A stretch of 64,000 nt of DNA, taken from contig JASHUY010000025.1 of assembly GCA_030039755.1 (NCBI GenBank), positions 5,158-69,157 on the forward strand, written 5' to 3'. Below the pieces are notes generated by a model. The model was not told the origin of the DNA. It did no database searches and saw only the letters and a list, made by a program, of their open reading frames with translations. Below, one piece after another: positions 1 through 64,000 of the stretch. Source of the stretch: Acidimicrobiales bacterium. GTDB taxonomy: Bacteria > Actinomycetota > Acidimicrobiia > Acidimicrobiales > RAAP-2. The translations under genes and the position numbers were made by a program. Within the stretch, counting starts at the first letter, position 1; every line of letters starts with the position of its first letter.

Positions 1-770
1 GTCGAGAAGCTGCCGACCGAACCGGTGAGCTTGCCGGTCAGCTGGACGTTCGAGACTCCCAGCTTGCTCAAGCCTGTGGCGAGGTCACCGCTGGATTCGA
101 GCTCACCTGCGAAGCTCACGCCGGAGCCCGTCACACTCACGGTCGTCCCCTGAAATCCTGTGAAGAACTGTCTGATGACGGTAAGCGCAGATGTCGTCGC
201 GGTCGCTGTGATAGGGATGGAAGACCCGCTGCTCGCCGTGGTCACCCCGAGCCACACCTGTGAGAATGTCGCCCCGACGTTGGAGCCGCTCGTTGTGAGG
301 AGTGTACCGAGGCCGACCGAGGCGAAGTCGATGTCGACGGTGAAAGTCGGCTTGGTCGAGGTACTTGTTGGCCAGCTTCCCACGACGAGGACCGTCACCG
401 ACTTGCCGAGTACCGTCGACGAGCCGTGGAGCTCCAGGGTGGTGCATGTCGCGTTCGTGGAGAACGTGAGATCTGTGACTGTCAGGCTCGGGAAGTGGGC
501 CGGCGCGACGCCGAGTGTGTACCTCGTGCTGGGTGATTCGCTGTCGAGCGTCGAGACCGCTGTGGCGCAGGTCTTCCCACTCAACGAGACCGCGCCGGAG
601 ACCCCTGTGGGCCGCAGCGTCACCTTGTAAGTTGTCGTGGCTTGGGCGCTGTTCGCGAGCGCGAGCACCGTGGCCATCGCCACTCCCACGAGCACCGCGA
701 GGATAGGCCACGCGGGGCGCCGTACCCTGACGGCAGCGAACGACAACAGACGACCCGCGCTTCGCCGCAT
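1..770 (-). CDS. secreted hypothetical protein, partial (C-terminus lies beyond window start)
   Basis: Hand translation of the minus strand from ATG (plus-strand cat 768-770) gives MRRSAGRLLSFAAVRVRRPAWPILAVLVGVAMATVLALANSAQA-TTYKVTLRP... This is a signal-peptide-like N-terminus followed by Thr/Ser/Val-rich sequence. The frame stays open to nt 1, which is why it is absent from the ORF track. Third codon positions are GC-rich. Confidence 0.5.
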   Translation of the reverse strand, partial: MRRSAGRLLSFAAVRVRRPAWPILAVLVGVAMATVLALANSAQATTTYKVTLRPTGVSGAVSLSGKTCATAVSTLDSESPSTRYTLGVAPAHFPSLTVTDLTFSTNATCTTLELHGSSTVLGKSVTVLVVGSWPTSTSTKPTFTVDIDFASVGLGTLLTTSGSNVGATFSQVWLGVTTASSGSSIPITATATTSALTVIRQFFTGFQGTTVSVTGSGVSFAGELESSGDLATGLSKLGVSNVQLTGKLTGSVGSFS

Positions 771-1007
771 GAATCCCCTCCCCTGTTCCCCAACAGTTGC
801 TGGTCTCCAGCATGCACTAAAGGTGGAGAGCTTGCAAGTGTCCGGTGGGTCGTACCGAGAGACTCACCGCGGCGGCCGTACCTCTGTGTCTCCTCCGGCC
901 CTACTTGCGCGCCTTGCGGTGCGCCTGCCGACGAGGCCCGTGCTCGTCCGGGACGGCGCGGCAGACCAGTGAAGGCGCTGCGCCGGGCGGGCTACGGTAC
1001 CCCCGGG

Positions 1008-1754
1008 ATGGCCGCAGAGATGGCAGGTACCGGCTCGTCGTCAGGGGCGGGTGACCGACGGCGCAGGGCCCGTGCCCTTGCGATTGCCGCGGCAAGCGTT
1101 GCAACGGCGTTCCTCGCCGCGTCGTCAGCCGGAGCCGCCTCGTCTTCTAGCCCCCTCGAGGTGCTTGCCCACGAGTTGCTGCGGCCCGCCGACTTCCCCG
1201 CGGGATGGAAGGTCACAGGCACACCGGCGAAGAGTTCCACGCCGGCATCGACGGGCGGTGCCGACACAAAGAACCTGTCGAAAGTTGCCGAGTGCGAGGG
1301 CGTCTCGGCGAAAGGTGTGGAGCGCAACCCGCCCAGCGCGCAGACCGAATTCTCCAAGTCCTCGGCCTTCCAGTTCGTATTCGAGACGGTGGCGATGTTC
1401 CCGTCGGCATCGGTCGCCCGGCGGGTTGTTGCCCTCTTCTCGAGTTCGAAAGCGCCGTCATGCGTCGGACCGGTCGTGGGAAGGAGCATCGCTTCAGGAA
1501 CATCGCAGACCGGGGTCACAACGTCGAAGATCTCGATTGCTCGGCTCGGATTCCGCGGGATCGGTTCGACATTCACCGCGCTCCGCCTCGGGATCCCACT
1601 CAAGGCGAACGGTGAGCAGGCTGAGGTGACGGGCGATGTCGTCGTCATCCGTTCGCGGAGTTCCGTCGCGATCATGATCTTGCTTGGCCTGCCCGAGCTA
1701 TCTCAGACCTTCGTGCACACCATTGCGGTCAAGGCCGCGAAGCGGTTGCGCTGA
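1008..1754 (+). CDS. secreted hypothetical protein with an RR-containing signal peptide
   Basis: In-frame part of ORF 642..1754. Internal ATG 1008 gives MAAEMAGTGSSSGAGDRRRRARALAIAAASVATAFLAASSAGAA... (twin-Arg, hydrophobic core, AxA). The upstream part of the ORF is Arg/Pro shadow sequence. No family recognised. Confidence 0.55.
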   Translation: MAAEMAGTGSSSGAGDRRRRARALAIAAASVATAFLAASSAGAASSSSPLEVLAHELLRPADFPAGWKVTGTPAKSSTPASTGGADTKNLSKVAECEGVSAKGVERNPPSAQTEFSKSSAFQFVFETVAMFPSASVARRVVALFSSSKAPSCVGPVVGRSIASGTSQTGVTTSKISIARLGFRGIGSTFTALRLGIPLKANGEQAEVTGDVVVIRSRSSVAIMILLGLPELSQTFVHTIAVKAAKRLR

Positions 1755-2051
1755 TCTCAGGAACTACACGATCGCCCGCGTCGACAACGCTGGTCGTCAC
1801 CACCACAGCGGAAGATCCCGGCGCCCCCAAGATCACCTCGACATCGACCGCTTACTTCACCTTCGGTAAACCGACCGCCAGCCAGAAGCTCACCATCGTG
1901 GTGGGCTTCGCTCCGGTGTTCGTGAACCCGGGCTTTGCCAGATTCGTAGTCGGCCGGCATGGGCGGAAACGGCACCGCGACTATTTCAGGGACCCCTCGT
2001 GCCGGAACGGAGGGCACGTACGACATCCGCGTCGCGCTCACGGTGACATGA
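1755..2051 (+). pseudogene. possible decayed fragment of an Ig-like (putative-Ig/He_PIG-type) surface protein
   Basis: Two frames carry protein-like text separated by a stop or frameshift. The first reads ...TTLVVTTTAEDPGAPKITSTSTAYFTFGKPTASQKLTIVVGFAPVF... The second starts at ATG 1959 and reads MGGNGTATISGTPRAGTEGTYDIRVALTVT*. The second resembles the tGtisGtP..aGtY.v.v motif of putative-Ig domains, which is also present in CDS 6271..7851. Confidence 0.25.
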
Positions 2052-2066
2052 CGGCCAGGGCAGTCG

Positions 2067-2420
2067 CTACAGCGAGTCGAGCAACGTGGAGAACCTGCCC
2101 ATCACCTCGGCCAGGGCCTGGCCCGTCACGAAGCGCCTGAACCCGAAATCGTGGAGGAGGATCTCGCCCCGCGCGACGATCGTCAAGAACCCCTCCGATC
2201 TGACGAGCGCCTCCATTTGCTCGACGGTTCCGTAGTAGCGAACCGCCCCTCCTGGTCCATTCCCCGAGGGCTCGAACAGAATGGCGTCCCACCGTTCGAC
2301 AGTACCGTTCGCCACGAGATCGTCGTTCAAAGTCACCGCGTGGAGAAAAAGCTCGGTCGCCTGTTTCTCTCTCCCGAGCTTGGGCTCCCCCCAAGTGACC
2401 GAGACACCGTAGTCGCCCAC
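2067..2420 (-). CDS. hypothetical protein (117 aa)
   Basis: ORF-track entry with balanced, non-repetitive composition (MGDYGVSVTWGEPKLGREKQATELFLHAVTLNDDLV...), unlike the surrounding Arg/Pro shadow ORFs. No family recognised. Confidence 0.5.
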   Translation of the reverse strand: MGDYGVSVTWGEPKLGREKQATELFLHAVTLNDDLVANGTVERWDAILFEPSGNGPGGAVRYYGTVEQMEALVRSEGFLTIVARGEILLHDFGFRRFVTGQALAEVMGRFSTLLDSL

Positions 2421-3024
2421 GACGGCCCCCTTTCGTCTGCCTTCGCAACGCGTCGATCATAGACGGGGGGAGGTCCTCGAGAAAGGGGAAGCCGTGTCCG
2501 CGCGTCCAGAACGGAATCCGGCGTCGCTGACCCGCTCTCGCAGTCCGGGTCGTGTGGGTGATGCCGCAGCGCCTTGTCCGGGCTTCCGTGCAGAACCTCC
2601 TGTAGTGACGCTGTTCACACGTCACGTTGATGTCTTGGTGGTCACGCGGCCGTGAAGTGATCCCCGCCGTGGCCACCTTAGAAGGTGGTCCCGGCGAAGA
2701 ACCCACTCAACGGAGCACGCAGCTCCGGCCCGCACATACCCGTTGCGGGCTTACGTAGGCGAAAGCACTCTGCGACAGCGTCCGTTCGCTTGTTTGCGCT
2801 GGCGCCTGCGGGGATATCACGTTGTCGTGATGGAGCTCGCGGGACCGCCCCAGCCGCGACGACGCGTGCCTTCGTCATCGGGCTGCTGCAGAAGTTAACC
2901 CCGCGACAACCTGGCCGCCGCGAGGTTGTCACGCCAGGTTTACCGAGCGGCGCGACGGTGGGCTTCGACGGGTTGGACCGGTGCCTCGGGACCGGGGCTC
3001 CGTACGACGGAGTGGAGGGTAACC

Positions 3025-4473
3025 ATGGCGCAGATCAGCCGTCGTCAGTTCCTCACCTCGGCTGGCGGACTGGTCTTGGCATCCGCCGTGATGCCTCGCT
3101 ACCTCAGGAACGCCCTGGCATCGGGCTCGTTCCCATCCCCGGGGCGCCCGAGCGGCACAGTGATCAGTCAGATCAAGCACGTCGTCGTGTTGATGCAGGA
3201 AAACCGGTCGTTCGATCACTACTTCGGCGCCATGCCGGGCGTGGTCGGCTTCGCCGACAAGTCCGTGACACCGAAGGTCTTCAAACAGCCCGATCCAAAA
3301 AACCTTGACGGATACCTTCTGCCGTTCCACGCCACAACGCACACCACGAGCGCTCAAGCCTTGCCCTCGAACACACACGACTGGGGCCCGCAGCATGAAT
3401 CGTGGAACACAGGCGCGATGACACAGTTCATCACTTCCCGCCTGACGACCTACGCAAAGAATGACGCCCAGTACTCCATGGCGTACTTCACCCAGGACGA
3501 CATCCCGTTCCACTGGGCCCTCGCCAACGCTTTCACCATCTGCGACGGCTATCACTGCTCGGTGCTCGGCCCGACGTGGCCGAACCGGCTCTACCTCATG
3601 ACCGGGACCATCGATCCGACAGGTAAGGACGGTGGACCGGCGTACTACAACGGCGTGCCCGAGTCCGGGTGGAGTTGGCAGACCTACCCTGAGATGCTCA
3701 CGGCGAAGACAGTGAGTTGGCGCGTCTACCAGGAGAACGACAACTACGGGCTGAACATGCTCGAGTACTTCAACCAGTACCAGGCCGCATCTCCCAGCTC
3801 TCCGCTCTACCAGAACGCCCTGCGCTTCTATCCCGCCGGCCAGTTCGAGCACGACGCGGCGCACGACAAGCTTCCGACGGTGTCGTGGATCCTTCCGACC
3901 TCGTACCAATCCGAGCACCCCGACTACATGCCCGCAGCCGGGGCGGACTTCATTGCCAGCAAGATCAATGCCATCGCATCGAACCCCGACGTCTGGTCGT
4001 CGACCGTCTTCATCCTCGTCTACGACGAGAACGACGGGTTGTTCGATCACGTCACGCCACCGACGGCGCCGAAAACAACCCCCACAGAATACATCACGGT
4101 GGACACAAAGGATTGGCCCACCGGCCCGATCGGCCTCGGTTTCCGGGTCCCGGGCATCGTGGTGTCGCCGTGGACCGTCGGTGGCTACGTGTCCCACGGC
4201 ACGTTCGACCATACGTCGGTCATCCAGTTGATCGAACGGGTCACTGGAGTCATGAACCCGAACATCAGCACATGGCGGCGCAAAACCGTGGGTGATTTCA
4301 CGACATTGCTCGGTTGTCAGGTCGGACGGTTCCCACTGCTCCCGCCGACCGCTGCCAATCTCGAGATCGCAGAGCAAGAAGTGCGTCGATTCCAGCTCCC
4401 GCCGATCCCGGGAGCCGACCAGTCGTTCCCATTGCAGGGGGCTGGACAGAAGCACTTGGTGGAGACGTGCTGA
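3025..4473 (+). CDS. phosphoesterase-family phospholipase C / acid phosphatase (PlcN/AcpA-like), Tat-exported
   Basis: Lies in ORF 2926..4473, with ATG 3025 preceded by GGAGGG. The N-terminus MAQISRRQFLTSAGGLVLASAV is a Tat signal. QIKHVVVLMQENRSFDHYFG is the hallmark N-terminal motif of the phosphoesterase (PF04185-type) family. Confidence 0.85.
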   Translation: MAQISRRQFLTSAGGLVLASAVMPRYLRNALASGSFPSPGRPSGTVISQIKHVVVLMQENRSFDHYFGAMPGVVGFADKSVTPKVFKQPDPKNLDGYLLPFHATTHTTSAQALPSNTHDWGPQHESWNTGAMTQFITSRLTTYAKNDAQYSMAYFTQDDIPFHWALANAFTICDGYHCSVLGPTWPNRLYLMTGTIDPTGKDGGPAYYNGVPESGWSWQTYPEMLTAKTVSWRVYQENDNYGLNMLEYFNQYQAASPSSPLYQNALRFYPAGQFEHDAAHDKLPTVSWILPTSYQSEHPDYMPAAGADFIASKINAIASNPDVWSSTVFILVYDENDGLFDHVTPPTAPKTTPTEYITVDTKDWPTGPIGLGFRVPGIVVSPWTVGGYVSHGTFDHTSVIQLIERVTGVMNPNISTWRRKTVGDFTTLLGCQVGRFPLLPPTAANLEIAEQEVRRFQLPPIPGADQSFPLQGAGQKHLVETC

Positions 4474-4519
4474 TGTCCTGTGATTTCGTTGGCAGCGTCA
4501 GGTCGAGGAGGGTATCTCG

Positions 4520-5890
4520 ATGATCAGGAAACGGACGCGACACGCCGATCTGAGGGTGGGAGCGACGAGTCGACCACGAGGTCGACGTCGGTTTGCTCCC
4601 TCATGGCTCGCTGTCAGCGCACTCGTCGTCGCGACCGCCACTGCCGGGGTCGTCGGTGGCGTCGAAGCGAGCGGCACTGGAAGTGGAAGCAAGAGCGCAG
4701 CACCACGAGCAGGAGCGAGCGCCGTCCACAGCCGCCTTCTTTCCTCTGAGTGCAGCGGTCCTACAGGGACACTATTCGTCGCCCAAGCGGGCTACGACTC
4801 AGTCGGGTGGATCAAGACTGAGGACTGCACATACGTGACAACATACAACGTCGGCGATACAGCCGTATCGAACCTACCGGCGGCCACAGGTAGAGACGTC
4901 AACTACAACTCGGCTGTCGAGGCACTGGCGGTCGTCGGGGATCACGTGTACACCGCTGACCCCGGGAACAGCACGGTGGCTGTCGTACCCATCGCGACAC
5001 TGCGCCGCGGGTATCCGTACTACACACCAGCGACACAGGTCCTGATCACAGTCGGGCTGTTCCCTGAGGACCTCGCCGCCACGCCCGACGGCTCTCAGGT
5101 ATGGGTCGCCGACACGGGTCCCGAAACTGGGACAAACGGTGAGACATCCGGCTTTCCCGGAGCTCCTGGCGGGCAGGCCGGATCTCCGGGGCCGGGAGGC
5201 GGCGGGACAATCCCGTTCACGGCGCTGTCGGTGATCACAACGACCAGCAACAAGGTCGTGGGGACGATCCAGCTCGACTCAGCGCCGCAGCAGATCGCGT
5301 TCACACCGACAGGCAACACCGCCTACGTCACGACGCAGACCGGCCTCGTGGCCATCGACGTCGCGAGTAGGAGGATCGTCGGGAACCTGAACGGGCTGGA
5401 TGACCCTCACGGTGTGGTGGTCTCCCCGGACGGGACGGAGATCTACGTGACCGACGCAGGCAGCGGGACGGTGTCGGTGATCGACGCCAGCACTCTGCGG
5501 GTGACGACGACAATCTCCGTCGGCCAGCTGCCCTGGACGGTCATCCTCACCAAGGCTGGAACAACCGCCTACGTCGCCAATCCGGACTCTGACACCGTAT
5601 CGGTGATCGACACGACGACTGAAGAGGTCGTGGGGACCATCCCGGTTTCCGGGGACCCCGAGCCACTCGCCCTGTCCACAACAGGGACAACTCCTCGCCT
5701 ATGGGTCGGCAAAGCGGCCTTCGCGGAAGTGGAAGTCATCGACACCAAGACAGGCGCGGACACCGACGTCGGCACAATCATCCTCTATTACGAACAAAAA
5801 GCGCAGAAGGGGGACGGTCGCGAACCTACCGGTCTGGCGTTCGTCCCAGCGACATCCTCCAGTGGAGGAAGCGAGACGACCTCCTCCTGA
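4520..5890 (+). CDS. secreted YVTN-type beta-propeller repeat protein
   Basis: AGGAGG lies upstream of ATG 4520. The N-terminus has a hydrophobic anchor or signal (WLAVSALVVATATAGVVGG). About 42-aa units recur, for example GVVVSPDGTEIYVTDAGSGTVSVIDASTLRV and AYVANPDSDTVSVIDTTTEEVVGTI, which is typical of YVTN repeats. Confidence 0.8.
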   Translation: MIRKRTRHADLRVGATSRPRGRRRFAPSWLAVSALVVATATAGVVGGVEASGTGSGSKSAAPRAGASAVHSRLLSSECSGPTGTLFVAQAGYDSVGWIKTEDCTYVTTYNVGDTAVSNLPAATGRDVNYNSAVEALAVVGDHVYTADPGNSTVAVVPIATLRRGYPYYTPATQVLITVGLFPEDLAATPDGSQVWVADTGPETGTNGETSGFPGAPGGQAGSPGPGGGGTIPFTALSVITTTSNKVVGTIQLDSAPQQIAFTPTGNTAYVTTQTGLVAIDVASRRIVGNLNGLDDPHGVVVSPDGTEIYVTDAGSGTVSVIDASTLRVTTTISVGQLPWTVILTKAGTTAYVANPDSDTVSVIDTTTEEVVGTIPVSGDPEPLALSTTGTTPRLWVGKAAFAEVEVIDTKTGADTDVGTIILYYEQKAQKGDGREPTGLAFVPATSSSGGSETTSS

Positions 5891-6270
5891 ACGGCAGCGC
5901 CCACCTGGCCCCGGCATGTGCCCGCGCCGTAACTTGAGCAAACCACGGTGAGGATGAGGCGGCTCATCCCCTCTCCCAAGTTCCCGCTTGCGCGACGATG
6001 AAGACGATGCGCGCACGTAGGAGCCTCTGAGCACTCCGAGCTCTTCGCCCGCCGCTGTGCTGGCCTCGAGCCCTCGCGGCCGTGCTCTCCCGGCTCGATG
6101 CTGCCGGTGTGCCGACCTCAGATGAAGCTTCCAGAGGCAGCCAGCAGCCATGCTCCGGGGGGTCGACCGCTGCGGTTTTCGCTGGAATCGAGGTTCCCCG
6201 ACGCGGCAGGGACCGGTGGTGGCATAGTGCGGACGGCGGCAGCAGTGATCTCGCGGGGAGGATCGGTGGA

Positions 6271-7851
6271 GTGAAGAGGCGACTGCACCTTTTGGTTGGA
6301 GTGATCGGTGCCCTGGTGATCCTCATGGAAGTGAACGGCGCCTTCGGCGGCTCTCCTGTCACGGGCAACGTTATCGCTACTGTTGGCTTGTTGACTCCTC
6401 TGACGGAGTCTGCACCACTCTCGATTTCGACGTGGCTGCCAGACGCACCCTGGGGTGCGACGTACAGTGCCTCGATTCAGGTGACCGGGGGGACGCCGCC
6501 GTACAAGTTCACCAAGATCGGCGCTTACTCCACAAAGTTTCGGCTCACAGCCAAAAGGGGGCAGCTCACGGGAATCACGAAAAACGTGACCGAGGGTCAC
6601 AGCACGATCTTTAGAGTCCTGGTGCAGGACTCCTCGGCCTCGCCGCCAGCGTCCAAGAACGTCACGCTCCATCTCAAAGTCGCCCCTCCTACGAATGTGC
6701 AGACCGCCTACGCCTACTTGGTAAGGACAAGGCACCTCACCCAGGCTCAGGCCGCTGGGCTGATCGGTAACTTGCAGGTGGAGTCGGGTAACTACATGAC
6801 ACCGAAGAAGAGGCAAACACGTTGCAAGGGCGTAAATTGCGGACGCGGCATCGGGCAGTGGGATCAGAGCAGATGGGCAAAGCTGGTACGACTGGCCACG
6901 AGTGAGGGTAAGACACCTTGGACGCTTGGCGTGCAACTGGACTTCGTCTGGCAGGAGTTAAGTAGCACTACAACATTATTCTATGGCAAATTATCCAATA
7001 CGACACCAACGACTGGGAAGTCTTTCGGCAAGTCCCGCACGGGCAAATTAGTTCTCAGGTGGGTACCCATATACAAGAAGGTCGTCAACAAGGAGACTGG
7101 AGAAAGTACGAACGAAAAGCAGTCCGTTCTCTCCGTCCTGAAGACAACTTGCAAAGACAAGATGGACACGGTCTCTTGTTCGACGACGTTTCTCTTGCAA
7201 CAGTACGAAAAGGCGGGAGTTCCGCATCTCGCCAACCGCATCGCGTATGCGACGCAGATCTTGAACTACAAAGCAACGACGCCATGTTCGGCTGGCATGG
7301 GCACGACCACCACGACCACCACCCTTCCAACCACAACCCCGACGACACCCACTCCTAATCCTGGCCCTCCCAAGTGTGTGGGAGTGACGTGCCCGGAAGG
7401 AAACGTCAGACTGGACATCTACTTCTTTGGTGATGGAGACGGCACGGTGACCGTGACGCCGCCAGGACGCACGTACAACAGCTCAGTCGTTGGGACATTC
7501 CACGTGGCCGTCGGCGCGACGTTTGTGGTGGTGCTTCGGCCGCAGCCGGCAGCGGGCGCGTACTTCGACGGCTTCCAAAGCGGCGGCTACTGCGGGTCGG
7601 TCCCCGTCACAGGGTATTACGTGTCCTACCGATGCAAGGTCGTCGCGACGTCGACTCCGCAGGCTGATGAAGTCGCGTACCCCACAATCACAGTCGGCCT
7701 GGACTTCGACACCTGCCCGCCCGCTGGCTCCTACGAGGACGGACAGGGCGGGATCAGCCAGGGCGCCGACGTGTGCTCCGGCGTAAGTGTCCTGGGTGTG
7801 CCCACAACGCCGTCGCAGGGAGGGGCCACGACAGGTGGCGTGGTGGGCTAG
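6271..7851 (+). CDS. secreted protein: Ig-like domain, phage-tail-lysozyme-like domain, Thr-rich linker and C-terminal Cys-containing domain
   Basis: Lies in ORF 6082..7851. GTG 6271, after GGGGAGGA, gives VKRRLHLLVGVIGALVILMEV (signal or TM segment). YSASIQVTGGTPPYKF is a putative-Ig motif. LIGNLQVESGNYMTP...GRGIGQWDQSRWAKLVRLA...QLDFVWQEL matches the phage tail lysozyme signature. TTTTTTLPTTTPTTPTPNPGPP forms a linker. Confidence 0.7.
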   Translation: MKRRLHLLVGVIGALVILMEVNGAFGGSPVTGNVIATVGLLTPLTESAPLSISTWLPDAPWGATYSASIQVTGGTPPYKFTKIGAYSTKFRLTAKRGQLTGITKNVTEGHSTIFRVLVQDSSASPPASKNVTLHLKVAPPTNVQTAYAYLVRTRHLTQAQAAGLIGNLQVESGNYMTPKKRQTRCKGVNCGRGIGQWDQSRWAKLVRLATSEGKTPWTLGVQLDFVWQELSSTTTLFYGKLSNTTPTTGKSFGKSRTGKLVLRWVPIYKKVVNKETGESTNEKQSVLSVLKTTCKDKMDTVSCSTTFLLQQYEKAGVPHLANRIAYATQILNYKATTPCSAGMGTTTTTTTLPTTTPTTPTPNPGPPKCVGVTCPEGNVRLDIYFFGDGDGTVTVTPPGRTYNSSVVGTFHVAVGATFVVVLRPQPAAGAYFDGFQSGGYCGSVPVTGYYVSYRCKVVATSTPQADEVAYPTITVGLDFDTCPPAGSYEDGQGGISQGADVCSGVSVLGVPTTPSQGGATTGGVVG

Positions 7852-8353
7852 TCGGAGTTTCCGGGATAGCCCCTGACCAGACGCGCTCGACCCCGCCTGA
7901 GGAACTTCCTTCCAGAAATTCGCGTGACCAGTGCATTTGTCCACCTCGAGTGCTCGCGACGGTCCCTCAATTCCATGGGTGTAGCCGATTTGTCGGCTCG
8001 ACTGAGCAGTTGGAACGACATGGCGGCTACTTCGGACCACTTTGAGCAGCTATAGCTCGCGACCTCAGCACCGCCAGCACCGCTAGTGAGGCGACGAGCA
8101 CCGCCACGGTACGTCGGTGCGGGGCTGGGGCGGCGGCGGTGAGGGGCGCACGAATTGCTCGTTCCGGTGATGTCGAGGCCACAGCGGTAGGGGGCGCAGC
8201 CCCGCTCCACGACAATCACGAGGTTGGCAAAGAGTTGAGCCTCGATAGGGGACGACGTGGCGTCGCCATCGGAAGATGCGTCCGGGAAGGATGGCACTTC
8301 GTCACCAAGGCGGAGACCAAGAATCGCTCCACGAGGGGGAAGGAGGACGTGGG

Positions 8354-8605
8354 ATGCCTCTCTACGACGAGAACCTTCGGACAAGGTACGCAGAGGACCG
8401 AGAGTATCTCGAACGTCTTATGGACCTTGAAGACCTACTTGAAGCGACACTCAGCGGGTTTGCCGTCACATCTGCTCTTCGCTCAGACGACCCAGACGGG
8501 AAGCTCGGCACAGTGGTGAACGCGCATCGAGTTGGACGCACCCGGCAGATCGGTCACAAGCGGCGAACGAACCCCACGAGCCGGCGCGCGCTGTCCGCAT
8601 ACTGA
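8354..8605 (+). CDS. small hypothetical protein (83 aa)
   Basis: ATG 8354 has GGAGG about 8 nt upstream and lies inside ORF 8276..8605. The sequence MPLYDENLRTRYAEDREYLERLMDLEDLLEATL... has an acidic, helical-looking N-half and a basic tail. No family recognised. Confidence 0.35.
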   Translation: MPLYDENLRTRYAEDREYLERLMDLEDLLEATLSGFAVTSALRSDDPDGKLGTVVNAHRVGRTRQIGHKRRTNPTSRRALSAY

Positions 8606-8853
8606 GAGCGGTCGGCGCGTCGGAGCTGCATCGCGTCCGGCCTGGGAAGGATTCCGTCTTGAGGGCGGTTTCCGTTGCAACACCTCGGAAGCAGATGTCC
8701 ACTACATCTGCATCTACATCTTGTTCGTGCGGAATTGTTCCTGTGTGTCAGTTTCTTGAATCGCGACCAGCGCCGCGCGAGTCCTGCGGCTCGGACATCG
8801 TCTCTTCACGGACCCACGGGGACCGGAGCGGCGCCAGCTGTTAGCTTTGTCGC

Positions 8854-10311
8854 GTGAGGGGGGCGGCGGTCCTTCGCAAATCACGCTGGCGCCGGGCATT
8901 GGTGCTCGGAGCGTTGCTCGGGCTCGTACCGGGGTGGTGGACCCCGGTGGCCGGGCAGACGGAGCGGTTGTCCGCGCCGTCGAATCCGGCGTCGTCGCCT
9001 CCCGCGTGGCGCGTCGTCTCCTCCCCGAACGCCGGTGCCACCGACGTCCTCGCCGGCGTCTCCTGCGTTTCCTCCAGCTTCTGCATGGCAGTCGGCACGT
9101 ACAGCCGGTCCGTGGGCTCTGCGGACCTCGCGCTCTTCGAGATGTGGGACGGCGAGAAGTGGTCGATCGTCCCCGGATCGCCCGACGCCCCCGGCCCCCT
9201 TCAGATGAGCGCCATCTCCTGCGCCTCCGACGACTTCTGCCTCGCCGTGGGTACGGTGTACCAGACCGACATCGTGACCGAGCGCTGGAACGGCACGGCA
9301 TGGTCCGTCGTGCCCAGCGTCGACCCGCCCGACTCGTACATCGCCGTGGGCTTGAAGGGCCTCTCCTGCGCGACGAGCCGTACCTGCGTCGCGGTGGGCG
9401 ACGTCCTGGGCGGTGGCAGCTACAAGACGTTCGTGGAGTCCTGGGACGGATCTTGGGTCATCGAGCCGAGTCCCGACCCTGGCCCGTACGCGGTGTTGAC
9501 CGACGTGTCGTGCACGACGACTGGCGGCACCCTGTGCATCGCCGGCGGAGAGTACGGCGAGTCCGAAGCCAATACCACTCACGCCTTCCTCGCAAAGTCC
9601 GACGGCTCCGGTTGGTCGGTCGCGGTCACCGTGCACGCGATCGCCGCCAACGCCAGCTTCTTCAGCGGGGTGTCGTGCAGCTCCGACAGGCAGTGCGCCG
9701 CCGTCGGGACCTACGACGTGGCGGGGGAGGGCTCCTTGCTCGACGACAACTGGAACGGCTCGACCTGGACCCTGCTCCACGCCGCGAGGCCGACCGCCGT
9801 CGCCGTGTCCTGCCTGTCCGCCACCAACTGCGACGACCTCGGGAGCTCTGGCTACGTCTGGACCTGGAACGGGTCGGCCTGGACCCAGCTCGCCAAGTCG
9901 CAGTCGGGCGGCGGCACCTACTTCTCGCTGTCGTGCGCACCCCGGCTCTGCGCCGCCGTCGGCAGCGGCTCCGGGAGCGGCGGCGCGAGCAAGACCGCGG
10001 TGGAGCAGGCCTGCTCGGCCGCTCGGTCCTCGACGGCCGACGTGCTCGCCGCCGACGCTGCGAGCACGTCGGGCTGCGGTCGACGGCACCGCGAAAGGCC
10101 ATCGGTCGCTTCGTCGACGCGGTCGCCTCGCCTCCGGCGACCCCGACGTTCAGTCATCGAGCGTCTTGTGGCGCCTCCAGCTCGTCCCTACAGGGCCGCT
10201 AGGCCGCCCGCTCCTCTGCCGCCGGCTCCACTTCTGGTTCCTCCTCACCCTTCGGGTAGAAGAAGTGGTACGCCAGGGCTGACAGGACCCCGCCGACGAG
10301 CGGCGCGATGA
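8854..10311 (+). CDS. secreted Cys-pair repeat (beta-propeller-like) protein; last ~110 aa doubtful
   Basis: GTG 8854 gives the signal peptide MRGAAVLRKSRWRRALVLGALLGLVPG. About seven units of ~45-50 aa follow the pattern VSC.S...C.AVG.......E.W[DN]G..W. After ...GGASKTAVEQ the text becomes Arg/Pro-rich and runs 113 nt into the convergent aquaporin gene. Confidence 0.6.
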   Translation: MRGAAVLRKSRWRRALVLGALLGLVPGWWTPVAGQTERLSAPSNPASSPPAWRVVSSPNAGATDVLAGVSCVSSSFCMAVGTYSRSVGSADLALFEMWDGEKWSIVPGSPDAPGPLQMSAISCASDDFCLAVGTVYQTDIVTERWNGTAWSVVPSVDPPDSYIAVGLKGLSCATSRTCVAVGDVLGGGSYKTFVESWDGSWVIEPSPDPGPYAVLTDVSCTTTGGTLCIAGGEYGESEANTTHAFLAKSDGSGWSVAVTVHAIAANASFFSGVSCSSDRQCAAVGTYDVAGEGSLLDDNWNGSTWTLLHAARPTAVAVSCLSATNCDDLGSSGYVWTWNGSAWTQLAKSQSGGGTYFSLSCAPRLCAAVGSGSGSGGASKTAVEQACSAARSSTADVLAADAASTSGCGRRHRERPSVASSTRSPRLRRPRRSVIERLVAPPARPYRAARPPAPLPPAPLLVPPHPSGRRSGTPGLTGPRRRAAR

Positions 10312-10948
10312 GGAACACCCACAACTGGCTGAGGGCGGAGCCTCCCACGAAGAGTGCGGGGCCGAGGCTCCGGGCCGGATTCACCGACGTCCCGTCGATC
10401 GGGATGCCGACGAGGTGGACGAGCGTCAAGCTGAGCCCGATCGCGATGCCCGCCACCGTCGCATTGCTGGCTCGACGCGTGACCGCGAGGATCACGAAGA
10501 CGAAGACGAAGGTGAGGATGATCTCGGCGACGAAGGCTCCGGCGGCATTGGCGCCGATGATGGACGACTTCCCGTAGCCGTCCGCGCCGAGCCCGACAGC
10601 GGAGCGGTACAGCGGCGACGAGTGGACGACTCCGTAGAGCCCGGCGGCACCCACGATCCCACCGACGATCTGCGCCGCCCAGTAGCCGACCGCGTCGGCG
10701 AGCGAAATGCGCCTGGCCGCCAGGAAGCCCATCGTGACGGCCGGGTTCACGTGGCATCCCGAGATGGGTCCGATCCCATAGACGAGTGCGAGCAGCACCA
10801 GCCCGAACACCAAGGCGGTCAGGACGTCTCCGGCCGCGATGCTGGTGCCGGTGACCTTGAACCCGAAGCACAGCGTTGCTGCCCCCGCACCGAAGAAGAC
10901 CAGCAGGGCCGTGCCGAGCGCCTCTGCGATGAGCGACCGTGGCTTCAT
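10199..10948 (-). CDS. MIP-family channel (aquaporin Z / GlpF-like)
   Basis: ATG 10948 (AAGGGGG upstream) lies within ORF 10199..11068. There are two NPA boxes (SGCHVNPAVT and GTSVNPARS) and six hydrophobic segments. Confidence 0.9.
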   Translation of the reverse strand: MKPRSLIAEALGTALLVFFGAGAATLCFGFKVTGTSIAAGDVLTALVFGLVLLALVYGIGPISGCHVNPAVTMGFLAARRISLADAVGYWAAQIVGGIVGAAGLYGVVHSSPLYRSAVGLGADGYGKSSIIGANAAGAFVAEIILTFVFVFVILAVTRRASNATVAGIAIGLSLTLVHLVGIPIDGTSVNPARSLGPALFVGGSALSQLWVFLIAPLVGGVLSALAYHFFYPKGEEEPEVEPAAEERAA

Positions 10949-11346
10949 CTCCGAACCCCCTTTCGTGTGGACGACCGTGAGGCCTCCGGTGCACATGATC
11001 CCAAACTCCGGTAGGGAACTGTGGGTTCCCGAACGCCGGCCGCCACCTGCCGGGTGACGTTCTGCCACGAGCTCTCGCCAGGCAGGGAGCAGACCCGAAC
11101 CGCGCCTTCGGGTCGCGGCGCTCAGGCCCAGACATGTCTCGACGAGGTGCTCGACATGACGCGGGACGCATGCCGGTACCCTGAGTGACCGGGAGGGGTC
11201 GTCCCCGGGCGGGCCGGCGAGCCGTCTGAGCTCCAGTGCCGGGAGACAGAGGCGACGGCCACGAGGACGGGTGGAGATGGGCGAGACGGGATGGGGAGGC
11301 GAGATGGGCGAGGCTCGACGAGGTCCGTGGCCCGGCGGCGCGCGGG

Positions 11347-12843
11347 ATGATGTGGACGATGGTTGATCTCACGGACGGCAACGCTGCCGACGCGTCGGCG
11401 AGCTCGCTGAGGGCGCCCGTCGCCCCCCACGTGATCGTCGTCTTCGGTGCCACCGGGGACCTGGCCCACCGCAAGCTGCTCCCCGGAATTCTGCACCTGT
11501 CGGAAGCGGGGCTGCTCCCCGATTTCCGCCTGGTGGGAGTCGCGATGGAGGAGATGGGCGACGAGGAGTTCCGTTCGATGGCACGCCGGGCGTGCGAACA
11601 GTTCGCCAGGACCAACCTCACCGACGACACCTGGAACGAGTTTGCGGAACGGCTCTCGTACGTGCCCACCTCGGCGGGTCCGGCGGCGCTGCACGAGCAC
11701 GTTCTTCGAAACGAAAAGGAGCTCGGTGGAGGAGCGAGGTACCTCCATTACCTGTCGATCCCACCGACGGCGGCCGGCTCCGTCGTCCGGATGCTGGCCG
11801 AGGCGGACCTCGTCGATCAGGCGCGGATCATCATGGAGAAGCCCTTCGGCAGCGATCTGGAGAGCGCACGGGCGCTGAACGCGGTCGTGCACGAGGTCTT
11901 CCGCGAGGACCAGGTATTCCGGATCGACCACTTCCTCGGCAAGGAGGCCGCGCAGAACATCCTCGCTTTCCGCTTCGCGAATGGGCTGTTCGAGCCCATC
12001 TGGAACCGCGATCACATCGACCACGTCCAGATCGACGTGCCCGAGACGCTCTCGGTCGACGGAAGAGCCAGCTTCTACGAGGAGACCGGTGCCTACCGGG
12101 ACATGGTGGTCACGCACCTCTTCCAGATCCTGGCCTTCATCGCCATGGAGCCCCCGACCGCCCTGGAGCCGAAGGCGATCAGCGAGGAGAAGAACAAGGT
12201 CTTCCGTTCGATGCGCCCCGTCGACCCGGCGCACGTCGTGCGCGGTCAGTACGAGGGTTACCGCCACACGCCAGGGGTGGACCCCCACTCGGAGACCGAG
12301 ACCTTCGTGGCGTTGCGGGTGGAAATCGACAACTGGCGCTGGGCAGGAGTGCCGTTCTTCCTGCGCACCGGAAAGCAGATGGCCGAAGGCGCGCGGATCG
12401 TGTCGATCGCGTTCCGGGAGCCTCCGAAGAGCATGTTCCCGTCGGACTCGGGCGTGGGGGCCCAAGGACCCGACCACCTCACGTTCGACCTGGCGGACTC
12501 GTCGAAGCTGTCGCTTTCGTTCTACGGGAAGCGGCCCGGTCCCGGCATGAAGCTCGACAAGCTGAGCCTGCAATTCGCGCTCCACGAGACCGGGCGCGAG
12601 GCCGATGTGCTCGAGGCCTACGAGCGGCTCACGCACGACGCCATGGTGGGGGACAGGACGCTCTTCAACACCGCCGAGGGCATCGAGCGGCTCTGGGAGA
12701 TCTCGAAGCCGCTCTTGGACGACCCACCTCAGGTCCTCCCGTACTGGTCGGGCAGTTGGGGACCGGCGACGATCGACGAGCTGATCGCCCCGAGATCGTG
12801 GCGCCTCCCGTTCCAGCGGGGCTGGCGGACGACGGCATCCTGA
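11347..12843 (+). CDS. zwf: glucose-6-phosphate 1-dehydrogenase
   Basis: VIVVFGATGDLAHRKLLPG is the NADP-binding motif and RIDHFLGKE is the active-site motif. The start was placed at ATG 11347; ATG 11359 is also possible. No opcA-like gene follows. Confidence 0.9.
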   Translation: MMWTMVDLTDGNAADASASSLRAPVAPHVIVVFGATGDLAHRKLLPGILHLSEAGLLPDFRLVGVAMEEMGDEEFRSMARRACEQFARTNLTDDTWNEFAERLSYVPTSAGPAALHEHVLRNEKELGGGARYLHYLSIPPTAAGSVVRMLAEADLVDQARIIMEKPFGSDLESARALNAVVHEVFREDQVFRIDHFLGKEAAQNILAFRFANGLFEPIWNRDHIDHVQIDVPETLSVDGRASFYEETGAYRDMVVTHLFQILAFIAMEPPTALEPKAISEEKNKVFRSMRPVDPAHVVRGQYEGYRHTPGVDPHSETETFVALRVEIDNWRWAGVPFFLRTGKQMAEGARIVSIAFREPPKSMFPSDSGVGAQGPDHLTFDLADSSKLSLSFYGKRPGPGMKLDKLSLQFALHETGREADVLEAYERLTHDAMVGDRTLFNTAEGIERLWEISKPLLDDPPQVLPYWSGSWGPATIDELIAPRSWRLPFQRGWRTTAS

Positions 12844-13061
12844 GCGGGCCCGGCGGCCCCGGTTCACGTCTGCGGGGACGGGTCGTCGGGGGCGAACGGG
12901 GTCCCCTCCCCCTCGGCTCTGGCCAGGAGCGCACCACGACGTCGGTTTGAACGCCGTGCAGCTTTTGAAGGTAGACGGCGAGCAGGGCGATCCCCACCGG
13001 GAGGTCGGATAACCGGCGGCCGAAGCACCCGAATGCGGACGACGTCGAGGGAGCCTGGGCC

Positions 13062-14060
13062 TCAGGGCTCGTCGCGCCGGATCACGACGTGGCCGCCTCC
13101 CACGCTTCTTCCCGGAGGGGAATCGAGAGGCCCCGTGCCGACCACGGGAACGGCGCCGGGAACCCCGCCGAGCCGCGTCGGGCGCGTGCCGGCGTCACGT
13201 GCGGCGATCGTGGTGCCGCCGACGTGCCGGACGCGACCGAGCCGGGATTCGAACCGTGTCGCGTCGGCGTGCCCGCCGATCTGCGCGCCGGACGGTCGGT
13301 CGTCCGGGCGGAAGATGATCAGATAGGCGACGAGGACCGCGTACACGGCCAGCGCGCCGAGCGCCGTGTGCCCGTCACCGAGGTCGATCCCGCTGATGGA
13401 GCGAGGCTTGCTCAGGTAGTCGGCGATCGACGCGCCGAGCGGCCGGGTGATCACGTAGGCGCACCAGAAGGCGACGACGTCGTTCAAACCGAACCTCGAC
13501 CATGCGAGCGCAGGTACGAGGATCACCACGAAGAAGAGGACGGTCGACCCGAGGTAGCCGAGCCCCACCACGGACGCGGTGAAGTCGCCGAGGGCGGTGC
13601 CGAGGGCGAACGTGCAGAAGACGGTCGCCCAGTAGAAGGCCTCGCGCCGCGTGGTCGTGATGCTGTGGATCGAGAGGGTCCGCTCACTCCGGTACCAGGT
13701 GACGAAGACCGCCGCGAGGATGACCGCCCACAGGACGGTCGTCCCCGCGTACGGGATGCCGATGTAGAGGTGCATGAAGTCTGCGATGCCGGTGCCCGAC
13801 ACGGCGATCGCGTACGCGAGGAACCAGTATGCGGCCGCGCGGTAGCGGCGCGTCCGGAACTGCCACGCGAGCGCGATGACGAGCAGCAGCACTTCGATCG
13901 CGCCACCGACGACCTTCCCGAGGCTGTCGAGCGCGAGAAAGTCCGAGGTCGCCTCCCCGCCGGCCGTGGTGACGATCTTCACCACCCAGAAGACGAGGGT
14001 GATCTGGGCAGGAACCTTTACGGCGAGCGGTTCTGGGAAGATTCGGCGTACGGCCTGCAC
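13062..14060 (-). CDS. membrane-anchored protein (COG4705-like)
   Basis: Carries the N-terminal motif KVPAQITLVFWVVKIVTTAGGEATSDFL, followed by multiple hydrophobic helices and a Gly/Arg/Pro-rich C-terminal tail. Confidence 0.65.
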   Translation of the reverse strand: MQAVRRIFPEPLAVKVPAQITLVFWVVKIVTTAGGEATSDFLALDSLGKVVGGAIEVLLLVIALAWQFRTRRYRAAAYWFLAYAIAVSGTGIADFMHLYIGIPYAGTTVLWAVILAAVFVTWYRSERTLSIHSITTTRREAFYWATVFCTFALGTALGDFTASVVGLGYLGSTVLFFVVILVPALAWSRFGLNDVVAFWCAYVITRPLGASIADYLSKPRSISGIDLGDGHTALGALAVYAVLVAYLIIFRPDDRPSGAQIGGHADATRFESRLGRVRHVGGTTIAARDAGTRPTRLGGVPGAVPVVGTGPLDSPPGRSVGGGHVVIRRDEP

Positions 14061-14267
14061 GGGAAGGCTGGTTCCTCAGTGTCGTGCTACGGGTCGGTTG
14101 CGAGAAGTGAGCCTACCCGGGTGCCGCATCGAGCACTGTGCAGCCGCCGACCGATCGGCACCGCCGTTTGGCGCGCGGATGGCGGGACCCGACGCCCGCG
14201 CGCGCACGACGGGTCCTACAGTGCCCTTGTGGCCGCGCCACGAGGCTCGAGCCCCCCCGGCCGGCGG

Positions 14268-14960
14268 GTGACTCCTGAGAAGACCGTCCACGTCGGCAGG
14301 AGGGTCTTCCTCGGCATGGTCGCGCTCGGCGCGGCGGGAATCTCGGTGGGTTCGGCGGTGCAGAGCCGCGTCGGACGCGCCCTCGGTTCGGGGCTCGGAA
14401 GCTTCTTCCCAGGAGGAGACGTCTTCGAGATCTACAGCGTGAGCGGCACGTTTCCTGCGATCGCGACGACCGCCTACCGCCTCTCCGTCTCGGGTCTGGT
14501 CGAGCGTCCTGCCACCTTCACGTTCGCCGACCTCGAGGCGATGCCCCGGGTCCGGTTCGCGAGGACATTCCATTGCGTGACGGGCTGGATCGTCCCGGAC
14601 GTGCACTGGGAGGGCGTGCGACTGTCGCACCTCCTCGACACCGTCGGAGTGCGACCCGGTGCCGTCGCGCTCGCCTTCGACTCTTACGACGGGGTCGACA
14701 CGGAGAGCCTCACCCTCGACCAGGCGCGCCTCCCGGACGTGATCGTCGCCACTCGTATGCTTGGTGCGCCGATCACCAGGGACCACGGCGGACCGGTCCG
14801 CCTGTACGTCGCTCCCATGTTCGGTTACAAGTCGCTGAAGTGGCTTTCGGCCATCAGGGTGGTCGACGCCGTCGAGCCGGGCTATTGGGAGGAGAACGGC
14901 TACCCGGTGAACGGCTGGCTCGACGGGTCCACGTCGACAGTCCCGCCGCGCGGAGCGTGA
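14268..14960 (+). CDS. molybdopterin-dependent oxidoreductase (sulfite-oxidase fold, MsrP/YedY-like)
   Basis: This is the 3' part of ORF 13089..14960, starting at GTG 14268. RRVFLGMVALGAAG is a Tat-like signal. Family motifs are FTFADLEAMP, FHCVTGW, WEGVRLSHLL, GGPVRLYV and FGYKSLKWL. Confidence 0.8.
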   Translation: MTPEKTVHVGRRVFLGMVALGAAGISVGSAVQSRVGRALGSGLGSFFPGGDVFEIYSVSGTFPAIATTAYRLSVSGLVERPATFTFADLEAMPRVRFARTFHCVTGWIVPDVHWEGVRLSHLLDTVGVRPGAVALAFDSYDGVDTESLTLDQARLPDVIVATRMLGAPITRDHGGPVRLYVAPMFGYKSLKWLSAIRVVDAVEPGYWEENGYPVNGWLDGSTSTVPPRGA

Positions 14961-14964
14961 CGGG

Positions 14965-15651
14965 GTGGACCCGCCTTCGGGCACGAGGCCGGGCGTGCCG
15001 ACGCGTCTCCTGCGGTTCGATCGCGTGCAACGCGCCGCGCACTGGGCGAACGCGGTCCTCTTCGGGGTGCTGCTGCTCACCGCGATCCCGCTCCATTTTC
15101 CTTCGGTCGAACGTGTCGTCGGCCGCCACCTCCTGATCGAGACGATCCACGTGTGGGCCGGCATCGCATGGCCGGTTCCGCTCCTCGTCTCCCTCGTAGG
15201 CCCCTGGGGAGCTCGCATGCGGCGTGACGTGCACCGCTTCAACCGGTGGACCCGGGACGAGCTCGACTGGCTTTGGCACTTCGGGGACGTGGAGCTCGAC
15301 AAGGACAAGTTCAATCCCGCCCAGAAGCTGAACGCGGTGTTCATCGGCGGCGCCATCGCCGTCTTCCTCGCCACGGGCATCGTGATGAAGTGGTTCGGGC
15401 TCTTCCCGGTGAGCTGGCGCACCGGAGCGACCTTCGTGCACGAGACCCTCGCGTATGTGGTCGTCGCGGTGGTGCTCGGCCACATCGTCATTGCCCTCAC
15501 CCACCGTGACGCGCTCCGCTCGATGGTGAGGGGCTGGGTCACGGTCGCATGGGCACAGCGACACGCGCCGCGTTGGGCCCGCGAGGAGCTCGCTCGGGAG
15601 GGCGCCGGGGAGCAGACGGCGCCCTCAGCTCACGGGGCGGCCGGCCCGTAG
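14965..15651 (+). CDS. cytochrome b561-type membrane subunit, partner of 14268..14960
   Basis: FDRVQRAAHWANAVLF is followed by four hydrophobic helices with conserved His residues, as in Ni/Fe-hydrogenase/formate dehydrogenase b-type cytochromes. Only a 4-nt gap separates it from the upstream gene. Confidence 0.7.
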   Translation: MDPPSGTRPGVPTRLLRFDRVQRAAHWANAVLFGVLLLTAIPLHFPSVERVVGRHLLIETIHVWAGIAWPVPLLVSLVGPWGARMRRDVHRFNRWTRDELDWLWHFGDVELDKDKFNPAQKLNAVFIGGAIAVFLATGIVMKWFGLFPVSWRTGATFVHETLAYVVVAVVLGHIVIALTHRDALRSMVRGWVTVAWAQRHAPRWAREELAREGAGEQTAPSAHGAAGP

Positions 15652-15724
15652 CATGCCGGAAGTGGCGTCAGTGGCGGGCCAGGCGGTGAGGGACGGGGCG
15701 AGGGACACCGGAGGTGGGCGAACC

Positions 15725-16666
15725 GTGCGCGCCGCGCGGCTCCTCGAGCACGGGAAACCGCTCGAGGTGCGACGCGTACCGCTCGGCGAGCCCGGGCCCG
15801 GCGACGTCCTCGTCGAGATGGGCTTCGCCGGGGTGAACCCCGTCGACCGCTACGGAGCCTCGGGTCGCGTCGCCCCGGATGCGCCCTTGCCACGTACGCT
15901 CGGGGTCGAAGGGGCGGGCCGCGTGGAGGGGCGTTGGGTCGTGATGCACGGCCACGGGCTCGGCACTTCGCGCGACGGGCTCTGGGCAGATGCGGCGATC
16001 GTGCCGCGCACGGCGTGCGTCGACGTGCCTGACGGTGTCGACCCGGCGACTGCGGCCTCGCTCGGCGTGGCGGGTGCCACCGCGTACCGGACGGTCACCG
16101 ACCTCGCCCGGGTGAGCCCCGACGACCGCGTCGTCGTACTGGGTGCGAGCGGCGGCGTCGGCACCATGATCGTCTCGCTGGTGCACGCGATCGGCGCGCA
16201 GGTGTGGGGCCAGACGGGCAACGCGATGAAGGCTCGCGCCATCGAGGAGAGCGGCGCGGACCGGAGCGTCGTCGCCGGCGCGGACACGCTCGCGGCCGCC
16301 GTCGCGCAGCTCCGCCCGACGGTCGTCTTCGACCCGCTCGGGGGCGGCTTCACGGGTGCCGCCATCGAGGCTCTCGAGCCGTACGGGCGGTTGGTCCTCT
16401 TCGGCGCCAGCGTGGACGTCGAAGGGCGCGTGCCGCTTCTCGTGCTGTACCGGAAGCACCTGACGATCCTCGGCTACGGAGGGTTGATCGAGCCGGACGA
16501 CGTCATCCACCGCAGCGTCGAGGGGGCGCTGGAGGCCGTCCGAGAGGGGCGGATGTCGGTCAGGATTGACTCGATCCTGCCGCTCGAAGACGTGAACGAC
16601 GCGCTCCGGCGCATCGAGCGCAGGGAGGCGTCGGGGAAGCTCGTCCTTTCGCTGGGGGGGAGCTGA
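15725..16666 (+). CDS. MDR-family quinone oxidoreductase-like NAD(P)H oxidoreductase
   Basis: GTG 15725 has GGAGG upstream. Motifs are VLVEMGFAGVNPVDRY and the Rossmann segment VVVLGASGGVGTMIVSL. Confidence 0.8.
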   Translation: MRAARLLEHGKPLEVRRVPLGEPGPGDVLVEMGFAGVNPVDRYGASGRVAPDAPLPRTLGVEGAGRVEGRWVVMHGHGLGTSRDGLWADAAIVPRTACVDVPDGVDPATAASLGVAGATAYRTVTDLARVSPDDRVVVLGASGGVGTMIVSLVHAIGAQVWGQTGNAMKARAIEESGADRSVVAGADTLAAAVAQLRPTVVFDPLGGGFTGAAIEALEPYGRLVLFGASVDVEGRVPLLVLYRKHLTILGYGGLIEPDDVIHRSVEGALEAVREGRMSVRIDSILPLEDVNDALRRIERREASGKLVLSLGGS

Positions 16667-16722
16667 GGGGGAGGGGTCGTCCCGCGCCGCGCGTAACCTG
16701 GTCCTGGCGGAAAGGAGGTGAC

Positions 16723-18441
16723 GTGCCGGCCCACGACGTGACGAACCAACCTCCCGTCCTCGCCGACTACGACGTCGCGCAGGATGCGACGCTCCTCGCC
16801 GGTTTGCACGCGTTCGGCGCCGGGTGGGCGGAGCCCGAGCTCCACGAGGTGGGGCGCCTCGCCGGGACGGCGCACGTCGCGGAGATGGCCAGGGTGGTGA
16901 ACGAGTACCCGCCCGTGTTGCGGACGTACGACCGCTCCGGCGACCGGATCGACGAGGTCGAGTTCCACCCCTACTGGCACGATCTCCTCCGACTCGCACT
17001 TTCCCAGGGCCTGCACGCCACCGCCTGGCGGACACCGCGGCGAAGTGCGCACACGGCGCGCACCGCGAAGTTCCTGGTCTGGGGGCAGACCGAGGCCGGT
17101 CACCTGTGCCCGGTGTCGATGACGTACGCCGTGGTTCCCGCACTGCGCCATGCGCCGTCGCTCGCCTCGCGCTTCGAGCCGCTGCTCGAGTCCCCGGACT
17201 ACGACCCCGGGCTGCGGGACCCCGAGACCAAGCTCGGCCTCCTCGCGGGCATGTCCGTGACGGAGAAGCAGGGTGGCTCCGACCTGCGATCCAACACGAC
17301 GACCGCGACCCCGACCGGCGACGGAACCTTTCGCATCCTGGGGCACAAGTGGTTCACCTCGGCCCCGATGTCGGACCTGTTCCTCGTCCTCGCACAGGCG
17401 CCGGAAGGGCTCTCGTGCTTCCACGTTCCCCGGGTCCTCCCGGGGGGCGAGCGCAACGCCATCCGGCTGCAACGGTTGAAGGACAAGCTCGGAAACCGTT
17501 CCAACGCCTCTGCCGAGGTCGGGTACGAGGGAGCAGTCGGCTGGCTCGTCGGAGAGGAGGGCCACGGCATCCGGACGATCATGGAGATGGTGTCCGCGAC
17601 CAGGCTCGACGCGATGACCGCGAGCGCGGCCGGCATGCGGTGGGCCGCGGTCCAGGCGGTCCACCACGCTCGCCACCGCCGGGCGTTCGGCGCCCTCCTC
17701 GTCGACCAGCCACTGATGGCCAACGTCCTCGCCGACCTGGTCGTCGAGTCGGAGGCCGCGACGCTGCTGTCGCTGCGGCTCGCGGCCGCGACGGACCACG
17801 CGGCGGCGGGCGACGACGCGGAGGCCGCCTTCCGCCGGATCGCTCTCCCCGTCGGCAAGTACTGGGTCTGCAAGCGCGCGCCCGCCCACGCGGCCGAGGC
17901 GCTCGAATGCCTCGGGGGCAACGGGTACGTCGAGGAGTCCCAGATGCCCCGCCTTTACCGCGAAGCGCCTCTCAACTCGATCTGGGAGGGCTCCGGGAAC
18001 GTCACCGCGCTCGACGTGCTCCGGGCGATGGCGACCCGGGCCGGGACCGTCGACGCCTTCATCGACGAAGTGGTGAGGGTGGAGGGCGAGGACGCGCGGC
18101 TCGATCGCGCCGTCGAGGAGCTCCGCAAGGAGCTCGTGGACGGCGAAGCCCTCGAGGCGCGCGCCCGGCGGATCACCGAGCGGTTGGCGCTGGTCCTCCA
18201 GGCGTCGCTCCTGCTGCGGCACGGCGCGCCGGCGGTCGCCGACGCCTTCATGTCGTCCCGGCTCGAGCGCGACCACGGCGGAGCCTTCGGCGACCTCTCG
18301 CCACGCGCCGACCTTCGCGCGATCCTGGAGCGGGCGGCAGTGGAGGTGCTCGGCCCGGCTCAGGGCTCGCCGGCTCCGGGCCCCGGTGGCACCCGGTCGG
18401 CCGTCCCGAGCCGCGGTGCCGTGCCGGCGGCGAAAGGCTAG
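16723..18441 (+). CDS. AidB-like acyl-CoA dehydrogenase family protein
   Basis: AGGAGG precedes GTG 16723. The N-terminus NQPPVLADYDV..DATLL, together with WFTSAPMSD and IWEGSGNV, is typical of AidB-type acyl-CoA dehydrogenases. Confidence 0.8.
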   Translation: MPAHDVTNQPPVLADYDVAQDATLLAGLHAFGAGWAEPELHEVGRLAGTAHVAEMARVVNEYPPVLRTYDRSGDRIDEVEFHPYWHDLLRLALSQGLHATAWRTPRRSAHTARTAKFLVWGQTEAGHLCPVSMTYAVVPALRHAPSLASRFEPLLESPDYDPGLRDPETKLGLLAGMSVTEKQGGSDLRSNTTTATPTGDGTFRILGHKWFTSAPMSDLFLVLAQAPEGLSCFHVPRVLPGGERNAIRLQRLKDKLGNRSNASAEVGYEGAVGWLVGEEGHGIRTIMEMVSATRLDAMTASAAGMRWAAVQAVHHARHRRAFGALLVDQPLMANVLADLVVESEAATLLSLRLAAATDHAAAGDDAEAAFRRIALPVGKYWVCKRAPAHAAEALECLGGNGYVEESQMPRLYREAPLNSIWEGSGNVTALDVLRAMATRAGTVDAFIDEVVRVEGEDARLDRAVEELRKELVDGEALEARARRITERLALVLQASLLLRHGAPAVADAFMSSRLERDHGGAFGDLSPRADLRAILERAAVEVLGPAQGSPAPGPGGTRSAVPSRGAVPAAKG

Positions 18442-18563
18442 GAGCGAGGCGAGGGAGGCCGGCGGCGATGGGGACAGCGCGCGCCCTCGGACGGCGCGAG
18501 GAGCAGGTCGACGCGGGCTCCGAGCCGCACTCGCCGGCACGGCGCTTCGCGGTTCCTCCCGCG

Positions 18564-20588
18564 ATGTCGCGGGTCGGGACAGGAGAGGCGGAGCCGGCCG
18601 CGCGCAAACCGCCTGGCGTCCCGCGCCGCGCGGTGATCGAGGAGATCAAGCCGACGGTCGACGGCGGTCGGTTTCCGGCCAAGGCCGCGGTCGGCGACAC
18701 GGTCGGAGTCGAGGTGACCGCCTTCGGGGACGGCCACGACCTCCTGGCGTGCGACCTGCGTGTCCAGCGCGAGGGCGACTCGTCGTGGACGACGATCGAG
18801 ATGGGGCCCGTCGGCAACGACCGCTGGAGGGCGACGTTCCCGGCCGAAGCCGTCGGCCGCTACCGCTTCTGCGTCCGCGCCGGCGTCGACCGGTACGCGA
18901 CGTGGTTGCGCGACCTGTACGCGCGTGCGGACGCCGGCCAGGACGTGCAGACCGAGCTCCTGGTCGGAGCCGACCTGCTGGGGAAGGCGGCCTCGCGGGC
19001 GAGCGGGGCGGACAAGAAGCAGCTCGCGGCCGCGGCGGACCGCGTCGCCACCGCCGCCGACGGCCTGCACGACGGGACCCTCGGCGGGACCCTCGGCGGG
19101 ATGCTGCGCAGCGACGTCCTCACCGAGCTCGTCCGCCGCTACCGCCCGACGTCGGACGCGACGACCTCGGCGACCTACACGGTGGTCGTGGACCCCGCCC
19201 TCGCGCGCTTTTCGACGTGGTACGAGCTGTTCCCCCGGGGCGCGTCGCACGACGCGGGCCGCCCGGGCACCCTTGCCGACGTGCAGGCGCGCCTCGACTA
19301 CGTCTCGTGGCTGGGCGCCGACGTGCTGTACCTCCCGCCGATCCATCCGATCGGCACGACGGCCCGCAAGGGCCCGGACGGCAGCGCCGAGGCCGGCCCG
19401 GCCGACCCGGGGAGCCCGTGGGCGATCGGGTCGGAGGACGGGGGTCATTGCGCGATCGACCCCGGGCTCGGCACGTTCGCGGACTTCGAGAGGCTGGTCA
19501 CCGCGGCCGCGGAACGGGGGATCGCCGTCGCGTTGGACCTCGCGTTCCAGTGCTCACCCGACCACCCCTGGGTGCGCGAGCACCCGGAGTGGTTCCGGCA
19601 CCGGCCGGACGGGTCGATCCGGTACGCGGAGAACCCGCCGAAGCGCTACGAGGACATCTACCCCCTCGATTTCGAGACCGACGACTGGTGGGGTCTGTGG
19701 CTCGCGCTGCTCGACGTCGTGCGTTTCTGGATCGACCACGGCGTGCGTGTCTTTCGCGTCGACAACCCCCACACGAAGCCCTTCGCCTTCTGGGAGTGGC
19801 TCATCGCCACGGTGAAGGAGGACCATCCCAAGACGATCTTCCTCTCCGAGGCGTTCACCCGGCCCGCCGTGATGTACCGGCTGGGGAAACTCGGGTTCAG
19901 CCAGTCGTACACCTACTTCGCGTGGCGCAACAAGAAGTGGGAGATCGAGTCCTACATGCGGGACCTCGCGCTCGTCGCGGACTTCTTCCGCCCGAACTTC
20001 TGGCCCAACACGCCCGACATCCTCACCGAAGAGCTCCAGACCGGGGGGGCCGCGGCGTTCGTGGCCCGTCTGGTGCTCGCGGCGACGCTGTCATCGAGTT
20101 ACGGGGTGTACGGCCCCCCGTTCGAGCTGCAGGAGCACGTCCCGCGTGCTCCCGGGTCCGAGGAGTACGCCGGCTCGGAGAAGTACGCCGTCCGTCATTG
20201 GGATCTCGACAGGGCCGGAAGCCTCGCACCGCTCATGGCGCGCGTGAACGCGGTGCGACGTGCGCACCCCGCGCTCCAGCGCGACGACACGTTGCGGTTC
20301 CACACGACCGACAACGACCAGCTCATCGCGTACTCGAAGACCTCGGACGACGACGCGGTGCTCGTGGTGGTGAACCTCGACCCCACCTACCGCCAGTCCG
20401 GCTGGGTGCATCTGGGCGAGTTTGCCGGCGGTCCCGGCAAGTCGATCGAGGTGCACGACCTCCTCACCGACTCGCACTACCGGTGGCAGGGGTCTCAGGG
20501 CTTCGTCATCCTCGACCCCGCGACCCAGCCCGCGCACGTGCTCGCGCTCACCTGGCGGGGTAACCGCCCCGCGCCCGGTTCGCCATGA
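18564..20588 (+). CDS. glgE: alpha-1,4-glucan:maltose-1-phosphate maltosyltransferase
   Basis: This is the 3' part of giant ORF 16824..20588. Family motifs are IEEIKPTVDGGRFPAKAAVGD, FSTWYELFPRG, LGADVLYLPPIHPIG, FRVDNPHTKPF and IFLSEAFTRP. ATG 18564 gives 674 aa; ATG 18468, which has GGGAGG upstream, is an alternative start. Confidence 0.9.
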   Translation: MSRVGTGEAEPAARKPPGVPRRAVIEEIKPTVDGGRFPAKAAVGDTVGVEVTAFGDGHDLLACDLRVQREGDSSWTTIEMGPVGNDRWRATFPAEAVGRYRFCVRAGVDRYATWLRDLYARADAGQDVQTELLVGADLLGKAASRASGADKKQLAAAADRVATAADGLHDGTLGGTLGGMLRSDVLTELVRRYRPTSDATTSATYTVVVDPALARFSTWYELFPRGASHDAGRPGTLADVQARLDYVSWLGADVLYLPPIHPIGTTARKGPDGSAEAGPADPGSPWAIGSEDGGHCAIDPGLGTFADFERLVTAAAERGIAVALDLAFQCSPDHPWVREHPEWFRHRPDGSIRYAENPPKRYEDIYPLDFETDDWWGLWLALLDVVRFWIDHGVRVFRVDNPHTKPFAFWEWLIATVKEDHPKTIFLSEAFTRPAVMYRLGKLGFSQSYTYFAWRNKKWEIESYMRDLALVADFFRPNFWPNTPDILTEELQTGGAAAFVARLVLAATLSSSYGVYGPPFELQEHVPRAPGSEEYAGSEKYAVRHWDLDRAGSLAPLMARVNAVRRAHPALQRDDTLRFHTTDNDQLIAYSKTSDDDAVLVVVNLDPTYRQSGWVHLGEFAGGPGKSIEVHDLLTDSHYRWQGSQGFVILDPATQPAHVLALTWRGNRPAPGSP

Positions 20589-23500
20589 CGGTCACCGAAG
20601 AACGCTCGATGCAGATGGCGCGAAGTGTGCCGGTGGGCGGCGTCGCGCACTGGTACCAGGACGCGGTCCTCTACGAGCTGCACGTCCGCGCCTTCAACGA
20701 CAGCAACGGGGACGGCATCGGCGACTTCCGGGGGCTCGTCGAGAAGCTGGACTACCTGCAGGAGCTCGGCGTCACCACGCTGTGGCTGTTGCCCTTCTAC
20801 CCGTCCCCGCTTCGCGACGACGGGTACGACATCGCCGACTATCGCGACGTGCATCCTTCGTACGGCAGCCTGCGGGACTTCCGGTTGTTCCTCCGGGAAG
20901 CCCATCGCCGGGGTCTGCGCGTGGTCACGGAGCTCGTTCTCGCGCACACCTCCGACACCCATCCGTGGTTCCAGCGTGCGCGCCGGTCACGGCCTGGGAG
21001 CTCGTACCGTGACTTCTACCTGTGGAGCGACACGCCCGACCGCTTCAAGGACGCGCGCATCATCTTCCAGGACTTCGAGAGCTCGAACTGGGCCTTCGAC
21101 CCGGTCGCCGGTGCGTACTTCTGGCACCGCTTCTACTCGCACCAGCCGAGCCTGAATTACGACAACCCTGCGGTCCAGCAGGCGATGTTCGACATCGTCG
21201 ACTACTGGCTCGAGATGGGAGTGGACGGCCTCAGGCTCGACGCCGTCCCATACCTGTACGCGCGTGAAGGCACGTCCTGCGAGAACCTCCCGGAGACCTT
21301 CGAGTACCTTCGCCAGCTCCGGGCGCACGTCGACGCGCGCTACGCGGACCGGATGCTGCTCGCCGAGGCCAACCAATGGCCCGAGGACGCAGTCGCCTAC
21401 ATGGGCAACGGCGACATGTGCCACATGGCGTTCCACTTCCCCCTCATGCCGCGCATGTTCATGGCCGCGCGCCAGGAGGACCGGTTCCCGATCGTCGACA
21501 TCCTGGCGGAGACGCCCCCGGCGCCGGAGGGTTGCCAGTGGGCGCTGTTCCTGCGCAACCACGACGAGCTGACGCTCGAGATGGTCACCGACGAGGAGCG
21601 CGACTACATGTACCGCTCGTACGCCCAGGACCCGAGGGCCCGGGTGAACGTGGGCATCCGCCGGCGGCTCGCGCCGCTGCTCGGGAACGACCGGGCGCTC
21701 ATCGAGATGATGAACGGCCTCCTCTTCTCGCTCCCGGGCACGCCGATCGTCTACTACGGCGACGAGATCGGAATGGGGGACAACATCTATCTGGGCGACC
21801 GCGACGCCGTGCGGACGCCGATGCAGTGGAACGCCGATCGGAACGCGGGCTTCTCGAGGGCGAACCCCCAGCAGCTCTACCTCCCCGTGGTGATCGATCC
21901 CGTGTACCACGCTGCCGGCGTGAACGTGGAGGCCGCCGAGGCGAACCCGAACTCGCTCCTGTGGTGGATGCGCCGGATGGTCCATCTCCGGCAGCGCTAC
22001 AAGGCTTTCAGCCGCGGCACCCTCGAGCACCTGCGCCCGGAGAACCGCAAGGTGCTGGCGTTCCTCCGGCGCTACGAGGACGAGCTCCTGCTCATCGTCG
22101 TGAACCTCTCGCGCTTCGCCCAGGCCGCCGAGCTCGATCTCTCGGAGCTGTGGGGCGCGGTCCCGGTCGAGCTGTTCGGCAACACCCGCTTCCCGGCGGT
22201 CGGTGAGCTGCCCTACTTCCTCACGCTCGGCCCGCACGGCTTCTACTGGTTCTCGCTCGAGTTCGACCCGGGGTCCCGCCGGGGCCCCGACGCCCGCCTG
22301 AGCGTGCGGAACCGGTGGGACGAGATCTTCTCGGACCCGCGCGCGCTCGAGTCGGTGCTCGCGCCGTACATCGCGGGAAGGCGATGGTTCGTGTCGAAGA
22401 CCCGCACCATCACCTCGGTGAGCGTGCTCGACTCGCTGGCGGTCGGGGACCGCGCCGACCCGGTGGCACACCTGGCCGTCGCTCGCGTCGAGCTGGACCA
22501 AGGTGCGTCCGAGCAGTACCTGCTCGCGCTCGCCTACGCGGGGGGTGAGAAGTCGGACTCCATGCGCCGCTGGCATCCCGAGGCGATCGTCGCCGAGCTG
22601 CGGGTGGGCGGCCAGCAGGGCGTGCTCTACGACGCGTTGCGGGAACCCGAGGTCTCGAGGGTGGTGTTCGACATGATCGGGCGGCGGCGTTCCGTCCCCT
22701 CTCGCGAGGGCCGGGCCTGGGGCGCGCCGTCGCCTTCGTACCGGGCCATCCGGCGCTCCGTGCCCGACGACGTCCAGCCCGTGCCGGTGACGGCCGAGCA
22801 GTCGAACAGCTCGGTCGCGCTCGCGGACCGGGCGATCCTGAAGTACGTCCGTCGCCTCGAGGAAGGCACGAACCCCGGGGTGGAGCTCCCACGCTTCCTC
22901 GCCGAGCGGGCGCACTTCGAGCACGCACCCCGTTCGGGCGGCAGCCTCGAGTACCGCTCGAACCAGCGGGCGAGCCGACCGATCACGCTCGTCTCGCTCG
23001 AGGAGATGGTGCCGAACGAAGGAGACGGCTGGAGCTACGTCGTGGACGCGCTCAGCCGGCGGCTGGAAGAGGCGATCGCCCACGGCGCGGAGGCGCCTGA
23101 CGCCTTCGCCGCGCCGACCGCGCCCGGGCTCCTGGGACTCTCCGCCGACGACGAGCCGCCCGGAGAGCTCTTCGACCACGTCGAATGGGCCTCGCTCCTC
23201 GGGCGCCGGACGGGGGAGCTCCACGTCGCGCTCGCGTCCGACAGGTCGGATCCGGCGATGGCCCCCGAGCCGATGACCCCGGTGGACCGGCTGTCCCTGT
23301 ACCACGGGGCCGGCAGCTTCGCGAGACGCGCCTTCCGCCAGCTGCGGGAGGCGGGGCTCGGCACATCGCCCGCGGTCGCGGCGGTGCTCAGGCGGGAACG
23401 GGAGGTCGGCGAGCGCTTCCGCGCCATCGCCACGGTGCCGGCTGCCGCGCAGAAGATCCGGGTACACGGTGACTACCACCTCGGCCAGGTCCTGTGGACG

Positions 23501-23920
23501 GGAAAGGACATCGTGATCATCGACTTCGAAGGAGAGCCGGCGCGCTCTCTCGGGCAACGGCGCCTCAAGCGCCCGGCCGCGATGGACCTCGCGAGCATGA
23601 TCCGCTCGTTCCACTACGCGTCGCGCGCCGTCGCGATACGCGCGGACCGGGACCTGGTCGGCCCTCAGGGCCACCGCGAGCTCGGCCCGTGGCTCTTCCG
23701 CTGGTACCGGTGGGTGTCCGCAGGTTTCGTCCGGTCCTACCTCGCCGTTCCCGGCGTCGGCCGGCTTCTCCCCTCGGACCGCAAGGAGCTCGCCGTCCTG
23801 ATCGACTTCTTCCTGCTCGAAAAGGCCGTGGCCGAGCTGGCGTACGAGGCGAACGCCCGTCCCGACTGGGTCGACATCCCGGCGCGCGGGATCCTCGACG
23901 TGCTGGACGACGTCCCGTGA
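20585..23920 (+). CDS. treS: trehalose synthase fused to maltokinase (TreS-Mak/Pep2)
   Basis: The start overlaps the glgE stop as ATGA. The TreS part has WYQDAVLYELHVRAFNDSNGDGIGDFRG, LLPFYPSPLRDDGYDIADY, GLRLDAVPYLY and FLRNHDELTLE. The C-terminal ~450 aa carry the kinase motif VHGDYHLGQVLW..IIDFEGEP. Confidence 0.9.
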   Translation: MTVTEERSMQMARSVPVGGVAHWYQDAVLYELHVRAFNDSNGDGIGDFRGLVEKLDYLQELGVTTLWLLPFYPSPLRDDGYDIADYRDVHPSYGSLRDFRLFLREAHRRGLRVVTELVLAHTSDTHPWFQRARRSRPGSSYRDFYLWSDTPDRFKDARIIFQDFESSNWAFDPVAGAYFWHRFYSHQPSLNYDNPAVQQAMFDIVDYWLEMGVDGLRLDAVPYLYAREGTSCENLPETFEYLRQLRAHVDARYADRMLLAEANQWPEDAVAYMGNGDMCHMAFHFPLMPRMFMAARQEDRFPIVDILAETPPAPEGCQWALFLRNHDELTLEMVTDEERDYMYRSYAQDPRARVNVGIRRRLAPLLGNDRALIEMMNGLLFSLPGTPIVYYGDEIGMGDNIYLGDRDAVRTPMQWNADRNAGFSRANPQQLYLPVVIDPVYHAAGVNVEAAEANPNSLLWWMRRMVHLRQRYKAFSRGTLEHLRPENRKVLAFLRRYEDELLLIVVNLSRFAQAAELDLSELWGAVPVELFGNTRFPAVGELPYFLTLGPHGFYWFSLEFDPGSRRGPDARLSVRNRWDEIFSDPRALESVLAPYIAGRRWFVSKTRTITSVSVLDSLAVGDRADPVAHLAVARVELDQGASEQYLLALAYAGGEKSDSMRRWHPEAIVAELRVGGQQGVLYDALREPEVSRVVFDMIGRRRSVPSREGRAWGAPSPSYRAIRRSVPDDVQPVPVTAEQSNSSVALADRAILKYVRRLEEGTNPGVELPRFLAERAHFEHAPRSGGSLEYRSNQRASRPITLVSLEEMVPNEGDGWSYVVDALSRRLEEAIAHGAEAPDAFAAPTAPGLLGLSADDEPPGELFDHVEWASLLGRRTGELHVALASDRSDPAMAPEPMTPVDRLSLYHGAGSFARRAFRQLREAGLGTSPAVAAVLRREREVGERFRAIATVPAAAQKIRVHGDYHLGQVLWTGKDIVIIDFEGEPARSLGQRRLKRPAAMDLASMIRSFHYASRAVAIRADRDLVGPQGHRELGPWLFRWYRWVSAGFVRSYLAVPGVGRLLPSDRKELAVLIDFFLLEKAVAELAYEANARPDWVDIPARGILDVLDDVP

Positions 23921-25857
23921 GCGCCGAGCTGCGGACCCTCGCGCAGCTCTACGGCGTCCAGACCTCCTTCGTCGACGCCTCGGGCGTGCGGCGGGAAGCG
24001 GGCACCGACACCCTCCGTGCGGTGCTCGGCGCGCTGGGCGCGCCGGCGACAGACCCGCCCTCGGCCGTGCGCCAGGAGCGGCTCCGGCGCCACGTGCAGA
24101 TCCTCGAGCCGGTGGTCGCCGTTCCCGCCGCCGGCACCCAGGCCGTCGAGGTGGGCCTTCCGCGCTCGGTCCACCCGCGCGACTGCTGGCTCCACCTCCA
24201 GGGGGAGGAGGGCGCGACGCGGCGCATGCGGCTCATGCCGGCCATCCACCGCCCGCTCGGCTCGGCGAGCCTGGAGGGGCGGACGATGGACCGGTACGAG
24301 GCGCAGCTGGGCTCCCCGCTCGAGATGCTGCCCGCGGGCTACTACCGGCTCCGGCTCGAAGGGCCCGGTGTCGAGTCGACCGCCCTCGTCGTGGTGGCGC
24401 CCCGGTGCCCGCTGCCCGGGCGGGGCTGGGGCGCCTTCCTCCCCGTGCACGCCATGCGCACGGCGAGGGACTGGGGCGTCGGAAGCTACACGGCGCTCGC
24501 GGAGACCGCACGGTGGGTGGGCGGCCTCGGCGGTGAGCTCGTCGGAACGCTGCCGCTCTATCCCGGGTACTACGAGGAGCCGCCCGAGATCAGTCCCTAT
24601 CTTCCCGTGACGAGGCTCGGCTGGAACGAGCTGTACGTCGACCCGACGGTGCTCCCCGAGCTCGAGGCATCGCCCGAAGCGCGCGACCTCCTCGCATCGG
24701 AGGCCTTCACCAGCGAGCTCGCCGACGCGCGGCGGCGCGCGCTCGTCGACTACCCGTCGTCGATGGCGCTCGTCCGACGGGTGCTGGAGCCGCTCGCGCG
24801 GGCGGTGTTCGCCGGACCTACCGCGCGACGCGACGCCCTCGAGGGCTTCGCGCGCGAGCGTCCCGACCTCGTCGCGTACGCGCGCTTCCGGGCGGGCCAC
24901 CCCGTCGAGCCCTGCGGCGCACCGGGCGACCTCACCCGGGTGCCGGCCGACGAGGCGTCGAGGTGCAACCTCTACGCGCAGTGGGTCGCGGACCAGCAGC
25001 TCGGCGCGGCGGCGGGGAGCCTCTTCCTCGACCTGCCGGTCGGCGTGCACCCGGCGGGGTTCGACCCCCGCTACGACCCCGCGTCCTTCGCCGACGGCGT
25101 CGAGGGCGGGGCGCCGCCCGACCTCTTCTTCGCCAAGGGCCAGCGCTGGTCCTTCCGGCCGCTGCACCCCCGGGGGCTTCGTGAACAGCGGTACCGTCAC
25201 GTGATCGCCGTGCTGCGCCACGCCATGCGGCACGCGTCGGTGCTCCGGCTCGACCACGTGATGGGCCTCTACCGCCTCTACTGGGTGCCCGACGGCCTCG
25301 ACGCGACGGACGGCGCCTACGTCCGTTACCGCGACGACGAGCTGCGGGCGATCGTGGCCCTCGAAGCCCAGCGCTCCGGTACGGCGGTCGTGGGGGAGGA
25401 CCTGGGCACGGTGCCAGAGGAGGTCCGCCGAGGGATGGCGCACGACCGCATGCTGCGCTCATGGGTGCTGCAGTTCGAGGTCTCCGCGGGTGCGCCGCTG
25501 CCCGACCCTCCCGAGCTCTCGATGGCGAGCATCGGGACGCACGACCTTCCGCGCTTCGTGTCCTTCTGGGAGGCGCCCGAGCACGCGCGGTGGCGCCGGG
25601 CGCTCGGTGGCGACGCCCGCCGGGGGCTGCGCGTGTGCCTCGACCATCTCGCTGCGGGCCCTGCCCGCCTCGTCCTCGCCGACGTGGAGGACCTGTGGCT
25701 GGAGCGGTGGCCGCACAACCGCCCCGGGACCGGCCCGGAGGCGGGGAACTGGCAGCACCGGTCTGCGCGGACGCTCGAGGAGATCTTCGCCGACGACGAC
25801 GTCACCGCGGCGTTGGAGAGGATCGACGGGCTGCGACGCCAGGAGGAGCCCGGGTGA
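23917..25857 (+). CDS. malQ: 4-alpha-glucanotransferase (amylomaltase, GH77)
   Basis: GTG 23917 overlaps the treS stop as GTGA; the gene is the 3' part of ORF 23494..25857. Motifs are LAQLYGVQTSFVD, LDLPVGVHP, RSWVLQFE and SIGTHDLPRF. Confidence 0.85.
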   Translation: MSAELRTLAQLYGVQTSFVDASGVRREAGTDTLRAVLGALGAPATDPPSAVRQERLRRHVQILEPVVAVPAAGTQAVEVGLPRSVHPRDCWLHLQGEEGATRRMRLMPAIHRPLGSASLEGRTMDRYEAQLGSPLEMLPAGYYRLRLEGPGVESTALVVVAPRCPLPGRGWGAFLPVHAMRTARDWGVGSYTALAETARWVGGLGGELVGTLPLYPGYYEEPPEISPYLPVTRLGWNELYVDPTVLPELEASPEARDLLASEAFTSELADARRRALVDYPSSMALVRRVLEPLARAVFAGPTARRDALEGFARERPDLVAYARFRAGHPVEPCGAPGDLTRVPADEASRCNLYAQWVADQQLGAAAGSLFLDLPVGVHPAGFDPRYDPASFADGVEGGAPPDLFFAKGQRWSFRPLHPRGLREQRYRHVIAVLRHAMRHASVLRLDHVMGLYRLYWVPDGLDATDGAYVRYRDDELRAIVALEAQRSGTAVVGEDLGTVPEEVRRGMAHDRMLRSWVLQFEVSAGAPLPDPPELSMASIGTHDLPRFVSFWEAPEHARWRRALGGDARRGLRVCLDHLAAGPARLVLADVEDLWLERWPHNRPGTGPEAGNWQHRSARTLEEIFADDDVTAALERIDGLRRQEEPG

Positions 25858-27758
25858 TCACCGCGGACGACCTGTTCCTCTTCAACGAGGGATCGCACCG
25901 CCGTCTCGCGCAGAAGCTTGGCGCGCACGTCCTCGACGGCGTCGTCCGCTTCGCGGTGTGGGCGCCGAGCGCACGAGGCGTGTCCGTCGTGGGCGACTGG
26001 AACTGGTGGCAGCGCGACGCGGACCCGCTCTCGCCGAACGCGAGCTCGGGCATCTGGGAAGGCGTCGCAGGAGACGCCCGCAGAGGCCAGGTCTACAAGT
26101 TCGCGATCACCACGCAGCAGGGCACGGTCCTCGAGAAGGCGGACCCGTTCGCCTTCTTCTGCGAGGCGCCACCGAGGACCGGCTCGGTCATCTGGGACCT
26201 CGCCTACGAATGGGGCGACGAGGCCTGGATGGCGACGCGCGGCGAGCGTCAGTCCCTGCGCTCGCCGATCTCGATCTACGAGGTCCACATCGGGAGCTGG
26301 CTTCGCACACCGGATCGGCCGCACGAGCTCCTCGGCTACGCCGCGCTCGCTCCACGCATCGTCGACCACGTGCGGCGCAACGGGTTCACCCACGTCGAGC
26401 TGCTCCCCGTCATGGAGCACCCTTTCTACGGGAGCTGGGGCTACCAGACCACCGGCTACTTCGCGCCGAGCGCGCGCTACGGCGAGCCGCAGGACTTCAT
26501 GGCGATGGTCGACGCACTGCACCAGGCCGGCATCGGCGTGATCCTCGACTGGGTTCCCTCCCACTTCCCGAACGACGCGTTCGCGCTCGCGACGTTCGAC
26601 GGCACGCACCTCTACGAGCACGCCGACCCGCACCGCGGCGTGCACCCCGACTGGAACAGCCTCGTCTTCAACTACGGGCGGCACGAGGTGCGGAGCTTCC
26701 TCGCCTCGTCGGCCGACCACTGGCTGCGCACCTATCACGCCGACGGGCTGCGGGTCGACGCGGTGGCCTCCATGCTGTACCTCGACTACTCGCGCAAGGC
26801 CGGCGAGTGGGAGCCGAACGTCTACGGCGGGCACGAGGACCTGGACGCGACCGCGTTCCTGCGCCAGCTGAACACCGGTGTCTATGCCGACCACCCGGAC
26901 GTGCAGACCGTCGCCGAGGAGTCGACCGCGTGGGCCGGCGTCTCCCGGCCAGTCGAGTGGGGCGGGCTCGGGTTCGGGTTCAAGTGGGACATGGGCTGGA
27001 TGCACGACACGCTGCGCTACATGGGCGACGACCCGGTGCACCGCAGATGGCATCACGGAGAGCTGACGTTCCGGGCGGTCTACGCGTTCACCGAGAACTT
27101 CGTCCTGCCCCTTTCCCACGACGAGGTCGTGCACGGCAAGGGCTCGCTTCTGTCGAAGATGCCCGGCGACGACTGGCAGCGACGAGCCAACCTGCGGCTG
27201 CTGTACGGCTACCAGTACGGGCTCCCCGGCAAGAAGCTCCTCTTCATGGGCTCCGAGCTCGCCGACTGGCGTGAGTGGACACACGACGCAGGGCTGCACT
27301 GGGAGCTGCTGGACGACGAGCGGCACGCAGGCGTCTGCCGGTGGCTGCGGGACCTGAACGGGCTCTATCGCAGCGAGCGCGCGCTGCACGAGCTGGACGC
27401 CGACCCAGCGGGCTTCGAGTGGGTGCAGCACGACGACGCCGACATCAGCGTGCTCAGCTTCCTGCGCAAGTCCTCCGACGGGCGGGTCGTGCTCGTCGTC
27501 TGTAATTTCACGCCGGTGCCCCGCGACGATCTCCAGACCGGCGTGCCCGTGGACGGCTTCTGGCGGGAGGTCTTGAACTCCGACGCGCTCGAGTACGGCG
27601 GGAGCGGCGTCGGCAACATGGGCGGCGTCCTCGCACGACCGGTGCCCACGCACGGGCGCCCGCGCACCTTGACGCTCGTCGCCCCGCCGCTCGGCTGCGT
27701 CTTCCTCTCGCCCGAGCCCCGGTCGCCCGGGCCCGACGGGGACGACGGCGTCGGCTGA
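25854..27758 (+). CDS. glgB: 1,4-alpha-glucan branching enzyme (short N-terminus form)
   Basis: GTG 25854 follows AGGAGG and overlaps the malQ stop as GTGA. Motifs are IYEVHIGSW, HVELLPVMEHPFYGSWGYQ, GVILDWVPSHF, GLRVDAVASMLY and LSHDEVVHGK. Confidence 0.9.
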   Translation: MITADDLFLFNEGSHRRLAQKLGAHVLDGVVRFAVWAPSARGVSVVGDWNWWQRDADPLSPNASSGIWEGVAGDARRGQVYKFAITTQQGTVLEKADPFAFFCEAPPRTGSVIWDLAYEWGDEAWMATRGERQSLRSPISIYEVHIGSWLRTPDRPHELLGYAALAPRIVDHVRRNGFTHVELLPVMEHPFYGSWGYQTTGYFAPSARYGEPQDFMAMVDALHQAGIGVILDWVPSHFPNDAFALATFDGTHLYEHADPHRGVHPDWNSLVFNYGRHEVRSFLASSADHWLRTYHADGLRVDAVASMLYLDYSRKAGEWEPNVYGGHEDLDATAFLRQLNTGVYADHPDVQTVAEESTAWAGVSRPVEWGGLGFGFKWDMGWMHDTLRYMGDDPVHRRWHHGELTFRAVYAFTENFVLPLSHDEVVHGKGSLLSKMPGDDWQRRANLRLLYGYQYGLPGKKLLFMGSELADWREWTHDAGLHWELLDDERHAGVCRWLRDLNGLYRSERALHELDADPAGFEWVQHDDADISVLSFLRKSSDGRVVLVVCNFTPVPRDDLQTGVPVDGFWREVLNSDALEYGGSGVGNMGGVLARPVPTHGRPRTLTLVAPPLGCVFLSPEPRSPGPDGDDGVG

Positions 27759-29869
27759 TGCGCGTCTGGCCGGGGAACCCGCACCCGCTCGGGGCGACGT
27801 GGGACGGCGAAGGGGTGAACTTCGCCCTGTATTCCGAGCACGCGACCGCGGTGGAGCTGTGCATCTTCTCCGACCCCACCTCCGCGGAGCCCGACCAGCG
27901 TGTGGCGATGCCGGCGACCACCGACCGGGTGTGGCACGCGTACCTTCCCGACGTCCGTCCCGGCGCGCTCTACGGCTACCGCGTCGACGGGCCGTACGCG
28001 CCCGAGGAGGGCCATCGCTTCAACCGCCACAAGCTGCTGATCGACCCGTACGCCCGTGCGCTCAGCGGCATGGTTCGCTGGAGCGACGACCTCTACGGCT
28101 ACCACGTCGGCGACCCCTCCGAGGACCTCTCCTTCGACCGGCGCGACTCCGCGGGGTCGATGCCCAAGTGCGTCGTGGTGGACCCCGCGTTCACCTGGGG
28201 AGACGACCGCTCACCGTCGACGCCCTGGAACCGCACCGTGATCTACGAGTGCCACGTGCGCGGCATGACCGTGCGCCACCCCGGCGTGCCCGAGCACCTC
28301 CGCGGGACCTACCTCGGCCTGTCGTCGGACCCGATCGTCGACCACCTCGTCGATCTCGGGGTGACCGCCGTCGAGCTCATGCCCGTCCACCATCACGTGA
28401 ACGACCGTCGACTGGTCGAGATGGGGCTGACGAACTACTGGGGTTACAACACGATCGCCTACTTCGCGCCGCACGTCGAGTACGCCACCGGCGGTCTGGG
28501 CCAGCAGGTGACCGAGTTCAAGTCGATGGTGCGCACGCTGCACCGCGCCGGGCTCGAGGTCATCCTCGACGTCGTCTACAACCACACGGGTGAGGGCAAC
28601 CGCAATGGCCCGACCCTCTCGTTGCGCGGGATCGACAACGCGGTGTACTACCGCCTCCGCCCCGACGCGCCGCGCTACCTCGTCGACTACACGGGCACCG
28701 GCAACAGCCTGAACATCCTCCATCCCCGCACGATGGCGCTGGTGATGGACAGCCTGCGTTATTGGGTGACCGACATGCACGTCGACGGGTTCCGCTTCGA
28801 CCTCGCGCCGGTGCTCGTGCGGGGGTACGAAGCCGGCCAGCCGAGCGCCTTCTTCGAGATCATCCACCAGGACCCGGTCCTCTCGACCGTGAAGCTCATC
28901 GCCGAGCCCTGGGACGTGGGCCCGGACGGCTACCGCCTCGGCCGCTTCCCGCAGGGATGGTCCGAGTGGAACGGCGCCTTCCGCGACTGCGTCCGGCGTT
29001 TCTGGCGCGGGGACGCCGGACAGGTGCCCGAGCTCGCCTCACGGCTCACGGGCTCGAGCGACGTCTACGGCCACACCGGGCGGCGCACCTACGCCAGCGT
29101 GAACTTCGTGACCTGCCACGACGGTTTCACGCTGACCGACCTCGTGAGCTACGACCAGCGGCACAACGAGGCGAACGGTGAGCACGGCGAAGACGGCACC
29201 TGCGAGAACTACAGCAGGAACTGGGGCGTGGAGGGACACAGCGATTCGGTACGCGTCGAGCGCCTGCGCGACCGCATGAAGCGCAACTTCCTGACGACGC
29301 TCCTGTGCTCCCAGGGCGTGCGCATGCTGCTGGGCGGCGACGAGATCGGCCGGACGCAGGACGGGAACAACAACGCGTACTGCCAGGACAACGAGATCGG
29401 CTGGGTCGACTGGAACCTCGGGGAGACCGGCGTGGAGCTGCTGGACTTCGTCCGCCAGCTGGTGGGCATCGTGTCGGAGAACCCCATCCTGCGCCGCAGG
29501 AACTTCCTGACCGGAGAGGTCGTGGCGGGCACCCAGATGAAGGACGTGACCTGGATCCGGCCCGACGGCGAGGAGATGAAGGCGGACGACTGGGCGGAAC
29601 CGGACAACCGCACGCTCGGCATGCTGCTCTACGGGCGTGCGGTGGACGAGGTCGACGCACGCGGCCGCTCCGCACGTGGCGAGACCTTGCTGCTCCTCTT
29701 GAACGCGGGATCGCGACCGCGTCCCTACACGCTTCCGAAGGTGGCCGAGCCGGGACGCTGGGAGGAGCTCGTGAACACCGCGCGCCCGACGCGCTTCGCG
29801 AGGGAGGTGCGCGGTCCCACGGTCAATCTCCCGGCACAGTCCAGCCTGCTGCTGCGCCGGGCGGAATGA
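27758..29869 (+). CDS. glgX: glycogen debranching enzyme
   Basis: The start overlaps the glgB stop by 1 nt. Motifs are MRVWPGNPHPLGATWDGEGVNFALYS, YWGYNTIAYFAP, VILDVVYNHT, GFRFDLA, IAEPWD and VTCHDGFTL. Confidence 0.9.
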   Translation: MRVWPGNPHPLGATWDGEGVNFALYSEHATAVELCIFSDPTSAEPDQRVAMPATTDRVWHAYLPDVRPGALYGYRVDGPYAPEEGHRFNRHKLLIDPYARALSGMVRWSDDLYGYHVGDPSEDLSFDRRDSAGSMPKCVVVDPAFTWGDDRSPSTPWNRTVIYECHVRGMTVRHPGVPEHLRGTYLGLSSDPIVDHLVDLGVTAVELMPVHHHVNDRRLVEMGLTNYWGYNTIAYFAPHVEYATGGLGQQVTEFKSMVRTLHRAGLEVILDVVYNHTGEGNRNGPTLSLRGIDNAVYYRLRPDAPRYLVDYTGTGNSLNILHPRTMALVMDSLRYWVTDMHVDGFRFDLAPVLVRGYEAGQPSAFFEIIHQDPVLSTVKLIAEPWDVGPDGYRLGRFPQGWSEWNGAFRDCVRRFWRGDAGQVPELASRLTGSSDVYGHTGRRTYASVNFVTCHDGFTLTDLVSYDQRHNEANGEHGEDGTCENYSRNWGVEGHSDSVRVERLRDRMKRNFLTTLLCSQGVRMLLGGDEIGRTQDGNNNAYCQDNEIGWVDWNLGETGVELLDFVRQLVGIVSENPILRRRNFLTGEVVAGTQMKDVTWIRPDGEEMKADDWAEPDNRTLGMLLYGRAVDEVDARGRSARGETLLLLLNAGSRPRPYTLPKVAEPGRWEELVNTARPTRFAREVRGPTVNLPAQSSLLLRRAE

Positions 29870-29888
29870 CCGCCGCAGCGCCGGTGCG

Positions 29889-30572
29889 TCAGCCTGCCGC
29901 GGACCCGGCCGTCACGTTCGCCGCAACCCCTTGGTGGACGGGCGTCCCGGGGAGCGAGGAACGGGCCGGCGCCGGCTCCAGCTCCAGCTGCGGGGGGTCG
30001 GGCAGGGCTACCTCCGTGGGTGCCGGGCGGGCTGTCGTGGCGAGCACCGCCTGGGTGTCCTCGCGGCTCGTCCCGGAAGCCTGCACGGCGTCCCACAGCT
30101 CCTCCCGGTAGACGCGGCGGTTGGGCGCGTCGACCCCGAGCCGGACGTAGCTGCCGGCGGGGCGGATGAGCGTGATGCTGAACTCTTCGCCGATCACACC
30201 GCCGCCGAAGGTGATGGTGGGGTTCCCTTTCGAGATGGAGGAAACGGCCACCCACAACTCGTCGCCGACGTCGACGCGCTGGCCGGGCTGGCGGTCGACC
30301 GCGAGCCCCGCGTGCAGCGTCTCCGCCGCGTCGCCCTCGGCCCCGGTGGAGATCCGCACCTGCTCCCCGTCGAAGACGACGCTCGACATCGGCACGATCT
30401 CGAGGCGTGCCTCGCTCGGGGAGAGAACCATCGCCGAGACGCGCAGCTCCCGGAAGGCGCTCGCGGAAGAGATGCCGACCCAGACGCGGCGGTCGGTCAC
30501 CGAGAGGACGGTCACGCGGAGGTCCGGCTCGATGACGATCGACTCGCCTGGCCGACGATTGAGTACGAGCAT
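29889..30572 (-). CDS. multi-repeat CsrA/RsmA-like protein (227 aa)
   Basis: ATG 30572 has GGAGCGGAGGGG upstream and lies in the 3' part of ORF 29889..31664. The N-terminus MLVLNRRPGESIVIEPDLRVTVLSV resembles CsrA ([25 protein letters not shown]). Residues 131-163, FSITLIRPAGSYVRLGVDAPNRRVYREELWDAV, resemble the CsrA core VRIGVNAPKEVSVHREEIY. Two degenerate copies lie in between. Third codon positions are GC-rich. Confidence 0.6.
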   Translation of the reverse strand: MLVLNRRPGESIVIEPDLRVTVLSVTDRRVWVGISSASAFRELRVSAMVLSPSEARLEIVPMSSVVFDGEQVRISTGAEGDAAETLHAGLAVDRQPGQRVDVGDELWVAVSSISKGNPTITFGGGVIGEEFSITLIRPAGSYVRLGVDAPNRRVYREELWDAVQASGTSREDTQAVLATTARPAPTEVALPDPPQLELEPAPARSSLPGTPVHQGVAANVTAGSAAG

Positions 30573-30646
30573 CTGGGCCCCTCCGCTCCGGGCCACAACC
30601 GTAGTTGGCATCCGGGAGGGATGCGTGATTGTGCCGGCCGGGGAGG

Positions 30647-31564
30647 CTACCGCCCGGGTGCGAACGCCTCGAGGACGGTACGGGCGTGCCGCAGCGAGGC
30701 TTCCGGGTCGGCGTCGGGGGCGCCGACGAGCGGATCGAAGTTCAAGTCGACGAAGGCCTCGGTCATCCCGGAGTCCGCGAGCGCGTCCAGGTCCTCGCGG
30801 ATCTCCTCGAGCGTCCCGGTGAAGGGCGCGCGTGTCGTCGGGCGGACCTTGACCGCTGCCCGGCAGACGAATCGCAGGGAGAACGGGTCCCGCCCCGCTT
30901 CGGCAGCGGCGCCGCGGACGACGGCGATCGAGTCGGCCAACCCTGCGAACTCCGCACGGCTGCTGCTGATCCAGCCGTCCGCCATCCGGCCTGCCCTGCG
31001 CAACGAGGCCTCGGCGGCACCACCGAACAAGATCGGCGGGTGAGGGTGCTGGAGGGGCTTCGGGAGCACCCTGGCGCGCGGGACGCGGAAGTACGGGCCG
31101 TGGTACTCGACGACGTCGTCGGTCCAGATCGCGCGCAGGCAGCGGACGAAGTCCTGGGTGCGGCCGCCGCGGTGCTCGTAGGAGACACCGGTCGCCTCGA
31201 ACTCCTCGCGCATCCAGCCGAGACCGATCCCGAGATCGAGACGGCCTCCGGAGAGGATGTCGATCGTGGCGAGCTGCTTCGCGAGGACGATCGGGGAGTA
31301 GAAGGGCGCGTTCAGGACCGCGACCCCGAGCCGCACCCTCGACGTCTTGGCGGCGAGGTAGGCGAGCACGGCGAGCGGGTCCTGGACGCTCCGGTACGGC
31401 GGGTCGAGGAGGTCGCGGCCGCCTGTCCCGTCGACCGGGGCGAGGAGCCGTTGGAACGTCCAGAGGGAGCCGTAGCCGAGCTCCTCGGCCCACCCTGCGA
31501 CCTGGGCGCACCCTTCCGCCGTCGCCCAGGACCCCGAGACCGGCACCGCCGCGCCGAGCTCCAT
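30647..31564 (-). CDS. LLM-class (luciferase-like) F420-dependent oxidoreductase
   Basis: ATG 31564 follows AGGAGG. The sequence MELGAAVPVSG...LGYGSLWTFQRLL...RVRLGVAVLNAPFYSPIVLAKQLATIDILSGGRLDLGIGLGW is typical of LLM-family proteins. Confidence 0.8.
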   Translation of the reverse strand: MELGAAVPVSGSWATAEGCAQVAGWAEELGYGSLWTFQRLLAPVDGTGGRDLLDPPYRSVQDPLAVLAYLAAKTSRVRLGVAVLNAPFYSPIVLAKQLATIDILSGGRLDLGIGLGWMREEFEATGVSYEHRGGRTQDFVRCLRAIWTDDVVEYHGPYFRVPRARVLPKPLQHPHPPILFGGAAEASLRRAGRMADGWISSSRAEFAGLADSIAVVRGAAAEAGRDPFSLRFVCRAAVKVRPTTRAPFTGTLEEIREDLDALADSGMTEAFVDLNFDPLVGAPDADPEASLRHARTVLEAFAPGR

Positions 31565-31575
31565 GCCGCACCTCC

Positions 31576-31617
31576 TTTCGTCTCGTCGTTCTTTCGTCTC
31601 GTCGTTCCCCGTCGTTC
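31576..31617. repeat. 16-nt tandem repeat (tttcgtctcgtcgttc x2 plus a partial copy) in the 5' leader of the LLM gene
   Basis: Read directly from the sequence. Copies lie at 31576-31591 and 31592-31607, with a partial copy at 31608-31617. Confidence 0.8.
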
Positions 31618-31643
31618 GCGCGCTCGCCCGATCGACCGCCGGC

Positions 31644-31694
31644 GCGCTCAGAATGCCGGCGCACTCAGAATGCCGGCGCACTCAGAATGGCAGC
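31644..31694. repeat. 17-nt tandem repeat x3 that includes the stop codon of the SDR gene
   Basis: The copies are gcgctcagaatgccggc, gcactcagaatgccggc and gcactcagaatggcagc. The third copy holds the real stop (tca 31682-31684 on the plus strand). Confidence 0.85.
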
Positions 31695-32440
31695 CGCCGC
31701 CAGACCGGTTGGGGGATGAGGTGCGCCACGGCGAGCGCCCACCTGGCGATCGGGGGCACCCAGACCACGGTTGCACCTGACGCGAGCCCCGCCACTACCG
31801 CGTCGGCGACCGACCCGGGGGTCGTCGACATCGGCACGAGGGGCAGCCCTTCGGTCATCTTGGTGGCGACGCGGCCGAGCCGGACGACGTGGACGACGAC
31901 ACCGGTCCCGCGGAGCGCCTCTGCGAGCCCGATCGAGAACGCGTCGAGGCCCGATTTGGCGGAGCCGTAGACGAAGTTCGTCCTCCGCACCCGCAGCGCG
32001 GCGAGGGACGACAGCACGACGATCCGCCCGCCGCCCTGCTCGCGCATCCGGGCGGCCGCCCGGGTGAGCGCCACCGCCGGCCACGAGTACGTCGCGGCCA
32101 CCACCTCGGCGGTGCGTGCAGGATCGAGCTCGTCGCGCTGGTGCGAGAGCACGCCGACCGCGAGCAGGACGAGGTCGACGGCGCCGGCGGCGGCGAAGCA
32201 CTCGTCCACGACGCCTGCGGCACCGGCGACGTCCCGCGCGTCGAAGTGCACGGTCGTGACGTGTGCGACGCCGGCGTCGGAGGCCGCCCGCGACGCCAGT
32301 GCGAGCCGTTCCTCGTCCCTTCCCGCAAGGACGACGGCGCGCAGTCGGCGCCGCGCCAGCGCGCGGACGACGGCGCCGGCGAGATCAGAGGTCCCCCCGA
32401 GCACGACGGCGGACTCGGGCCGTCCGGAAGCGTCGAGCAC
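31682..32440 (-). CDS. DprE2-like short-chain dehydrogenase/reductase
   Basis: GTG 32440 has GGAGG 7 nt upstream. VLDASGRPESAVVLGGTSDLAG, RRTNFVYGSAKSGLDAFSIGLAEALRGTGVVVHVVRLGRVATKM and the C-terminus IPQPVWRRLPF closely parallel mycobacterial DprE2 (Rv3791) as recalled from memory. The length (252 aa) also fits. Confidence 0.75.
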   Translation of the reverse strand: MLDASGRPESAVVLGGTSDLAGAVVRALARRRLRAVVLAGRDEERLALASRAASDAGVAHVTTVHFDARDVAGAAGVVDECFAAAGAVDLVLLAVGVLSHQRDELDPARTAEVVAATYSWPAVALTRAAARMREQGGGRIVVLSSLAALRVRRTNFVYGSAKSGLDAFSIGLAEALRGTGVVVHVVRLGRVATKMTEGLPLVPMSTTPGSVADAVVAGLASGATVVWVPPIARWALAVAHLIPQPVWRRLPF

Positions 32441-32547
32441 GTGGCGACCTCCTCCCTCCTCACCTTGCGGCGGTCCTCGGTCGCGCCCAGTCTGCCCGGG
32501 AGCCGGAGCTCCGTGCCCCGGCGCAGGAGTGGGCGAACGGGTCGGGC

Positions 32548-32790
32548 TCAGCCTTCCCCGGCCGGCGGCTGGCGCTTCACCCGCACCCGTCCCCGCCAGG
32601 CGCTCCCGAGCAACGCCACGATGGCCAGCAGCGGGAGCACGACGATCGCCGCGACGCGGTCGTGTCGGAGCGCGAACGCGACACCGACGAGAACCAGCAT
32701 CGCGACGAACAGCTCGGGCGTGTCGCCGACGAGGAAGTCCCACCAGAAGTGCCCGAACGCCCTGGTCCAGCGCGCCACCGTCCGGGTCAC
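32548..32790 (-). CDS. small membrane protein (80 aa)
   Basis: Its start overlaps the stop of the upstream gene by 4 nt. It has two hydrophobic helices (ELFVAMLVLVGVAFAL and IVVLPLLAIVALLG). Confidence 0.5.
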   Translation of the reverse strand: MTRTVARWTRAFGHFWWDFLVGDTPELFVAMLVLVGVAFALRHDRVAAIVVLPLLAIVALLGSAWRGRVRVKRQPPAGEG

Positions 32791-33566
32791 GAGGCGACCC
32801 TCCCTTCGGCGTCGGCGTGCTCGAGGTGCGCGGGAGCGGAGCCCGGCGCCTGGGTCTTCAAGAGCGCGACGGCGACGGCCGTCACCGCGGCGAACACCCC
32901 GATCAGCACGGGGATGGCGAGGTCGCTGCCCGGCCAGTGGACGCCTGCGCCCTCACCCACCCAGAACAGCCCGAAGCTGGTCAGCATGATGCCCACGACG
33001 GTCTTGATCGTGTTCTCGGGGACTCCGGAAAGCTGGCGGGAGACGAGCAGGCCGGCGACCGACACGACCACGATCGCCGCGGCGGCCGCGGCCGACGCGT
33101 AGCCCAGCTTGTGCTGGCTGGCGCCGAGGCTGATCACGATCAGCACGACCTCCATGCCCTCGAGGAACACTCCCTTGAAGGCCACGACGAAGCCGAGGCT
33201 GTCACGACGGCTCCGCGTGCCGCCGCCGAGCGAGGCCGAGGTCTCCGCGTAGATGGCGTCTTCGTCGTGCTTGGCCTTGTGGCCGCTCGCACGCAGGATC
33301 GCCTTGCGCAGCCACGAGAGGCCGAGCACGAGCAGCAGCGCGCCGACGAGCACGCGCAGCGCGTCGATCGGGACGTAGTGGATGAGGGGGACGCCCACGG
33401 CCCCGACGAGCACGCCGAGGACGACCAGCGCCGCCACCGTCCCTTCCATCGCCGACCGCCAGCCGCGCGTGACGCCCGAGGCGAGCACGATGGTGAGCGC
33501 TTCGACGGCCTCGACGCAGCACGCGCCGAAGACCGCGAGAATCAGGATGATCGTGGCGCTGCTCAC
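32787..33566 (-). CDS. polytopic membrane protein (COG4280 / GDT1-like)
   Basis: GTG 33566 is the only in-frame start before the hydrophobic core. The sequence VSSATIILILAVFGACCVEAVEALTIVLA...FKGVFLEGMEVVLIVISLG shows a duplicated E-x-x-E/hydrophobic motif. The upstream part of ORF 32787..33824 is Arg-rich shadow. Confidence 0.55.
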   Translation of the reverse strand: MSSATIILILAVFGACCVEAVEALTIVLASGVTRGWRSAMEGTVAALVVLGVLVGAVGVPLIHYVPIDALRVLVGALLLVLGLSWLRKAILRASGHKAKHDEDAIYAETSASLGGGTRSRRDSLGFVVAFKGVFLEGMEVVLIVISLGASQHKLGYASAAAAAAIVVVSVAGLLVSRQLSGVPENTIKTVVGIMLTSFGLFWVGEGAGVHWPGSDLAIPVLIGVFAAVTAVAVALLKTQAPGSAPAHLEHADAEGRVAS

Positions 33567-33609
33567 CGCGTCACCGCCGGCGAGGGCCCGTGCGCGCGTC
33601 GTGGTGACC

Positions 33610-34848
33610 TCATTGGATGCGTTCGGTTCCTCTCGTCGCTGACGCTGCGCCGTTCGCTTGGGGCGCGCCGCCCGCGGGGGCACCCCCGCGCCGACCCGGC
33701 TCCGCGTCCTCGGGCGCCGCCCCGGGAGGCCCGGGCTCGGGCTCGGCGAAGAGGATACAGCCCGCCGCGTCGAGCTCGATGCCGACCGGCGTCCCCCTCG
33801 GGACCCTCCGCTCGCTGAGAACACCGGTGAGCCGCCGCCCGCCCGCGAGGTCTACGACGAGCTCGTAATGCCGGCCGCGGAACGCGGTGTCCGTCACGCT
33901 CCCGACCAGGTTGGCCGCCTCGGACTCCGCGGCGCACAGCCGCACCGCCGTCGGGCGGATTGCGAGGAGCAACGGACCGTCGGGCGCGGCTCCGGCTCCG
34001 GCACCCGTGCCCTCACCGACGCGCGCCTCGATCGGCCGGGCCCCGTCGATGCCCACGGGCTGCACCGAGACGTGGCCGGTGATCTTGCCTTCACCCACGA
34101 CCGTGACCTCGAGCTCGCCTGCAAGGCCCGTGAACCTGGCGACGAAGAGGGTGGCGGGCGTCGCGTAGATGTCCTCGGGCGTCCCGAGCTGGACGAGCAC
34201 GCCGTCCTGGAGGACCCCGACCTGGTCCGCCAGCGCGAAGGCCTCGAGCTGGTCGTGGGTGATGTAGATGGTGGTGGCGCCGGCTTCACGCACGAGTGAG
34301 GAGATCTCCACCCGCATGCGCTCGCGAAGGTCGGCGTCGAGGTTCGAGAGCGGCTCGTCGCACAAGAGGAGGCCGGTGTCCCCGACGAGCGCGCGCGCCA
34401 GGGCGACGCGTTGCTGCTCGCCGCCGGACAGCTGGACGGGGAAACGGTCGGCGAGGTGCGAGAGGCCGACCCGGTCGAGCATGCCCATGGCGTGGCGTCG
34501 CGCGTCGTGACGCCCGACCCGGTGCCGCTTGAGCGCGAACGCGACGTTGTCCTGCGCGCTCAGATGCGGCCAGAGCGCGTAGTCCTGGAAGACCATTGCG
34601 AGGTCCCGCCGCTCCGGAGGGAGGTGCACGCGCCCGTCTGCGACGACGACGTCGCCGATCACCAACCGGCCGGAGGTCAGCCGTTCGATGCCCGCGATCG
34701 TCCGGAGCAGCGTGGTCTTGCCCGACCCGGACGGGCCGAGCAGGACCATGAACGTCCCCGGGTCGACAGTGAAGGTCGGGCCCCGCAGGGCGTGGTTGCC
34801 GCCGGGGTAGACCTTCGAGACGTGCTCGACGACCAGGCGCTCAGCCAC
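33610..34848 (-). CDS. ABC transporter ATP-binding protein (FbpC/PotA-type importer ATPase)
   Basis: Carries Walker A (GPSGSGKTTLLR), the ABC signature (LSGGEQQRVALARAL) and Walker B (LLLCDEPLSNLD), plus a C-terminal regulatory or TOBE-like extension. Confidence 0.9.
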   Translation of the reverse strand: MAERLVVEHVSKVYPGGNHALRGPTFTVDPGTFMVLLGPSGSGKTTLLRTIAGIERLTSGRLVIGDVVVADGRVHLPPERRDLAMVFQDYALWPHLSAQDNVAFALKRHRVGRHDARRHAMGMLDRVGLSHLADRFPVQLSGGEQQRVALARALVGDTGLLLCDEPLSNLDADLRERMRVEISSLVREAGATTIYITHDQLEAFALADQVGVLQDGVLVQLGTPEDIYATPATLFVARFTGLAGELEVTVVGEGKITGHVSVQPVGIDGARPIEARVGEGTGAGAGAAPDGPLLLAIRPTAVRLCAAESEAANLVGSVTDTAFRGRHYELVVDLAGGRRLTGVLSERRVPRGTPVGIELDAAGCILFAEPEPGPPGAAPEDAEPGRRGGAPAGGAPQANGAASATRGTERIQ

Positions 34849-36658
34849 GGACCGTCGAACCGATCCGGCGCCAGCCTTTCGGGGCGAGGAGACGGTAGAG
34901 GGTGAGCACGATGCACACGAGCGCGAGCGCGATCCCGACCGACATCACCGCCTGGGCCAGCCCGAGGCCGAAGTGGTACCCCGCGATGTTCAGGTTGATC
35001 GCGACCGAGAGCGGCGGGGATCCCGGCGCATAGAGAAGCTGCGAGATCGGCAGCTCGAGGAAGATGCCGCAGAAGGTGAAGAGCCAGGCCATGACCACGG
35101 GTCTCGAGACGGCCGGCAGCACCCCGCTCAGCCACGCGCGCAGCGCGCCCGCGCCGTGGGCGCGCGCGGCGTCGTGGAGCGACGGCTGGACCTGGGAGAC
35201 CGGGCCGACGAGGACCCGCGCGTTGGTCGGGAGGCTGGACGCGATGTAGCCGATCAGGAGCAACCAGACCGTCTGGTAGATGTCGATGCCGATGCGCGAC
35301 AGGAACGGCAGGTTGTAGGCGAAGATGTAGCCCGCCGCGAAGACGACGCCGGGGAGCGCGACCGTCGCCAGCAGGAGGAAGTCGAGCAGGGCGGTCGCCC
35401 GCGTTCTTCGGCGCGACAGGAGGCGCGCGACCATGAAACCCGCGATCACCGTGACGGACGCGGTCACGCAGCCGTAGACGAGCGACCGCACGATGGGTCC
35501 CGACACGCCGGGAATGTGGAAGACCCCCGAGTAGTTCACGAACGTGATGTGGTCGGACGCCCCGAAGTCGGTGAGGAGCGACCCGGTGACGGCCCCGACC
35601 GCAGGTGCCCCCAGGGCGATGACGTAGAAGAGCGCGACGCAACCCGAGGCGAGGATCGCGCCCTTGGTGGTGAGCTGGCGGCGGACCGCCTGGCGGGTGC
35701 GTGCCGAGAGCACCGCGTAGGAACGGCCGCGCAGTGCCCTCGCCTGCATGGTCAGCGGGAGCGCGACCGACACGACGAGCACCAGGCCGATCGCGGCGGC
35801 CGCGGGGAAGCTCGCGGGGAAGTTCCCGATGGCGGCGTAGAGCTGGTAGGTGGCCAGCGAGAAGTGGGACTGGTACGCGAGGGTGTACGCGACGCCGAAT
35901 GTGCTGATCGACTCGGCGAACCCGATGGCCAGGGCCGACCAGATCGCCGGCGCCAGGATCGGGAGCACCAGTCGCAGCGCGCCGGCCCTCGAGGCGCCAT
36001 GGACCCTGGCTGCGTCCTCGAACTCCTGGCCGAGCCCCGCCAATGACGCGGTGATGGTGAGGTAGGCGAAGGGGACGCAGCGCAGCCCCATCAGGAGGAC
36101 GACGCCGAAGGGCCCCATGATCGCGTGTGTGACGAACGTGGAGCCCAACCCGAACCGTGTGAGCACGCCGTCCTTCACGACGAGCCGCTCCCAGCCGATC
36201 CCCGGCAGCCAGGAGGGGAGCAACAGCACGAGCCACATGCCGATCGAGACGAAGCGCCGCCCCGGCATGGTCGTCCGATTGGCAAGCCACGCGATGGGGA
36301 GCCCGATCGCGATGCCCATGGCGGCGGCCGAGGCGCTGACCCAGAGGGAGTTCAGGACCGCGACGCCGGTGGTCCCGGTGAAGATCGTCTTCAGGTAGGT
36401 GAGCGTGAACCACTGGGGCCCCTGGTCGAAGAGCCGTGGCGACACCGACAGGACGAGGAAACAGGCGCAGGGCGCGAGGATGCAGAGGGCGACCAGTCCC
36501 CACAACCCGAACCGCACCGCCCGTGCGGCGCCGGCGAGGCGGCTGGCGGAGACGCGGTGCCTGCCCCTCACGGGGCGTGGCGGAGGATGCACCGGCGCGA
36601 CTTCGGGACCTGCGGGCGCTCCTGCCGGCAGCCCCGTGACGGGCCGGGTGACCGTCAC
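34841..36658 (-). CDS. ABC transporter permease, duplicated (FbpB-type, 605 aa)
   Basis: Contains two tandem permease halves with many hydrophobic helices. It overlaps the ATPase gene by 8 nt. Confidence 0.85.
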   Translation of the reverse strand: MTVTRPVTGLPAGAPAGPEVAPVHPPPRPVRGRHRVSASRLAGAARAVRFGLWGLVALCILAPCACFLVLSVSPRLFDQGPQWFTLTYLKTIFTGTTGVAVLNSLWVSASAAAMGIAIGLPIAWLANRTTMPGRRFVSIGMWLVLLLPSWLPGIGWERLVVKDGVLTRFGLGSTFVTHAIMGPFGVVLLMGLRCVPFAYLTITASLAGLGQEFEDAARVHGASRAGALRLVLPILAPAIWSALAIGFAESISTFGVAYTLAYQSHFSLATYQLYAAIGNFPASFPAAAAIGLVLVVSVALPLTMQARALRGRSYAVLSARTRQAVRRQLTTKGAILASGCVALFYVIALGAPAVGAVTGSLLTDFGASDHITFVNYSGVFHIPGVSGPIVRSLVYGCVTASVTVIAGFMVARLLSRRRTRATALLDFLLLATVALPGVVFAAGYIFAYNLPFLSRIGIDIYQTVWLLLIGYIASSLPTNARVLVGPVSQVQPSLHDAARAHGAGALRAWLSGVLPAVSRPVVMAWLFTFCGIFLELPISQLLYAPGSPPLSVAINLNIAGYHFGLGLAQAVMSVGIALALVCIVLTLYRLLAPKGWRRIGSTVRG

Positions 36659-36713
36659 GGGGCTGTCCAGGGCGAGGACGCCGGACGGCGTCGTACGACG
36701 TCCGGCGGATGGA

Positions 36714-37805
36714 TCACTTGGTGATGTTGCTCACGAACCAGGCGTTGACGGACGCCTCTCGCGGTCCCCACGTGTACGGATCGGTGTGCTGGACCTTGAT
36801 CGACGAGAGCGACGGCAACTCAGGACGGGCGCTGACCCCCTCGACCACCGGGTAGTACAGGGAGTCCCCGGTGGGGTCGCCGGCCTTCATGACCGTCTGG
36901 CCGGTCTTGGAGAGGACGAACTCCGCGAACTGCTTGGCCTCGGCGATCTCGGTCTTTGTCACCTTGGAGTCGATGCCGATGTTGGACGGGAGCATGGTGA
37001 GCGGGCTCAGGTACTTGACCCTCAGGTTCGGGTCTGTCTTCCTCGCGCCGATGGCGGCCGAGCTCTGCACCAGCGCGAGCTTGATCTGCCCGCTCGCCAG
37101 CGCGGCGAGGGTGGGGCCGTTCGTTGTGTGGATGATCAGCCCGTTCGCCTTCAACTTCTCGAAGAACTGCTTGCCCTTTGTCACGCCGCCGAGGTAGTTC
37201 ATCATCCCGGCGATGAACGGGTACGTCGGCCCGGACTGCGTCGGTGTGTTCATGCCGATGTCGCCCTTCCACTTGGAGCTGAGCAGTGTGCTCCAGGAGG
37301 TCGGCGGGTCCTTCACGACCTTCGATGTGTAGGCCACCGCGGCCATGAGGGTGATGCCCGTCGGGACGAAGCTGCCGTCCGCGGGGAGCACCTCTTTGCC
37401 GAGGCCGTTCCAGTCCACCTTCGGCTCGAAGCCGCGGACGAGCATGTGCTCGTCGTCGAGCTCCGCGAACGCTGTCTGCCCGTCCACCCAGAGAAGGCCC
37501 CAGTGCGGGTTGTCCTTGGACGCCTGGATCTGGGCGAGCAGCGGCCCGGTCGAGTTTGTGTCGAGCTCGGTCAGGATGCCCGTGGCATTCTGGAACGCCT
37601 TCACCATCGCCTGGTCGTAGCCCTGAGCGGAGTAGACGATCAAGGGGACGGAGGAGATCTTCCTGGCCGCGAGGGCCGGGCCCGAGGCGGCGACCCCGGC
37701 GGCGACCAGGGCACCGCAGGTGACCCCGGCGAGCGCGACACGGACCCCTCGGCTGCGCGCCGAGCGTGGCCCGGCAGCGACCATTCGGTTCCTGCGAAGC
37801 TGCAC
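36714..37805 (-). CDS. ABC transporter substrate-binding protein (Fe3+/family-1 SBP)
   Basis: GTG 37805 follows GGGAGG. A signal peptide (ALAGVTCGALVAAGVAASGPALA) is followed by IVYSAQGYDQAMVKAFQNATGI..., which is typical of iron(III)-type SBPs. Confidence 0.85.
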   Translation of the reverse strand: MQLRRNRMVAAGPRSARSRGVRVALAGVTCGALVAAGVAASGPALAARKISSVPLIVYSAQGYDQAMVKAFQNATGILTELDTNSTGPLLAQIQASKDNPHWGLLWVDGQTAFAELDDEHMLVRGFEPKVDWNGLGKEVLPADGSFVPTGITLMAAVAYTSKVVKDPPTSWSTLLSSKWKGDIGMNTPTQSGPTYPFIAGMMNYLGGVTKGKQFFEKLKANGLIIHTTNGPTLAALASGQIKLALVQSSAAIGARKTDPNLRVKYLSPLTMLPSNIGIDSKVTKTEIAEAKQFAEFVLSKTGQTVMKAGDPTGDSLYYPVVEGVSARPELPSLSSIKVQHTDPYTWGPREASVNAWFVSNITK

Positions 37806-38040
37806 GTACGACCTCCCGCTCTCGTCGCCGGTGCCCCTCCGGCCCCGGCGGGTCCGCTGGAACGGTAGGAAAGCGCGTTTAACCCGCTGTGACGCAGAGG
37901 TGAACGAGCGCTGAACTTCTGACGACTTCTTCGTGTCGAGAAACGGCCGGAGCTCCGTGCGCGACGACCTGAAGGCTCGGCGTGACGTGCGACTTCGGCG
38001 ATGGCAGCTGCCGCGACGATCGACGCACGAGCGTCACACT

Positions 38041-38100
38041 CCTTTCGCGAGTCGTGCACCGCGCTCTTTGAGTCGTGCACCTCTCTTTGCGTCGTGCACC
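38041..38100. promoter_or_regulatory. three direct repeats of (a)GTCGTGCACC in the divergent intergenic region
   Basis: gtcgtgcacc occurs at 38051-38060, 38072-38081 and 38091-38100, a spacing of 21 and 19 nt. Each copy is preceded by c/tttt-g/c. The repeats lie between the ABC operon (start 37805, minus) and the DHDPS-like gene (start 38133, plus). Confidence 0.4.
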
Positions 38101-38132
38101 CGGCCACTCAGGCCCGGGTATCGTGGCGGCCC

Positions 38133-38864
38133 GTGGCCGACGCGCTCCCGCTCCCTTCGGGCGTCGGGGTCGCGCTCGTGACGTTCTTCTCCGAGGACGG
38201 CGCCGTCGACGTGAAGGCGACCGCCACCCGTGCCCGCCGGTGCGTCGACCTCGGCGTCTCCTCGGTCCTGGTCTCCGGCACGACGGGCGAGGCGGCGCGC
38301 CTTTCGGTGGAGGACAGGGTCGAGCTGGCCGCGGCCGTGAAGGAGGCGGCGCCCGAGGTCCCGGTCGTGGTCGGAACCGGCCTTCCTGACGCGGACGCCG
38401 CCGTCGAGGTGTCGGCGCGGGTCGCAGAGGACGGTGGTGCCGACGCGCTGCTCGTGTACTGCCCGGAGGAGGCCGGCCCCGCCGGGTTCTACCGCGCGGT
38501 GCGGGACGTGGCTCGCGGACGACCGGTGCTCGCCTACCACTTCCCCCTGCTCGCGGCCCGCGGGCTCGCGACCGAGGAGCTGGCCTCCCTCGACGTCGAC
38601 GGGGTGAAGGACTCGTCGGGGAGCTCGAACCGGCTGGCGGACCTCGTCGAGCTCGGCGTGCACGTCTACACCGGGAGCGCGACCGGGCTCCTCCTGGCGG
38701 GAACCTGTGCCGACGGCGCGATCCTGGCGCTTGCCAACGTCGCGCCGACCGAGTGCATCGCGGCCTGGAACGGCGACGCTGGGGCGCAGCGCGGCCTCTT
38801 CGCCCGGCACCGGCGGGCGACGCGCGACTTCCCCTCGTACCTGAAGAGCAACGAACCCGTCTAG
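38133..38864 (+). CDS. dihydrodipicolinate synthase/N-acetylneuraminate lyase family protein (short C-terminus)
   Basis: Family motifs are VALVTFFSEDG, SGTTGEAARLS, VVVGTG and GVKDSSG (Schiff-base Lys). The start was placed at GTG 38133; ATG 38001 would add a repeat-encoded leader. The protein ends about 40 aa earlier than typical family members. Confidence 0.7.
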   Translation: MADALPLPSGVGVALVTFFSEDGAVDVKATATRARRCVDLGVSSVLVSGTTGEAARLSVEDRVELAAAVKEAAPEVPVVVGTGLPDADAAVEVSARVAEDGGADALLVYCPEEAGPAGFYRAVRDVARGRPVLAYHFPLLAARGLATEELASLDVDGVKDSSGSSNRLADLVELGVHVYTGSATGLLLAGTCADGAILALANVAPTECIAAWNGDAGAQRGLFARHRRATRDFPSYLKSNEPV

Positions 38865-40441
38865 CTCCCGTGGCCCCTGGCGGGGCCGCCCTCGGCGAAT
38901 GAGAATCGGTGCGTGTCGGCCCGGGCAGACGTCGTGTTTCTATGGCGCTCGGAGCCCGTTTCTAGCTTGACGCGGGGGCCTCGGGCGCTCCGTCCTGTCG
39001 CCACGAGCACGCACCTCAGTTTCTTCATGACGAGGTCCCCATCCGGTCCGCCACGCCCAGGTGAGCCAGCCGAGAGGGGTTGATGACGATGGAGGTGGTG
39101 GTCGAGCGGTGCGCGTTCTTGGACGTGCACCGTGACACGGTGACGGCATGCGCCCGCATGCCCGACGGCGCCGGTGGGCGCAAAGAGGAGATGGCCCAGT
39201 TCCGAACGACGACCTCCCAGCTCTTGTTGCTGGCCGACTGGCTCATGGAACGCCGGGTGACCCTGGTGGGCATGGAGGCCACCGGCGTGTACTGGAAGCC
39301 GGTCAACTGGGTCTTGGAGGACTGCGTCGGCGAGGTATGGGTGATCAATGCCCGGCACATGCGCAACGTGCCGGGAAGGAAGACCGACGTCGCGGACGCC
39401 CAGTGGGGTGCACAGCTGCTCGAGCACGGGCTGGTCCGGCCGAGCTTCATCCCGGACCGCCCGACCCGTGAGCAACGCGATCTCGCCCGCTACCGCCGCT
39501 CGGTGGTCGAAGAGCGCGGACGCGAGATCCAGCGCCTGCACAAGGTCCTGGAGGACGCAGGCGTGAAGCTCTCCTCGGTGGCATCGAGCGTGCTCACCAA
39601 GTCCGGGCGCGAGATGATCGACGCCCTGGTCGCCGGCCAACGCGACCCCGAGGTGCTGGCGGAGATGGCCAAGGGCCGGATGCGATCGAAGATCCCCGAA
39701 CTGAAAGACGCGCTCGCCGGCCGGTTCAACGCGCATCACGCGCTCTTGTGCAAAGCGATGCTGGCGCGCATCGACCAGGCGGACGCCACCATCGCCACCT
39801 TGACCGCTCGAATCGAGGTGCTGTTGGACCCTCACCAAGCGGCGGTGACCTTGCTCGTCGGGATCCCGGGGGTGAGCTATCGCAGCGCCCAGGTGATCCT
39901 GGCTGAGATCGGCACCGACATGTCCCGCTTCCCCACCCCCGCGCACCTGGCGAGCTGGGCAGGCATGTGCCCGGGCAACAACGAGTCGGCCGGCAAGCAC
40001 CGCTCGGGGCGCACCCGCCACGGTTCGAAATGGCTGCGCGTCGCCCTGGTCGAAGCCGCCCAGGCTGCCGGGCGCTCCAAGGACACCTATCTGTCCGCCC
40101 AGTACGCACGGGTCCGGGGCCGCCGGGGCCCAGGGCGTGCCGCGGTCGCTGTCGGACACTCCATCCTCGTCATCATCTGGCACCTGCTCTCGACGGGCGA
40201 GCTCTACACCGACTTGGGTGGTGACTACTTCGACCGCCGTCGCACGAGCACCGCCCACCAGCGCCGTCTCGTCGCTCAGCTCGAGGCCATGGGGCACAAG
40301 GTCACCCTCGAGCCTGCCGCAGCCTGACAAAGCCACTGCATTTCGACGCTCCGCGTCGAGCGGGGGCTGCCGCCCCCACACCCCCCTGCGCGCCTCACGT
40401 CTCGCGACGTCGGGGGATTCACACCTCAGAAGACGAACCCG
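38865..40441 (+). mobile_element. IS110-family insertion sequence (maximal interval; exact ends unresolved)
   Basis: A single DEDD-type transposase gene is flanked by 215 nt (left) and 114 nt (right) of non-coding DNA, wedged between two convergent gene ends. No terminal inverted repeats were seen, as expected for IS110. Confidence 0.7.
39080..40327 (+). CDS. IS110-family transposase
   Basis: The N-terminal RuvC-like part has FLDVHRDTVTACA and VGMEATGVYWKP. The C-terminal signature is GIPGVSYRSAQVILAEIGTDMSRFPTPAHLASWAGMCPGNNESAGK. Confidence 0.9.
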   Translation: MMTMEVVVERCAFLDVHRDTVTACARMPDGAGGRKEEMAQFRTTTSQLLLLADWLMERRVTLVGMEATGVYWKPVNWVLEDCVGEVWVINARHMRNVPGRKTDVADAQWGAQLLEHGLVRPSFIPDRPTREQRDLARYRRSVVEERGREIQRLHKVLEDAGVKLSSVASSVLTKSGREMIDALVAGQRDPEVLAEMAKGRMRSKIPELKDALAGRFNAHHALLCKAMLARIDQADATIATLTARIEVLLDPHQAAVTLLVGIPGVSYRSAQVILAEIGTDMSRFPTPAHLASWAGMCPGNNESAGKHRSGRTRHGSKWLRVALVEAAQAAGRSKDTYLSAQYARVRGRRGPGRAAVAVGHSILVIIWHLLSTGELYTDLGGDYFDRRRTSTAHQRRLVAQLEAMGHKVTLEPAAA

Positions 40442-41527
40442 CTAAAAGACGACCACGGACCGCAGCACCTCACCGTGCTCCATCCGGGCGAAGGCGTCCT
40501 CGACGCCGTCGAGGGGGATCGTCTCGGAGACGAACCGGTCGAGCTCGAGCAGGCCCCGCAGGTACAGGTCGATCAGCATCGGGAAGTCGCGGGAGGGCAG
40601 GCAGTCGCCGTACCACGACGACTTGAGCGCGCCACCCCGTCCGAAGAGCTCGATCATCGGCAGGTCGATGCGCATCGTGGGGGACGGGACGCCCACCTGC
40701 ACGAGCACCCCGGCAAGGTCCCGCGCGAGGAACGCCTGCTCGTAGGTCTGCGGGCGGCCGACGGCTTCGATGACGACGTCTGCACCGTTGCCTGTCGTGA
40801 GCGCGCGGATCGCCTCGACGGCGTCGGAGCTGGAGGAGTTCACGGTGTGGGTGGCCCCGAAGTCGCGGGCCCAGGCGAGCTTGCGGTCGTCGACGTCCAC
40901 GGCGATCACCATGCGTGCCCCGGCGATGACCGCCCCGGCGATGGCAGCGTCGCCGACGCCGCCACAGCCGATCACCGCCACCGTGTCGCCACGCGACACC
41001 CCGCCCGTGTTGACGGCGGCGCCGAAGCCGGCCATCACGCCGCAGCCGATCAGCCCCGCCGCCTCCGGCCGCGCGGTGCGGTCGACCGGCACCGCCTGCC
41101 CCGCCGCGACGAGGGTGCGCTCGCAGAACGCGCCGATGCCGAGCGCCGCGGACAACGGAGTCCCGTCTTCGAGGGTCATGGGCTGACGGGCGTTCTGGCT
41201 GTCGAAGCAGTACCACGGCCGCCCGCGGCGGCACGATCGGCACGTGCCGCAGGGCGCCCGCCAGGCGACCACGACGTAATCGCCGGGCGCGACATGCCCG
41301 ACGCCGTCCCCCACCTCGGTGACGAAGCCGGCAGCCTCGTGGCCGAGCAGGAACGGGAAGTCGTCGCTGATCGCCCCCTCCCGGTAGTGGAGGTCGGTGT
41401 GGCACACGCCACAGGCGCGCACCTCCACGACCACCTCGCCGGGCCCGGGGTCGGGGACCACGACGGGCACCACCTCCACCGGAGCGCCCTTTGCGGCTGC
41501 CACCACTCCACGCACGGTCGCCGGCAT
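40442..41527 (-). CDS. class III alcohol dehydrogenase / S-(hydroxymethyl)mycothiol dehydrogenase-like
   Basis: Motifs are [16 protein letters not shown], the structural-Zn Cys cluster [15 protein letters not shown], and [12 protein letters not shown]. Confidence 0.85.
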
Positions 41528-41612
41528 CGTCCCCTCCAGGTCGGTCGGTCACTCCAACGGTCGGACGGTCCGCCCCCGAGTCCCGGCCGGCGCACGTCGC
41601 GTGGCCGGCACG

Positions 41613-42101
41613 TTAGTCAGCCAGGGCGTCCACGAGCCTGTCGAGCAGCGGGACCTGCCCCGGGAGCAGCTTCACCCTGGCCTCTTCGAGCGTGTACCAC
41701 GCCGCGCGGTCGACTTCGGGGAAACGACGCAGGTTGCCCGAGCGGGGCGGCCACTCGAGCTCGAACGTGCCACCCGCGACGGCCGAGACGTCGAGGTCGC
41801 CGGCGACCGCCCACGCGTGCACCCGTTTCCCCGCGGCCTGGACGACCACGCCGAGGGCCGTGCGCGGTCCGCGCGGGGCGCTGACGCCGAGCTCCTCGGC
41901 GAACTCCCGCTCGGCGGCGGCGAGCGCGTCCTCCCCTTCGTCGACCTCACCCTTCGGGACCGACCACCACCCGTCGTCTCTCCGGGACCAGTAGGGGCCA
42001 CCCGGGTGCACGAGGAGCACCTCGAGGTCCCGGTCCCTCCGGGCGACCGGACCCGCCTGCCGGTGGCGGTACACGAGCAGGCCGGCGCTCTGCTTGGGCA
42101 T
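41613..42101 (-). CDS. NUDIX hydrolase
   Basis: The Nudix box is GEVDEGEDALAAAEREFAEELG, and the N-terminus is MPKQSAGLLVY. Confidence 0.8.
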   Translation of the reverse strand: MPKQSAGLLVYRHRQAGPVARRDRDLEVLLVHPGGPYWSRRDDGWWSVPKGEVDEGEDALAAAEREFAEELGVSAPRGPRTALGVVVQAAGKRVHAWAVAGDLDVSAVAGGTFELEWPPRSGNLRRFPEVDRAAWYTLEEARVKLLPGQVPLLDRLVDALAD

Positions 42102-42341
42102 GGCCCATCTTGGTCTCGTCCGCCCGGCCCGTGGCCCGCACCGGCGCGAGCAGATCTGACCTGCTCCTTTCCGGAAGCGGCGCCATGGCGAGCCGAACCC
42201 TCACGCCTGAGCACCTGAACTCCCCCGAGGCCAAAAGTCCAGGTCGGAGAGCTTCCGTAGATCCCAACTGACCTTGGACGACACCCCCGGATCGCACATC
42301 CATGGCTTCTCAGTGCGCAATCCGGGGATGCATGCACTCTA

Positions 42342-42365
42342 AATGGTATCGGATACAATACCATT
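42342..42365. promoter_or_regulatory. nested palindromes abutting the XRE gene start (candidate operator)
   Basis: AATGGTAT (42342-42349) pairs with ATACCATT (42358-42365). The inner palindrome GTATCgGATAC lies between them. The site ends 1 nt before ATG 42366. Confidence 0.45.
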
Positions 42366-42983
42366 ATGACCACAGCGGGAACCATCCTCGCGGGGCTACT
42401 TCGGGCCAGCGGCTTCTCCCAGCGCGAGCTCGCCCGCCGTGCCGGGGCCTCGCATGCCTCGCTGGTCGCCTACGCCAAGGGACGCCAAGACCCAGGGCTC
42501 AGCACGCTCCAACGACTGGCCGACGCCGCGAACTGCGATCTCGCCATCGAGGTTTGCCCGCGGCTCACTCCTCCCGAAATGCGGACGCTCGAGCTGCACC
42601 GGCTCATTGCCGAGAAGCTGGAGGAAGACCCCGAGCGTGTCCTCGCCATGGCGAACGAGAACCTCGACCTCATGCGGCGCACCGACCGCGGTGGCCACTC
42701 GCGTCCGTACCTCGACACGTGGCAGATGTTGGTAGACGGCCCGAGGCGAGACTTGGCGAACGTGATGGTGTCGACCGACGCCGCGGCGCGAGACCTGCGC
42801 CAGGCGAGCCCCTTCAGTGGGGTCCTCTCCGACGAAGAGCGCATCGGTGCGTTGCTGCGTAGCGACGGGGAAAGGGTCGCCGCGAAGTCGGGGCGCTCCC
42901 TTGATGAGATCCGCCAGAAGTTACTCGACACCCACGCCGACGCGCCGAACACGACTCGAGACTCTGAACCGGTCGGAGTATGA
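42366..42983 (+). CDS. XRE-family helix-turn-helix protein (antitoxin-like)
   Basis: TILAGLLRASGFSQRELARRAGASHASLVAYAKGRQDPGLSTLQRLA is an HTH_XRE motif. It is followed by a C-terminal domain of about 130 aa. Confidence 0.7.
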   Translation: MTTAGTILAGLLRASGFSQRELARRAGASHASLVAYAKGRQDPGLSTLQRLADAANCDLAIEVCPRLTPPEMRTLELHRLIAEKLEEDPERVLAMANENLDLMRRTDRGGHSRPYLDTWQMLVDGPRRDLANVMVSTDAAARDLRQASPFSGVLSDEERIGALLRSDGERVAAKSGRSLDEIRQKLLDTHADAPNTTRDSEPVGV

Positions 42984-43201
42984 ACCGCACCGAGCTCGAG
43001 CACATCGTGCGGGCCGCTTGCGACATCTTGGGGGAAGACACCGTCATCGTGGGCGGGTCGCAGGCGGCCCTGGCGCAGTTTCCCGACGACCTGCCTCGGT
43101 CGGTTCTGATGTCGCGGGAAGCAGATGTCGCAGCGCTCGAGGACCCCACCGAGGAGAAGGCGTTGTTGATCAATTCCAGGGCCTACTTTCAGAAGAGCTG
43201 A
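42980..43201 (+). pseudogene. truncated nucleotidyltransferase-like (DUF6036-type) gene, 73 codons
   Basis: Its start overlaps the XRE gene stop as ATGA. MNRTELEHIVRAACDILGEDTVIVGGSQAALAQFPDDLPRSVLMSREADV resembles the N-terminus of these nucleotidyltransferases. The sequence then diverges (ALLINSRAYFQKS*) and stops about 100 aa short, 44 nt from the uppP 3' end. Confidence 0.4.
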
Positions 43202-43244
43202 GCGAGCCAGACAAGTAGCCGGCTCGACCCCTGTGTTGATCGGG

Positions 43245-44252
43245 TTAGAACAGCCCGAAGCGGATCGCCGAAGCGGTTCCGAAGAGCACGGAATAGACGG
43301 CGAAGGGGTAGAGCGTACGGGTCTTGAAGTAACGGGCCAGGAAGAACACCGCGAAGAGCGAGGTCGCGACCGCCGCGAGACTGCCGGCGACGACCTGGCC
43401 CCGGACGCCGTTCCCGAGAGGCCCGAGAAGGTCGGGAACCTTCAGCGCCCCCGCGGCCAGGATCACCGGAGTCGAGAGCATGAACGCGAAACGCATCGCG
43501 TTCTCCCTGTTCAAGCCTCTGAAGAGTCCACCCACCATCGTGACGCCCTCCCTGCTGATCCCGGCGAGGAGCGCGAGCGCCTGGAGCGCGCCGACGATCG
43601 CCGCGGTCGGCAAGCCGATGCCGGCGAGCTCGCGCTCGGCCGCCTCGTCCATGGGCACGATCCGGTCGTCGCGCACCCGCTGCACCCCCGAGGTTGCCCG
43701 CGCGGCGGTGGGCCGGGCGGCCCCCCCACCGGCCGCCGCGCGCTCGGGGACGGTCACGTGGCGCGGACGCGGGTGGCGGTGGAACCACTCGCCGAGGAAG
43801 AGGATGCCGCCGTTCGCCACGAGGAAGATGGCCGCCGCGAGAGGCTTTGCGAAGAGGACCCGGAACTGGTGCTCGAATGCGACGCCGAGCGCGCCCACCG
43901 GCACGGTCGCGATCACGATCAGCCATGCGAGCCGCTCTTCGTGGGTGGAGATACGGCGGCGCACCAAGCTGCGGACGAAGGCGACGACGAGGCGCACCCA
44001 CTCCCGGGAGTAGAAGGCGAGCAGCACCACCGCGGTCGCCAGGTGGAGCCCGACCACGAACGCGAGGTACGGGCTTTCCGCCGTCGACTCCTGCCGCACG
44101 AGCGTCGCCCACGAGCCGCCGATCCACGCGGGGACGAGCACGGTGTGGCCGAGGCTCGACACGGGGAACAGCTCGGTGAGCCCCTGGACGAGGCCGATCA
44201 CGATGGCCTGCAGGAAGTCCATGTGGTACACGTGCTCGGCGGCGATCACCAT
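43245..44252 (-). CDS. uppP: undecaprenyl-diphosphate phosphatase
   Basis: Motifs are GLVQGLTELFPVSSLGH and FAFMLSTPVILAAG. ATG 44252 has GGAG upstream; ATG 44222 is an alternative start. There is an internal Arg/Ala-rich insertion. Confidence 0.85.
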   Translation of the reverse strand: MVIAAEHVYHMDFLQAIVIGLVQGLTELFPVSSLGHTVLVPAWIGGSWATLVRQESTAESPYLAFVVGLHLATAVVLLAFYSREWVRLVVAFVRSLVRRRISTHEERLAWLIVIATVPVGALGVAFEHQFRVLFAKPLAAAIFLVANGGILFLGEWFHRHPRPRHVTVPERAAAGGGAARPTAARATSGVQRVRDDRIVPMDEAAERELAGIGLPTAAIVGALQALALLAGISREGVTMVGGLFRGLNRENAMRFAFMLSTPVILAAGALKVPDLLGPLGNGVRGQVVAGSLAAVATSLFAVFFLARYFKTRTLYPFAVYSVLFGTASAIRFGLF

Positions 44253-44410
44253 CGGCGTCTCCGGTCGGGTCGGCGCTCGGTCCCTGGGCAGGTGCAGGGT
44301 AGTCACGGCTGCCGCGTCGTGCGATCCCGTGGCCGACGTCGCAGGACGACGACGGCGCGGGTTGGACACCCGCCATCGAGGGCGCGGCAACGTCTCATTG
44401 GTACGATCCG

Positions 44411-45265
44411 GTGGTGGGGTCGACCCGCGACCTGCTGGGTGAGGACGAAGAGCTCCTCGCGGAGGTCCGTCCCCATCCGGTGGTGGTGATCGGCCCCGTG
44501 CTGCTCTTCGTGGTGGCCGTGGCGGGCGCGGTCACGATCGCGGTCCGGTACCCGGATGCGCCGGTTGCCGTTGCGTGGCTGCTCGCGGCGATGGCGGTGC
44601 TCCCCGCGCTGTGGGTCCTCGTCCGGTGGCTCCGATGGCGGTCCGTGCGGTTCCTCGTCACGACGAGCCGGTTGCTCTACCGGCGCGGGGTCGTCGGACG
44701 CGACGTCGTCCAGCTGCGCCTCCAGCGTGTCGCGGAGGTCCATTGCCGCCAGTCGCCCGGCGGGCGGCTCATCGGATGTGGCCGGCTCGTCTTCGAGGTG
44801 GCGGGTGGCGACGGCCCCCTGGTGGTCGACGACGTGCGGTGGCCCCGACGCCTCCAACAGGTGATCACCGCGCAACTCGATCGGCTCGACCCTCCGTACG
44901 GCGGCTACGACGGCGACCGCTACGGCGGCGGCTATGGCGGCTATGGCGGTTCTGGCGGATCTGGTGGACATGGGCCCTACGGGGCGCGCGGCGGCGCGCC
45001 GGCCGCCCCCGTCGAGGTGGCCCTGCGCTCGGGTGGAGGGTCTTGGGAGACGAGCTCGCCGACCGGAGGGCGCGGCAGGCGCGCCAGGCGGCCGCGCCCC
45101 TGGTCGTCGACCGATACGCCACCGCACGGCGTCCTGCTCGGTGACGGCGGCGCCGACGGCTCGATCCCGGTGCAGATCCTCCAGCTCGACGAGCTCCGCC
45201 GGCGCGGCATCATCTCGGAGGACGAGTTCGCGGCCAAGAAAGCCGAGCTGCTCGGCCGGATCTGA
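44411..45265 (+). CDS. membrane bPH (YdbS/T-like) domain protein with Gly/Tyr-rich linker and C-terminal SHOCT domain
   Basis: LLGEDEELLAEVRPHP is followed by two TM helices and then RFLVTTSRLLYRRG, matching bPH_2. The linker is GGYDGDRYGGGYGGYGGSGGSGG. The C-terminus LDELRRRGIISEDEFAAKKAELLGRI matches SHOCT. Confidence 0.7.
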   Translation: MVGSTRDLLGEDEELLAEVRPHPVVVIGPVLLFVVAVAGAVTIAVRYPDAPVAVAWLLAAMAVLPALWVLVRWLRWRSVRFLVTTSRLLYRRGVVGRDVVQLRLQRVAEVHCRQSPGGRLIGCGRLVFEVAGGDGPLVVDDVRWPRRLQQVITAQLDRLDPPYGGYDGDRYGGGYGGYGGSGGSGGHGPYGARGGAPAAPVEVALRSGGGSWETSSPTGGRGRRARRPRPWSSTDTPPHGVLLGDGGADGSIPVQILQLDELRRRGIISEDEFAAKKAELLGRI

Positions 45266-45279
45266 CGCAGGGTAAGAAC

Positions 45280-45888
45280 GTGACGCATCGACCCGAGCTC
45301 TCGGACCTGGTCGCCATTCCCGGCGGCGCGCCCCCGGCGCCTGCGTCGGACGTGGAGGGCCGGGACCTCACGGGCCGTCGCCGGACGCTCGGACTCACGA
45401 CGCCAGGCCGTTGGACGCTCCTCTTGTTCCTCGGCTCGCACTGCGACGGCTGCCTCCCGTTCTGGTCCGTGCCGCGCGCTCCTTGGTCCTGCGGCCTCGA
45501 GCCGCAGGACCGGGTGGTCCTCGTCACCCGCGGCCCCGGCGAAGAGGATCCCGGACAGCTGGCGGCGCTGACCGGGGCGCAGGCGACCGGGGACCGAGCC
45601 GATGCGGCCGGGGACCGAGCCGACGCGACCGGGGACCGAGCCGACGCGGCCGGGGACCGAGCCGACGCGGCCGACGCGGCCGGGGCGCTCGTGATGTCGG
45701 GTTCGGCGTGGCGTGCCTACCGCGTGCTCGGACCGCCCTTCTTCGTCCTGCTGGACGGCGTCGCGGTCGTGACCGAAGGAGTGGCGTGGAGTCTGGAGCA
45801 GGTCGCCGCGGACGTCGCGCGCGCACGGCGGCGGACCGCAGGGCAGCGGACCACACAGTCGGCGTGCCGTCCGCCCGTGCGACGCTGA
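45280..45888 (+). CDS. thioredoxin-fold (TlpA/redoxin-like) protein with internal heptad repeat
   Basis: Starts at GTG 45280. WTLLLFLGSHCDGCLPFW contains a CxxC motif. An internal GDRADA[AT] x4 block is encoded by the repeat at 45589-45681. Confidence 0.6.
   Translation: MTHRPELSDLVAIPGGAPPAPASDVEGRDLTGRRRTLGLTTPGRWTLLLFLGSHCDGCLPFWSVPRAPWSCGLEPQDRVVLVTRGPGEEDPGQLAALTGAQATGDRADAAGDRADATGDRADAAGDRADAADAAGALVMSGSAWRAYRVLGPPFFVLLDGVAVVTEGVAWSLEQVAADVARARRRTAGQRTTQSACRPPVRR
45589..45681 (+). repeat. in-frame 21-nt tandem repeat x4 plus a partial copy
   Basis: ggggaccgagccga[tc]gcg[ga]cc occurs at 45589, 45610, 45631 and 45652, with a partial copy gacgcggcc at 45673-45681. Confidence 0.9.
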
Positions 45889-45896
45889 CCGGCGGG

Positions 45897-46304
45897 ATGG
45901 ACTCCGAGCTCTTCTCCGTCCGGACGGACGACAGGACGGTCACCGACGTGACCGGGACGATCGCCGGCTTCTGCTCGGGGCGGGGCGACGGGATCTGCCA
46001 CGTGCTCGCGCCGCACGCCACCGCCGGCCTTGCGCTGATGGAGACGGGGGCAGGGTCCGAACGCGACCTCGAGGCGCTGCTCGAACGGCTCCTGCCGCGC
46101 GACGACCGCTACCGCCACCGTCACGGCTCGGCGGGCCACGGCGCGGACCACCTGCTCCCGGTGCTCGTGTGCCCCTCGTTGACGCTCCCGGTCGGGGACG
46201 GGCGGCTCCTGCTCGGCACGTGGCAGTCCGTGGTCATGGTCGACACGAACCCCGACAACCGCACGCGCCAGCTCCGCTGCACCTGGCTCCGTGCGGCGAG
46301 CTGA
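45897..46304 (+). CDS. YjbQ/UPF0047 family protein
   Basis: ATG 45897 lies in ORF 45411..46304. The sequence ...GICHVLAPHATAGLALME...HGADHL...LLGTWQSVVMVD is typical of the YjbQ family. Confidence 0.8.
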   Translation: MDSELFSVRTDDRTVTDVTGTIAGFCSGRGDGICHVLAPHATAGLALMETGAGSERDLEALLERLLPRDDRYRHRHGSAGHGADHLLPVLVCPSLTLPVGDGRLLLGTWQSVVMVDTNPDNRTRQLRCTWLRAAS

Positions 46305-46414
46305 GGGAGGCTCGAGGATCACGGCGACCCGGCAGGTGATACACCCTTCCGTCAAGCTGACCCCGACGAGTGACGCACAGCGGCACGGAGGGTGCCGGGC
46401 GAAAGGGGACGGCG

Positions 46415-46612
46415 ATGGACACGATCACCGTGGAGTGCGACTCCTGCGTGATGCGAGGAACGGAAGCGTGCGACGACTGCGTCGTCACGTTCCTGCTCGG
46501 TCGGGAGCCTGATGACGCGGTGGTCATCGACGCCGAAGAGGCCAGGGCGATGCGGATGCTCGAGCAGGCGGGTCTCCTGCCGTCCCTCAGGTTCAAGGGC
46601 CGAGCGGGCTGA
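46415..46612 (+). CDS. small Cys-rich protein (65 aa)
   Basis: ATG 46415 follows GAAAGGGGA. The sequence is MDTITVECDSCVMRGTEACDDCVVTFLL... and contains CxxC...CxxC. Confidence 0.5.
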   Translation: MDTITVECDSCVMRGTEACDDCVVTFLLGREPDDAVVIDAEEARAMRMLEQAGLLPSLRFKGRAG

Positions 46613-46696
46613 CTCGACCGGGGCCGGGCCGCGCATGGTCCGCGCGGCCCCCCGGCGGACGGCTCGGCGGAGCCGGTGCACGGGCGGGCGGCAGAG

Positions 46697-47902
46697 GTGA
46701 CCCCGTCCCGGCACCTGTTGGTCACCAACGACTTCCCGCCCAAGGTCGGCGGCATCCAGTCGTACCTGTGGGAGCTGTGGCGACGGCTCGACCCGGCGAG
46801 CTTCGTCGTGCTCACGGCGAGCTCCGACCCGGGCGCGGGGGCGTTCGACCACGCAGCAGCCGCACAGGGCTTCCGCGTCGAGCGGGTACCCGGACGGATT
46901 CTGTACCTCCCGACGCCGTCAGCCCGCGCCCGCATCCTGGCCCTGGCGTCGGAGGTGGGGGCCACGCTCGTGCTGCTCGATCCCGTCCTGCCCCTCGGTT
47001 CGCTCGGCCCGCGACTCGGGCTTCCCTACGGAGTCGTGCTGCACGGCGCAGAGGTCGCCATCCCGGCGCGGCTTCCGCTCACGCGAGGCCTTGCCGCACG
47101 GGTGCTCCGAGGCTCTTCCCTCGTCGTGTCGGCGGGGCGCTATCCCGCGTCGGAGTCTGCGCGGGCGTTCGACGGTGCCTTCCGTGACGGAGACGGCGAC
47201 GGCGACGGCGGCGGCGGTGAAGGCAGGGAGTCGGCGCCGCGGCTCGTCGAGATCCCGCCGGGCGTGGACGCCGAGAGGTTCGCCCCTTTCGACGCGGGGG
47301 CCCGGGCCGCCGCGCGGCTCCGGCTCGGGCTGCCGCCGGACTCCCCGGTCGTCGCAAGCGTGAGCCGGCTCGTGCCGCGCAAGGGCATGGACGTCCTCAT
47401 CGAGGCGGTAGGGCGCCTGCGCGCGTCGTACCCGGACCTGGTACTCGCGATCGCGGGCACGGGACGGGAGGCAGGACGGCTTGCCGCGCAGGCTCGACGC
47501 GCCGGCGCGCCCGTGCGGTTCTTCGGGCGCGTCAGCGAGGAGGACAAGGTGGCTCTGCTCGGTTCCGCCGACGTCTTCGCGATGGCGTGCCGCAGCCGTT
47601 GGTGGGGTCTCGAGGAGGAGGGCTTCGGGATCGTCTTCCTCGAGGCGGCGGCGACGGGCACGCCGCAGGTCGCCGGCGACAGCGGGGGAGCGGCGGAAGC
47701 CGTCGACGACGGCGTGACGGGCATCGTCGTGCGGAGACCTCGAGATCCAGGCGACGTGGCGGGCGCGCTCCGTCGCATCCTCGCCGACGCGGACCTGCGG
47801 CGGCGCATGGGTGGCGCAGCGCGCGAGCGGGCATGCCGTGCGTTCGACTACACAGCACTTGCCGGGAAGCTGGCCGCCGCCCTTGCGGAAGTGCAAGGCT
47901 GA
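46697..47902 (+). CDS. GT4-family glycosyltransferase, PimB'-like mannosyltransferase
   Basis: Starts at GTG 46697. LLVTNDFPPKVGGIQSYLWEL parallels mycobacterial PimB' (Rv2188c) as recalled from memory. EGFGIVFLEAAATGTPQVAG is the GT-B EX7E region. Confidence 0.75.
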   Translation: MTPSRHLLVTNDFPPKVGGIQSYLWELWRRLDPASFVVLTASSDPGAGAFDHAAAAQGFRVERVPGRILYLPTPSARARILALASEVGATLVLLDPVLPLGSLGPRLGLPYGVVLHGAEVAIPARLPLTRGLAARVLRGSSLVVSAGRYPASESARAFDGAFRDGDGDGDGGGGEGRESAPRLVEIPPGVDAERFAPFDAGARAAARLRLGLPPDSPVVASVSRLVPRKGMDVLIEAVGRLRASYPDLVLAIAGTGREAGRLAAQARRAGAPVRFFGRVSEEDKVALLGSADVFAMACRSRWWGLEEEGFGIVFLEAAATGTPQVAGDSGGAAEAVDDGVTGIVVRRPRDPGDVAGALRRILADADLRRRMGGAARERACRAFDYTALAGKLAAALAEVQG

Positions 47903-47940
47903 GCCGGCCTGCAGCTCGCCGGCTCACGGGGAGGAACACG

Positions 47941-48384
47941 GTGGCGGAACTGGCCACGGAACAGACCACGGTCGCCGCACCGCGCGAACGGTGCTACGCG
48001 GTCGTGACCGACATCGAGCGTTACCCCGAGTGGGCGGCCGACATCAAGCAGGTCACGATCGACCAGCGCGACGACCAGGGCAGGCCGCTTCTCTGCACCT
48101 TTCGTGCAGCCGCCTTCGGGCGCAGCACGAGCTACACGCTCGAATACGACTACTCCGACGCGCCCCACGTGCTGGCGTGGCGCCAGACGCGAGGGGACAT
48201 CACGACCAAGCTCGACGGCAGCTACGTGTTCGAGCCCGCCGTGGGCGGCGGCACCGAGATCACCTACCACCTCGAGGTGGAGCTGCGAGTGCCGATCCCG
48301 GGGTTCATCAAGTTGCGCGCCGCCAGCCGCATCATGTCGACCGCCCTGCGCGAGCTGAAGGCACGCGTCGAGTCGGCGGCGTGA
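47941..48384 (+). CDS. SRPBCC (cyclase/dehydrase) family protein
   Basis: GTG 47941 follows GGGGAGGA. The sequence is TTVAAPRERCYAVVTDIERYPEWAADIK... Confidence 0.8.
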   Translation: MAELATEQTTVAAPRERCYAVVTDIERYPEWAADIKQVTIDQRDDQGRPLLCTFRAAAFGRSTSYTLEYDYSDAPHVLAWRQTRGDITTKLDGSYVFEPAVGGGTEITYHLEVELRVPIPGFIKLRAASRIMSTALRELKARVESAA

Positions 48385-48388
48385 TCCG

Positions 48389-49546
48389 GTGACCGGGCCG
48401 GAGCCTGGCGACCCCGCACACGTGACGGACGTCGCATCGCCGGGGCTCACCTGGTCGGCACACGGGCTCGGCTACGGAGTCGACGTCGGCGGGACGAAGA
48501 TCCTCGGCGTCGCGATCGACCCGGATGGGAGCGTGCTCGCCGAGCGCCGGGTGCCCACCCCCCATCAGGCGGCGGCCACGGCGGCTCGGGGGCAGGCCGG
48601 GACCGCGCAAGATGGTGAGGGCGGCGCGGCGCCGTATGAACAGCACCCGGGCGACGCGGTGGCCGATGCGATCGCAGGTCTTCTCGAGGAGCTGCACGAC
48701 GACGTCGTGGCGCGGGCGGGTGCAGAGACCGCCCCCCTCGCGGAGATCCCCATCGGGATCGGGATCGCAGGACTGGTCGACACCGCGGGCGACCTTCGCT
48801 TCTCGCCGAACCTCGCGGCGGCCAGTGGCGCGAACATCGGCGAGCTCGTGACGGCGCGGCTCGGGGACGCGGAGCGGCCCGTCGCCTCCCCCTTGCGGGC
48901 GCGGAACGACGCGAACTGCACGGCGCTCGCAGAGCTGCTCCTCGGAGCGGCCCGCGGGATGCGCTACGGGCTCGTCGTGACGCTCGGCACCGGCATCGGT
49001 GGAGCGCTCATCATCGGCGGCCGGGTGCACGTCGGCGCCCGCGGCTTCGCCGGGGAGATCGGGCACATGGTGGTCGACCCGAACGGCCCGCCTTGCCCTT
49101 GCGGGAACCGGGGCTGCTGGGAACGCTACGCGTCGGGGAGCGGCTTGACGCGCCTCGCGCGGGAGGCCGCGATCGCCGGAACGCTGCACGAGGCCGTGCG
49201 CCTTGCAGGAGGTGACCCCGAGCGCGTCACCGGTGAGCACGTGACGGCGGCGGCGGCGGAAGGGGACCCGGACGCGTTGCGCGTCCTCGGCGAGCTCGGC
49301 TGGTGGATCGGGCTCGGGCTGGCGAACCTCGTGGCGGTGCTGGACCCCGAAGGGATCGTGGTGGGCGGTGGCCTCGGGCACGCCGGAGAGATGCTGCTCG
49401 GTCCGGCACGCCGCTCGCTCGCCGCGCTCGTCGAAGGTGGTGCCGCGCGCGGACCGGTGCCGGTGGTGGAGGCGGCGCTCGGGGAGCAGGCGGGCGCCGT
49501 CGGCGCGGCGCTCGCCGCGATGACGGGCTCGTTCGACAACCGCTGA
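48389..49546 (+). CDS. ROK-family glucokinase
   Basis: Motifs are GVDVGGTKILGVAID, GFAGEIGHMVV and the ROK Cys motif CPCGNRGCWERYASG. An Ala/Gly-rich insertion of about 40 aa follows the first strand pair. Confidence 0.8.
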   Translation: MTGPEPGDPAHVTDVASPGLTWSAHGLGYGVDVGGTKILGVAIDPDGSVLAERRVPTPHQAAATAARGQAGTAQDGEGGAAPYEQHPGDAVADAIAGLLEELHDDVVARAGAETAPLAEIPIGIGIAGLVDTAGDLRFSPNLAAASGANIGELVTARLGDAERPVASPLRARNDANCTALAELLLGAARGMRYGLVVTLGTGIGGALIIGGRVHVGARGFAGEIGHMVVDPNGPPCPCGNRGCWERYASGSGLTRLAREAAIAGTLHEAVRLAGGDPERVTGEHVTAAAAEGDPDALRVLGELGWWIGLGLANLVAVLDPEGIVVGGGLGHAGEMLLGPARRSLAALVEGGAARGPVPVVEAALGEQAGAVGAALAAMTGSFDNR

Positions 49547-49596
49547 CGGCGACGAGCACGGACGCTGCGGTCCACCACCTCACGGATCTTGCCGAC

Positions 49597-50271
49597 ATGC
49601 GAACCGGCGTGCTGCTCCCGATCTTCCAGGACGACGCGGACCGCGCCCTCGAGGTGGCGCGCCGGGCCGAGGAGGCGGGAGTCGACGGGGTCTTCTGTTA
49701 CGACCACCTCTGGCCGATCGGCCAGCCGGGTCGGCCCGCGCTCGCGCCGTTCCCCGTGCTCGCGCACGTCGCGACGAGGACGCGACGTATCGCGCTCGGG
49801 ACGTTGGTCGCGCGCGTCGGGCTCGTGCCCGACGCGGTGCTCCTCGGCGAGATCGCCGCGTTGGCGACGCTCGCACCCGGCAGGGTCGTGGTCGGGATGG
49901 GTACCGGTGACCACCTGAGCGCGGGGGAGAACGAGGCCTACGGCGTCGAGTTCGAGCTGGCGGCCGCGCGCCGCGCGCGGCTTCGACGGTGCGTGCGCGC
50001 CGCGCTCGACCTGGGCGTCCCCGTCTGGGTCGGCGACGGGTCCCCACGTACGCGGCGGGTCGCTCTCGAAGAGGGTGCGGCGCTGAACCTCTGGGCCGCG
50101 GGCCCCGACGAGGTGCGCGAGGAGTCCCGGTTCACCGAGGTGACCTGGGGCGGACCTGCAACGGGGCCGCTCGCGCCGACGGTCGCTCGTCTGGCGGACG
50201 CGGGCGCGACCTGGGCGGTGTTCGCCTGGCCGGTCGACATCGAGGAGCTCGTTGCCGCCGGACGGCGCTGA
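49597..50271 (+). CDS. short LLM-class (luciferase-like) oxidoreductase family protein
   Basis: ATG 49597 lies in ORF 49303..50271. The sequence is MRTGVLLPIFQDDADRALEVARRAEEAGVDGVFCYDHLWP...RIALGTLVARVG. Confidence 0.65.
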   Translation: MRTGVLLPIFQDDADRALEVARRAEEAGVDGVFCYDHLWPIGQPGRPALAPFPVLAHVATRTRRIALGTLVARVGLVPDAVLLGEIAALATLAPGRVVVGMGTGDHLSAGENEAYGVEFELAAARRARLRRCVRAALDLGVPVWVGDGSPRTRRVALEEGAALNLWAAGPDEVREESRFTEVTWGGPATGPLAPTVARLADAGATWAVFAWPVDIEELVAAGRR

Positions 50272-50280
50272 GCGGGGGCG

Positions 50281-50331
50281 CCGGCTGCTGCCTGCGACCG
50301 GCTGCTGCCTGCGACGGGCTGCTGCCTGTGA
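50281..50331. repeat. 17-nt tandem repeat x3 between convergent gene ends
   Basis: The copies are ccggctgctgcctgcga (50281-50297), ccggctgctgcctgcga (50298-50314) and cgggctgctgcctgtga (50315-50331). Confidence 0.85.
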
Positions 50332-50347
50332 CGGGCCCGGTCGGCGC

Positions 50348-50375
50348 CACCTACCGGTGACGGAGCCGGTAGGTG
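50348..50375. terminator. 10-bp stem / 8-nt loop hairpin spanning the stop codon of 50351..51544
   Basis: cacctaccgg (50348-50357), loop tgacggag, ccggtaggtg (50366-50375). It lies between convergent genes and has no U-tract. Confidence 0.35.
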
Positions 50376-51544
50376 CCCTCGGCCGCGGCGACGTCTTCGA
50401 GGAGGTTCCCCAGAGCGAGGTTCACGTCGTCGCTGTGGTAGCCGAACGCCGGACCTGACTGCTCGGTGACGAGCGGGCGCCCTGTCCCGCTCGCGTGGTC
50501 CACCTGCAACCAGGTCGCGTCGCCCGCGTGCTCACAGCGCGCGGTGTAGAGATCCGGGAAGGTGACCCAACGCGTCGTCGGGGTCGGGGAGAGCTGCGGC
50601 ACCTGGGCGCGCACGAACCATGGTGAAAGCGACCCCGACCCGCCGGCGAGCGCGGCGGGGTTCACGCAGGCGACCTGCTGGCCTTTGGACGACGCCTCTC
50701 CCGACTGGATGCTCACGCCCACCCCGGGCCGCCCGAACGGCGAGCCGGCTGGTGGCTCCGACGGGAAGCTCGAGTACGCGATCGCGCACCCGGTCTCCCC
50801 GACGGCGTCGCACAGCGGCAGATGGCGGAACGCCGACCCGACCAGCCGACCGGTGGGCACCTGGAGGTTCCCACCGGCCAGGATCGCGAGCACGGTGCGA
50901 TCGCGGAGCGACTTGTCCGGGTCGACCTGCGCGCGCAGCAGGCGGATCAACAGCGCAGCGCCCTGTGAGTGCCCGATGAAGACGATCGGCCGCCCGTCGT
51001 CGTGCGCGAGGAAGTCCTTCCACCCCGACAGCAGGCTGCGGTAGGCGACGAGCACCGCGTGCCGCGGTATCCCGGCGATGCCGTACTTGACGATGTCGCC
51101 GAGCGTCGTCTGCCGGTACATCGGCGCCCACACTGTGCAGAGCTGCGAGAAGGGTGAGGCCTCGACGATGGCCGCGTCCCGCTCCGCAGACTGGACGACG
51201 AGGTTCGTGTTGAGCGTCGTCTGCGAGCTCACCGTCGGGTAGACGTAGAAGCAGTCGAAGGCCGACGGGATGGTCGAGGCGCCCTTCTCGACGTTGCGCG
51301 TGCCGTCGGGGGCGATGCTGGTCAGTGTGAGCTTGCCGGTGCACGGGTCTTGGGCGAGGCCCGGGCGGCACAGCCAGATCGTGGCTGTGCGTGCGTGGCC
51401 GGACGCGGTGTCAGCCGGTGCGGACGTCTGGGCACCTGCGCCCGTCGAGGTCGTGGCGAACGCGAGTCCGGCGGTCGCGAGCAGCAAAGTGCTCAGCGTG
51501 AGGACGCGCATCGGAAGACCGCGCCGGGCCGGGCGCGACGTCAT
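50351..51544 (-). CDS. secreted DUF3089-type alpha/beta hydrolase (lipase-like)
   Basis: The signal peptide is MRVLTLSTLLLATAGLAFA. IVFIGHSQGA is the nucleophile elbow, and FDCFYVYPTV is typical of DUF3089. Confidence 0.75.
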   Translation of the reverse strand: MTSRPARRGLPMRVLTLSTLLLATAGLAFATTSTGAGAQTSAPADTASGHARTATIWLCRPGLAQDPCTGKLTLTSIAPDGTRNVEKGASTIPSAFDCFYVYPTVSSQTTLNTNLVVQSAERDAAIVEASPFSQLCTVWAPMYRQTTLGDIVKYGIAGIPRHAVLVAYRSLLSGWKDFLAHDDGRPIVFIGHSQGAALLIRLLRAQVDPDKSLRDRTVLAILAGGNLQVPTGRLVGSAFRHLPLCDAVGETGCAIAYSSFPSEPPAGSPFGRPGVGVSIQSGEASSKGQQVACVNPAALAGGSGSLSPWFVRAQVPQLSPTPTTRWVTFPDLYTARCEHAGDATWLQVDHASGTGRPLVTEQSGPAFGYHSDDVNLALGNLLEDVAAAEGTYRLRHR

Positions 51545-52059
51545 GCGCGCCCCTCGGGCGCGTGGTGCTCCCGGTTCGCCGGCTCATCCCCGTCCGTTCC
51601 GGCGAGGGCGAGGGTGGCCAGGGTCGCGACGGCGTCGTTCCAGGCCGCAGCCCCTACCTCCTCGACGAAAGCCTGCTCGGCGCCACGTACCGCGGACCGG
51701 ATCACCTCCACCGTCCGCAGTCCCTTCGCACTGAGCACGAGGTCCGTGCGACGGCGGTCTCCCACGTTGGTCGTGCGCAGGACGAAGCCCTCGCTCACGA
51801 GAGCCTCCACCACCTTCGACACCGCCTGCTTGGTGACTCCGATCGTCTCGACCAGCTGGGTCGCGTCCCGAGCCCCGGAGGCAAGACCCATCAGCAGCCA
51901 GTAGCCGGGGCGCGGGAGGCCGCCGAGATCGGCATCCTGCAGCCGTGCCGCGACCGCCGACGCGTAGCGCCTGCTCACCTGTCGGATGAGCCACGGCATG
52001 GACTGCGCCCAACCGTTCCGCAGGTCCCGAGGCGCGTGGTCCCGCATATCGGTTTCCAT
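51541..52059 (-). CDS. MarR-family transcriptional regulator
   Basis: Starts at ATG 52059. LVETIGVTKQAVSKVVEALVSEGFVLRTTNVGDRRRTDLVLSAKG is a winged HTH. The gene overlaps the downstream hydrolase gene by 4 nt. Confidence 0.8.
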   Translation of the reverse strand: METDMRDHAPRDLRNGWAQSMPWLIRQVSRRYASAVAARLQDADLGGLPRPGYWLLMGLASGARDATQLVETIGVTKQAVSKVVEALVSEGFVLRTTNVGDRRRTDLVLSAKGLRTVEVIRSAVRGAEQAFVEEVGAAAWNDAVATLATLALAGTDGDEPANREHHAPEGRA

Positions 52060-52197
52060 AGTTGACAGTCTACCCGATTGACGATAGCGGTGTTGTCGGT
52101 ACGTGCGTGCGCAGGCCGACACGCCGATGTGCCTGCGTGCCGAGCACCTGGGCATTTGCGTGCCGAGCACCTGCACCCCTTAGCGGTAGCCTCTCGT

Positions 52198-52875
52198 GTG
52201 GCCTATTGGCTGCTGAAGGTGGCGCTGACGCCGCTCTTCCTCCTTCTGTGGCGGGTGCAAGTCGAAGGTCGCGAGCACGTGCCGGCCGACGGGGCCGCCG
52301 TCCTCGCCGCGAACCATCAGTCCTTCTGCGACTCGCTCTTCATCCCGTTGGCGGTGCCACGGAAGGTCACGTTCCTCGCGAAGGCCGAGTACTTCGACTC
52401 ACCGAAGACGGCCTGGTTCTTCCGCGCCGTCGGTCAGATCCCGATCCGGCGTGGAAGCGGGAAGGAGGCGGAACGGGCCCTCGAGACCGCCGCAGACGCA
52501 CTCGGCGAAGGTCGGCTCGTCGCTCTCTACCCCGAGGGCACCCGGTCACTCGACGGGCTCGTGCACCGCGGGCGCACCGGCGTTGCGCGCCTGTCGCGCG
52601 AACGCGGGGTTCCGGTGGTACCGGTCGGCATCCAGGGAACCCGTGCAGTCCAACCGGTCGGAAAGCGCCTGATGCGGCCAGGCAAGACGGTCGTCGTCAG
52701 GTTCGGGCCGCCGATGTGGATGCCGCCCGGGGCGGATCGCCCGGATGCGCCCGCCGCTCAGGACCGCCGGGAGCTCCGGGAGTTCACCGACACGCTGATG
52801 CACGAGATCTCGGGCCTCTCGGGGCAGCCCTACGTCGACGAGTACGTTCCGAAGAGGAGCAGCACGGCGGCGTAG
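52198..52875 (+). CDS. 1-acyl-sn-glycerol-3-phosphate acyltransferase family (PlsC-like)
   Basis: Starts at GTG 52198. Motifs are NHQSFCD (HX4D), FFRAVGQIPIRRG, YPEGTRS and VPVVPVGIQG. Confidence 0.8.
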   Translation: MAYWLLKVALTPLFLLLWRVQVEGREHVPADGAAVLAANHQSFCDSLFIPLAVPRKVTFLAKAEYFDSPKTAWFFRAVGQIPIRRGSGKEAERALETAADALGEGRLVALYPEGTRSLDGLVHRGRTGVARLSRERGVPVVPVGIQGTRAVQPVGKRLMRPGKTVVVRFGPPMWMPPGADRPDAPAAQDRRELREFTDTLMHEISGLSGQPYVDEYVPKRSSTAA

Positions 52876-52935
52876 TCGGTCGCTCGGGCTCAGAGCTCCG
52901 GGGCCGGTCCGCGGCGACGTCGTAATCTTGCGCCG

Positions 52936-53223
52936 ATGGCGAGGTACCTCGTGCGGGTCCGGCTCCTCGACCGACCCGGCGCACTCGGACTCGTGGCAAG
53001 CCGTATCGGCGCGGTGGGCGGTGACATCGTGGCGATCGACATCCTCGAGCGCGTGGACGGCATGGCCATCGACGAGTTCGTGATCGAGCTGGCCGGGGAC
53101 GACCTGGTCGATCTGCTCCGCCGCGAGGTGCACGAGGTGGACGGCGCGCAAGTGCAGACCGTTCGGGTGCTCGATCCGCCCTCTGCGAGCGAGCCCGGTC
53201 TGCCCGACGTGGACGGGGAGTAG
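52936..53223 (+). CDS. ACT domain protein (95 aa)
   Basis: YLVRVRLLDRPGALGLVASRIGAVGGDIVAIDIL is an ACT beta-alpha-beta motif. Confidence 0.7.
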   Translation: MARYLVRVRLLDRPGALGLVASRIGAVGGDIVAIDILERVDGMAIDEFVIELAGDDLVDLLRREVHEVDGAQVQTVRVLDPPSASEPGLPDVDGE

Positions 53224-53258
53224 GGGAGCGGCGGTAAGGAGGGCCGGCCGCGTCGCAG

Positions 53259-53288
53259 GTCAGGCCAGCTCAGGCCCGGCTCAGGCCC
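53259..53288. repeat. three copies of (g)ctcaggcc(c) at the glpK 3' end
   Basis: tcaggcc occurs at 53260, 53270 and 53281. The third copy contains the glpK stop codon (tca 53281-53283). Confidence 0.7.
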
Positions 53289-54798
53289 AGTCCCTCGACC
53301 GCTCGACGGCCCGGAGCCACGCAACGTGCGCGGCGTCGGCGACCGCCCCGTCGACGGACGGCACGCATTCAACCTCGGGTTCCCAACGTGCCTCCAGCTC
53401 TTCCACCCCTCCCCACACTCCCTCTGCCAGCCCGGCGAGCATCGCCGCACCGAGCGCCGTCGACTCGATGCAGCGGGGCCGGACGACCGGGAGCTGCAGC
53501 TGGTCGGCCTGCAGCTGGAGGAGGAGCTCCATCGCAGACGCCCCGCCGTCCGCGCGCAGCTGGCTGACCGGCGTGCCGGTCGCGTCGACCACCGCGTCGA
53601 CGATGTCGCGCACGCCGAACGCCATCGCCTCGACCACCGCGCGGGCGAGCTGCGCGCGCCCGGTGCCTCGCGTGATCCCGGTGACGACCCCGCGTGCGTG
53701 CGCGTCCCACCACGGGCTGCCGAGCCCCGCGAACGCGGGGACGACGACCACTCCGCCCGCGTCGGGAACGGACGCGGCGAGCGGCCCGACGTCCTCGGAC
53801 CTGTCGATCACGCAGAGCGCATCGCGGAGCCACTGGATCGCCGCGCCGGCGACGAACGTCGACCCCTCCAGCGCGTACGCGACATCGTCGTGGCCCGGAC
53901 GTGACTCGTGACCGCCGAGGTCCCAGCCGATGGTGGTGAGCACCCCCTCGTGCGGTGCAGGACACGACGACCCGGCGTGCACGAGGAGGAAGCTCCCCGT
54001 TCCGTAGGTGATTTTGGCCATACCGGGATCGACGCACGCCTGGCCGAAGAGGGCAGCCTGCTGGTCGCCGGCGACGCCACTGATCGGCACGCCGGTCAAC
54101 GGCCCGATCGAGCCCGGGACGTCGCCACCCTGGCCGACGGTGCCGTACCGGCCGCACGACGGCCGGACCTCCGCCAGGGCGGCATCCGGAACCCCGAACA
54201 CGGCGCACAGCTCCGGTGTCCACGCCCGCGTGCGGATGTCGAAGAGCATCGTGCGGGATGCGTTCGAGGCGTCGGTGGCGAAGACGGCGCCACCGGTCAG
54301 GCGGAAGAGCAGCCACGTGTCCACCGTTCCGAGCGCGAGGTCGGCACTCCTCTCGACGCCCCCTTCCCGGAGCATCCACTCGAACTTCGTCGCCGAGAAA
54401 TAGGGGTCGAGAACGAGGCCCGTCCGCTGGCGCACGAGTGGGAGGAGGCCCGAGTCGGCGAGCTCCTCGCAGCGCGCGGCGGTCCTCCGGTCCTGCCAGA
54501 CGACGGCGGGGTGGAGCACCCTGCCGGTGCGGCGGTCCCACGCGAGCGCGGTCTCCCTCTGGTTGGTGAGGCCGACCGCGGCGGGAGTTTCGCCCCGTTG
54601 CGCCAGCTGTGCCGCCACCTCTCCAAGGGTCCCGACGACGAGCGCCCACATCTCCTCCGGGTCCTGCTCGACCCAGCCGGGGCGCGGGAACCGTTGGGTG
54701 AGGGGGCGGTACGCCAGGGCGACGACCTCGCCCGACACGTCGAAGGCGAGCGTCCTCACGCCGGTCGTCCCGGCGTCGACGGCGAGCACAACAGCCAC
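53281..54798 (-). CDS. glpK: glycerol kinase
   Basis: Starts at GTG 54798. LAVDAGTTGVRTLAFD and FPRPGWVEQDPEEMW, together with FGGY-family motifs throughout, support the call. Confidence 0.9.
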   Translation of the reverse strand: MAVVLAVDAGTTGVRTLAFDVSGEVVALAYRPLTQRFPRPGWVEQDPEEMWALVVGTLGEVAAQLAQRGETPAAVGLTNQRETALAWDRRTGRVLHPAVVWQDRRTAARCEELADSGLLPLVRQRTGLVLDPYFSATKFEWMLREGGVERSADLALGTVDTWLLFRLTGGAVFATDASNASRTMLFDIRTRAWTPELCAVFGVPDAALAEVRPSCGRYGTVGQGGDVPGSIGPLTGVPISGVAGDQQAALFGQACVDPGMAKITYGTGSFLLVHAGSSCPAPHEGVLTTIGWDLGGHESRPGHDDVAYALEGSTFVAGAAIQWLRDALCVIDRSEDVGPLAASVPDAGGVVVVPAFAGLGSPWWDAHARGVVTGITRGTGRAQLARAVVEAMAFGVRDIVDAVVDATGTPVSQLRADGGASAMELLLQLQADQLQLPVVRPRCIESTALGAAMLAGLAEGVWGGVEELEARWEPEVECVPSVDGAVADAAHVAWLRAVERSRDWA

Positions 54799-54960
54799 GG
54801 CGGCGCAGGTTAATCAGGGCCTCCGAGGAGGGCGTGACAGCGGTGTGGGAACCTTCGCGAATCGGCGCTGACCAGGGAAGGGAAAGGGTGCTCGGCGTTG
54901 ACAACGGCGTAACTACAGTGCTGTAATAACCCCACTATCTCGCGTCCCGGAAGGGTCCGA

Positions 54961-54976
54961 CCACAACATCTTGTGG
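54961..54976. promoter_or_regulatory. NrdR-box-like 16-bp palindrome upstream of nrdJ
   Basis: ccACAAcATcTTGTgg matches the published NrdR box consensus acaCwAtATaTwGtgt at about 12 of 16 positions. It lies 138 nt upstream of ATG 55114. A half-site, CCACTAT, lies at 54932-54938. Confidence 0.4.
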
Positions 54977-55113
54977 TCCGGAGCCCCGGACGGGCCCAGC
55001 CAGGAGGCGGGACGGACATCGGTCTCCGGGGGGTTGGTGTCGGGAGTCCGGGTCGGCGTCGGGGGGCTCTGCGGCCTCGCCGTCGCCGCTTGCGGGCCGG
55101 TGGAGTTGGTGCA

Positions 55114-58100
55114 ATGAACGAGCAGCCCAGCCAGAAGAGGAGCGACGAGTCAATGGCCATCGCACCGCAGCGAGCCGCGATCGGGATCCGCCGGCAATTC
55201 ACGACCGAGGGCGTCCACCCCTACGACGAGGTCCGATGGGAGCGGCGTGACGCACGGATCACGAACTTCCGCGACGGTACGGTGGCCTTCGAGCAGCTCG
55301 GCGTCGAGGTGCCGGATTTCTGGAGCCTGAACGCCACCAACATCCTCGCCCAGAAGTACTTCCGGGGGACGCTCGGCACCCCCGAGCGGGAATGGTCGCT
55401 GAAGCAGGTCACCGACAGGGTGGTGGACACCATCACCGCGTGGGGGGTCAAGGACGGCTATTTCGTCGACCACGCGGAGGCGGAGATCTTCCGTGACGAG
55501 TTGAAGCACCTCATCATTCACCAGAAGGCCGCGTTCAACTCACCGGTCTGGTTCAACATCGGCGTGCACGGCGTTCCGCAGCAAGGCTCCGCATGCCAGC
55601 CGTACGACGCGTTGGTGAACACGCCCGAGGGCATGGTGCCGATCGGCCGTCTGGTGGAGGAGAACGCTGTCGGCGCCAAAGTGCTCGACGCGCACGGCGT
55701 GACCAGGATCGTGGCCGTCAAGCACAACGGACGGAAGGACGTTCTCCGGATCCGCACCAAGGCCGGTCACCAGCTCGACGTCACGTCGGACCACCTCGTG
55801 TGGCGCGCGAGCGACGACTCTTCGGGGCGTTTCGTACCTGCAGCCCAGCTCGAGTCGGGCGACAAGCTCACCTGGCACCGTGCCGTCTCCTTCGGGGAGG
55901 GGGAAATCAATCGGAGTGAGGTCGCAGAGGCCGCGCTCGCCGGCTGGCTGCAGGTCGATGGCTTTGTCGGACGGTACGACGGCACGAACCGTTCGCTGAC
56001 CGTCGAGGCGATGACCGTGACGAGCGCCGAGCGCGAGTGGGTGGAGTCGATGGTGGATGTCGTCTTCCCCTCGGTGCACCGCCACGAACGGCGAGTGGCT
56101 ACCCAATCCTCGAAGCTCGATCGTCGTCGTCTTCGGCTCTACGGCCCTGAACTGGAAGCCTTCGTGTCGAAGTGGGAGTTGCGAGCTCGAGGAATGGACA
56201 TGGGTGTTCCCCCTCGACTCCTTGTCGCACCACTTCCCGTTGTCGCCGCTTATCTTCGCAGTGTGTTCCAGGCGGACGGTTACGTCTCACTGAAGGAGCG
56301 GGGAGCCCTCGTCGGTCTTGACATGATCTCGGAAGGAACCGTGCGAGGCGTCCAGTCTTTGTTGGCACGCTTCGGGATCTTCTCCCGGGTTCGCTTCAAG
56401 AATGAGGTCCGCCCGGATCGCCGTGGTTGCTGGTCACTTGCCATTCGGGCGTTAGGAGACCGCCGAGCCTTCGATGATGAGATCGGATTCATCGACCCAG
56501 AGAAGGCGCAGAAGCTTGCGAAGAGCCTAGAGGTACAAGGACGCTCCCAAGGTTCTCACAAGCGGCTCGAGGTCGAGTCGATCGAGCGTCTCGGGACGAT
56601 GGATGTGTACGACATTCAAACGGAGAGCGGCGAGTACTTGAGCGGGAGCCTGCGGGTGCACAACTGCTTCATCCTTTCCGTCGAAGACTCCATGGACTCG
56701 ATACTCAACTGGTACGTGGAGGAAGGGATCATCTTCAAGGGAGGATCTGGCGCCGGTGTCAACCTTTCCCGTATCCGCTCGTCGCACGAGTTGCTGAAGG
56801 GTGGGGGCACCGCGTCGGGCCCTGTCAGCTTCATGCGGGGGGCTGACGCATCCGCCGGGACGATCAAATCCGGGGGGAAGACGAGGCGTGCGGCAAAGAT
56901 GACGATCCTCGACGCCGACCACCCGGATATCGAGAGCTTCATCTGGTGCAAAGCTCTTGAAGAACGCAAAGCGCGCGTGCTCCGTGACGCGGGATTCGAC
57001 ATGGACCTCGACGGAGCCGACATCCACTCGATCCAGTACCAGAACGCCAACAACTCGGTTCGTGTCACGGACGAATTCATGCAGGCGGTCCTTGCCGACG
57101 CCGACTGGGAGCTCACGGCGCGTACCGACGGTTCGGTCATTCGTCGGGTGAAGGCCCGGGACCTCTTCCGTCAGATCGCCCATGCGGCTTGGGAGTGCGC
57201 GGACCCCGGGATGCAGTTCGACACCACCATCAACAGGTGGCACACCGCGCCGAACACGGGACGGATCAACGGCAGCAACCCGTGCTTCCCGGGAACGGCA
57301 CGGGTGCACACCGACAAGGGCCTCATCGAGTTCTCCGAGCTGTTCGACCGCGCGAACCGCGGGGAGACGTTCCGTGTCTACACCCATGACTCGACCAATC
57401 CGACACAGCCGGCTGAGAAGGTTCTGCTTTCGAGTCCCGAGGCGTTCATGATCACCGGATACAACGAGGTGGTCCGTCTTCGGTTCGACAACGGCATGGA
57501 GCTCCGGTGCACGCCCACGCACCGCCTCTTCACCGAGAACCGTGGGTACGTCGAGGCGCGGTCGCTGACCGAGGAAGACGAGATCAAACTGCTGGACCTC
57601 CCCGCGCCCTCCGTCTCCGCGGATCCGGCGATCCCGGTCTCGGCCGACCCCGGTGCGTACGCGACGAAGGGGGACCACGGTGACCCCGTTCGACTGCCGG
57701 ACATGTGGTCCGACGAATTTGCCCACTACTTGGGCTGGCTGATCGGAGAAGGATCGACCTCGGGTTCCGTCCTCGCCACGGTTTACGGCTCCCCAGAGGA
57801 CAGAGATGAGATCATGCCGACTCACCAGCGCCTCGTCGAGTGGATCAATGGAGATCGCCCGCTGAAGGTTTCGGAGGAAGCGGACGGAACTGCTCAGCTG
57901 CGACTTTCTCGTCGCGTCGTCAAGCGGTACGTCGAAGCTCTCGGGGTCCGCTCTGCGGAGGGTCCCGGAAAGACGGTTCCTTGGGCGGTCGAGCAAGCAC
58001 CCGGTGACATCGTCGCCTCCTTCTTGCGGGGTCTCTTCGACGCCGGTGGTTGCGTCGTGGACGGGCGGAAGGCTTCGTACGTGGGCCTCGGCTCTACGTC

Positions 58101-61100
58101 GAAGGAACTCCTGCGGGGCGTGCAGCGGCTCCTGACCACGTGGGGCATCACGAGCGAGGTCCACAGCGCGAAGGGCGAGAAGCCGAGCAGCGGGCTCTCG
58201 TACGCCACGTCCGAGGGGGTGCACCGCTCGCACGGTTCGTCGGCGTCGTACGACCTCCGGATCAGCTCCGGGTCCGTCGCGGCCTTCGCCGAGCACGTCG
58301 GATTCGGCCTCTCGAGGAAGGCTGCGATGCTGCGCAGCCTGCTCGTCACGCACGAATCGTCCGAGGTTCGTCGTACGGCCCGTCTCGTGGAACGGACGGA
58401 GGACGGTGTCGAACTGACGTACAACCTCTCAGAACCGAGGAACCATTCCTACGTCGTGGACGGCATCGTCGTGCGCAACTGCAGTGAGTACATGCACCTC
58501 GACAACTCCGCGTGCAATCTCGCCAGCCTGAACCTGCTCAAATTCCTGAACGTCGACAGCTCCTTCGACGTCGAGGGCTTCAAGGCCGCAGTGGAGGTCC
58601 TCTTCACCGGGCAGGAGATCATCGTCGGGAACGCCGACTACCCCACCGAGAAGATCGCAGAGAACTCGCGCAAGTTCCGCGAGCTCGGCATCGGCTACGC
58701 AAACCTGGGTGCGCTGCTGATGGCGAATGGACTGCCCTACGACTCGGACGGGGGGCGCGCATGGGCGGGTGCCATCACCGCGCTCATGACCGGTCACGCG
58801 TACGCGACGTCGGCGAAGACCGCGAGCCGTATGGGGTCGTTCGCCGGCTTCCACGAGAACGCCGAGCCGATGGTCAACGTGCTTCGTATGCATCAGACCG
58901 AGGCGTCCAAGATCGACGAGGAGCTCGTGCCGCCCGAGCTCTTGTCCGCCGCTCAGCAGGCGTGGGACGAGGCCGTGGAGCTCGCCGAACGGCACGGCGT
59001 GCGGAACTCGCAAGCAAGCGTGTTGGCGCCGACCGGCTGCCTGGTGGGCGGCACGCTCGTGTCGACCGGCCGAGGACTCGTTCGCCTGCGCTCCCTCGGA
59101 GACCCTCAGGGGGAGCGTTGGCAGCATCTCGACGAGGTCGTGGCCACCGATGAGGGCACGCGGCGGGCGACGAAGTTCTTCGTGAACGGCGTCGAGCCTG
59201 TCGTGACCGTCGAGACCGACAGCGGACACCGCGTCCAGGGCACGACCACGCACCGCGTCAAAGTCGTCGACGCCGAGACCGGCCGGTGGGTGTGGCGCCG
59301 GTTCGCGGACGTCCGTGAAGGAGACGTCGTGCCGATTTCGCTCGGCTCGATGGTCGGAGGTCCCCGGCGGGTGGCGCTGGCTCCGCTCGCTGACGCTTAC
59401 CGGACGGGTGAGCACCACGTCCGGGCACCCGCGGAGATGACCCCCGATCTCGCCGAGCTGATCGGGTACTTCATGGGCGACGGCTCCCTCCACAGCGGCG
59501 GGCTGCGCCTCTGCGTTGCGAGCGGCGACTTCGACGTGGTGGAGCGACTCTCGTACCTGGTGAAGGAGTGCTTCGGAGCGACGCTCGTGGTGGTCGAGCG
59601 ACGCGGGCGCACCGAGGCACGCCTCGACTCGGTCCGGGTTGCGCGGTGGTGGGATTCGTGCGGCTTCTCGAAGCACGCGCCGCCCACGGAGCACGCGGCG
59701 CACGCGGGCAGAGGCTACGTGGCGCACGTCCCCGATGCGGTGCTGCACTCGAACGACCCGGAGGTCTACGCCGCATTCGTGCGAGGGATCTTCGAGGCCG
59801 GCGGCGACACCCCGGCGGGCTGCCCGACGCTGAGGAGCACCTCCGTCGAGATGGTCCGGGACCTGCAAGCGGTTCTCCTCGCGATGGGCTTCCCCACGAC
59901 CTTGTCCGTGAGGGAGCGCACCGGGACGAACGGTCGGGGGGACGCGCCGCTGGCGTCGCTGGGTCTCTTGAACCTCTCGTGCAACGGAGAGTGGACCGCC
60001 CGCATCGGCTTCATGGGCGGGAGGAAGAACGCCGGTGTGCCGGTGACCGATCCTTCGGTCGCGCAGACGGCGCGGCCTGACGACGTTCCGGTCCCGAGGG
60101 AGATGATCGACCGTCTCGCGCCGGCGGACGGCCGTCTACGCCGCGTGCTCCTCATGGAGCACGCCCCCGGCCGGGTGACCCGTCGTGTCGCGACGGAACT
60201 GTTCGAGCGCACGGGCGACCCGGAGCTCGGCCGCCTGCTCTCGTTCTTCTACGACGGTGTCAAGTCGGCCGTGCTCAGCGGCGAGGAGCTGACCTACGAC
60301 ATCTCCGTGCCCGAAAACGTCACGTATGTCGCGAACGGATTCGTGAGCCACAACACGATCGGTCTCTTGATGGACTGTGACACCACCGGTGTGGAGCCGG
60401 ATCTCGGCCTGGTGAAGACGAAGAAGCTCGTCGGCGGCGGCACGATGTCGATCGTCAACCAGACCGTGCCACGGGCGCTCCGCCAGCTCGGGTACGCCCA
60501 GGACCAGGTCGACCAGATCGTCGCGTACATCGACGAGCACAAGACGATCGTCGGCGCGCCGTATCTCGTCGCCGAGCACCTTCCGGTGTTCGCATGCTCG
60601 ATGGGGGACAACACGATCCACTATTCGGGTCATGTCCGGATGATGGGTTCCGTACAGCCTTTCATCAGCGGTGCAATTAGCAAAACCGTGAACATGCCCG
60701 AAGACGTGACGGTCGAAGACGTCGAGCAGTTGCACGTCGACGCCTGGCGGTTGGGAATCAAGGCAGTCGCCATCTATCGCGACAACTGCAAGGTTGCTCA
60801 GCCCCTTTCGACCACCAAGAAGGAAGAGAAGCTCGTCGAGGGGGGTGACACGGCCCCACCCGGATCCGACTCGGAGGCGAAGGACCGCGAGATCGCGGCA
60901 CGCATCGCCGAGCTGGAGAGAGCGCTCGAGAACGAGCGGGAACGCACGGTGGAGCCCGTGCTCGTCGGTGCCGTCCGTGAGCGTCTGCCGAGGCGCCGGA
61001 GCTCGCACACCTTCGCCTTCCGGGTCGCCGACTGCGAGGGCTACGTCACGGTCGGCGAGTACGAGGACGGACGTCCGGGCGAGGTCTTCATCAAGGTGTC

Positions 61101-61629
61101 GAAGCAGGGGTCGACCCTGGCAGGCATCATGGACGCCTTCTCGATCTCCATCAGCCTCGGGTTGCAGCACGGCGTGCCCCTGGCAACCTACGTACGCAAG
61201 TACTCGAACATGAAGTTCGAACCGGCGGGGATCACCGACGATGCCGAGTTGCGGATCGCGTCGAGCCTGGTGGACTACATCTTCCGGCGACTTGCGCTCG
61301 ACTACCTCCCGTACGAGGAGCGGCTCGACCTCGGGGTGCTGTCGACCTCCGAGCGCATTCAGCCGACGCTTCCAGGGGTGGAGGAGAGCGCGACGCCGTC
61401 GGTAGGGCTCGTCGACGAGCCGCCGGACCTGGAGACGGGAATGACCACCGTGTCGGTAGGGGCGTCTCCCAAGCCTGCGCCGCGCACGTCGGCGGGTGAC
61501 GCAGCGGCCAACCTCGCTCGGGCGGAGCAGCGTGACGCACCGTTCTGCTACAACTGCGGCGACCTCATGCAGCGAGCGGGGTCGTGTTACGTCTGCACCA
61601 GCTGCGGCTCGACGAGCGGCTGCTCCTGA
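55114..61629 (+). CDS. nrdJ: adenosylcobalamin-dependent (class II) ribonucleoside-diphosphate reductase precursor containing three inteins
   Basis: ATG 55114 lies in ORF 54973..61629. Extein motifs are NILAQKYFRG, NSPVWFNIG, GGSGAGVNLSRIR, NGSNPC|SEYMHLDNSACNLASLNL, VLAPTG|TIGLLMDCDTTGVEP and AISKTVNMP, plus a C-terminal CxxC...CxxC Zn ribbon. Removing 1195 intein residues leaves about 976 aa. Confidence 0.9.
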   Translation: MNEQPSQKRSDESMAIAPQRAAIGIRRQFTTEGVHPYDEVRWERRDARITNFRDGTVAFEQLGVEVPDFWSLNATNILAQKYFRGTLGTPEREWSLKQVTDRVVDTITAWGVKDGYFVDHAEAEIFRDELKHLIIHQKAAFNSPVWFNIGVHGVPQQGSACQPYDALVNTPEGMVPIGRLVEENAVGAKVLDAHGVTRIVAVKHNGRKDVLRIRTKAGHQLDVTSDHLVWRASDDSSGRFVPAAQLESGDKLTWHRAVSFGEGEINRSEVAEAALAGWLQVDGFVGRYDGTNRSLTVEAMTVTSAEREWVESMVDVVFPSVHRHERRVATQSSKLDRRRLRLYGPELEAFVSKWELRARGMDMGVPPRLLVAPLPVVAAYLRSVFQADGYVSLKERGALVGLDMISEGTVRGVQSLLARFGIFSRVRFKNEVRPDRRGCWSLAIRALGDRRAFDDEIGFIDPEKAQKLAKSLEVQGRSQGSHKRLEVESIERLGTMDVYDIQTESGEYLSGSLRVHNCFILSVEDSMDSILNWYVEEGIIFKGGSGAGVNLSRIRSSHELLKGGGTASGPVSFMRGADASAGTIKSGGKTRRAAKMTILDADHPDIESFIWCKALEERKARVLRDAGFDMDLDGADIHSIQYQNANNSVRVTDEFMQAVLADADWELTARTDGSVIRRVKARDLFRQIAHAAWECADPGMQFDTTINRWHTAPNTGRINGSNPCFPGTARVHTDKGLIEFSELFDRANRGETFRVYTHDSTNPTQPAEKVLLSSPEAFMITGYNEVVRLRFDNGMELRCTPTHRLFTENRGYVEARSLTEEDEIKLLDLPAPSVSADPAIPVSADPGAYATKGDHGDPVRLPDMWSDEFAHYLGWLIGEGSTSGSVLATVYGSPEDRDEIMPTHQRLVEWINGDRPLKVSEEADGTAQLRLSRRVVKRYVEALGVRSAEGPGKTVPWAVEQAPGDIVASFLRGLFDAGGCVVDGRKASYVGLGSTSKELLRGVQRLLTTWGITSEVHSAKGEKPSSGLSYATSEGVHRSHGSSASYDLRISSGSVAAFAEHVGFGLSRKAAMLRSLLVTHESSEVRRTARLVERTEDGVELTYNLSEPRNHSYVVDGIVVRNCSEYMHLDNSACNLASLNLLKFLNVDSSFDVEGFKAAVEVLFTGQEIIVGNADYPTEKIAENSRKFRELGIGYANLGALLMANGLPYDSDGGRAWAGAITALMTGHAYATSAKTASRMGSFAGFHENAEPMVNVLRMHQTEASKIDEELVPPELLSAAQQAWDEAVELAERHGVRNSQASVLAPTGCLVGGTLVSTGRGLVRLRSLGDPQGERWQHLDEVVATDEGTRRATKFFVNGVEPVVTVETDSGHRVQGTTTHRVKVVDAETGRWVWRRFADVREGDVVPISLGSMVGGPRRVALAPLADAYRTGEHHVRAPAEMTPDLAELIGYFMGDGSLHSGGLRLCVASGDFDVVERLSYLVKECFGATLVVVERRGRTEARLDSVRVARWWDSCGFSKHAPPTEHAAHAGRGYVAHVPDAVLHSNDPEVYAAFVRGIFEAGGDTPAGCPTLRSTSVEMVRDLQAVLLAMGFPTTLSVRERTGTNGRGDAPLASLGLLNLSCNGEWTARIGFMGGRKNAGVPVTDPSVAQTARPDDVPVPREMIDRLAPADGRLRRVLLMEHAPGRVTRRVATELFERTGDPELGRLLSFFYDGVKSAVLSGEELTYDISVPENVTYVANGFVSHNTIGLLMDCDTTGVEPDLGLVKTKKLVGGGTMSIVNQTVPRALRQLGYAQDQVDQIVAYIDEHKTIVGAPYLVAEHLPVFACSMGDNTIHYSGHVRMMGSVQPFISGAISKTVNMPEDVTVEDVEQLHVDAWRLGIKAVAIYRDNCKVAQPLSTTKKEEKLVEGGDTAPPGSDSEAKDREIAARIAELERALENERERTVEPVLVGAVRERLPRRRSSHTFAFRVADCEGYVTVGEYEDGRPGEVFIKVSKQGSTLAGIMDAFSISISLGLQHGVPLATYVRKYSNMKFEPAGITDDAELRIASSLVDYIFRRLALDYLPYEERLDLGVLSTSERIQPTLPGVEESATPSVGLVDEPPDLETGMTTVSVGASPKPAPRTSAGDAAANLARAEQRDAPFCYNCGDLMQRAGSCYVCTSCGSTSGCS
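55594..56664 (+). mobile_element. intein 1 (357 aa, LAGLIDADG homing endonuclease type; +1 Cys)
   Basis: Starts with CQPYDALVNTPEGMVPIGRL (block A). Block B is LDVTSDH. The LAGLIDADG motifs are LAGWLQVDGFVG and LRSVFQADGYV. It ends ...SLRVHN|C and is inserted in GSA|CFILSVED. Confidence 0.85.
57283..58479 (+). mobile_element. intein 2 (399 aa, LAGLIDADG type; ends Arg-Asn; +1 Cys)
   Basis: Starts with CFPGTARVHTDKGLIEF. Block B is LRCTPTH. The LAGLIDADG motifs are YLGWLIGEGSTS and FLRGLFDAGGCV. It ends ...DGIVVRN|C and is inserted in NGSNP|CSEYMH. Confidence 0.85.
59038..60354 (+). mobile_element. intein 3 (439 aa, LAGLIDADG type; +1 Thr)
   Basis: Starts with CLVGGTLVSTGRGLVRL. Block B is VQGTTTH. 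The LAGLIDADG motifs are LIGYFMGDGSLH and FVRGIFEAGGDT. It ends ...NGFVSHN|T and is inserted in LAPTG|TIGLLMD. Confidence 0.85.
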
Positions 61630-61730
61630 CGCGCGAAATCGCGGACGATGACATGGGCGCGGATGTGGCACTCCTCGGTGATAGGTACGCAGGCTCTGAT
61701 TGCTCCAGTCCTGTGCACCGTGTCTTCGAA

Positions 61731-62276
61731 TCAGCGAACTGGCCGCATCCTCCAGCGAACCTTCTGAGCCATTTTGGCAAACCACTCGGGATCCATCATC
61801 TGGATGTGTTCGTCGAGGAGGAAAGGGCTCGCTTGCGGGTGAAGCCGCTTCGCGCGCAACACCGCCGGCTCGTTGGTCACAAGCACGCGAGGCTGAGACA
61901 ACTCTTTGGAGCAGACGGCCCGCAGTGCGGTGGCAGCGGTCCGGCTGAAGCGTTCGGGCACCTCCACATCGTTCTCTGGAGTGACCAACCCTCCTCCCGC
62001 ACGAGCGGCCAGCTCCCCCAGGGAGTCAATGGCGGCCTCGGCCTCCTCGTAACCCCACGCCAAGGTAGATCCCGTTAAGGCGGTCACGACCTCTTCGACA
62101 AGCTCCTCCGAGACGTTCAGCGTGAAACAGTCGTCTGGATAGGCAAATACACCTATTGCGTCCGCATGATGGCGACCGGAGAGAGGAGGTACCGCCGGGA
62201 AGGTGAGCGGCGCGGGTCCCACCTCCGAGAGGGCGGCAACCAAGACCGGCGCTTGGAGCACGACCTCGATGGGCAC
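61731..62276 (-). CDS. hypothetical protein (181 aa), downstream partner of the RHH gene
   Basis: GTG 62276 lies 6 nt after the RHH gene stop. Composition is balanced (…FAYPDDCFTLNVSEELVEEVVTAL…VLVTNEPAVLRAKRLHPQASPFLLDEHIQMMDPEWF…). No family recognised. Confidence 0.55.
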   Translation of the reverse strand: MPIEVVLQAPVLVAALSEVGPAPLTFPAVPPLSGRHHADAIGVFAYPDDCFTLNVSEELVEEVVTALTGSTLAWGYEEAEAAIDSLGELAARAGGGLVTPENDVEVPERFSRTAATALRAVCSKELSQPRVLVTNEPAVLRAKRLHPQASPFLLDEHIQMMDPEWFAKMAQKVRWRMRPVR

Positions 62277-62282
62277 CGGGAG

Positions 62283-62678
62283 TCAGTCCTTCGGCTCCGT
62301 CTCGGCAAGTGCGTCGGCAAATGCCTGCCGTAGTTTGTCGGGCTCTTCTGCCGCTGAACGCACGGGGACTCTCCAGCTCCTCGAAAGCCCCGCGACAACG
62401 AGTCTGGCCTGAGCGATCGCCGTAGCGTCGTGGCTGTCCAGTGCTTTGTCCACGACGTCAGGGATGTCGTCGACGGTGAAGCCGGACTCAACGAGCCGCT
62501 CCGCCCCGTACGCCTGTAGGCGACCGATGCGCTGCACAAGTTCGAGGTGTTCCATCACGTCCATTGCCGCTCGGAGGAACGCGCTGCGATTGCCGCCGCC
62601 GAAAGTATCGGCCAGGTGGTCGAGCCTGGCCCTGTCCCGCTCTTCGACAGAGAATCCAATCGTCGTCGCAGTTCTCAT
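62283..62678 (-). CDS. ribbon-helix-helix (CopG/MetJ-type) antitoxin-like protein
   Basis: MRTATTIGFSVEERDRARLDHLADTFGGGNRSAFLRAAMDVME fits the RHH pattern of a beta-strand followed by two helices. The start was placed at ATG 62678 because of the promoter geometry described for 62686..62714. Confidence 0.65.
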   Translation of the reverse strand: MRTATTIGFSVEERDRARLDHLADTFGGGNRSAFLRAAMDVMEHLELVQRIGRLQAYGAERLVESGFTVDDIPDVVDKALDSHDATAIAQARLVVAGLSRSWRVPVRSAAEEPDKLRQAFADALAETEPKD

Positions 62679-62685
62679 GGCTATC

Positions 62686-62714
62686 ATTGTACCAAGGTTG
62701 TCTACCGTAGGCAA
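62686..62714 (-). promoter_or_regulatory. sigma-70/SigA-type promoter giving a leaderless RHH transcript
   Basis: The minus strand reads TTGCCT (62714-62709), a 17-nt spacer, then TACAAT (62691-62686). ATG 62678 begins 7 nt after the -10 box. Confidence 0.45.
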
Positions 62715-62811
62715 CCAGATGGGCCACCTCCAATACCCTGCCCTTCTCCGAGTTGGCGAATGTCGGCGGCGGCGGCCGGCCAGATGCTGACACGGCGTGA
62801 CGCCGCCGGGC

Positions 62812-63216
62812 TCATCGCACAGGACGCGGAGGCCTCAAGATTCCCAGTTCACGCACCTCCGCGACGTCGGCGGTTACCTCGTCGCGATTGAGGCCAAGCT
62901 GCTCTTCCAGTTCGTCGGGGGTCAGCTCCTCCCCGTCGCGGTGGTCGGCGATGCGCTCGCGCATACGTTGTGCGATCACAATGTCTTCGAGGTACGGGGC
63001 CAGAAGCTCCAAGAGGGCGGACGGGAGGATCGCTCCGACGGGCCGTCGGTGGGGACCAAAGAAGACGATCTCCGTGCAACCCTCTTCGGCGACTCGCCGG
63101 GCGACGCCAGGAAGGGCCTCACGTGCCTCCGTGGTCGAGAGGACCCGGCTAGGAACGAAGCTGTTTGCCGTGACGCCGACGAGAAGGAGAGCAAGCGTTC
63201 TCGCGGCTACTCGACG
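62812..63216 (-). pseudogene. Phd/YefM-family antitoxin-like ORF lacking a canonical start for its N-terminal domain
   Basis: The open frame from the upstream stop (tca 63217-63219) reads ...VLSTTEAREALPGVARRVAEEGCTEIVFFGPHRRPVGAILPSALLELLAPYLEDIVIAQRMRERIADHRDGEELTPDELEEQLGL... This is a Phd/YefM fold with an acidic tail. The first ATG, GTG or TTG is the TTG at 63012, which lies after the conserved domain. Confidence 0.45.
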
Positions 63217-63263
63217 TCACGACCAGTCGGGAGCTTCGGCGACAGCTGGTCATCTTCTTCCAA

Positions 63264-63755
63264 GTGGCAGCTGAAGAAGCCGAACACCAGGGGGCGGCTG
63301 GTGAGCTCCCCGATGACGAGCGGAAACTGTGGGAGTCGGTAGGCGCAGACTTCTCTGATTCCGACGCCGTTCCACGTTCCCGGGCTCGATCGGTGGCTGC
63401 GTTCGCGGACCTGATGGCTCGGAGCATCCGTGGAGACGCTGCGCTGGCCAAGTTCCTTGGCGTGAACCGGAGCCGAGTCAGCCAGAGGATCTCCGAGCGC
63501 AGCCTGTACTCGTTCGCAGGAATAGGTGGGGACCGGTTCTATCCCAAGTGGCAATTCGCGGATCGAAAGCCTCTGCCCGGCCTGCGTGCGGTATTCGCGG
63601 CCCTGGCGCCGAAGATTCATCCGCTTGTCGTCGACCACTGGGTGTGCACGCCCAGCGCGGACCTCGTTGTCGACGGGGAGAACCTGACTCCGATTCTCTG
63701 GCTTCAGACGGGTGGCGACCCGGATCGCCTCCTCGAGCTGCTCCCAGAATCTTGA
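63264..63755 (+). CDS. Xre/MbcA/ParS-like antitoxin (HTH plus DUF2384-type toxin-binding domain)
   Basis: LAKFLGVNRSRVSQRISERS is an HTH. FYPKWQF...HPLVVDHWVCTPSADLVVDGENLTPILWLQTGGDPDRLLELL resembles the C-terminal toxin-binding domain that pairs with RES toxins. Confidence 0.6.
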   Translation: MAAEEAEHQGAAGELPDDERKLWESVGADFSDSDAVPRSRARSVAAFADLMARSIRGDAALAKFLGVNRSRVSQRISERSLYSFAGIGGDRFYPKWQFADRKPLPGLRAVFAALAPKIHPLVVDHWVCTPSADLVVDGENLTPILWLQTGGDPDRLLELLPES

Positions 63756-64000
63756 GCGAGGCTCTTCCGAGCCCTCAGCTTTCGCGCATCCGAGCGACGG
63801 TTCCCTCCGGCCGGGAGGTCCTGGTAGTACCTGCCGGTACGAACGTGGTTCGTGTGCATTCGCTGGCAGGTGCTCATCCGTTGAAGTGGAACCAGATGCG
63901 GTGGTGGGGTCCCACGAAGAGCCGTTTCGATCATCACACTCCGCCGCCACGGACCCAACGGCGAGCGATCGCCTATGTTGCGTTCGGAGGCAAGGCTGCT
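63752..64000 (+). CDS. RES-domain toxin, partial (continues beyond window end)
   Basis: Hand translation from TTG 63752, which overlaps the antitoxin stop as TTGA, stays open to nt 64000. The sequence is ...VLVVPAGTNVVRVHSLAGAHPLKWNQMRWWGPTKSRFDHHTPPPRTQRRAIAYVAFGGKAA. This fits the RES N-terminal pattern (l.R.....p........RF.....lYla). The exact start is uncertain. Confidence 0.5.
   Translation, partial: MSEALPSPQLSRIRATVPSGREVLVVPAGTNVVRVHSLAGAHPLKWNQMRWWGPTKSRFDHHTPPPRTQRRAIAYVAFGGKAA

Follow-up and report, generated by a model that had tools for sequence, protein, structure and literature searches.

A single-chain protein of two CsrA-derived units in Acidimicrobiales, and its putative origin from a flagellar CsrA

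The window analysed here, a 64,000-nucleotide stretch of a contig from an Acidimicrobiales bacterium, encodes a CsrA-family protein in which two CsrA-derived units are joined in one chain. We consider it probable that this protein is a fused, pseudo-dimeric CsrA that binds GGA RNA at a single site, and that it is a derived, FliW-independent paralogue of a flagellar form. A literature search for tandem, single-chain or Acidimicrobiia CsrA returned no description of this single-chain double-CsrA architecture, which is a variant of the known CsrA family.

The gene and its two-unit architecture

The gene is a complete open reading frame on the minus strand (29889..30572), which runs from an ATG at 30572 to a stop at 29889 and encodes 227 aa plus the stop codon; a Shine–Dalgarno sequence, GGAGGGG (30578..30584, minus strand), lies 5 nt before the ATG. 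Its stop codon (29889) is 19 nt from that of glgX (29869) on the opposite strand, glgX (27758..29869, plus strand) being the final gene of a convergent glgE-treS/mak-malQ-glgB-glgX operon. Upstream and co-directional are a gene for an F420-dependent LLM-class oxidoreductase (30647..31561, minus strand; TIGR03619, 229.8 bits; cut-off 166.9) and a DprE2-like SDR gene (31682..32500, minus strand). The coordinates, translation, 19-nt distance and gene directions agree with the first-pass annotation of this DNA, and the residue ranges quoted there are right to within a few residues. The open reading frame is a real gene and is conserved as coding: a homologue search returned 91 homologues with core identities of 33–100%, and an alignment of 32 sequences has 21 invariant columns. 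There are about 115 homologues of this length, and all those with a named source come from Acidimicrobiales or from unclassified Actinomycetota/Actinomycetes MAGs.

Similarity of the encoded protein to CsrA is far above chance. The whole protein matches the Pfam profile PF02599 in three stretches (E = 1.7e-20, 73.1 bits; gathering cut-off 27), and solved CsrA chains in the PDB match it at E = 2e-7 to 1e-3. Scanned alone against the same profile, aa 1–46 score 42 bits (profile positions 1–36), aa 124–177 score 29 bits (positions 13–52), aa 83–130 score 12 bits only (E = 0.19) and aa 41–89 give no score. Together with hhalign comparisons to a canonical CsrA profile, these scans uphold the CsrA identity that had been read from the sequence by eye. 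Scores for the NCBIfam CsrA equivalog models NF002469 and TIGR00202 fall short of their cut-offs (66.9 bits where 73 are required, and 55.7 where 70.1 are). Designed armadillo repeats, the top phmmer matches in the PDB, and a 1825-aa LapA adhesin matched in a representative library were rejected as repeat-summed artefacts, each stretch being insignificant alone. In size, the protein (227 aa, with a 165-aa core of two homologous units) departs from the small CsrA subunit of about 60–100 aa.

Profile comparison indicates that an ~85-aa unit is duplicated in tandem in the core, with each copy consisting of a CsrA domain and an extra beta2–beta4-like hairpin. Residues 1–88 and 89–172 align collinearly across 62 columns in hhalign (probability 95.9%, E = 6e-9), in line with the earlier view of a single chain with internal repeats. 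Unit A (aa 1–88; 30309..30572, minus strand) has a canonical beta1–beta4, with a degenerate second hairpin and a degenerate beta5/helix equivalent, and positions 1–37 of the canonical CsrA profile align to its aa 1–37 with 99% probability (E = 3.6e-18). Unit B (aa 89–172; 30057..30308, minus strand) is a complete CsrA domain, to which profile positions 1–60 align with 98% probability (E = 2.6e-13) and one 25-residue insertion. This insertion corresponds to the extra hairpin of the unit (aa 101–125; 30198..30272, minus strand), and each residue of its conserved KGNP turn (K115, G116, N117, P118) shows a conservation of 90% or more. The first-pass annotation had proposed four modules. The repeated hairpins stand, and CsrA likeness is detectable in three of the four (module B1 against canonical CsrA: 73% probability, E = 3e-5), but the second module (aa 36–64), scanned alone, is similar neither to CsrA nor to the other modules, and the chain is better described as two units. 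The core is followed by a variable Pro/Ala-rich linker (aa 173–216; 29925..30056, minus strand), predicted to be disordered (pLDDT 53–63) and differing in length and sequence among homologues, and then by a clade-specific C-terminal peptide (GVAANVTAGSAAG-COOH region; 29892..29924, minus strand). The pattern [DN][VL][TA]AGS..G stands at the terminus of most close homologues and is absent from the flagellar members.

RNA-contact residues and predicted structure

Residue counts over 90 sequences reveal that the two units differ in how they retain the canonical RNA-contact residues. The beta1 strand of unit A (MLVLNRRPGE; 30543..30572, minus strand), the proposed half of a single RNA-binding face, contains the equivalents of L2, L4, R6 and R7, and residues L2–R7 are identical (LVLNRR) in 89 of the 90 sequences. 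The proposed other half is beta5 and the helix start of unit B (AP-NRRVYREELW, aa 149–160; 30093..30128, minus strand), where V154, R156 and L159 are equivalent to V42, R44 and I47; A149, P150, R156, E158 and L159 are present in all 90 sequences and V154 in 89. The reciprocal elements are degenerate. The unit A counterpart of R44 is D68, a position that is acidic in 75/90 sequences (D in 54, E in 21), and beta1 of unit B is partly kept (L90 in 56/90, R94 in 80/90, R or K at position 95 in 59/90 and G97 in 89/90). Conservation is 0.98 for beta1 of unit A and 0.88 for beta5 of unit B, compared with 0.61 for beta1 of unit B and 0.54 for the beta5 equivalent of unit A. Profile scans, hhalign and these counts all bear out the earlier observation that the best beta1 is N-terminal and the best beta5/helix lies at the end of the core.

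This asymmetric conservation fits a covalent pseudo-dimer with one intact GGA-binding face, and probably only one RNA-binding face works. A second, non-canonical surface for RNA or protein is possible via beta1 of unit B, because this strand retains R94, R/K95 and G97.

The AF2 model of the window protein has a core (aa 1–165) at a pLDDT of about 97. In unit A, strands are predicted at residues 2–6, 11–14, 18–26, 29–36, 40–51, 54–60, 64–68 and 71–75 and a helix at 82–86. The AF2 model of a flagellar member is likewise a confident single domain with the same strand pattern, and the two monomer models have pTM values of 0.73–0.80. The sheet arrangement may differ from that of CsrA, given 7–8 predicted strands per unit versus five in CsrA. 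By analogy with the CsrA dimer, beta1 of unit A would pack beside beta5 of unit B. Foldseek comparison of both models with single PDB chains gave nothing at E ≤ 0.001 (the best matches, avidin-like barrels at a TM of about 0.2, are meaningless), as expected because the CsrA fold is normally built from two chains; this outcome speaks neither for nor against a CsrA-dimer-like fold.

Flagellar relatives and regulatory sequences

The first-pass annotation had called CsrA uncommon in this lineage. Our comparison corrects this, since in Acidimicrobiales the flagellar CsrA has this long form, mostly encoded beside fliW, and the window gene appears to be a derived paralogue of it. The deep branches of the family lie in flagellar loci, mostly adjoining fliW and including flgK-flgL-fliW-csrA arrangements. 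All members below 56% identity whose neighbourhood was examined are in flagellar loci, most of them beside fliW, and 15 of the 17 distinct loci of flagellar relatives have fliW adjacent to the gene or a few kb away. The tree places the window clade as a monophyletic group within the flagellar forms. Both paralogues occur in one MAG in three cases (L012/L028, L009/L031 and L010/L032). The window locus and 18 other clade loci have LLM and/or glg neighbours, and none is flagellar.

FliW binding in Bacillus subtilis requires N55 of CsrA (bioRxiv 10.1101/2020.07.02.184341). Of 30 flagellar-type sequences, 29 carry the N55 equivalent and the motif AAN.AAAG..DL; the window type, with about 60 sequences, has neither. 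At the N55 position the window protein has G167, and Asn is absent from this position throughout its clade.

A conserved motif upstream of the gene, GCCAACTACGGTTG (30596..30609, minus strand), may be the gene's own promoter, with TACGGT as its likely -10 region. Its core, CTACGGTTG, lies upstream of the gene in every locus of the glg/LLM clade and also in the flagellar loci L018–L020; no motif of the GCCAACTACGGTTG type was found upstream of any other gene in the compared loci. An Rfam scan of positions 27000–34000 (E ≤ 1) gave one spurious viral match only and no Csr/Rsm sponge RNA, and a scan of 29600–30800 for terminator and promoter consensus sequences found nothing at the convergent junction. 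A candidate autoregulatory hairpin with the GGA of the ribosome-binding site in its loop was rejected: many leaders have stems of 3–5 bp flanking the Shine–Dalgarno sequence, but these differ in sequence, and their pairing equals that of shuffled flanks (summed stem length 66 versus 62.9 ± 4.0, P about 0.25). Near the genes examined (the glgE start and the gene leaders), no informative GGA sites were found, and the search of the surroundings turned up no RNA target.

Possible function and comparison with known CsrA systems

Our preferred explanation proposes that an ancestral CsrA domain gained a second beta2–beta4-like hairpin and that the resulting ~85-aa unit was then tandemly duplicated, so that one chain would supply what two chains supply in the domain-swapped homodimer. 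The halves would have specialised after fusion: the beta1 strand of unit A and the beta5/helix region of unit B, which would be neighbours in a CsrA dimer, retain all canonical RNA-contact residues, beta1 of unit B is kept in part, and the R44 position of unit A is acidic. From this asymmetric retention we infer that the protein is most likely a monovalent binder of GGA RNA near ribosome-binding sites, and a translational regulator. The Acidimicrobiales long form would be a flagellar CsrA partnered with FliW, from which the window clade would have dropped the FliW-contact Asn and the helix motif and gained a C-terminal peptide on a disordered linker. The clade gene stands downstream of the F420-dependent LLM gene, and in most loci it converges on the GlgE-pathway operon. 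Its product is probably a FliW-independent regulator under a different partner.

Its position next to the glucan genes raises the alternative of a dedicated regulator of the adjoining GlgE-pathway operon, which would bind glg mRNAs or act via the convergent 19-nt junction and would echo the repression of glg by E. coli CsrA; we regard this as unlikely. Counting the window, 14 clade loci show this convergence with the operon, at core identities as low as about 58%, and the flagellar locus L019 has glgX within 9 kb. However, the glg operon is missing or displaced in three clade loci (L043, L044 and L045), and L040 carries an inserted ABC transporter. The most constant neighbour, ahead of the glg operon, is the LLM gene, found directly before the CsrA-type gene in 16 of the 19 loci of the clade. 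Convergent orientation does not by itself imply co-regulation, and the conserved synteny, all from one order-level lineage, may reflect shared ancestry only. The GGA-in-loop motifs anticipated in a glgE leader did not materialize: there is no free leader and no GGA beyond that of the ribosome-binding site, because the glgE ATG (18468) lies 26 nt past the stop of the preceding gene. The evidence for the control of glycogen or alpha-glucan implied in the first pass is synteny, and we found no evidence of a functional link between the CsrA-type gene and the glucan genes. It is decidedly unlikely that the protein is instead a redundant second flagellar CsrA, which would serve flagellin homeostasis by binding flagellin mRNA and be antagonised by FliW. 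Descent from FliW-linked flagellar forms, the upstream motif core common to L018–L020 and identical RNA-contact residues would all be compatible with such a role, but every clade member has lost the entire AAN.AAAG..DL helix motif along with the N55 equivalent, the clade gene is never within a flagellar locus, and a separate FliW-linked copy is retained alongside it in the same MAGs.

Two other alternatives concern the binding mode itself. Canonical CsrA functions by bridging two GGA sites, and one site per chain need not mean monovalent regulation if the chain dimerises or oligomerises, for example via the degenerate face, and so restores bivalent RNA binding. The partly conserved beta1 of unit B (R94, G97) would suit this arrangement and the models cover the monomer only, but the pTM of those models and their complete, confident core suggest a self-sufficient domain, and we judge oligomerisation rather unlikely. 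A very unlikely alternative is that RNA binding was lost and the protein is a protein-binding adaptor whose conserved beta1/beta5 residues are structural only. The conserved C-terminal peptide that it has gained, carried on a disordered linker, resembles a docking motif, and L2, L4, V42 and I47 also belong to the CsrA core; folding alone, however, hardly explains why the exposed arginines R6, R7 and R156 (= R44) and E158 are invariant over 33–100% identity.

If the preferred explanation of a fused, FliW-independent paralogue is extended further, Acidimicrobiales would have replaced the homodimer with a natural single-chain, monovalent CsrA (one RNA face, one FliW site), and the window gene would have been neofunctionalised by swapping FliW for a partner of the C-terminal peptide, which would tie mRNA translation to F420-dependent or envelope/alpha-glucan carbohydrate metabolism. 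This extension is possible but doubtful. CsrA bivalency, i.e. two identical faces on a symmetric homodimer, is central to how repression, and sequestration by sponge RNA or FliW, are currently modelled. A lineage-wide one-face fusion would be an evolutionary experiment on whether bivalency is needed and whether a 1:1 FliW:CsrA-dimer stoichiometry is sufficient. A paralogue that lost the FliW motif and gained a terminal peptide would illustrate how a flagellar checkpoint protein can take on other roles, and the family offers structural biologists a CsrA scaffold that is predicted to be monomeric. The label 'carbon storage regulator' on proteins of 170–250 aa can mask a different architecture. 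The latest domain-wide functional survey of CsrA was limited to proteins of ≤100 aa (PMC13443453).

Canonical CsrA subunits are described as 61–100 aa long and homodimeric (PMC13443453). The window protein has significant profile similarity to canonical CsrA/RsmA/RsmE (PF02599; E. coli CsrA 1Y00, RsmE–RNA 2JPP), matches their contacts L2, L4, R6 and R7 in unit A and V42, R44, E46 and I47 in unit B, and is, by prediction, likewise all-beta with a C-terminal helix. In contrast to the canonical homodimer, it joins two CsrA-derived units, each with an extra hairpin, in one 227-aa chain, has canonical residues at one of the two symmetric RNA faces, and carries a long disordered tail with a terminal motif. 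The deep branches of the family, in their flgK-flgL-fliW-csrA loci, resemble the FliW-partnered CsrA of Bacillus, Geobacillus and Campylobacter (FliW–CsrA complex 5DMB), and the flagellar Acidimicrobiales forms have the N55 equivalent in an AAN.AAAG helix, like EENNRAAA of B. subtilis. Because these forms are single-chain, they would have one C-terminal FliW site per molecule, not two; the window clade differs further in having neither N55 nor a neighbouring fliW and in lying outside flagellar loci.

Engineered single-site CsrA heterodimers, with which Mercante et al. in 2009 reportedly showed dual-site bridging, likewise have one functional and one disabled RNA surface per dimer equivalent, whereas here the arrangement occurs naturally in a covalently fused chain and is conserved throughout a bacterial order. 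Two tandem CsrA fusions from metagenomes, P0130 (150 aa) and P0140 (161 aa), also have two CsrA Pfam stretches per chain, but both stretches are full canonical domains connected by a linker, with no extra hairpins and no asymmetric decay. P0130 and P0140 are each a single-member cluster and are located on 2–4 kb contigs. RsmN/RsmF of Pseudomonas aeruginosa, also of the CsrA family, still binds GGA RNA although secondary-structure elements in it are rearranged or inserted (PMC13443453). It differs from the window protein, a tandem fusion with an inserted hairpin, in being a small homodimer whose insertion is a helix.

Family membership and two-unit architecture

The csrA-like ORF (29889–30572, minus strand; ATG at 30572, stop at 29889) translates into the 227-aa protein quoted in the first-pass annotation and is preceded by a ribosome-binding site (GGAGGGG) 5 nt upstream of its ATG. 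Its surroundings are also as described there: glgX (27758–29869, plus strand) ends 19 nt from the csrA-like stop on the opposite strand, while an LLM gene, whose product belongs to the F420-dependent oxidoreductases of family TIGR03619, and a DprE2-like SDR gene (31682–32500, minus strand) lie upstream on the same strand. In related loci (e.g. L001, 3840–6968), UbiA-family and DprE1-like (FAD_binding_4) genes precede the DprE2-like SDR gene; this set represents a decaprenyl-phospho-arabinose-type pathway in Acidimicrobiales, beside the GlgE-pathway operon.

The resemblance to CsrA, first noticed by eye, extends to the family profile: the whole protein scores 73.1 bits on Pfam PF02599, in three stretches (E = 1.7e-20; gathering score 27). 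Scanned separately, aa 1–46 (42 bits, profile positions 1–36) and aa 124–177 (29 bits, positions 13–52) are recognized, aa 83–130 reach just 12 bits and aa 41–89 do not score. The NCBIfam CsrA equivalogs fall slightly under cut-off (66.9 versus 73), and solved CsrA chains are matched at E = 2e-7 to 1e-3; the armadillo-repeat matches that top the solved-structure list are repeat-summed artefacts. We found 91 homologues of 147–247 aa, which align over their first ∼165 residues without large gaps and have tails that differ in length and sequence. Those named at source all come from Acidimicrobiales or Actinomycetota MAGs and already carry the database label ‘carbon storage regulator’. Judged by profile, the protein is a member of the CsrA family, yet it fails the family-defining ‘small homodimer’ architecture.

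The family profiles of unit A (aa 1–88) and unit B (aa 89–172) align collinearly over 62 columns (hhalign, 95.9%, E = 6e-9). A small canonical CsrA profile, made from three textbook sequences and six short Gemmatimonadales CsrAs (loci L034–L039), matches aa 1–37 at 99% (E = 3.6e-18). At full length it matches aa 89–172 at 98% (E = 2.6e-13), where aa 101–125 form a single 25-residue insertion. Likeness to CsrA β2–β4 is detectable singly in aa 9–38, 97–126 and 124–152, and undetectable in aa 36–64. AlphaFold2, run on a 90-sequence alignment, gives pLDDT ∼97 for aa 1–165 and 53–63 for the tail. It predicts strands at aa 2–6, 11–14, 18–26, 29–36, 40–51, 54–60, 64–68 and 71–75 and a helix at 82–86 in unit A, and strands at aa 90–94, 99–102, 106–114, 117–123, 131–139, 142–148 and 154–156 and a helix at 157–177 in unit B; the model of P0081, a flagellar family member, has an identical strand pattern (pLDDT ∼95). 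A Foldseek search of both models against single PDB chains returned nothing significant. Taken together, the unit-versus-unit homology, the hairpin modules and the model strands point to two ∼85-aa units, each consisting of a CsrA domain and a second β2–β4-like hairpin. This refines the four modules originally proposed, three of which have CsrA-like hairpins and one of which (aa 36–64) does not.

Flagellar-type relatives and the glg/LLM-type clade

Gene neighbourhoods were surveyed by scanning one genome per species, placing ten homologues by exact sequence and running tblastn with reference neighbours. They divide the family cleanly into flagellar-type members and the clade of the window protein, whose members share a core identity of roughly 0.5 or more with it. 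The flagellar-type members share 37–52% identity with the window protein and occur in flagellar loci, arranged as flgN-flgK-flgL-fliW-csrA, with fliW convergent, or beside flhA and sigma-factor genes. Exhaustive HMMER searches add remoter long members at 27–35% identity; P0103, the sole one with its neighbourhood examined, also lies in an Acidimicrobiales flagellar locus. The equivalent of B. subtilis CsrA N55 is present within an AAN.AAAG..DL helix in 29/30 flagellar-type sequences. N55 is needed for FliW binding and is invariant wherever FliW is present (bioRxiv 10.1101/2020.07.02.184341). Neither this Asn nor the motif ever occurs in the window's clade, which a midpoint-rooted NJ tree recovers as monophyletic and nested among flagellar-type sequences.

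Both paralogues coexist in three MAGs, i.e. YF2.bin68, MAS3.bin110 and SKS5.bin46 (locus pairs L012/L028, L009/L031 and L010/L032), and among the loci examined the window's clade was never found in a flagellar locus. In 14 loci, including the window, (UbiA-DprE1-DprE2 or others)-LLM-csrA is convergent with (glgX)-glgB-malQ-treS/mak-glgE. The more divergent members in L043 and L044 keep LLM-csrA, with the glg operon missing or displaced; on one short contig, both neighbours are missing. In the clade's proteins, a disordered linker of variable make-up leads to a closing peptide, ..[DN][VL][TA]AGS..G-COOH, or more narrowly ..A[DN]VTAGSAAG-COOH (aa 217–227 of the window protein, 29892–29924, minus strand). 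Most close homologues have this peptide and flagellar members lack it; it may serve in docking or as a degron.

A motif, GCCA[AG]CTACGGTTG, lies 22–40 nt upstream of the csrA-like ATG across loci (window 30596–30609, minus strand; L001 7957–7970, L018 1161, L019 1867 and L020 9942). It is present in every glg/LLM-clade locus and, among flagellar loci, only in L018–L020; none of the remaining genes in these loci is preceded by it. A dedicated promoter probably has its −10 region here (TACGGT), and the sharing is a hint that one sigma factor may act on both paralogues.

Some flagellar loci have further features. In L019, a glgX homologue (11598–12470, 76% identity to the window's) lies beyond mot and sigma-factor genes, ∼9 kb from the csrA-like gene, and may be a leftover of the neighbourhood where the paralogue arose. 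The FK3.bin59 MAG has three flagellar-type copies on separate contigs (L025, L030 and L033), which may reflect a mixed bin or real multiplicity. In L003, conserved Pfam-less proteins of 581 and 682 aa (6069–7814 and 9704–11752) flank the csrA-like gene, accompanied by two sigma-70-family genes (see also L021 and L022).

Asymmetric conservation and possible regulatory roles

In the CsrA dimer, each RNA face combines β1 from one chain with β5 from the other, and R44 is essential. Mean column conservation is 0.98 for β1 of unit A and 0.88 for β5 of unit B, against 0.61 for β1 of unit B and 0.54 for the β5-equivalent region of unit A. L2, L4, R6 and R7 of unit A are found in 89/90 sequences, as is V154 (=V42) of unit B, and R156 (=R44), E158 and L159 (=I47) in all 90; the R44-equivalent residue of unit A is Asp or Glu in 75/90. 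This asymmetry would be expected if the fusion had retained one canonical GGA face, with β1(A) and β5(B) presumably adjacent in space, and the other had decayed.

We consider it fairly probable that the protein is a single-chain pseudo-dimeric CsrA, which would bind GGA-containing RNA via one canonical face and act post-transcriptionally. The exposed arginines are invariant, which makes loss of RNA binding unlikely. Further oligomerization may bring back bivalency. Continued FliW control is argued against by the uniform loss of N55. Relative to the flagellar regulator, the window gene would be a paralogue independent of FliW, control having passed to something else. The obvious candidate for a handle in that control is the C-terminal peptide gained by the clade.

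Regulation of the adjacent α-glucan operon is possible from the synteny. However, that synteny is confined to one lineage, and no Csr-type RNA was found nearby. The glycogen link drawn in the first-pass annotation is unsupported. Its suggested GGA hairpins in a glgE leader lack a place, because glgE starts 26 nt past the upstream gene and therefore has no leader to hold them. That gene encodes an AidB-like acyl-CoA dehydrogenase (16723–18441, with the glgE ATG at 18468); the junction is equally tight in L009, L010 and L012, so the α-glucan operon may be co-transcribed with it. In many loci, short inverted repeats that vary in sequence flank the csrA-like ribosome-binding site; autoregulation through these was dropped because shuffled flanks pair equally well.

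Comparison with known systems

Flagellated Acidimicrobiia were already known. CsrA and FliW were among the queries of a survey of actinobacterial flagella (PMC10746217), and a 2026 domain-wide survey treats CsrA as homodimeric subunits of 61–100 aa, excluding proteins >100 aa (PMC13443453). Our literature search found no description of a tandem or single-chain CsrA. A few further tandem CsrAs, both domains intact, do occur in metagenomes, and fusion per se is therefore not unique. In contrast to the window protein, these (P0130, P0140 and P0110) are two complete canonical domains plus a linker (132–161 aa); P0130 and P0140, each the sole member of its cluster on contigs of 2–4 kb with unassigned taxonomy, may have fused independently or arisen as artefacts of assembly. 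All tests applied here place the window protein outside the FliW-type CsrAs, to which its ancestors belonged. A natural, conserved and apparently monovalent CsrA, along with a putatively neofunctionalized paralogue, merits specialist attention.
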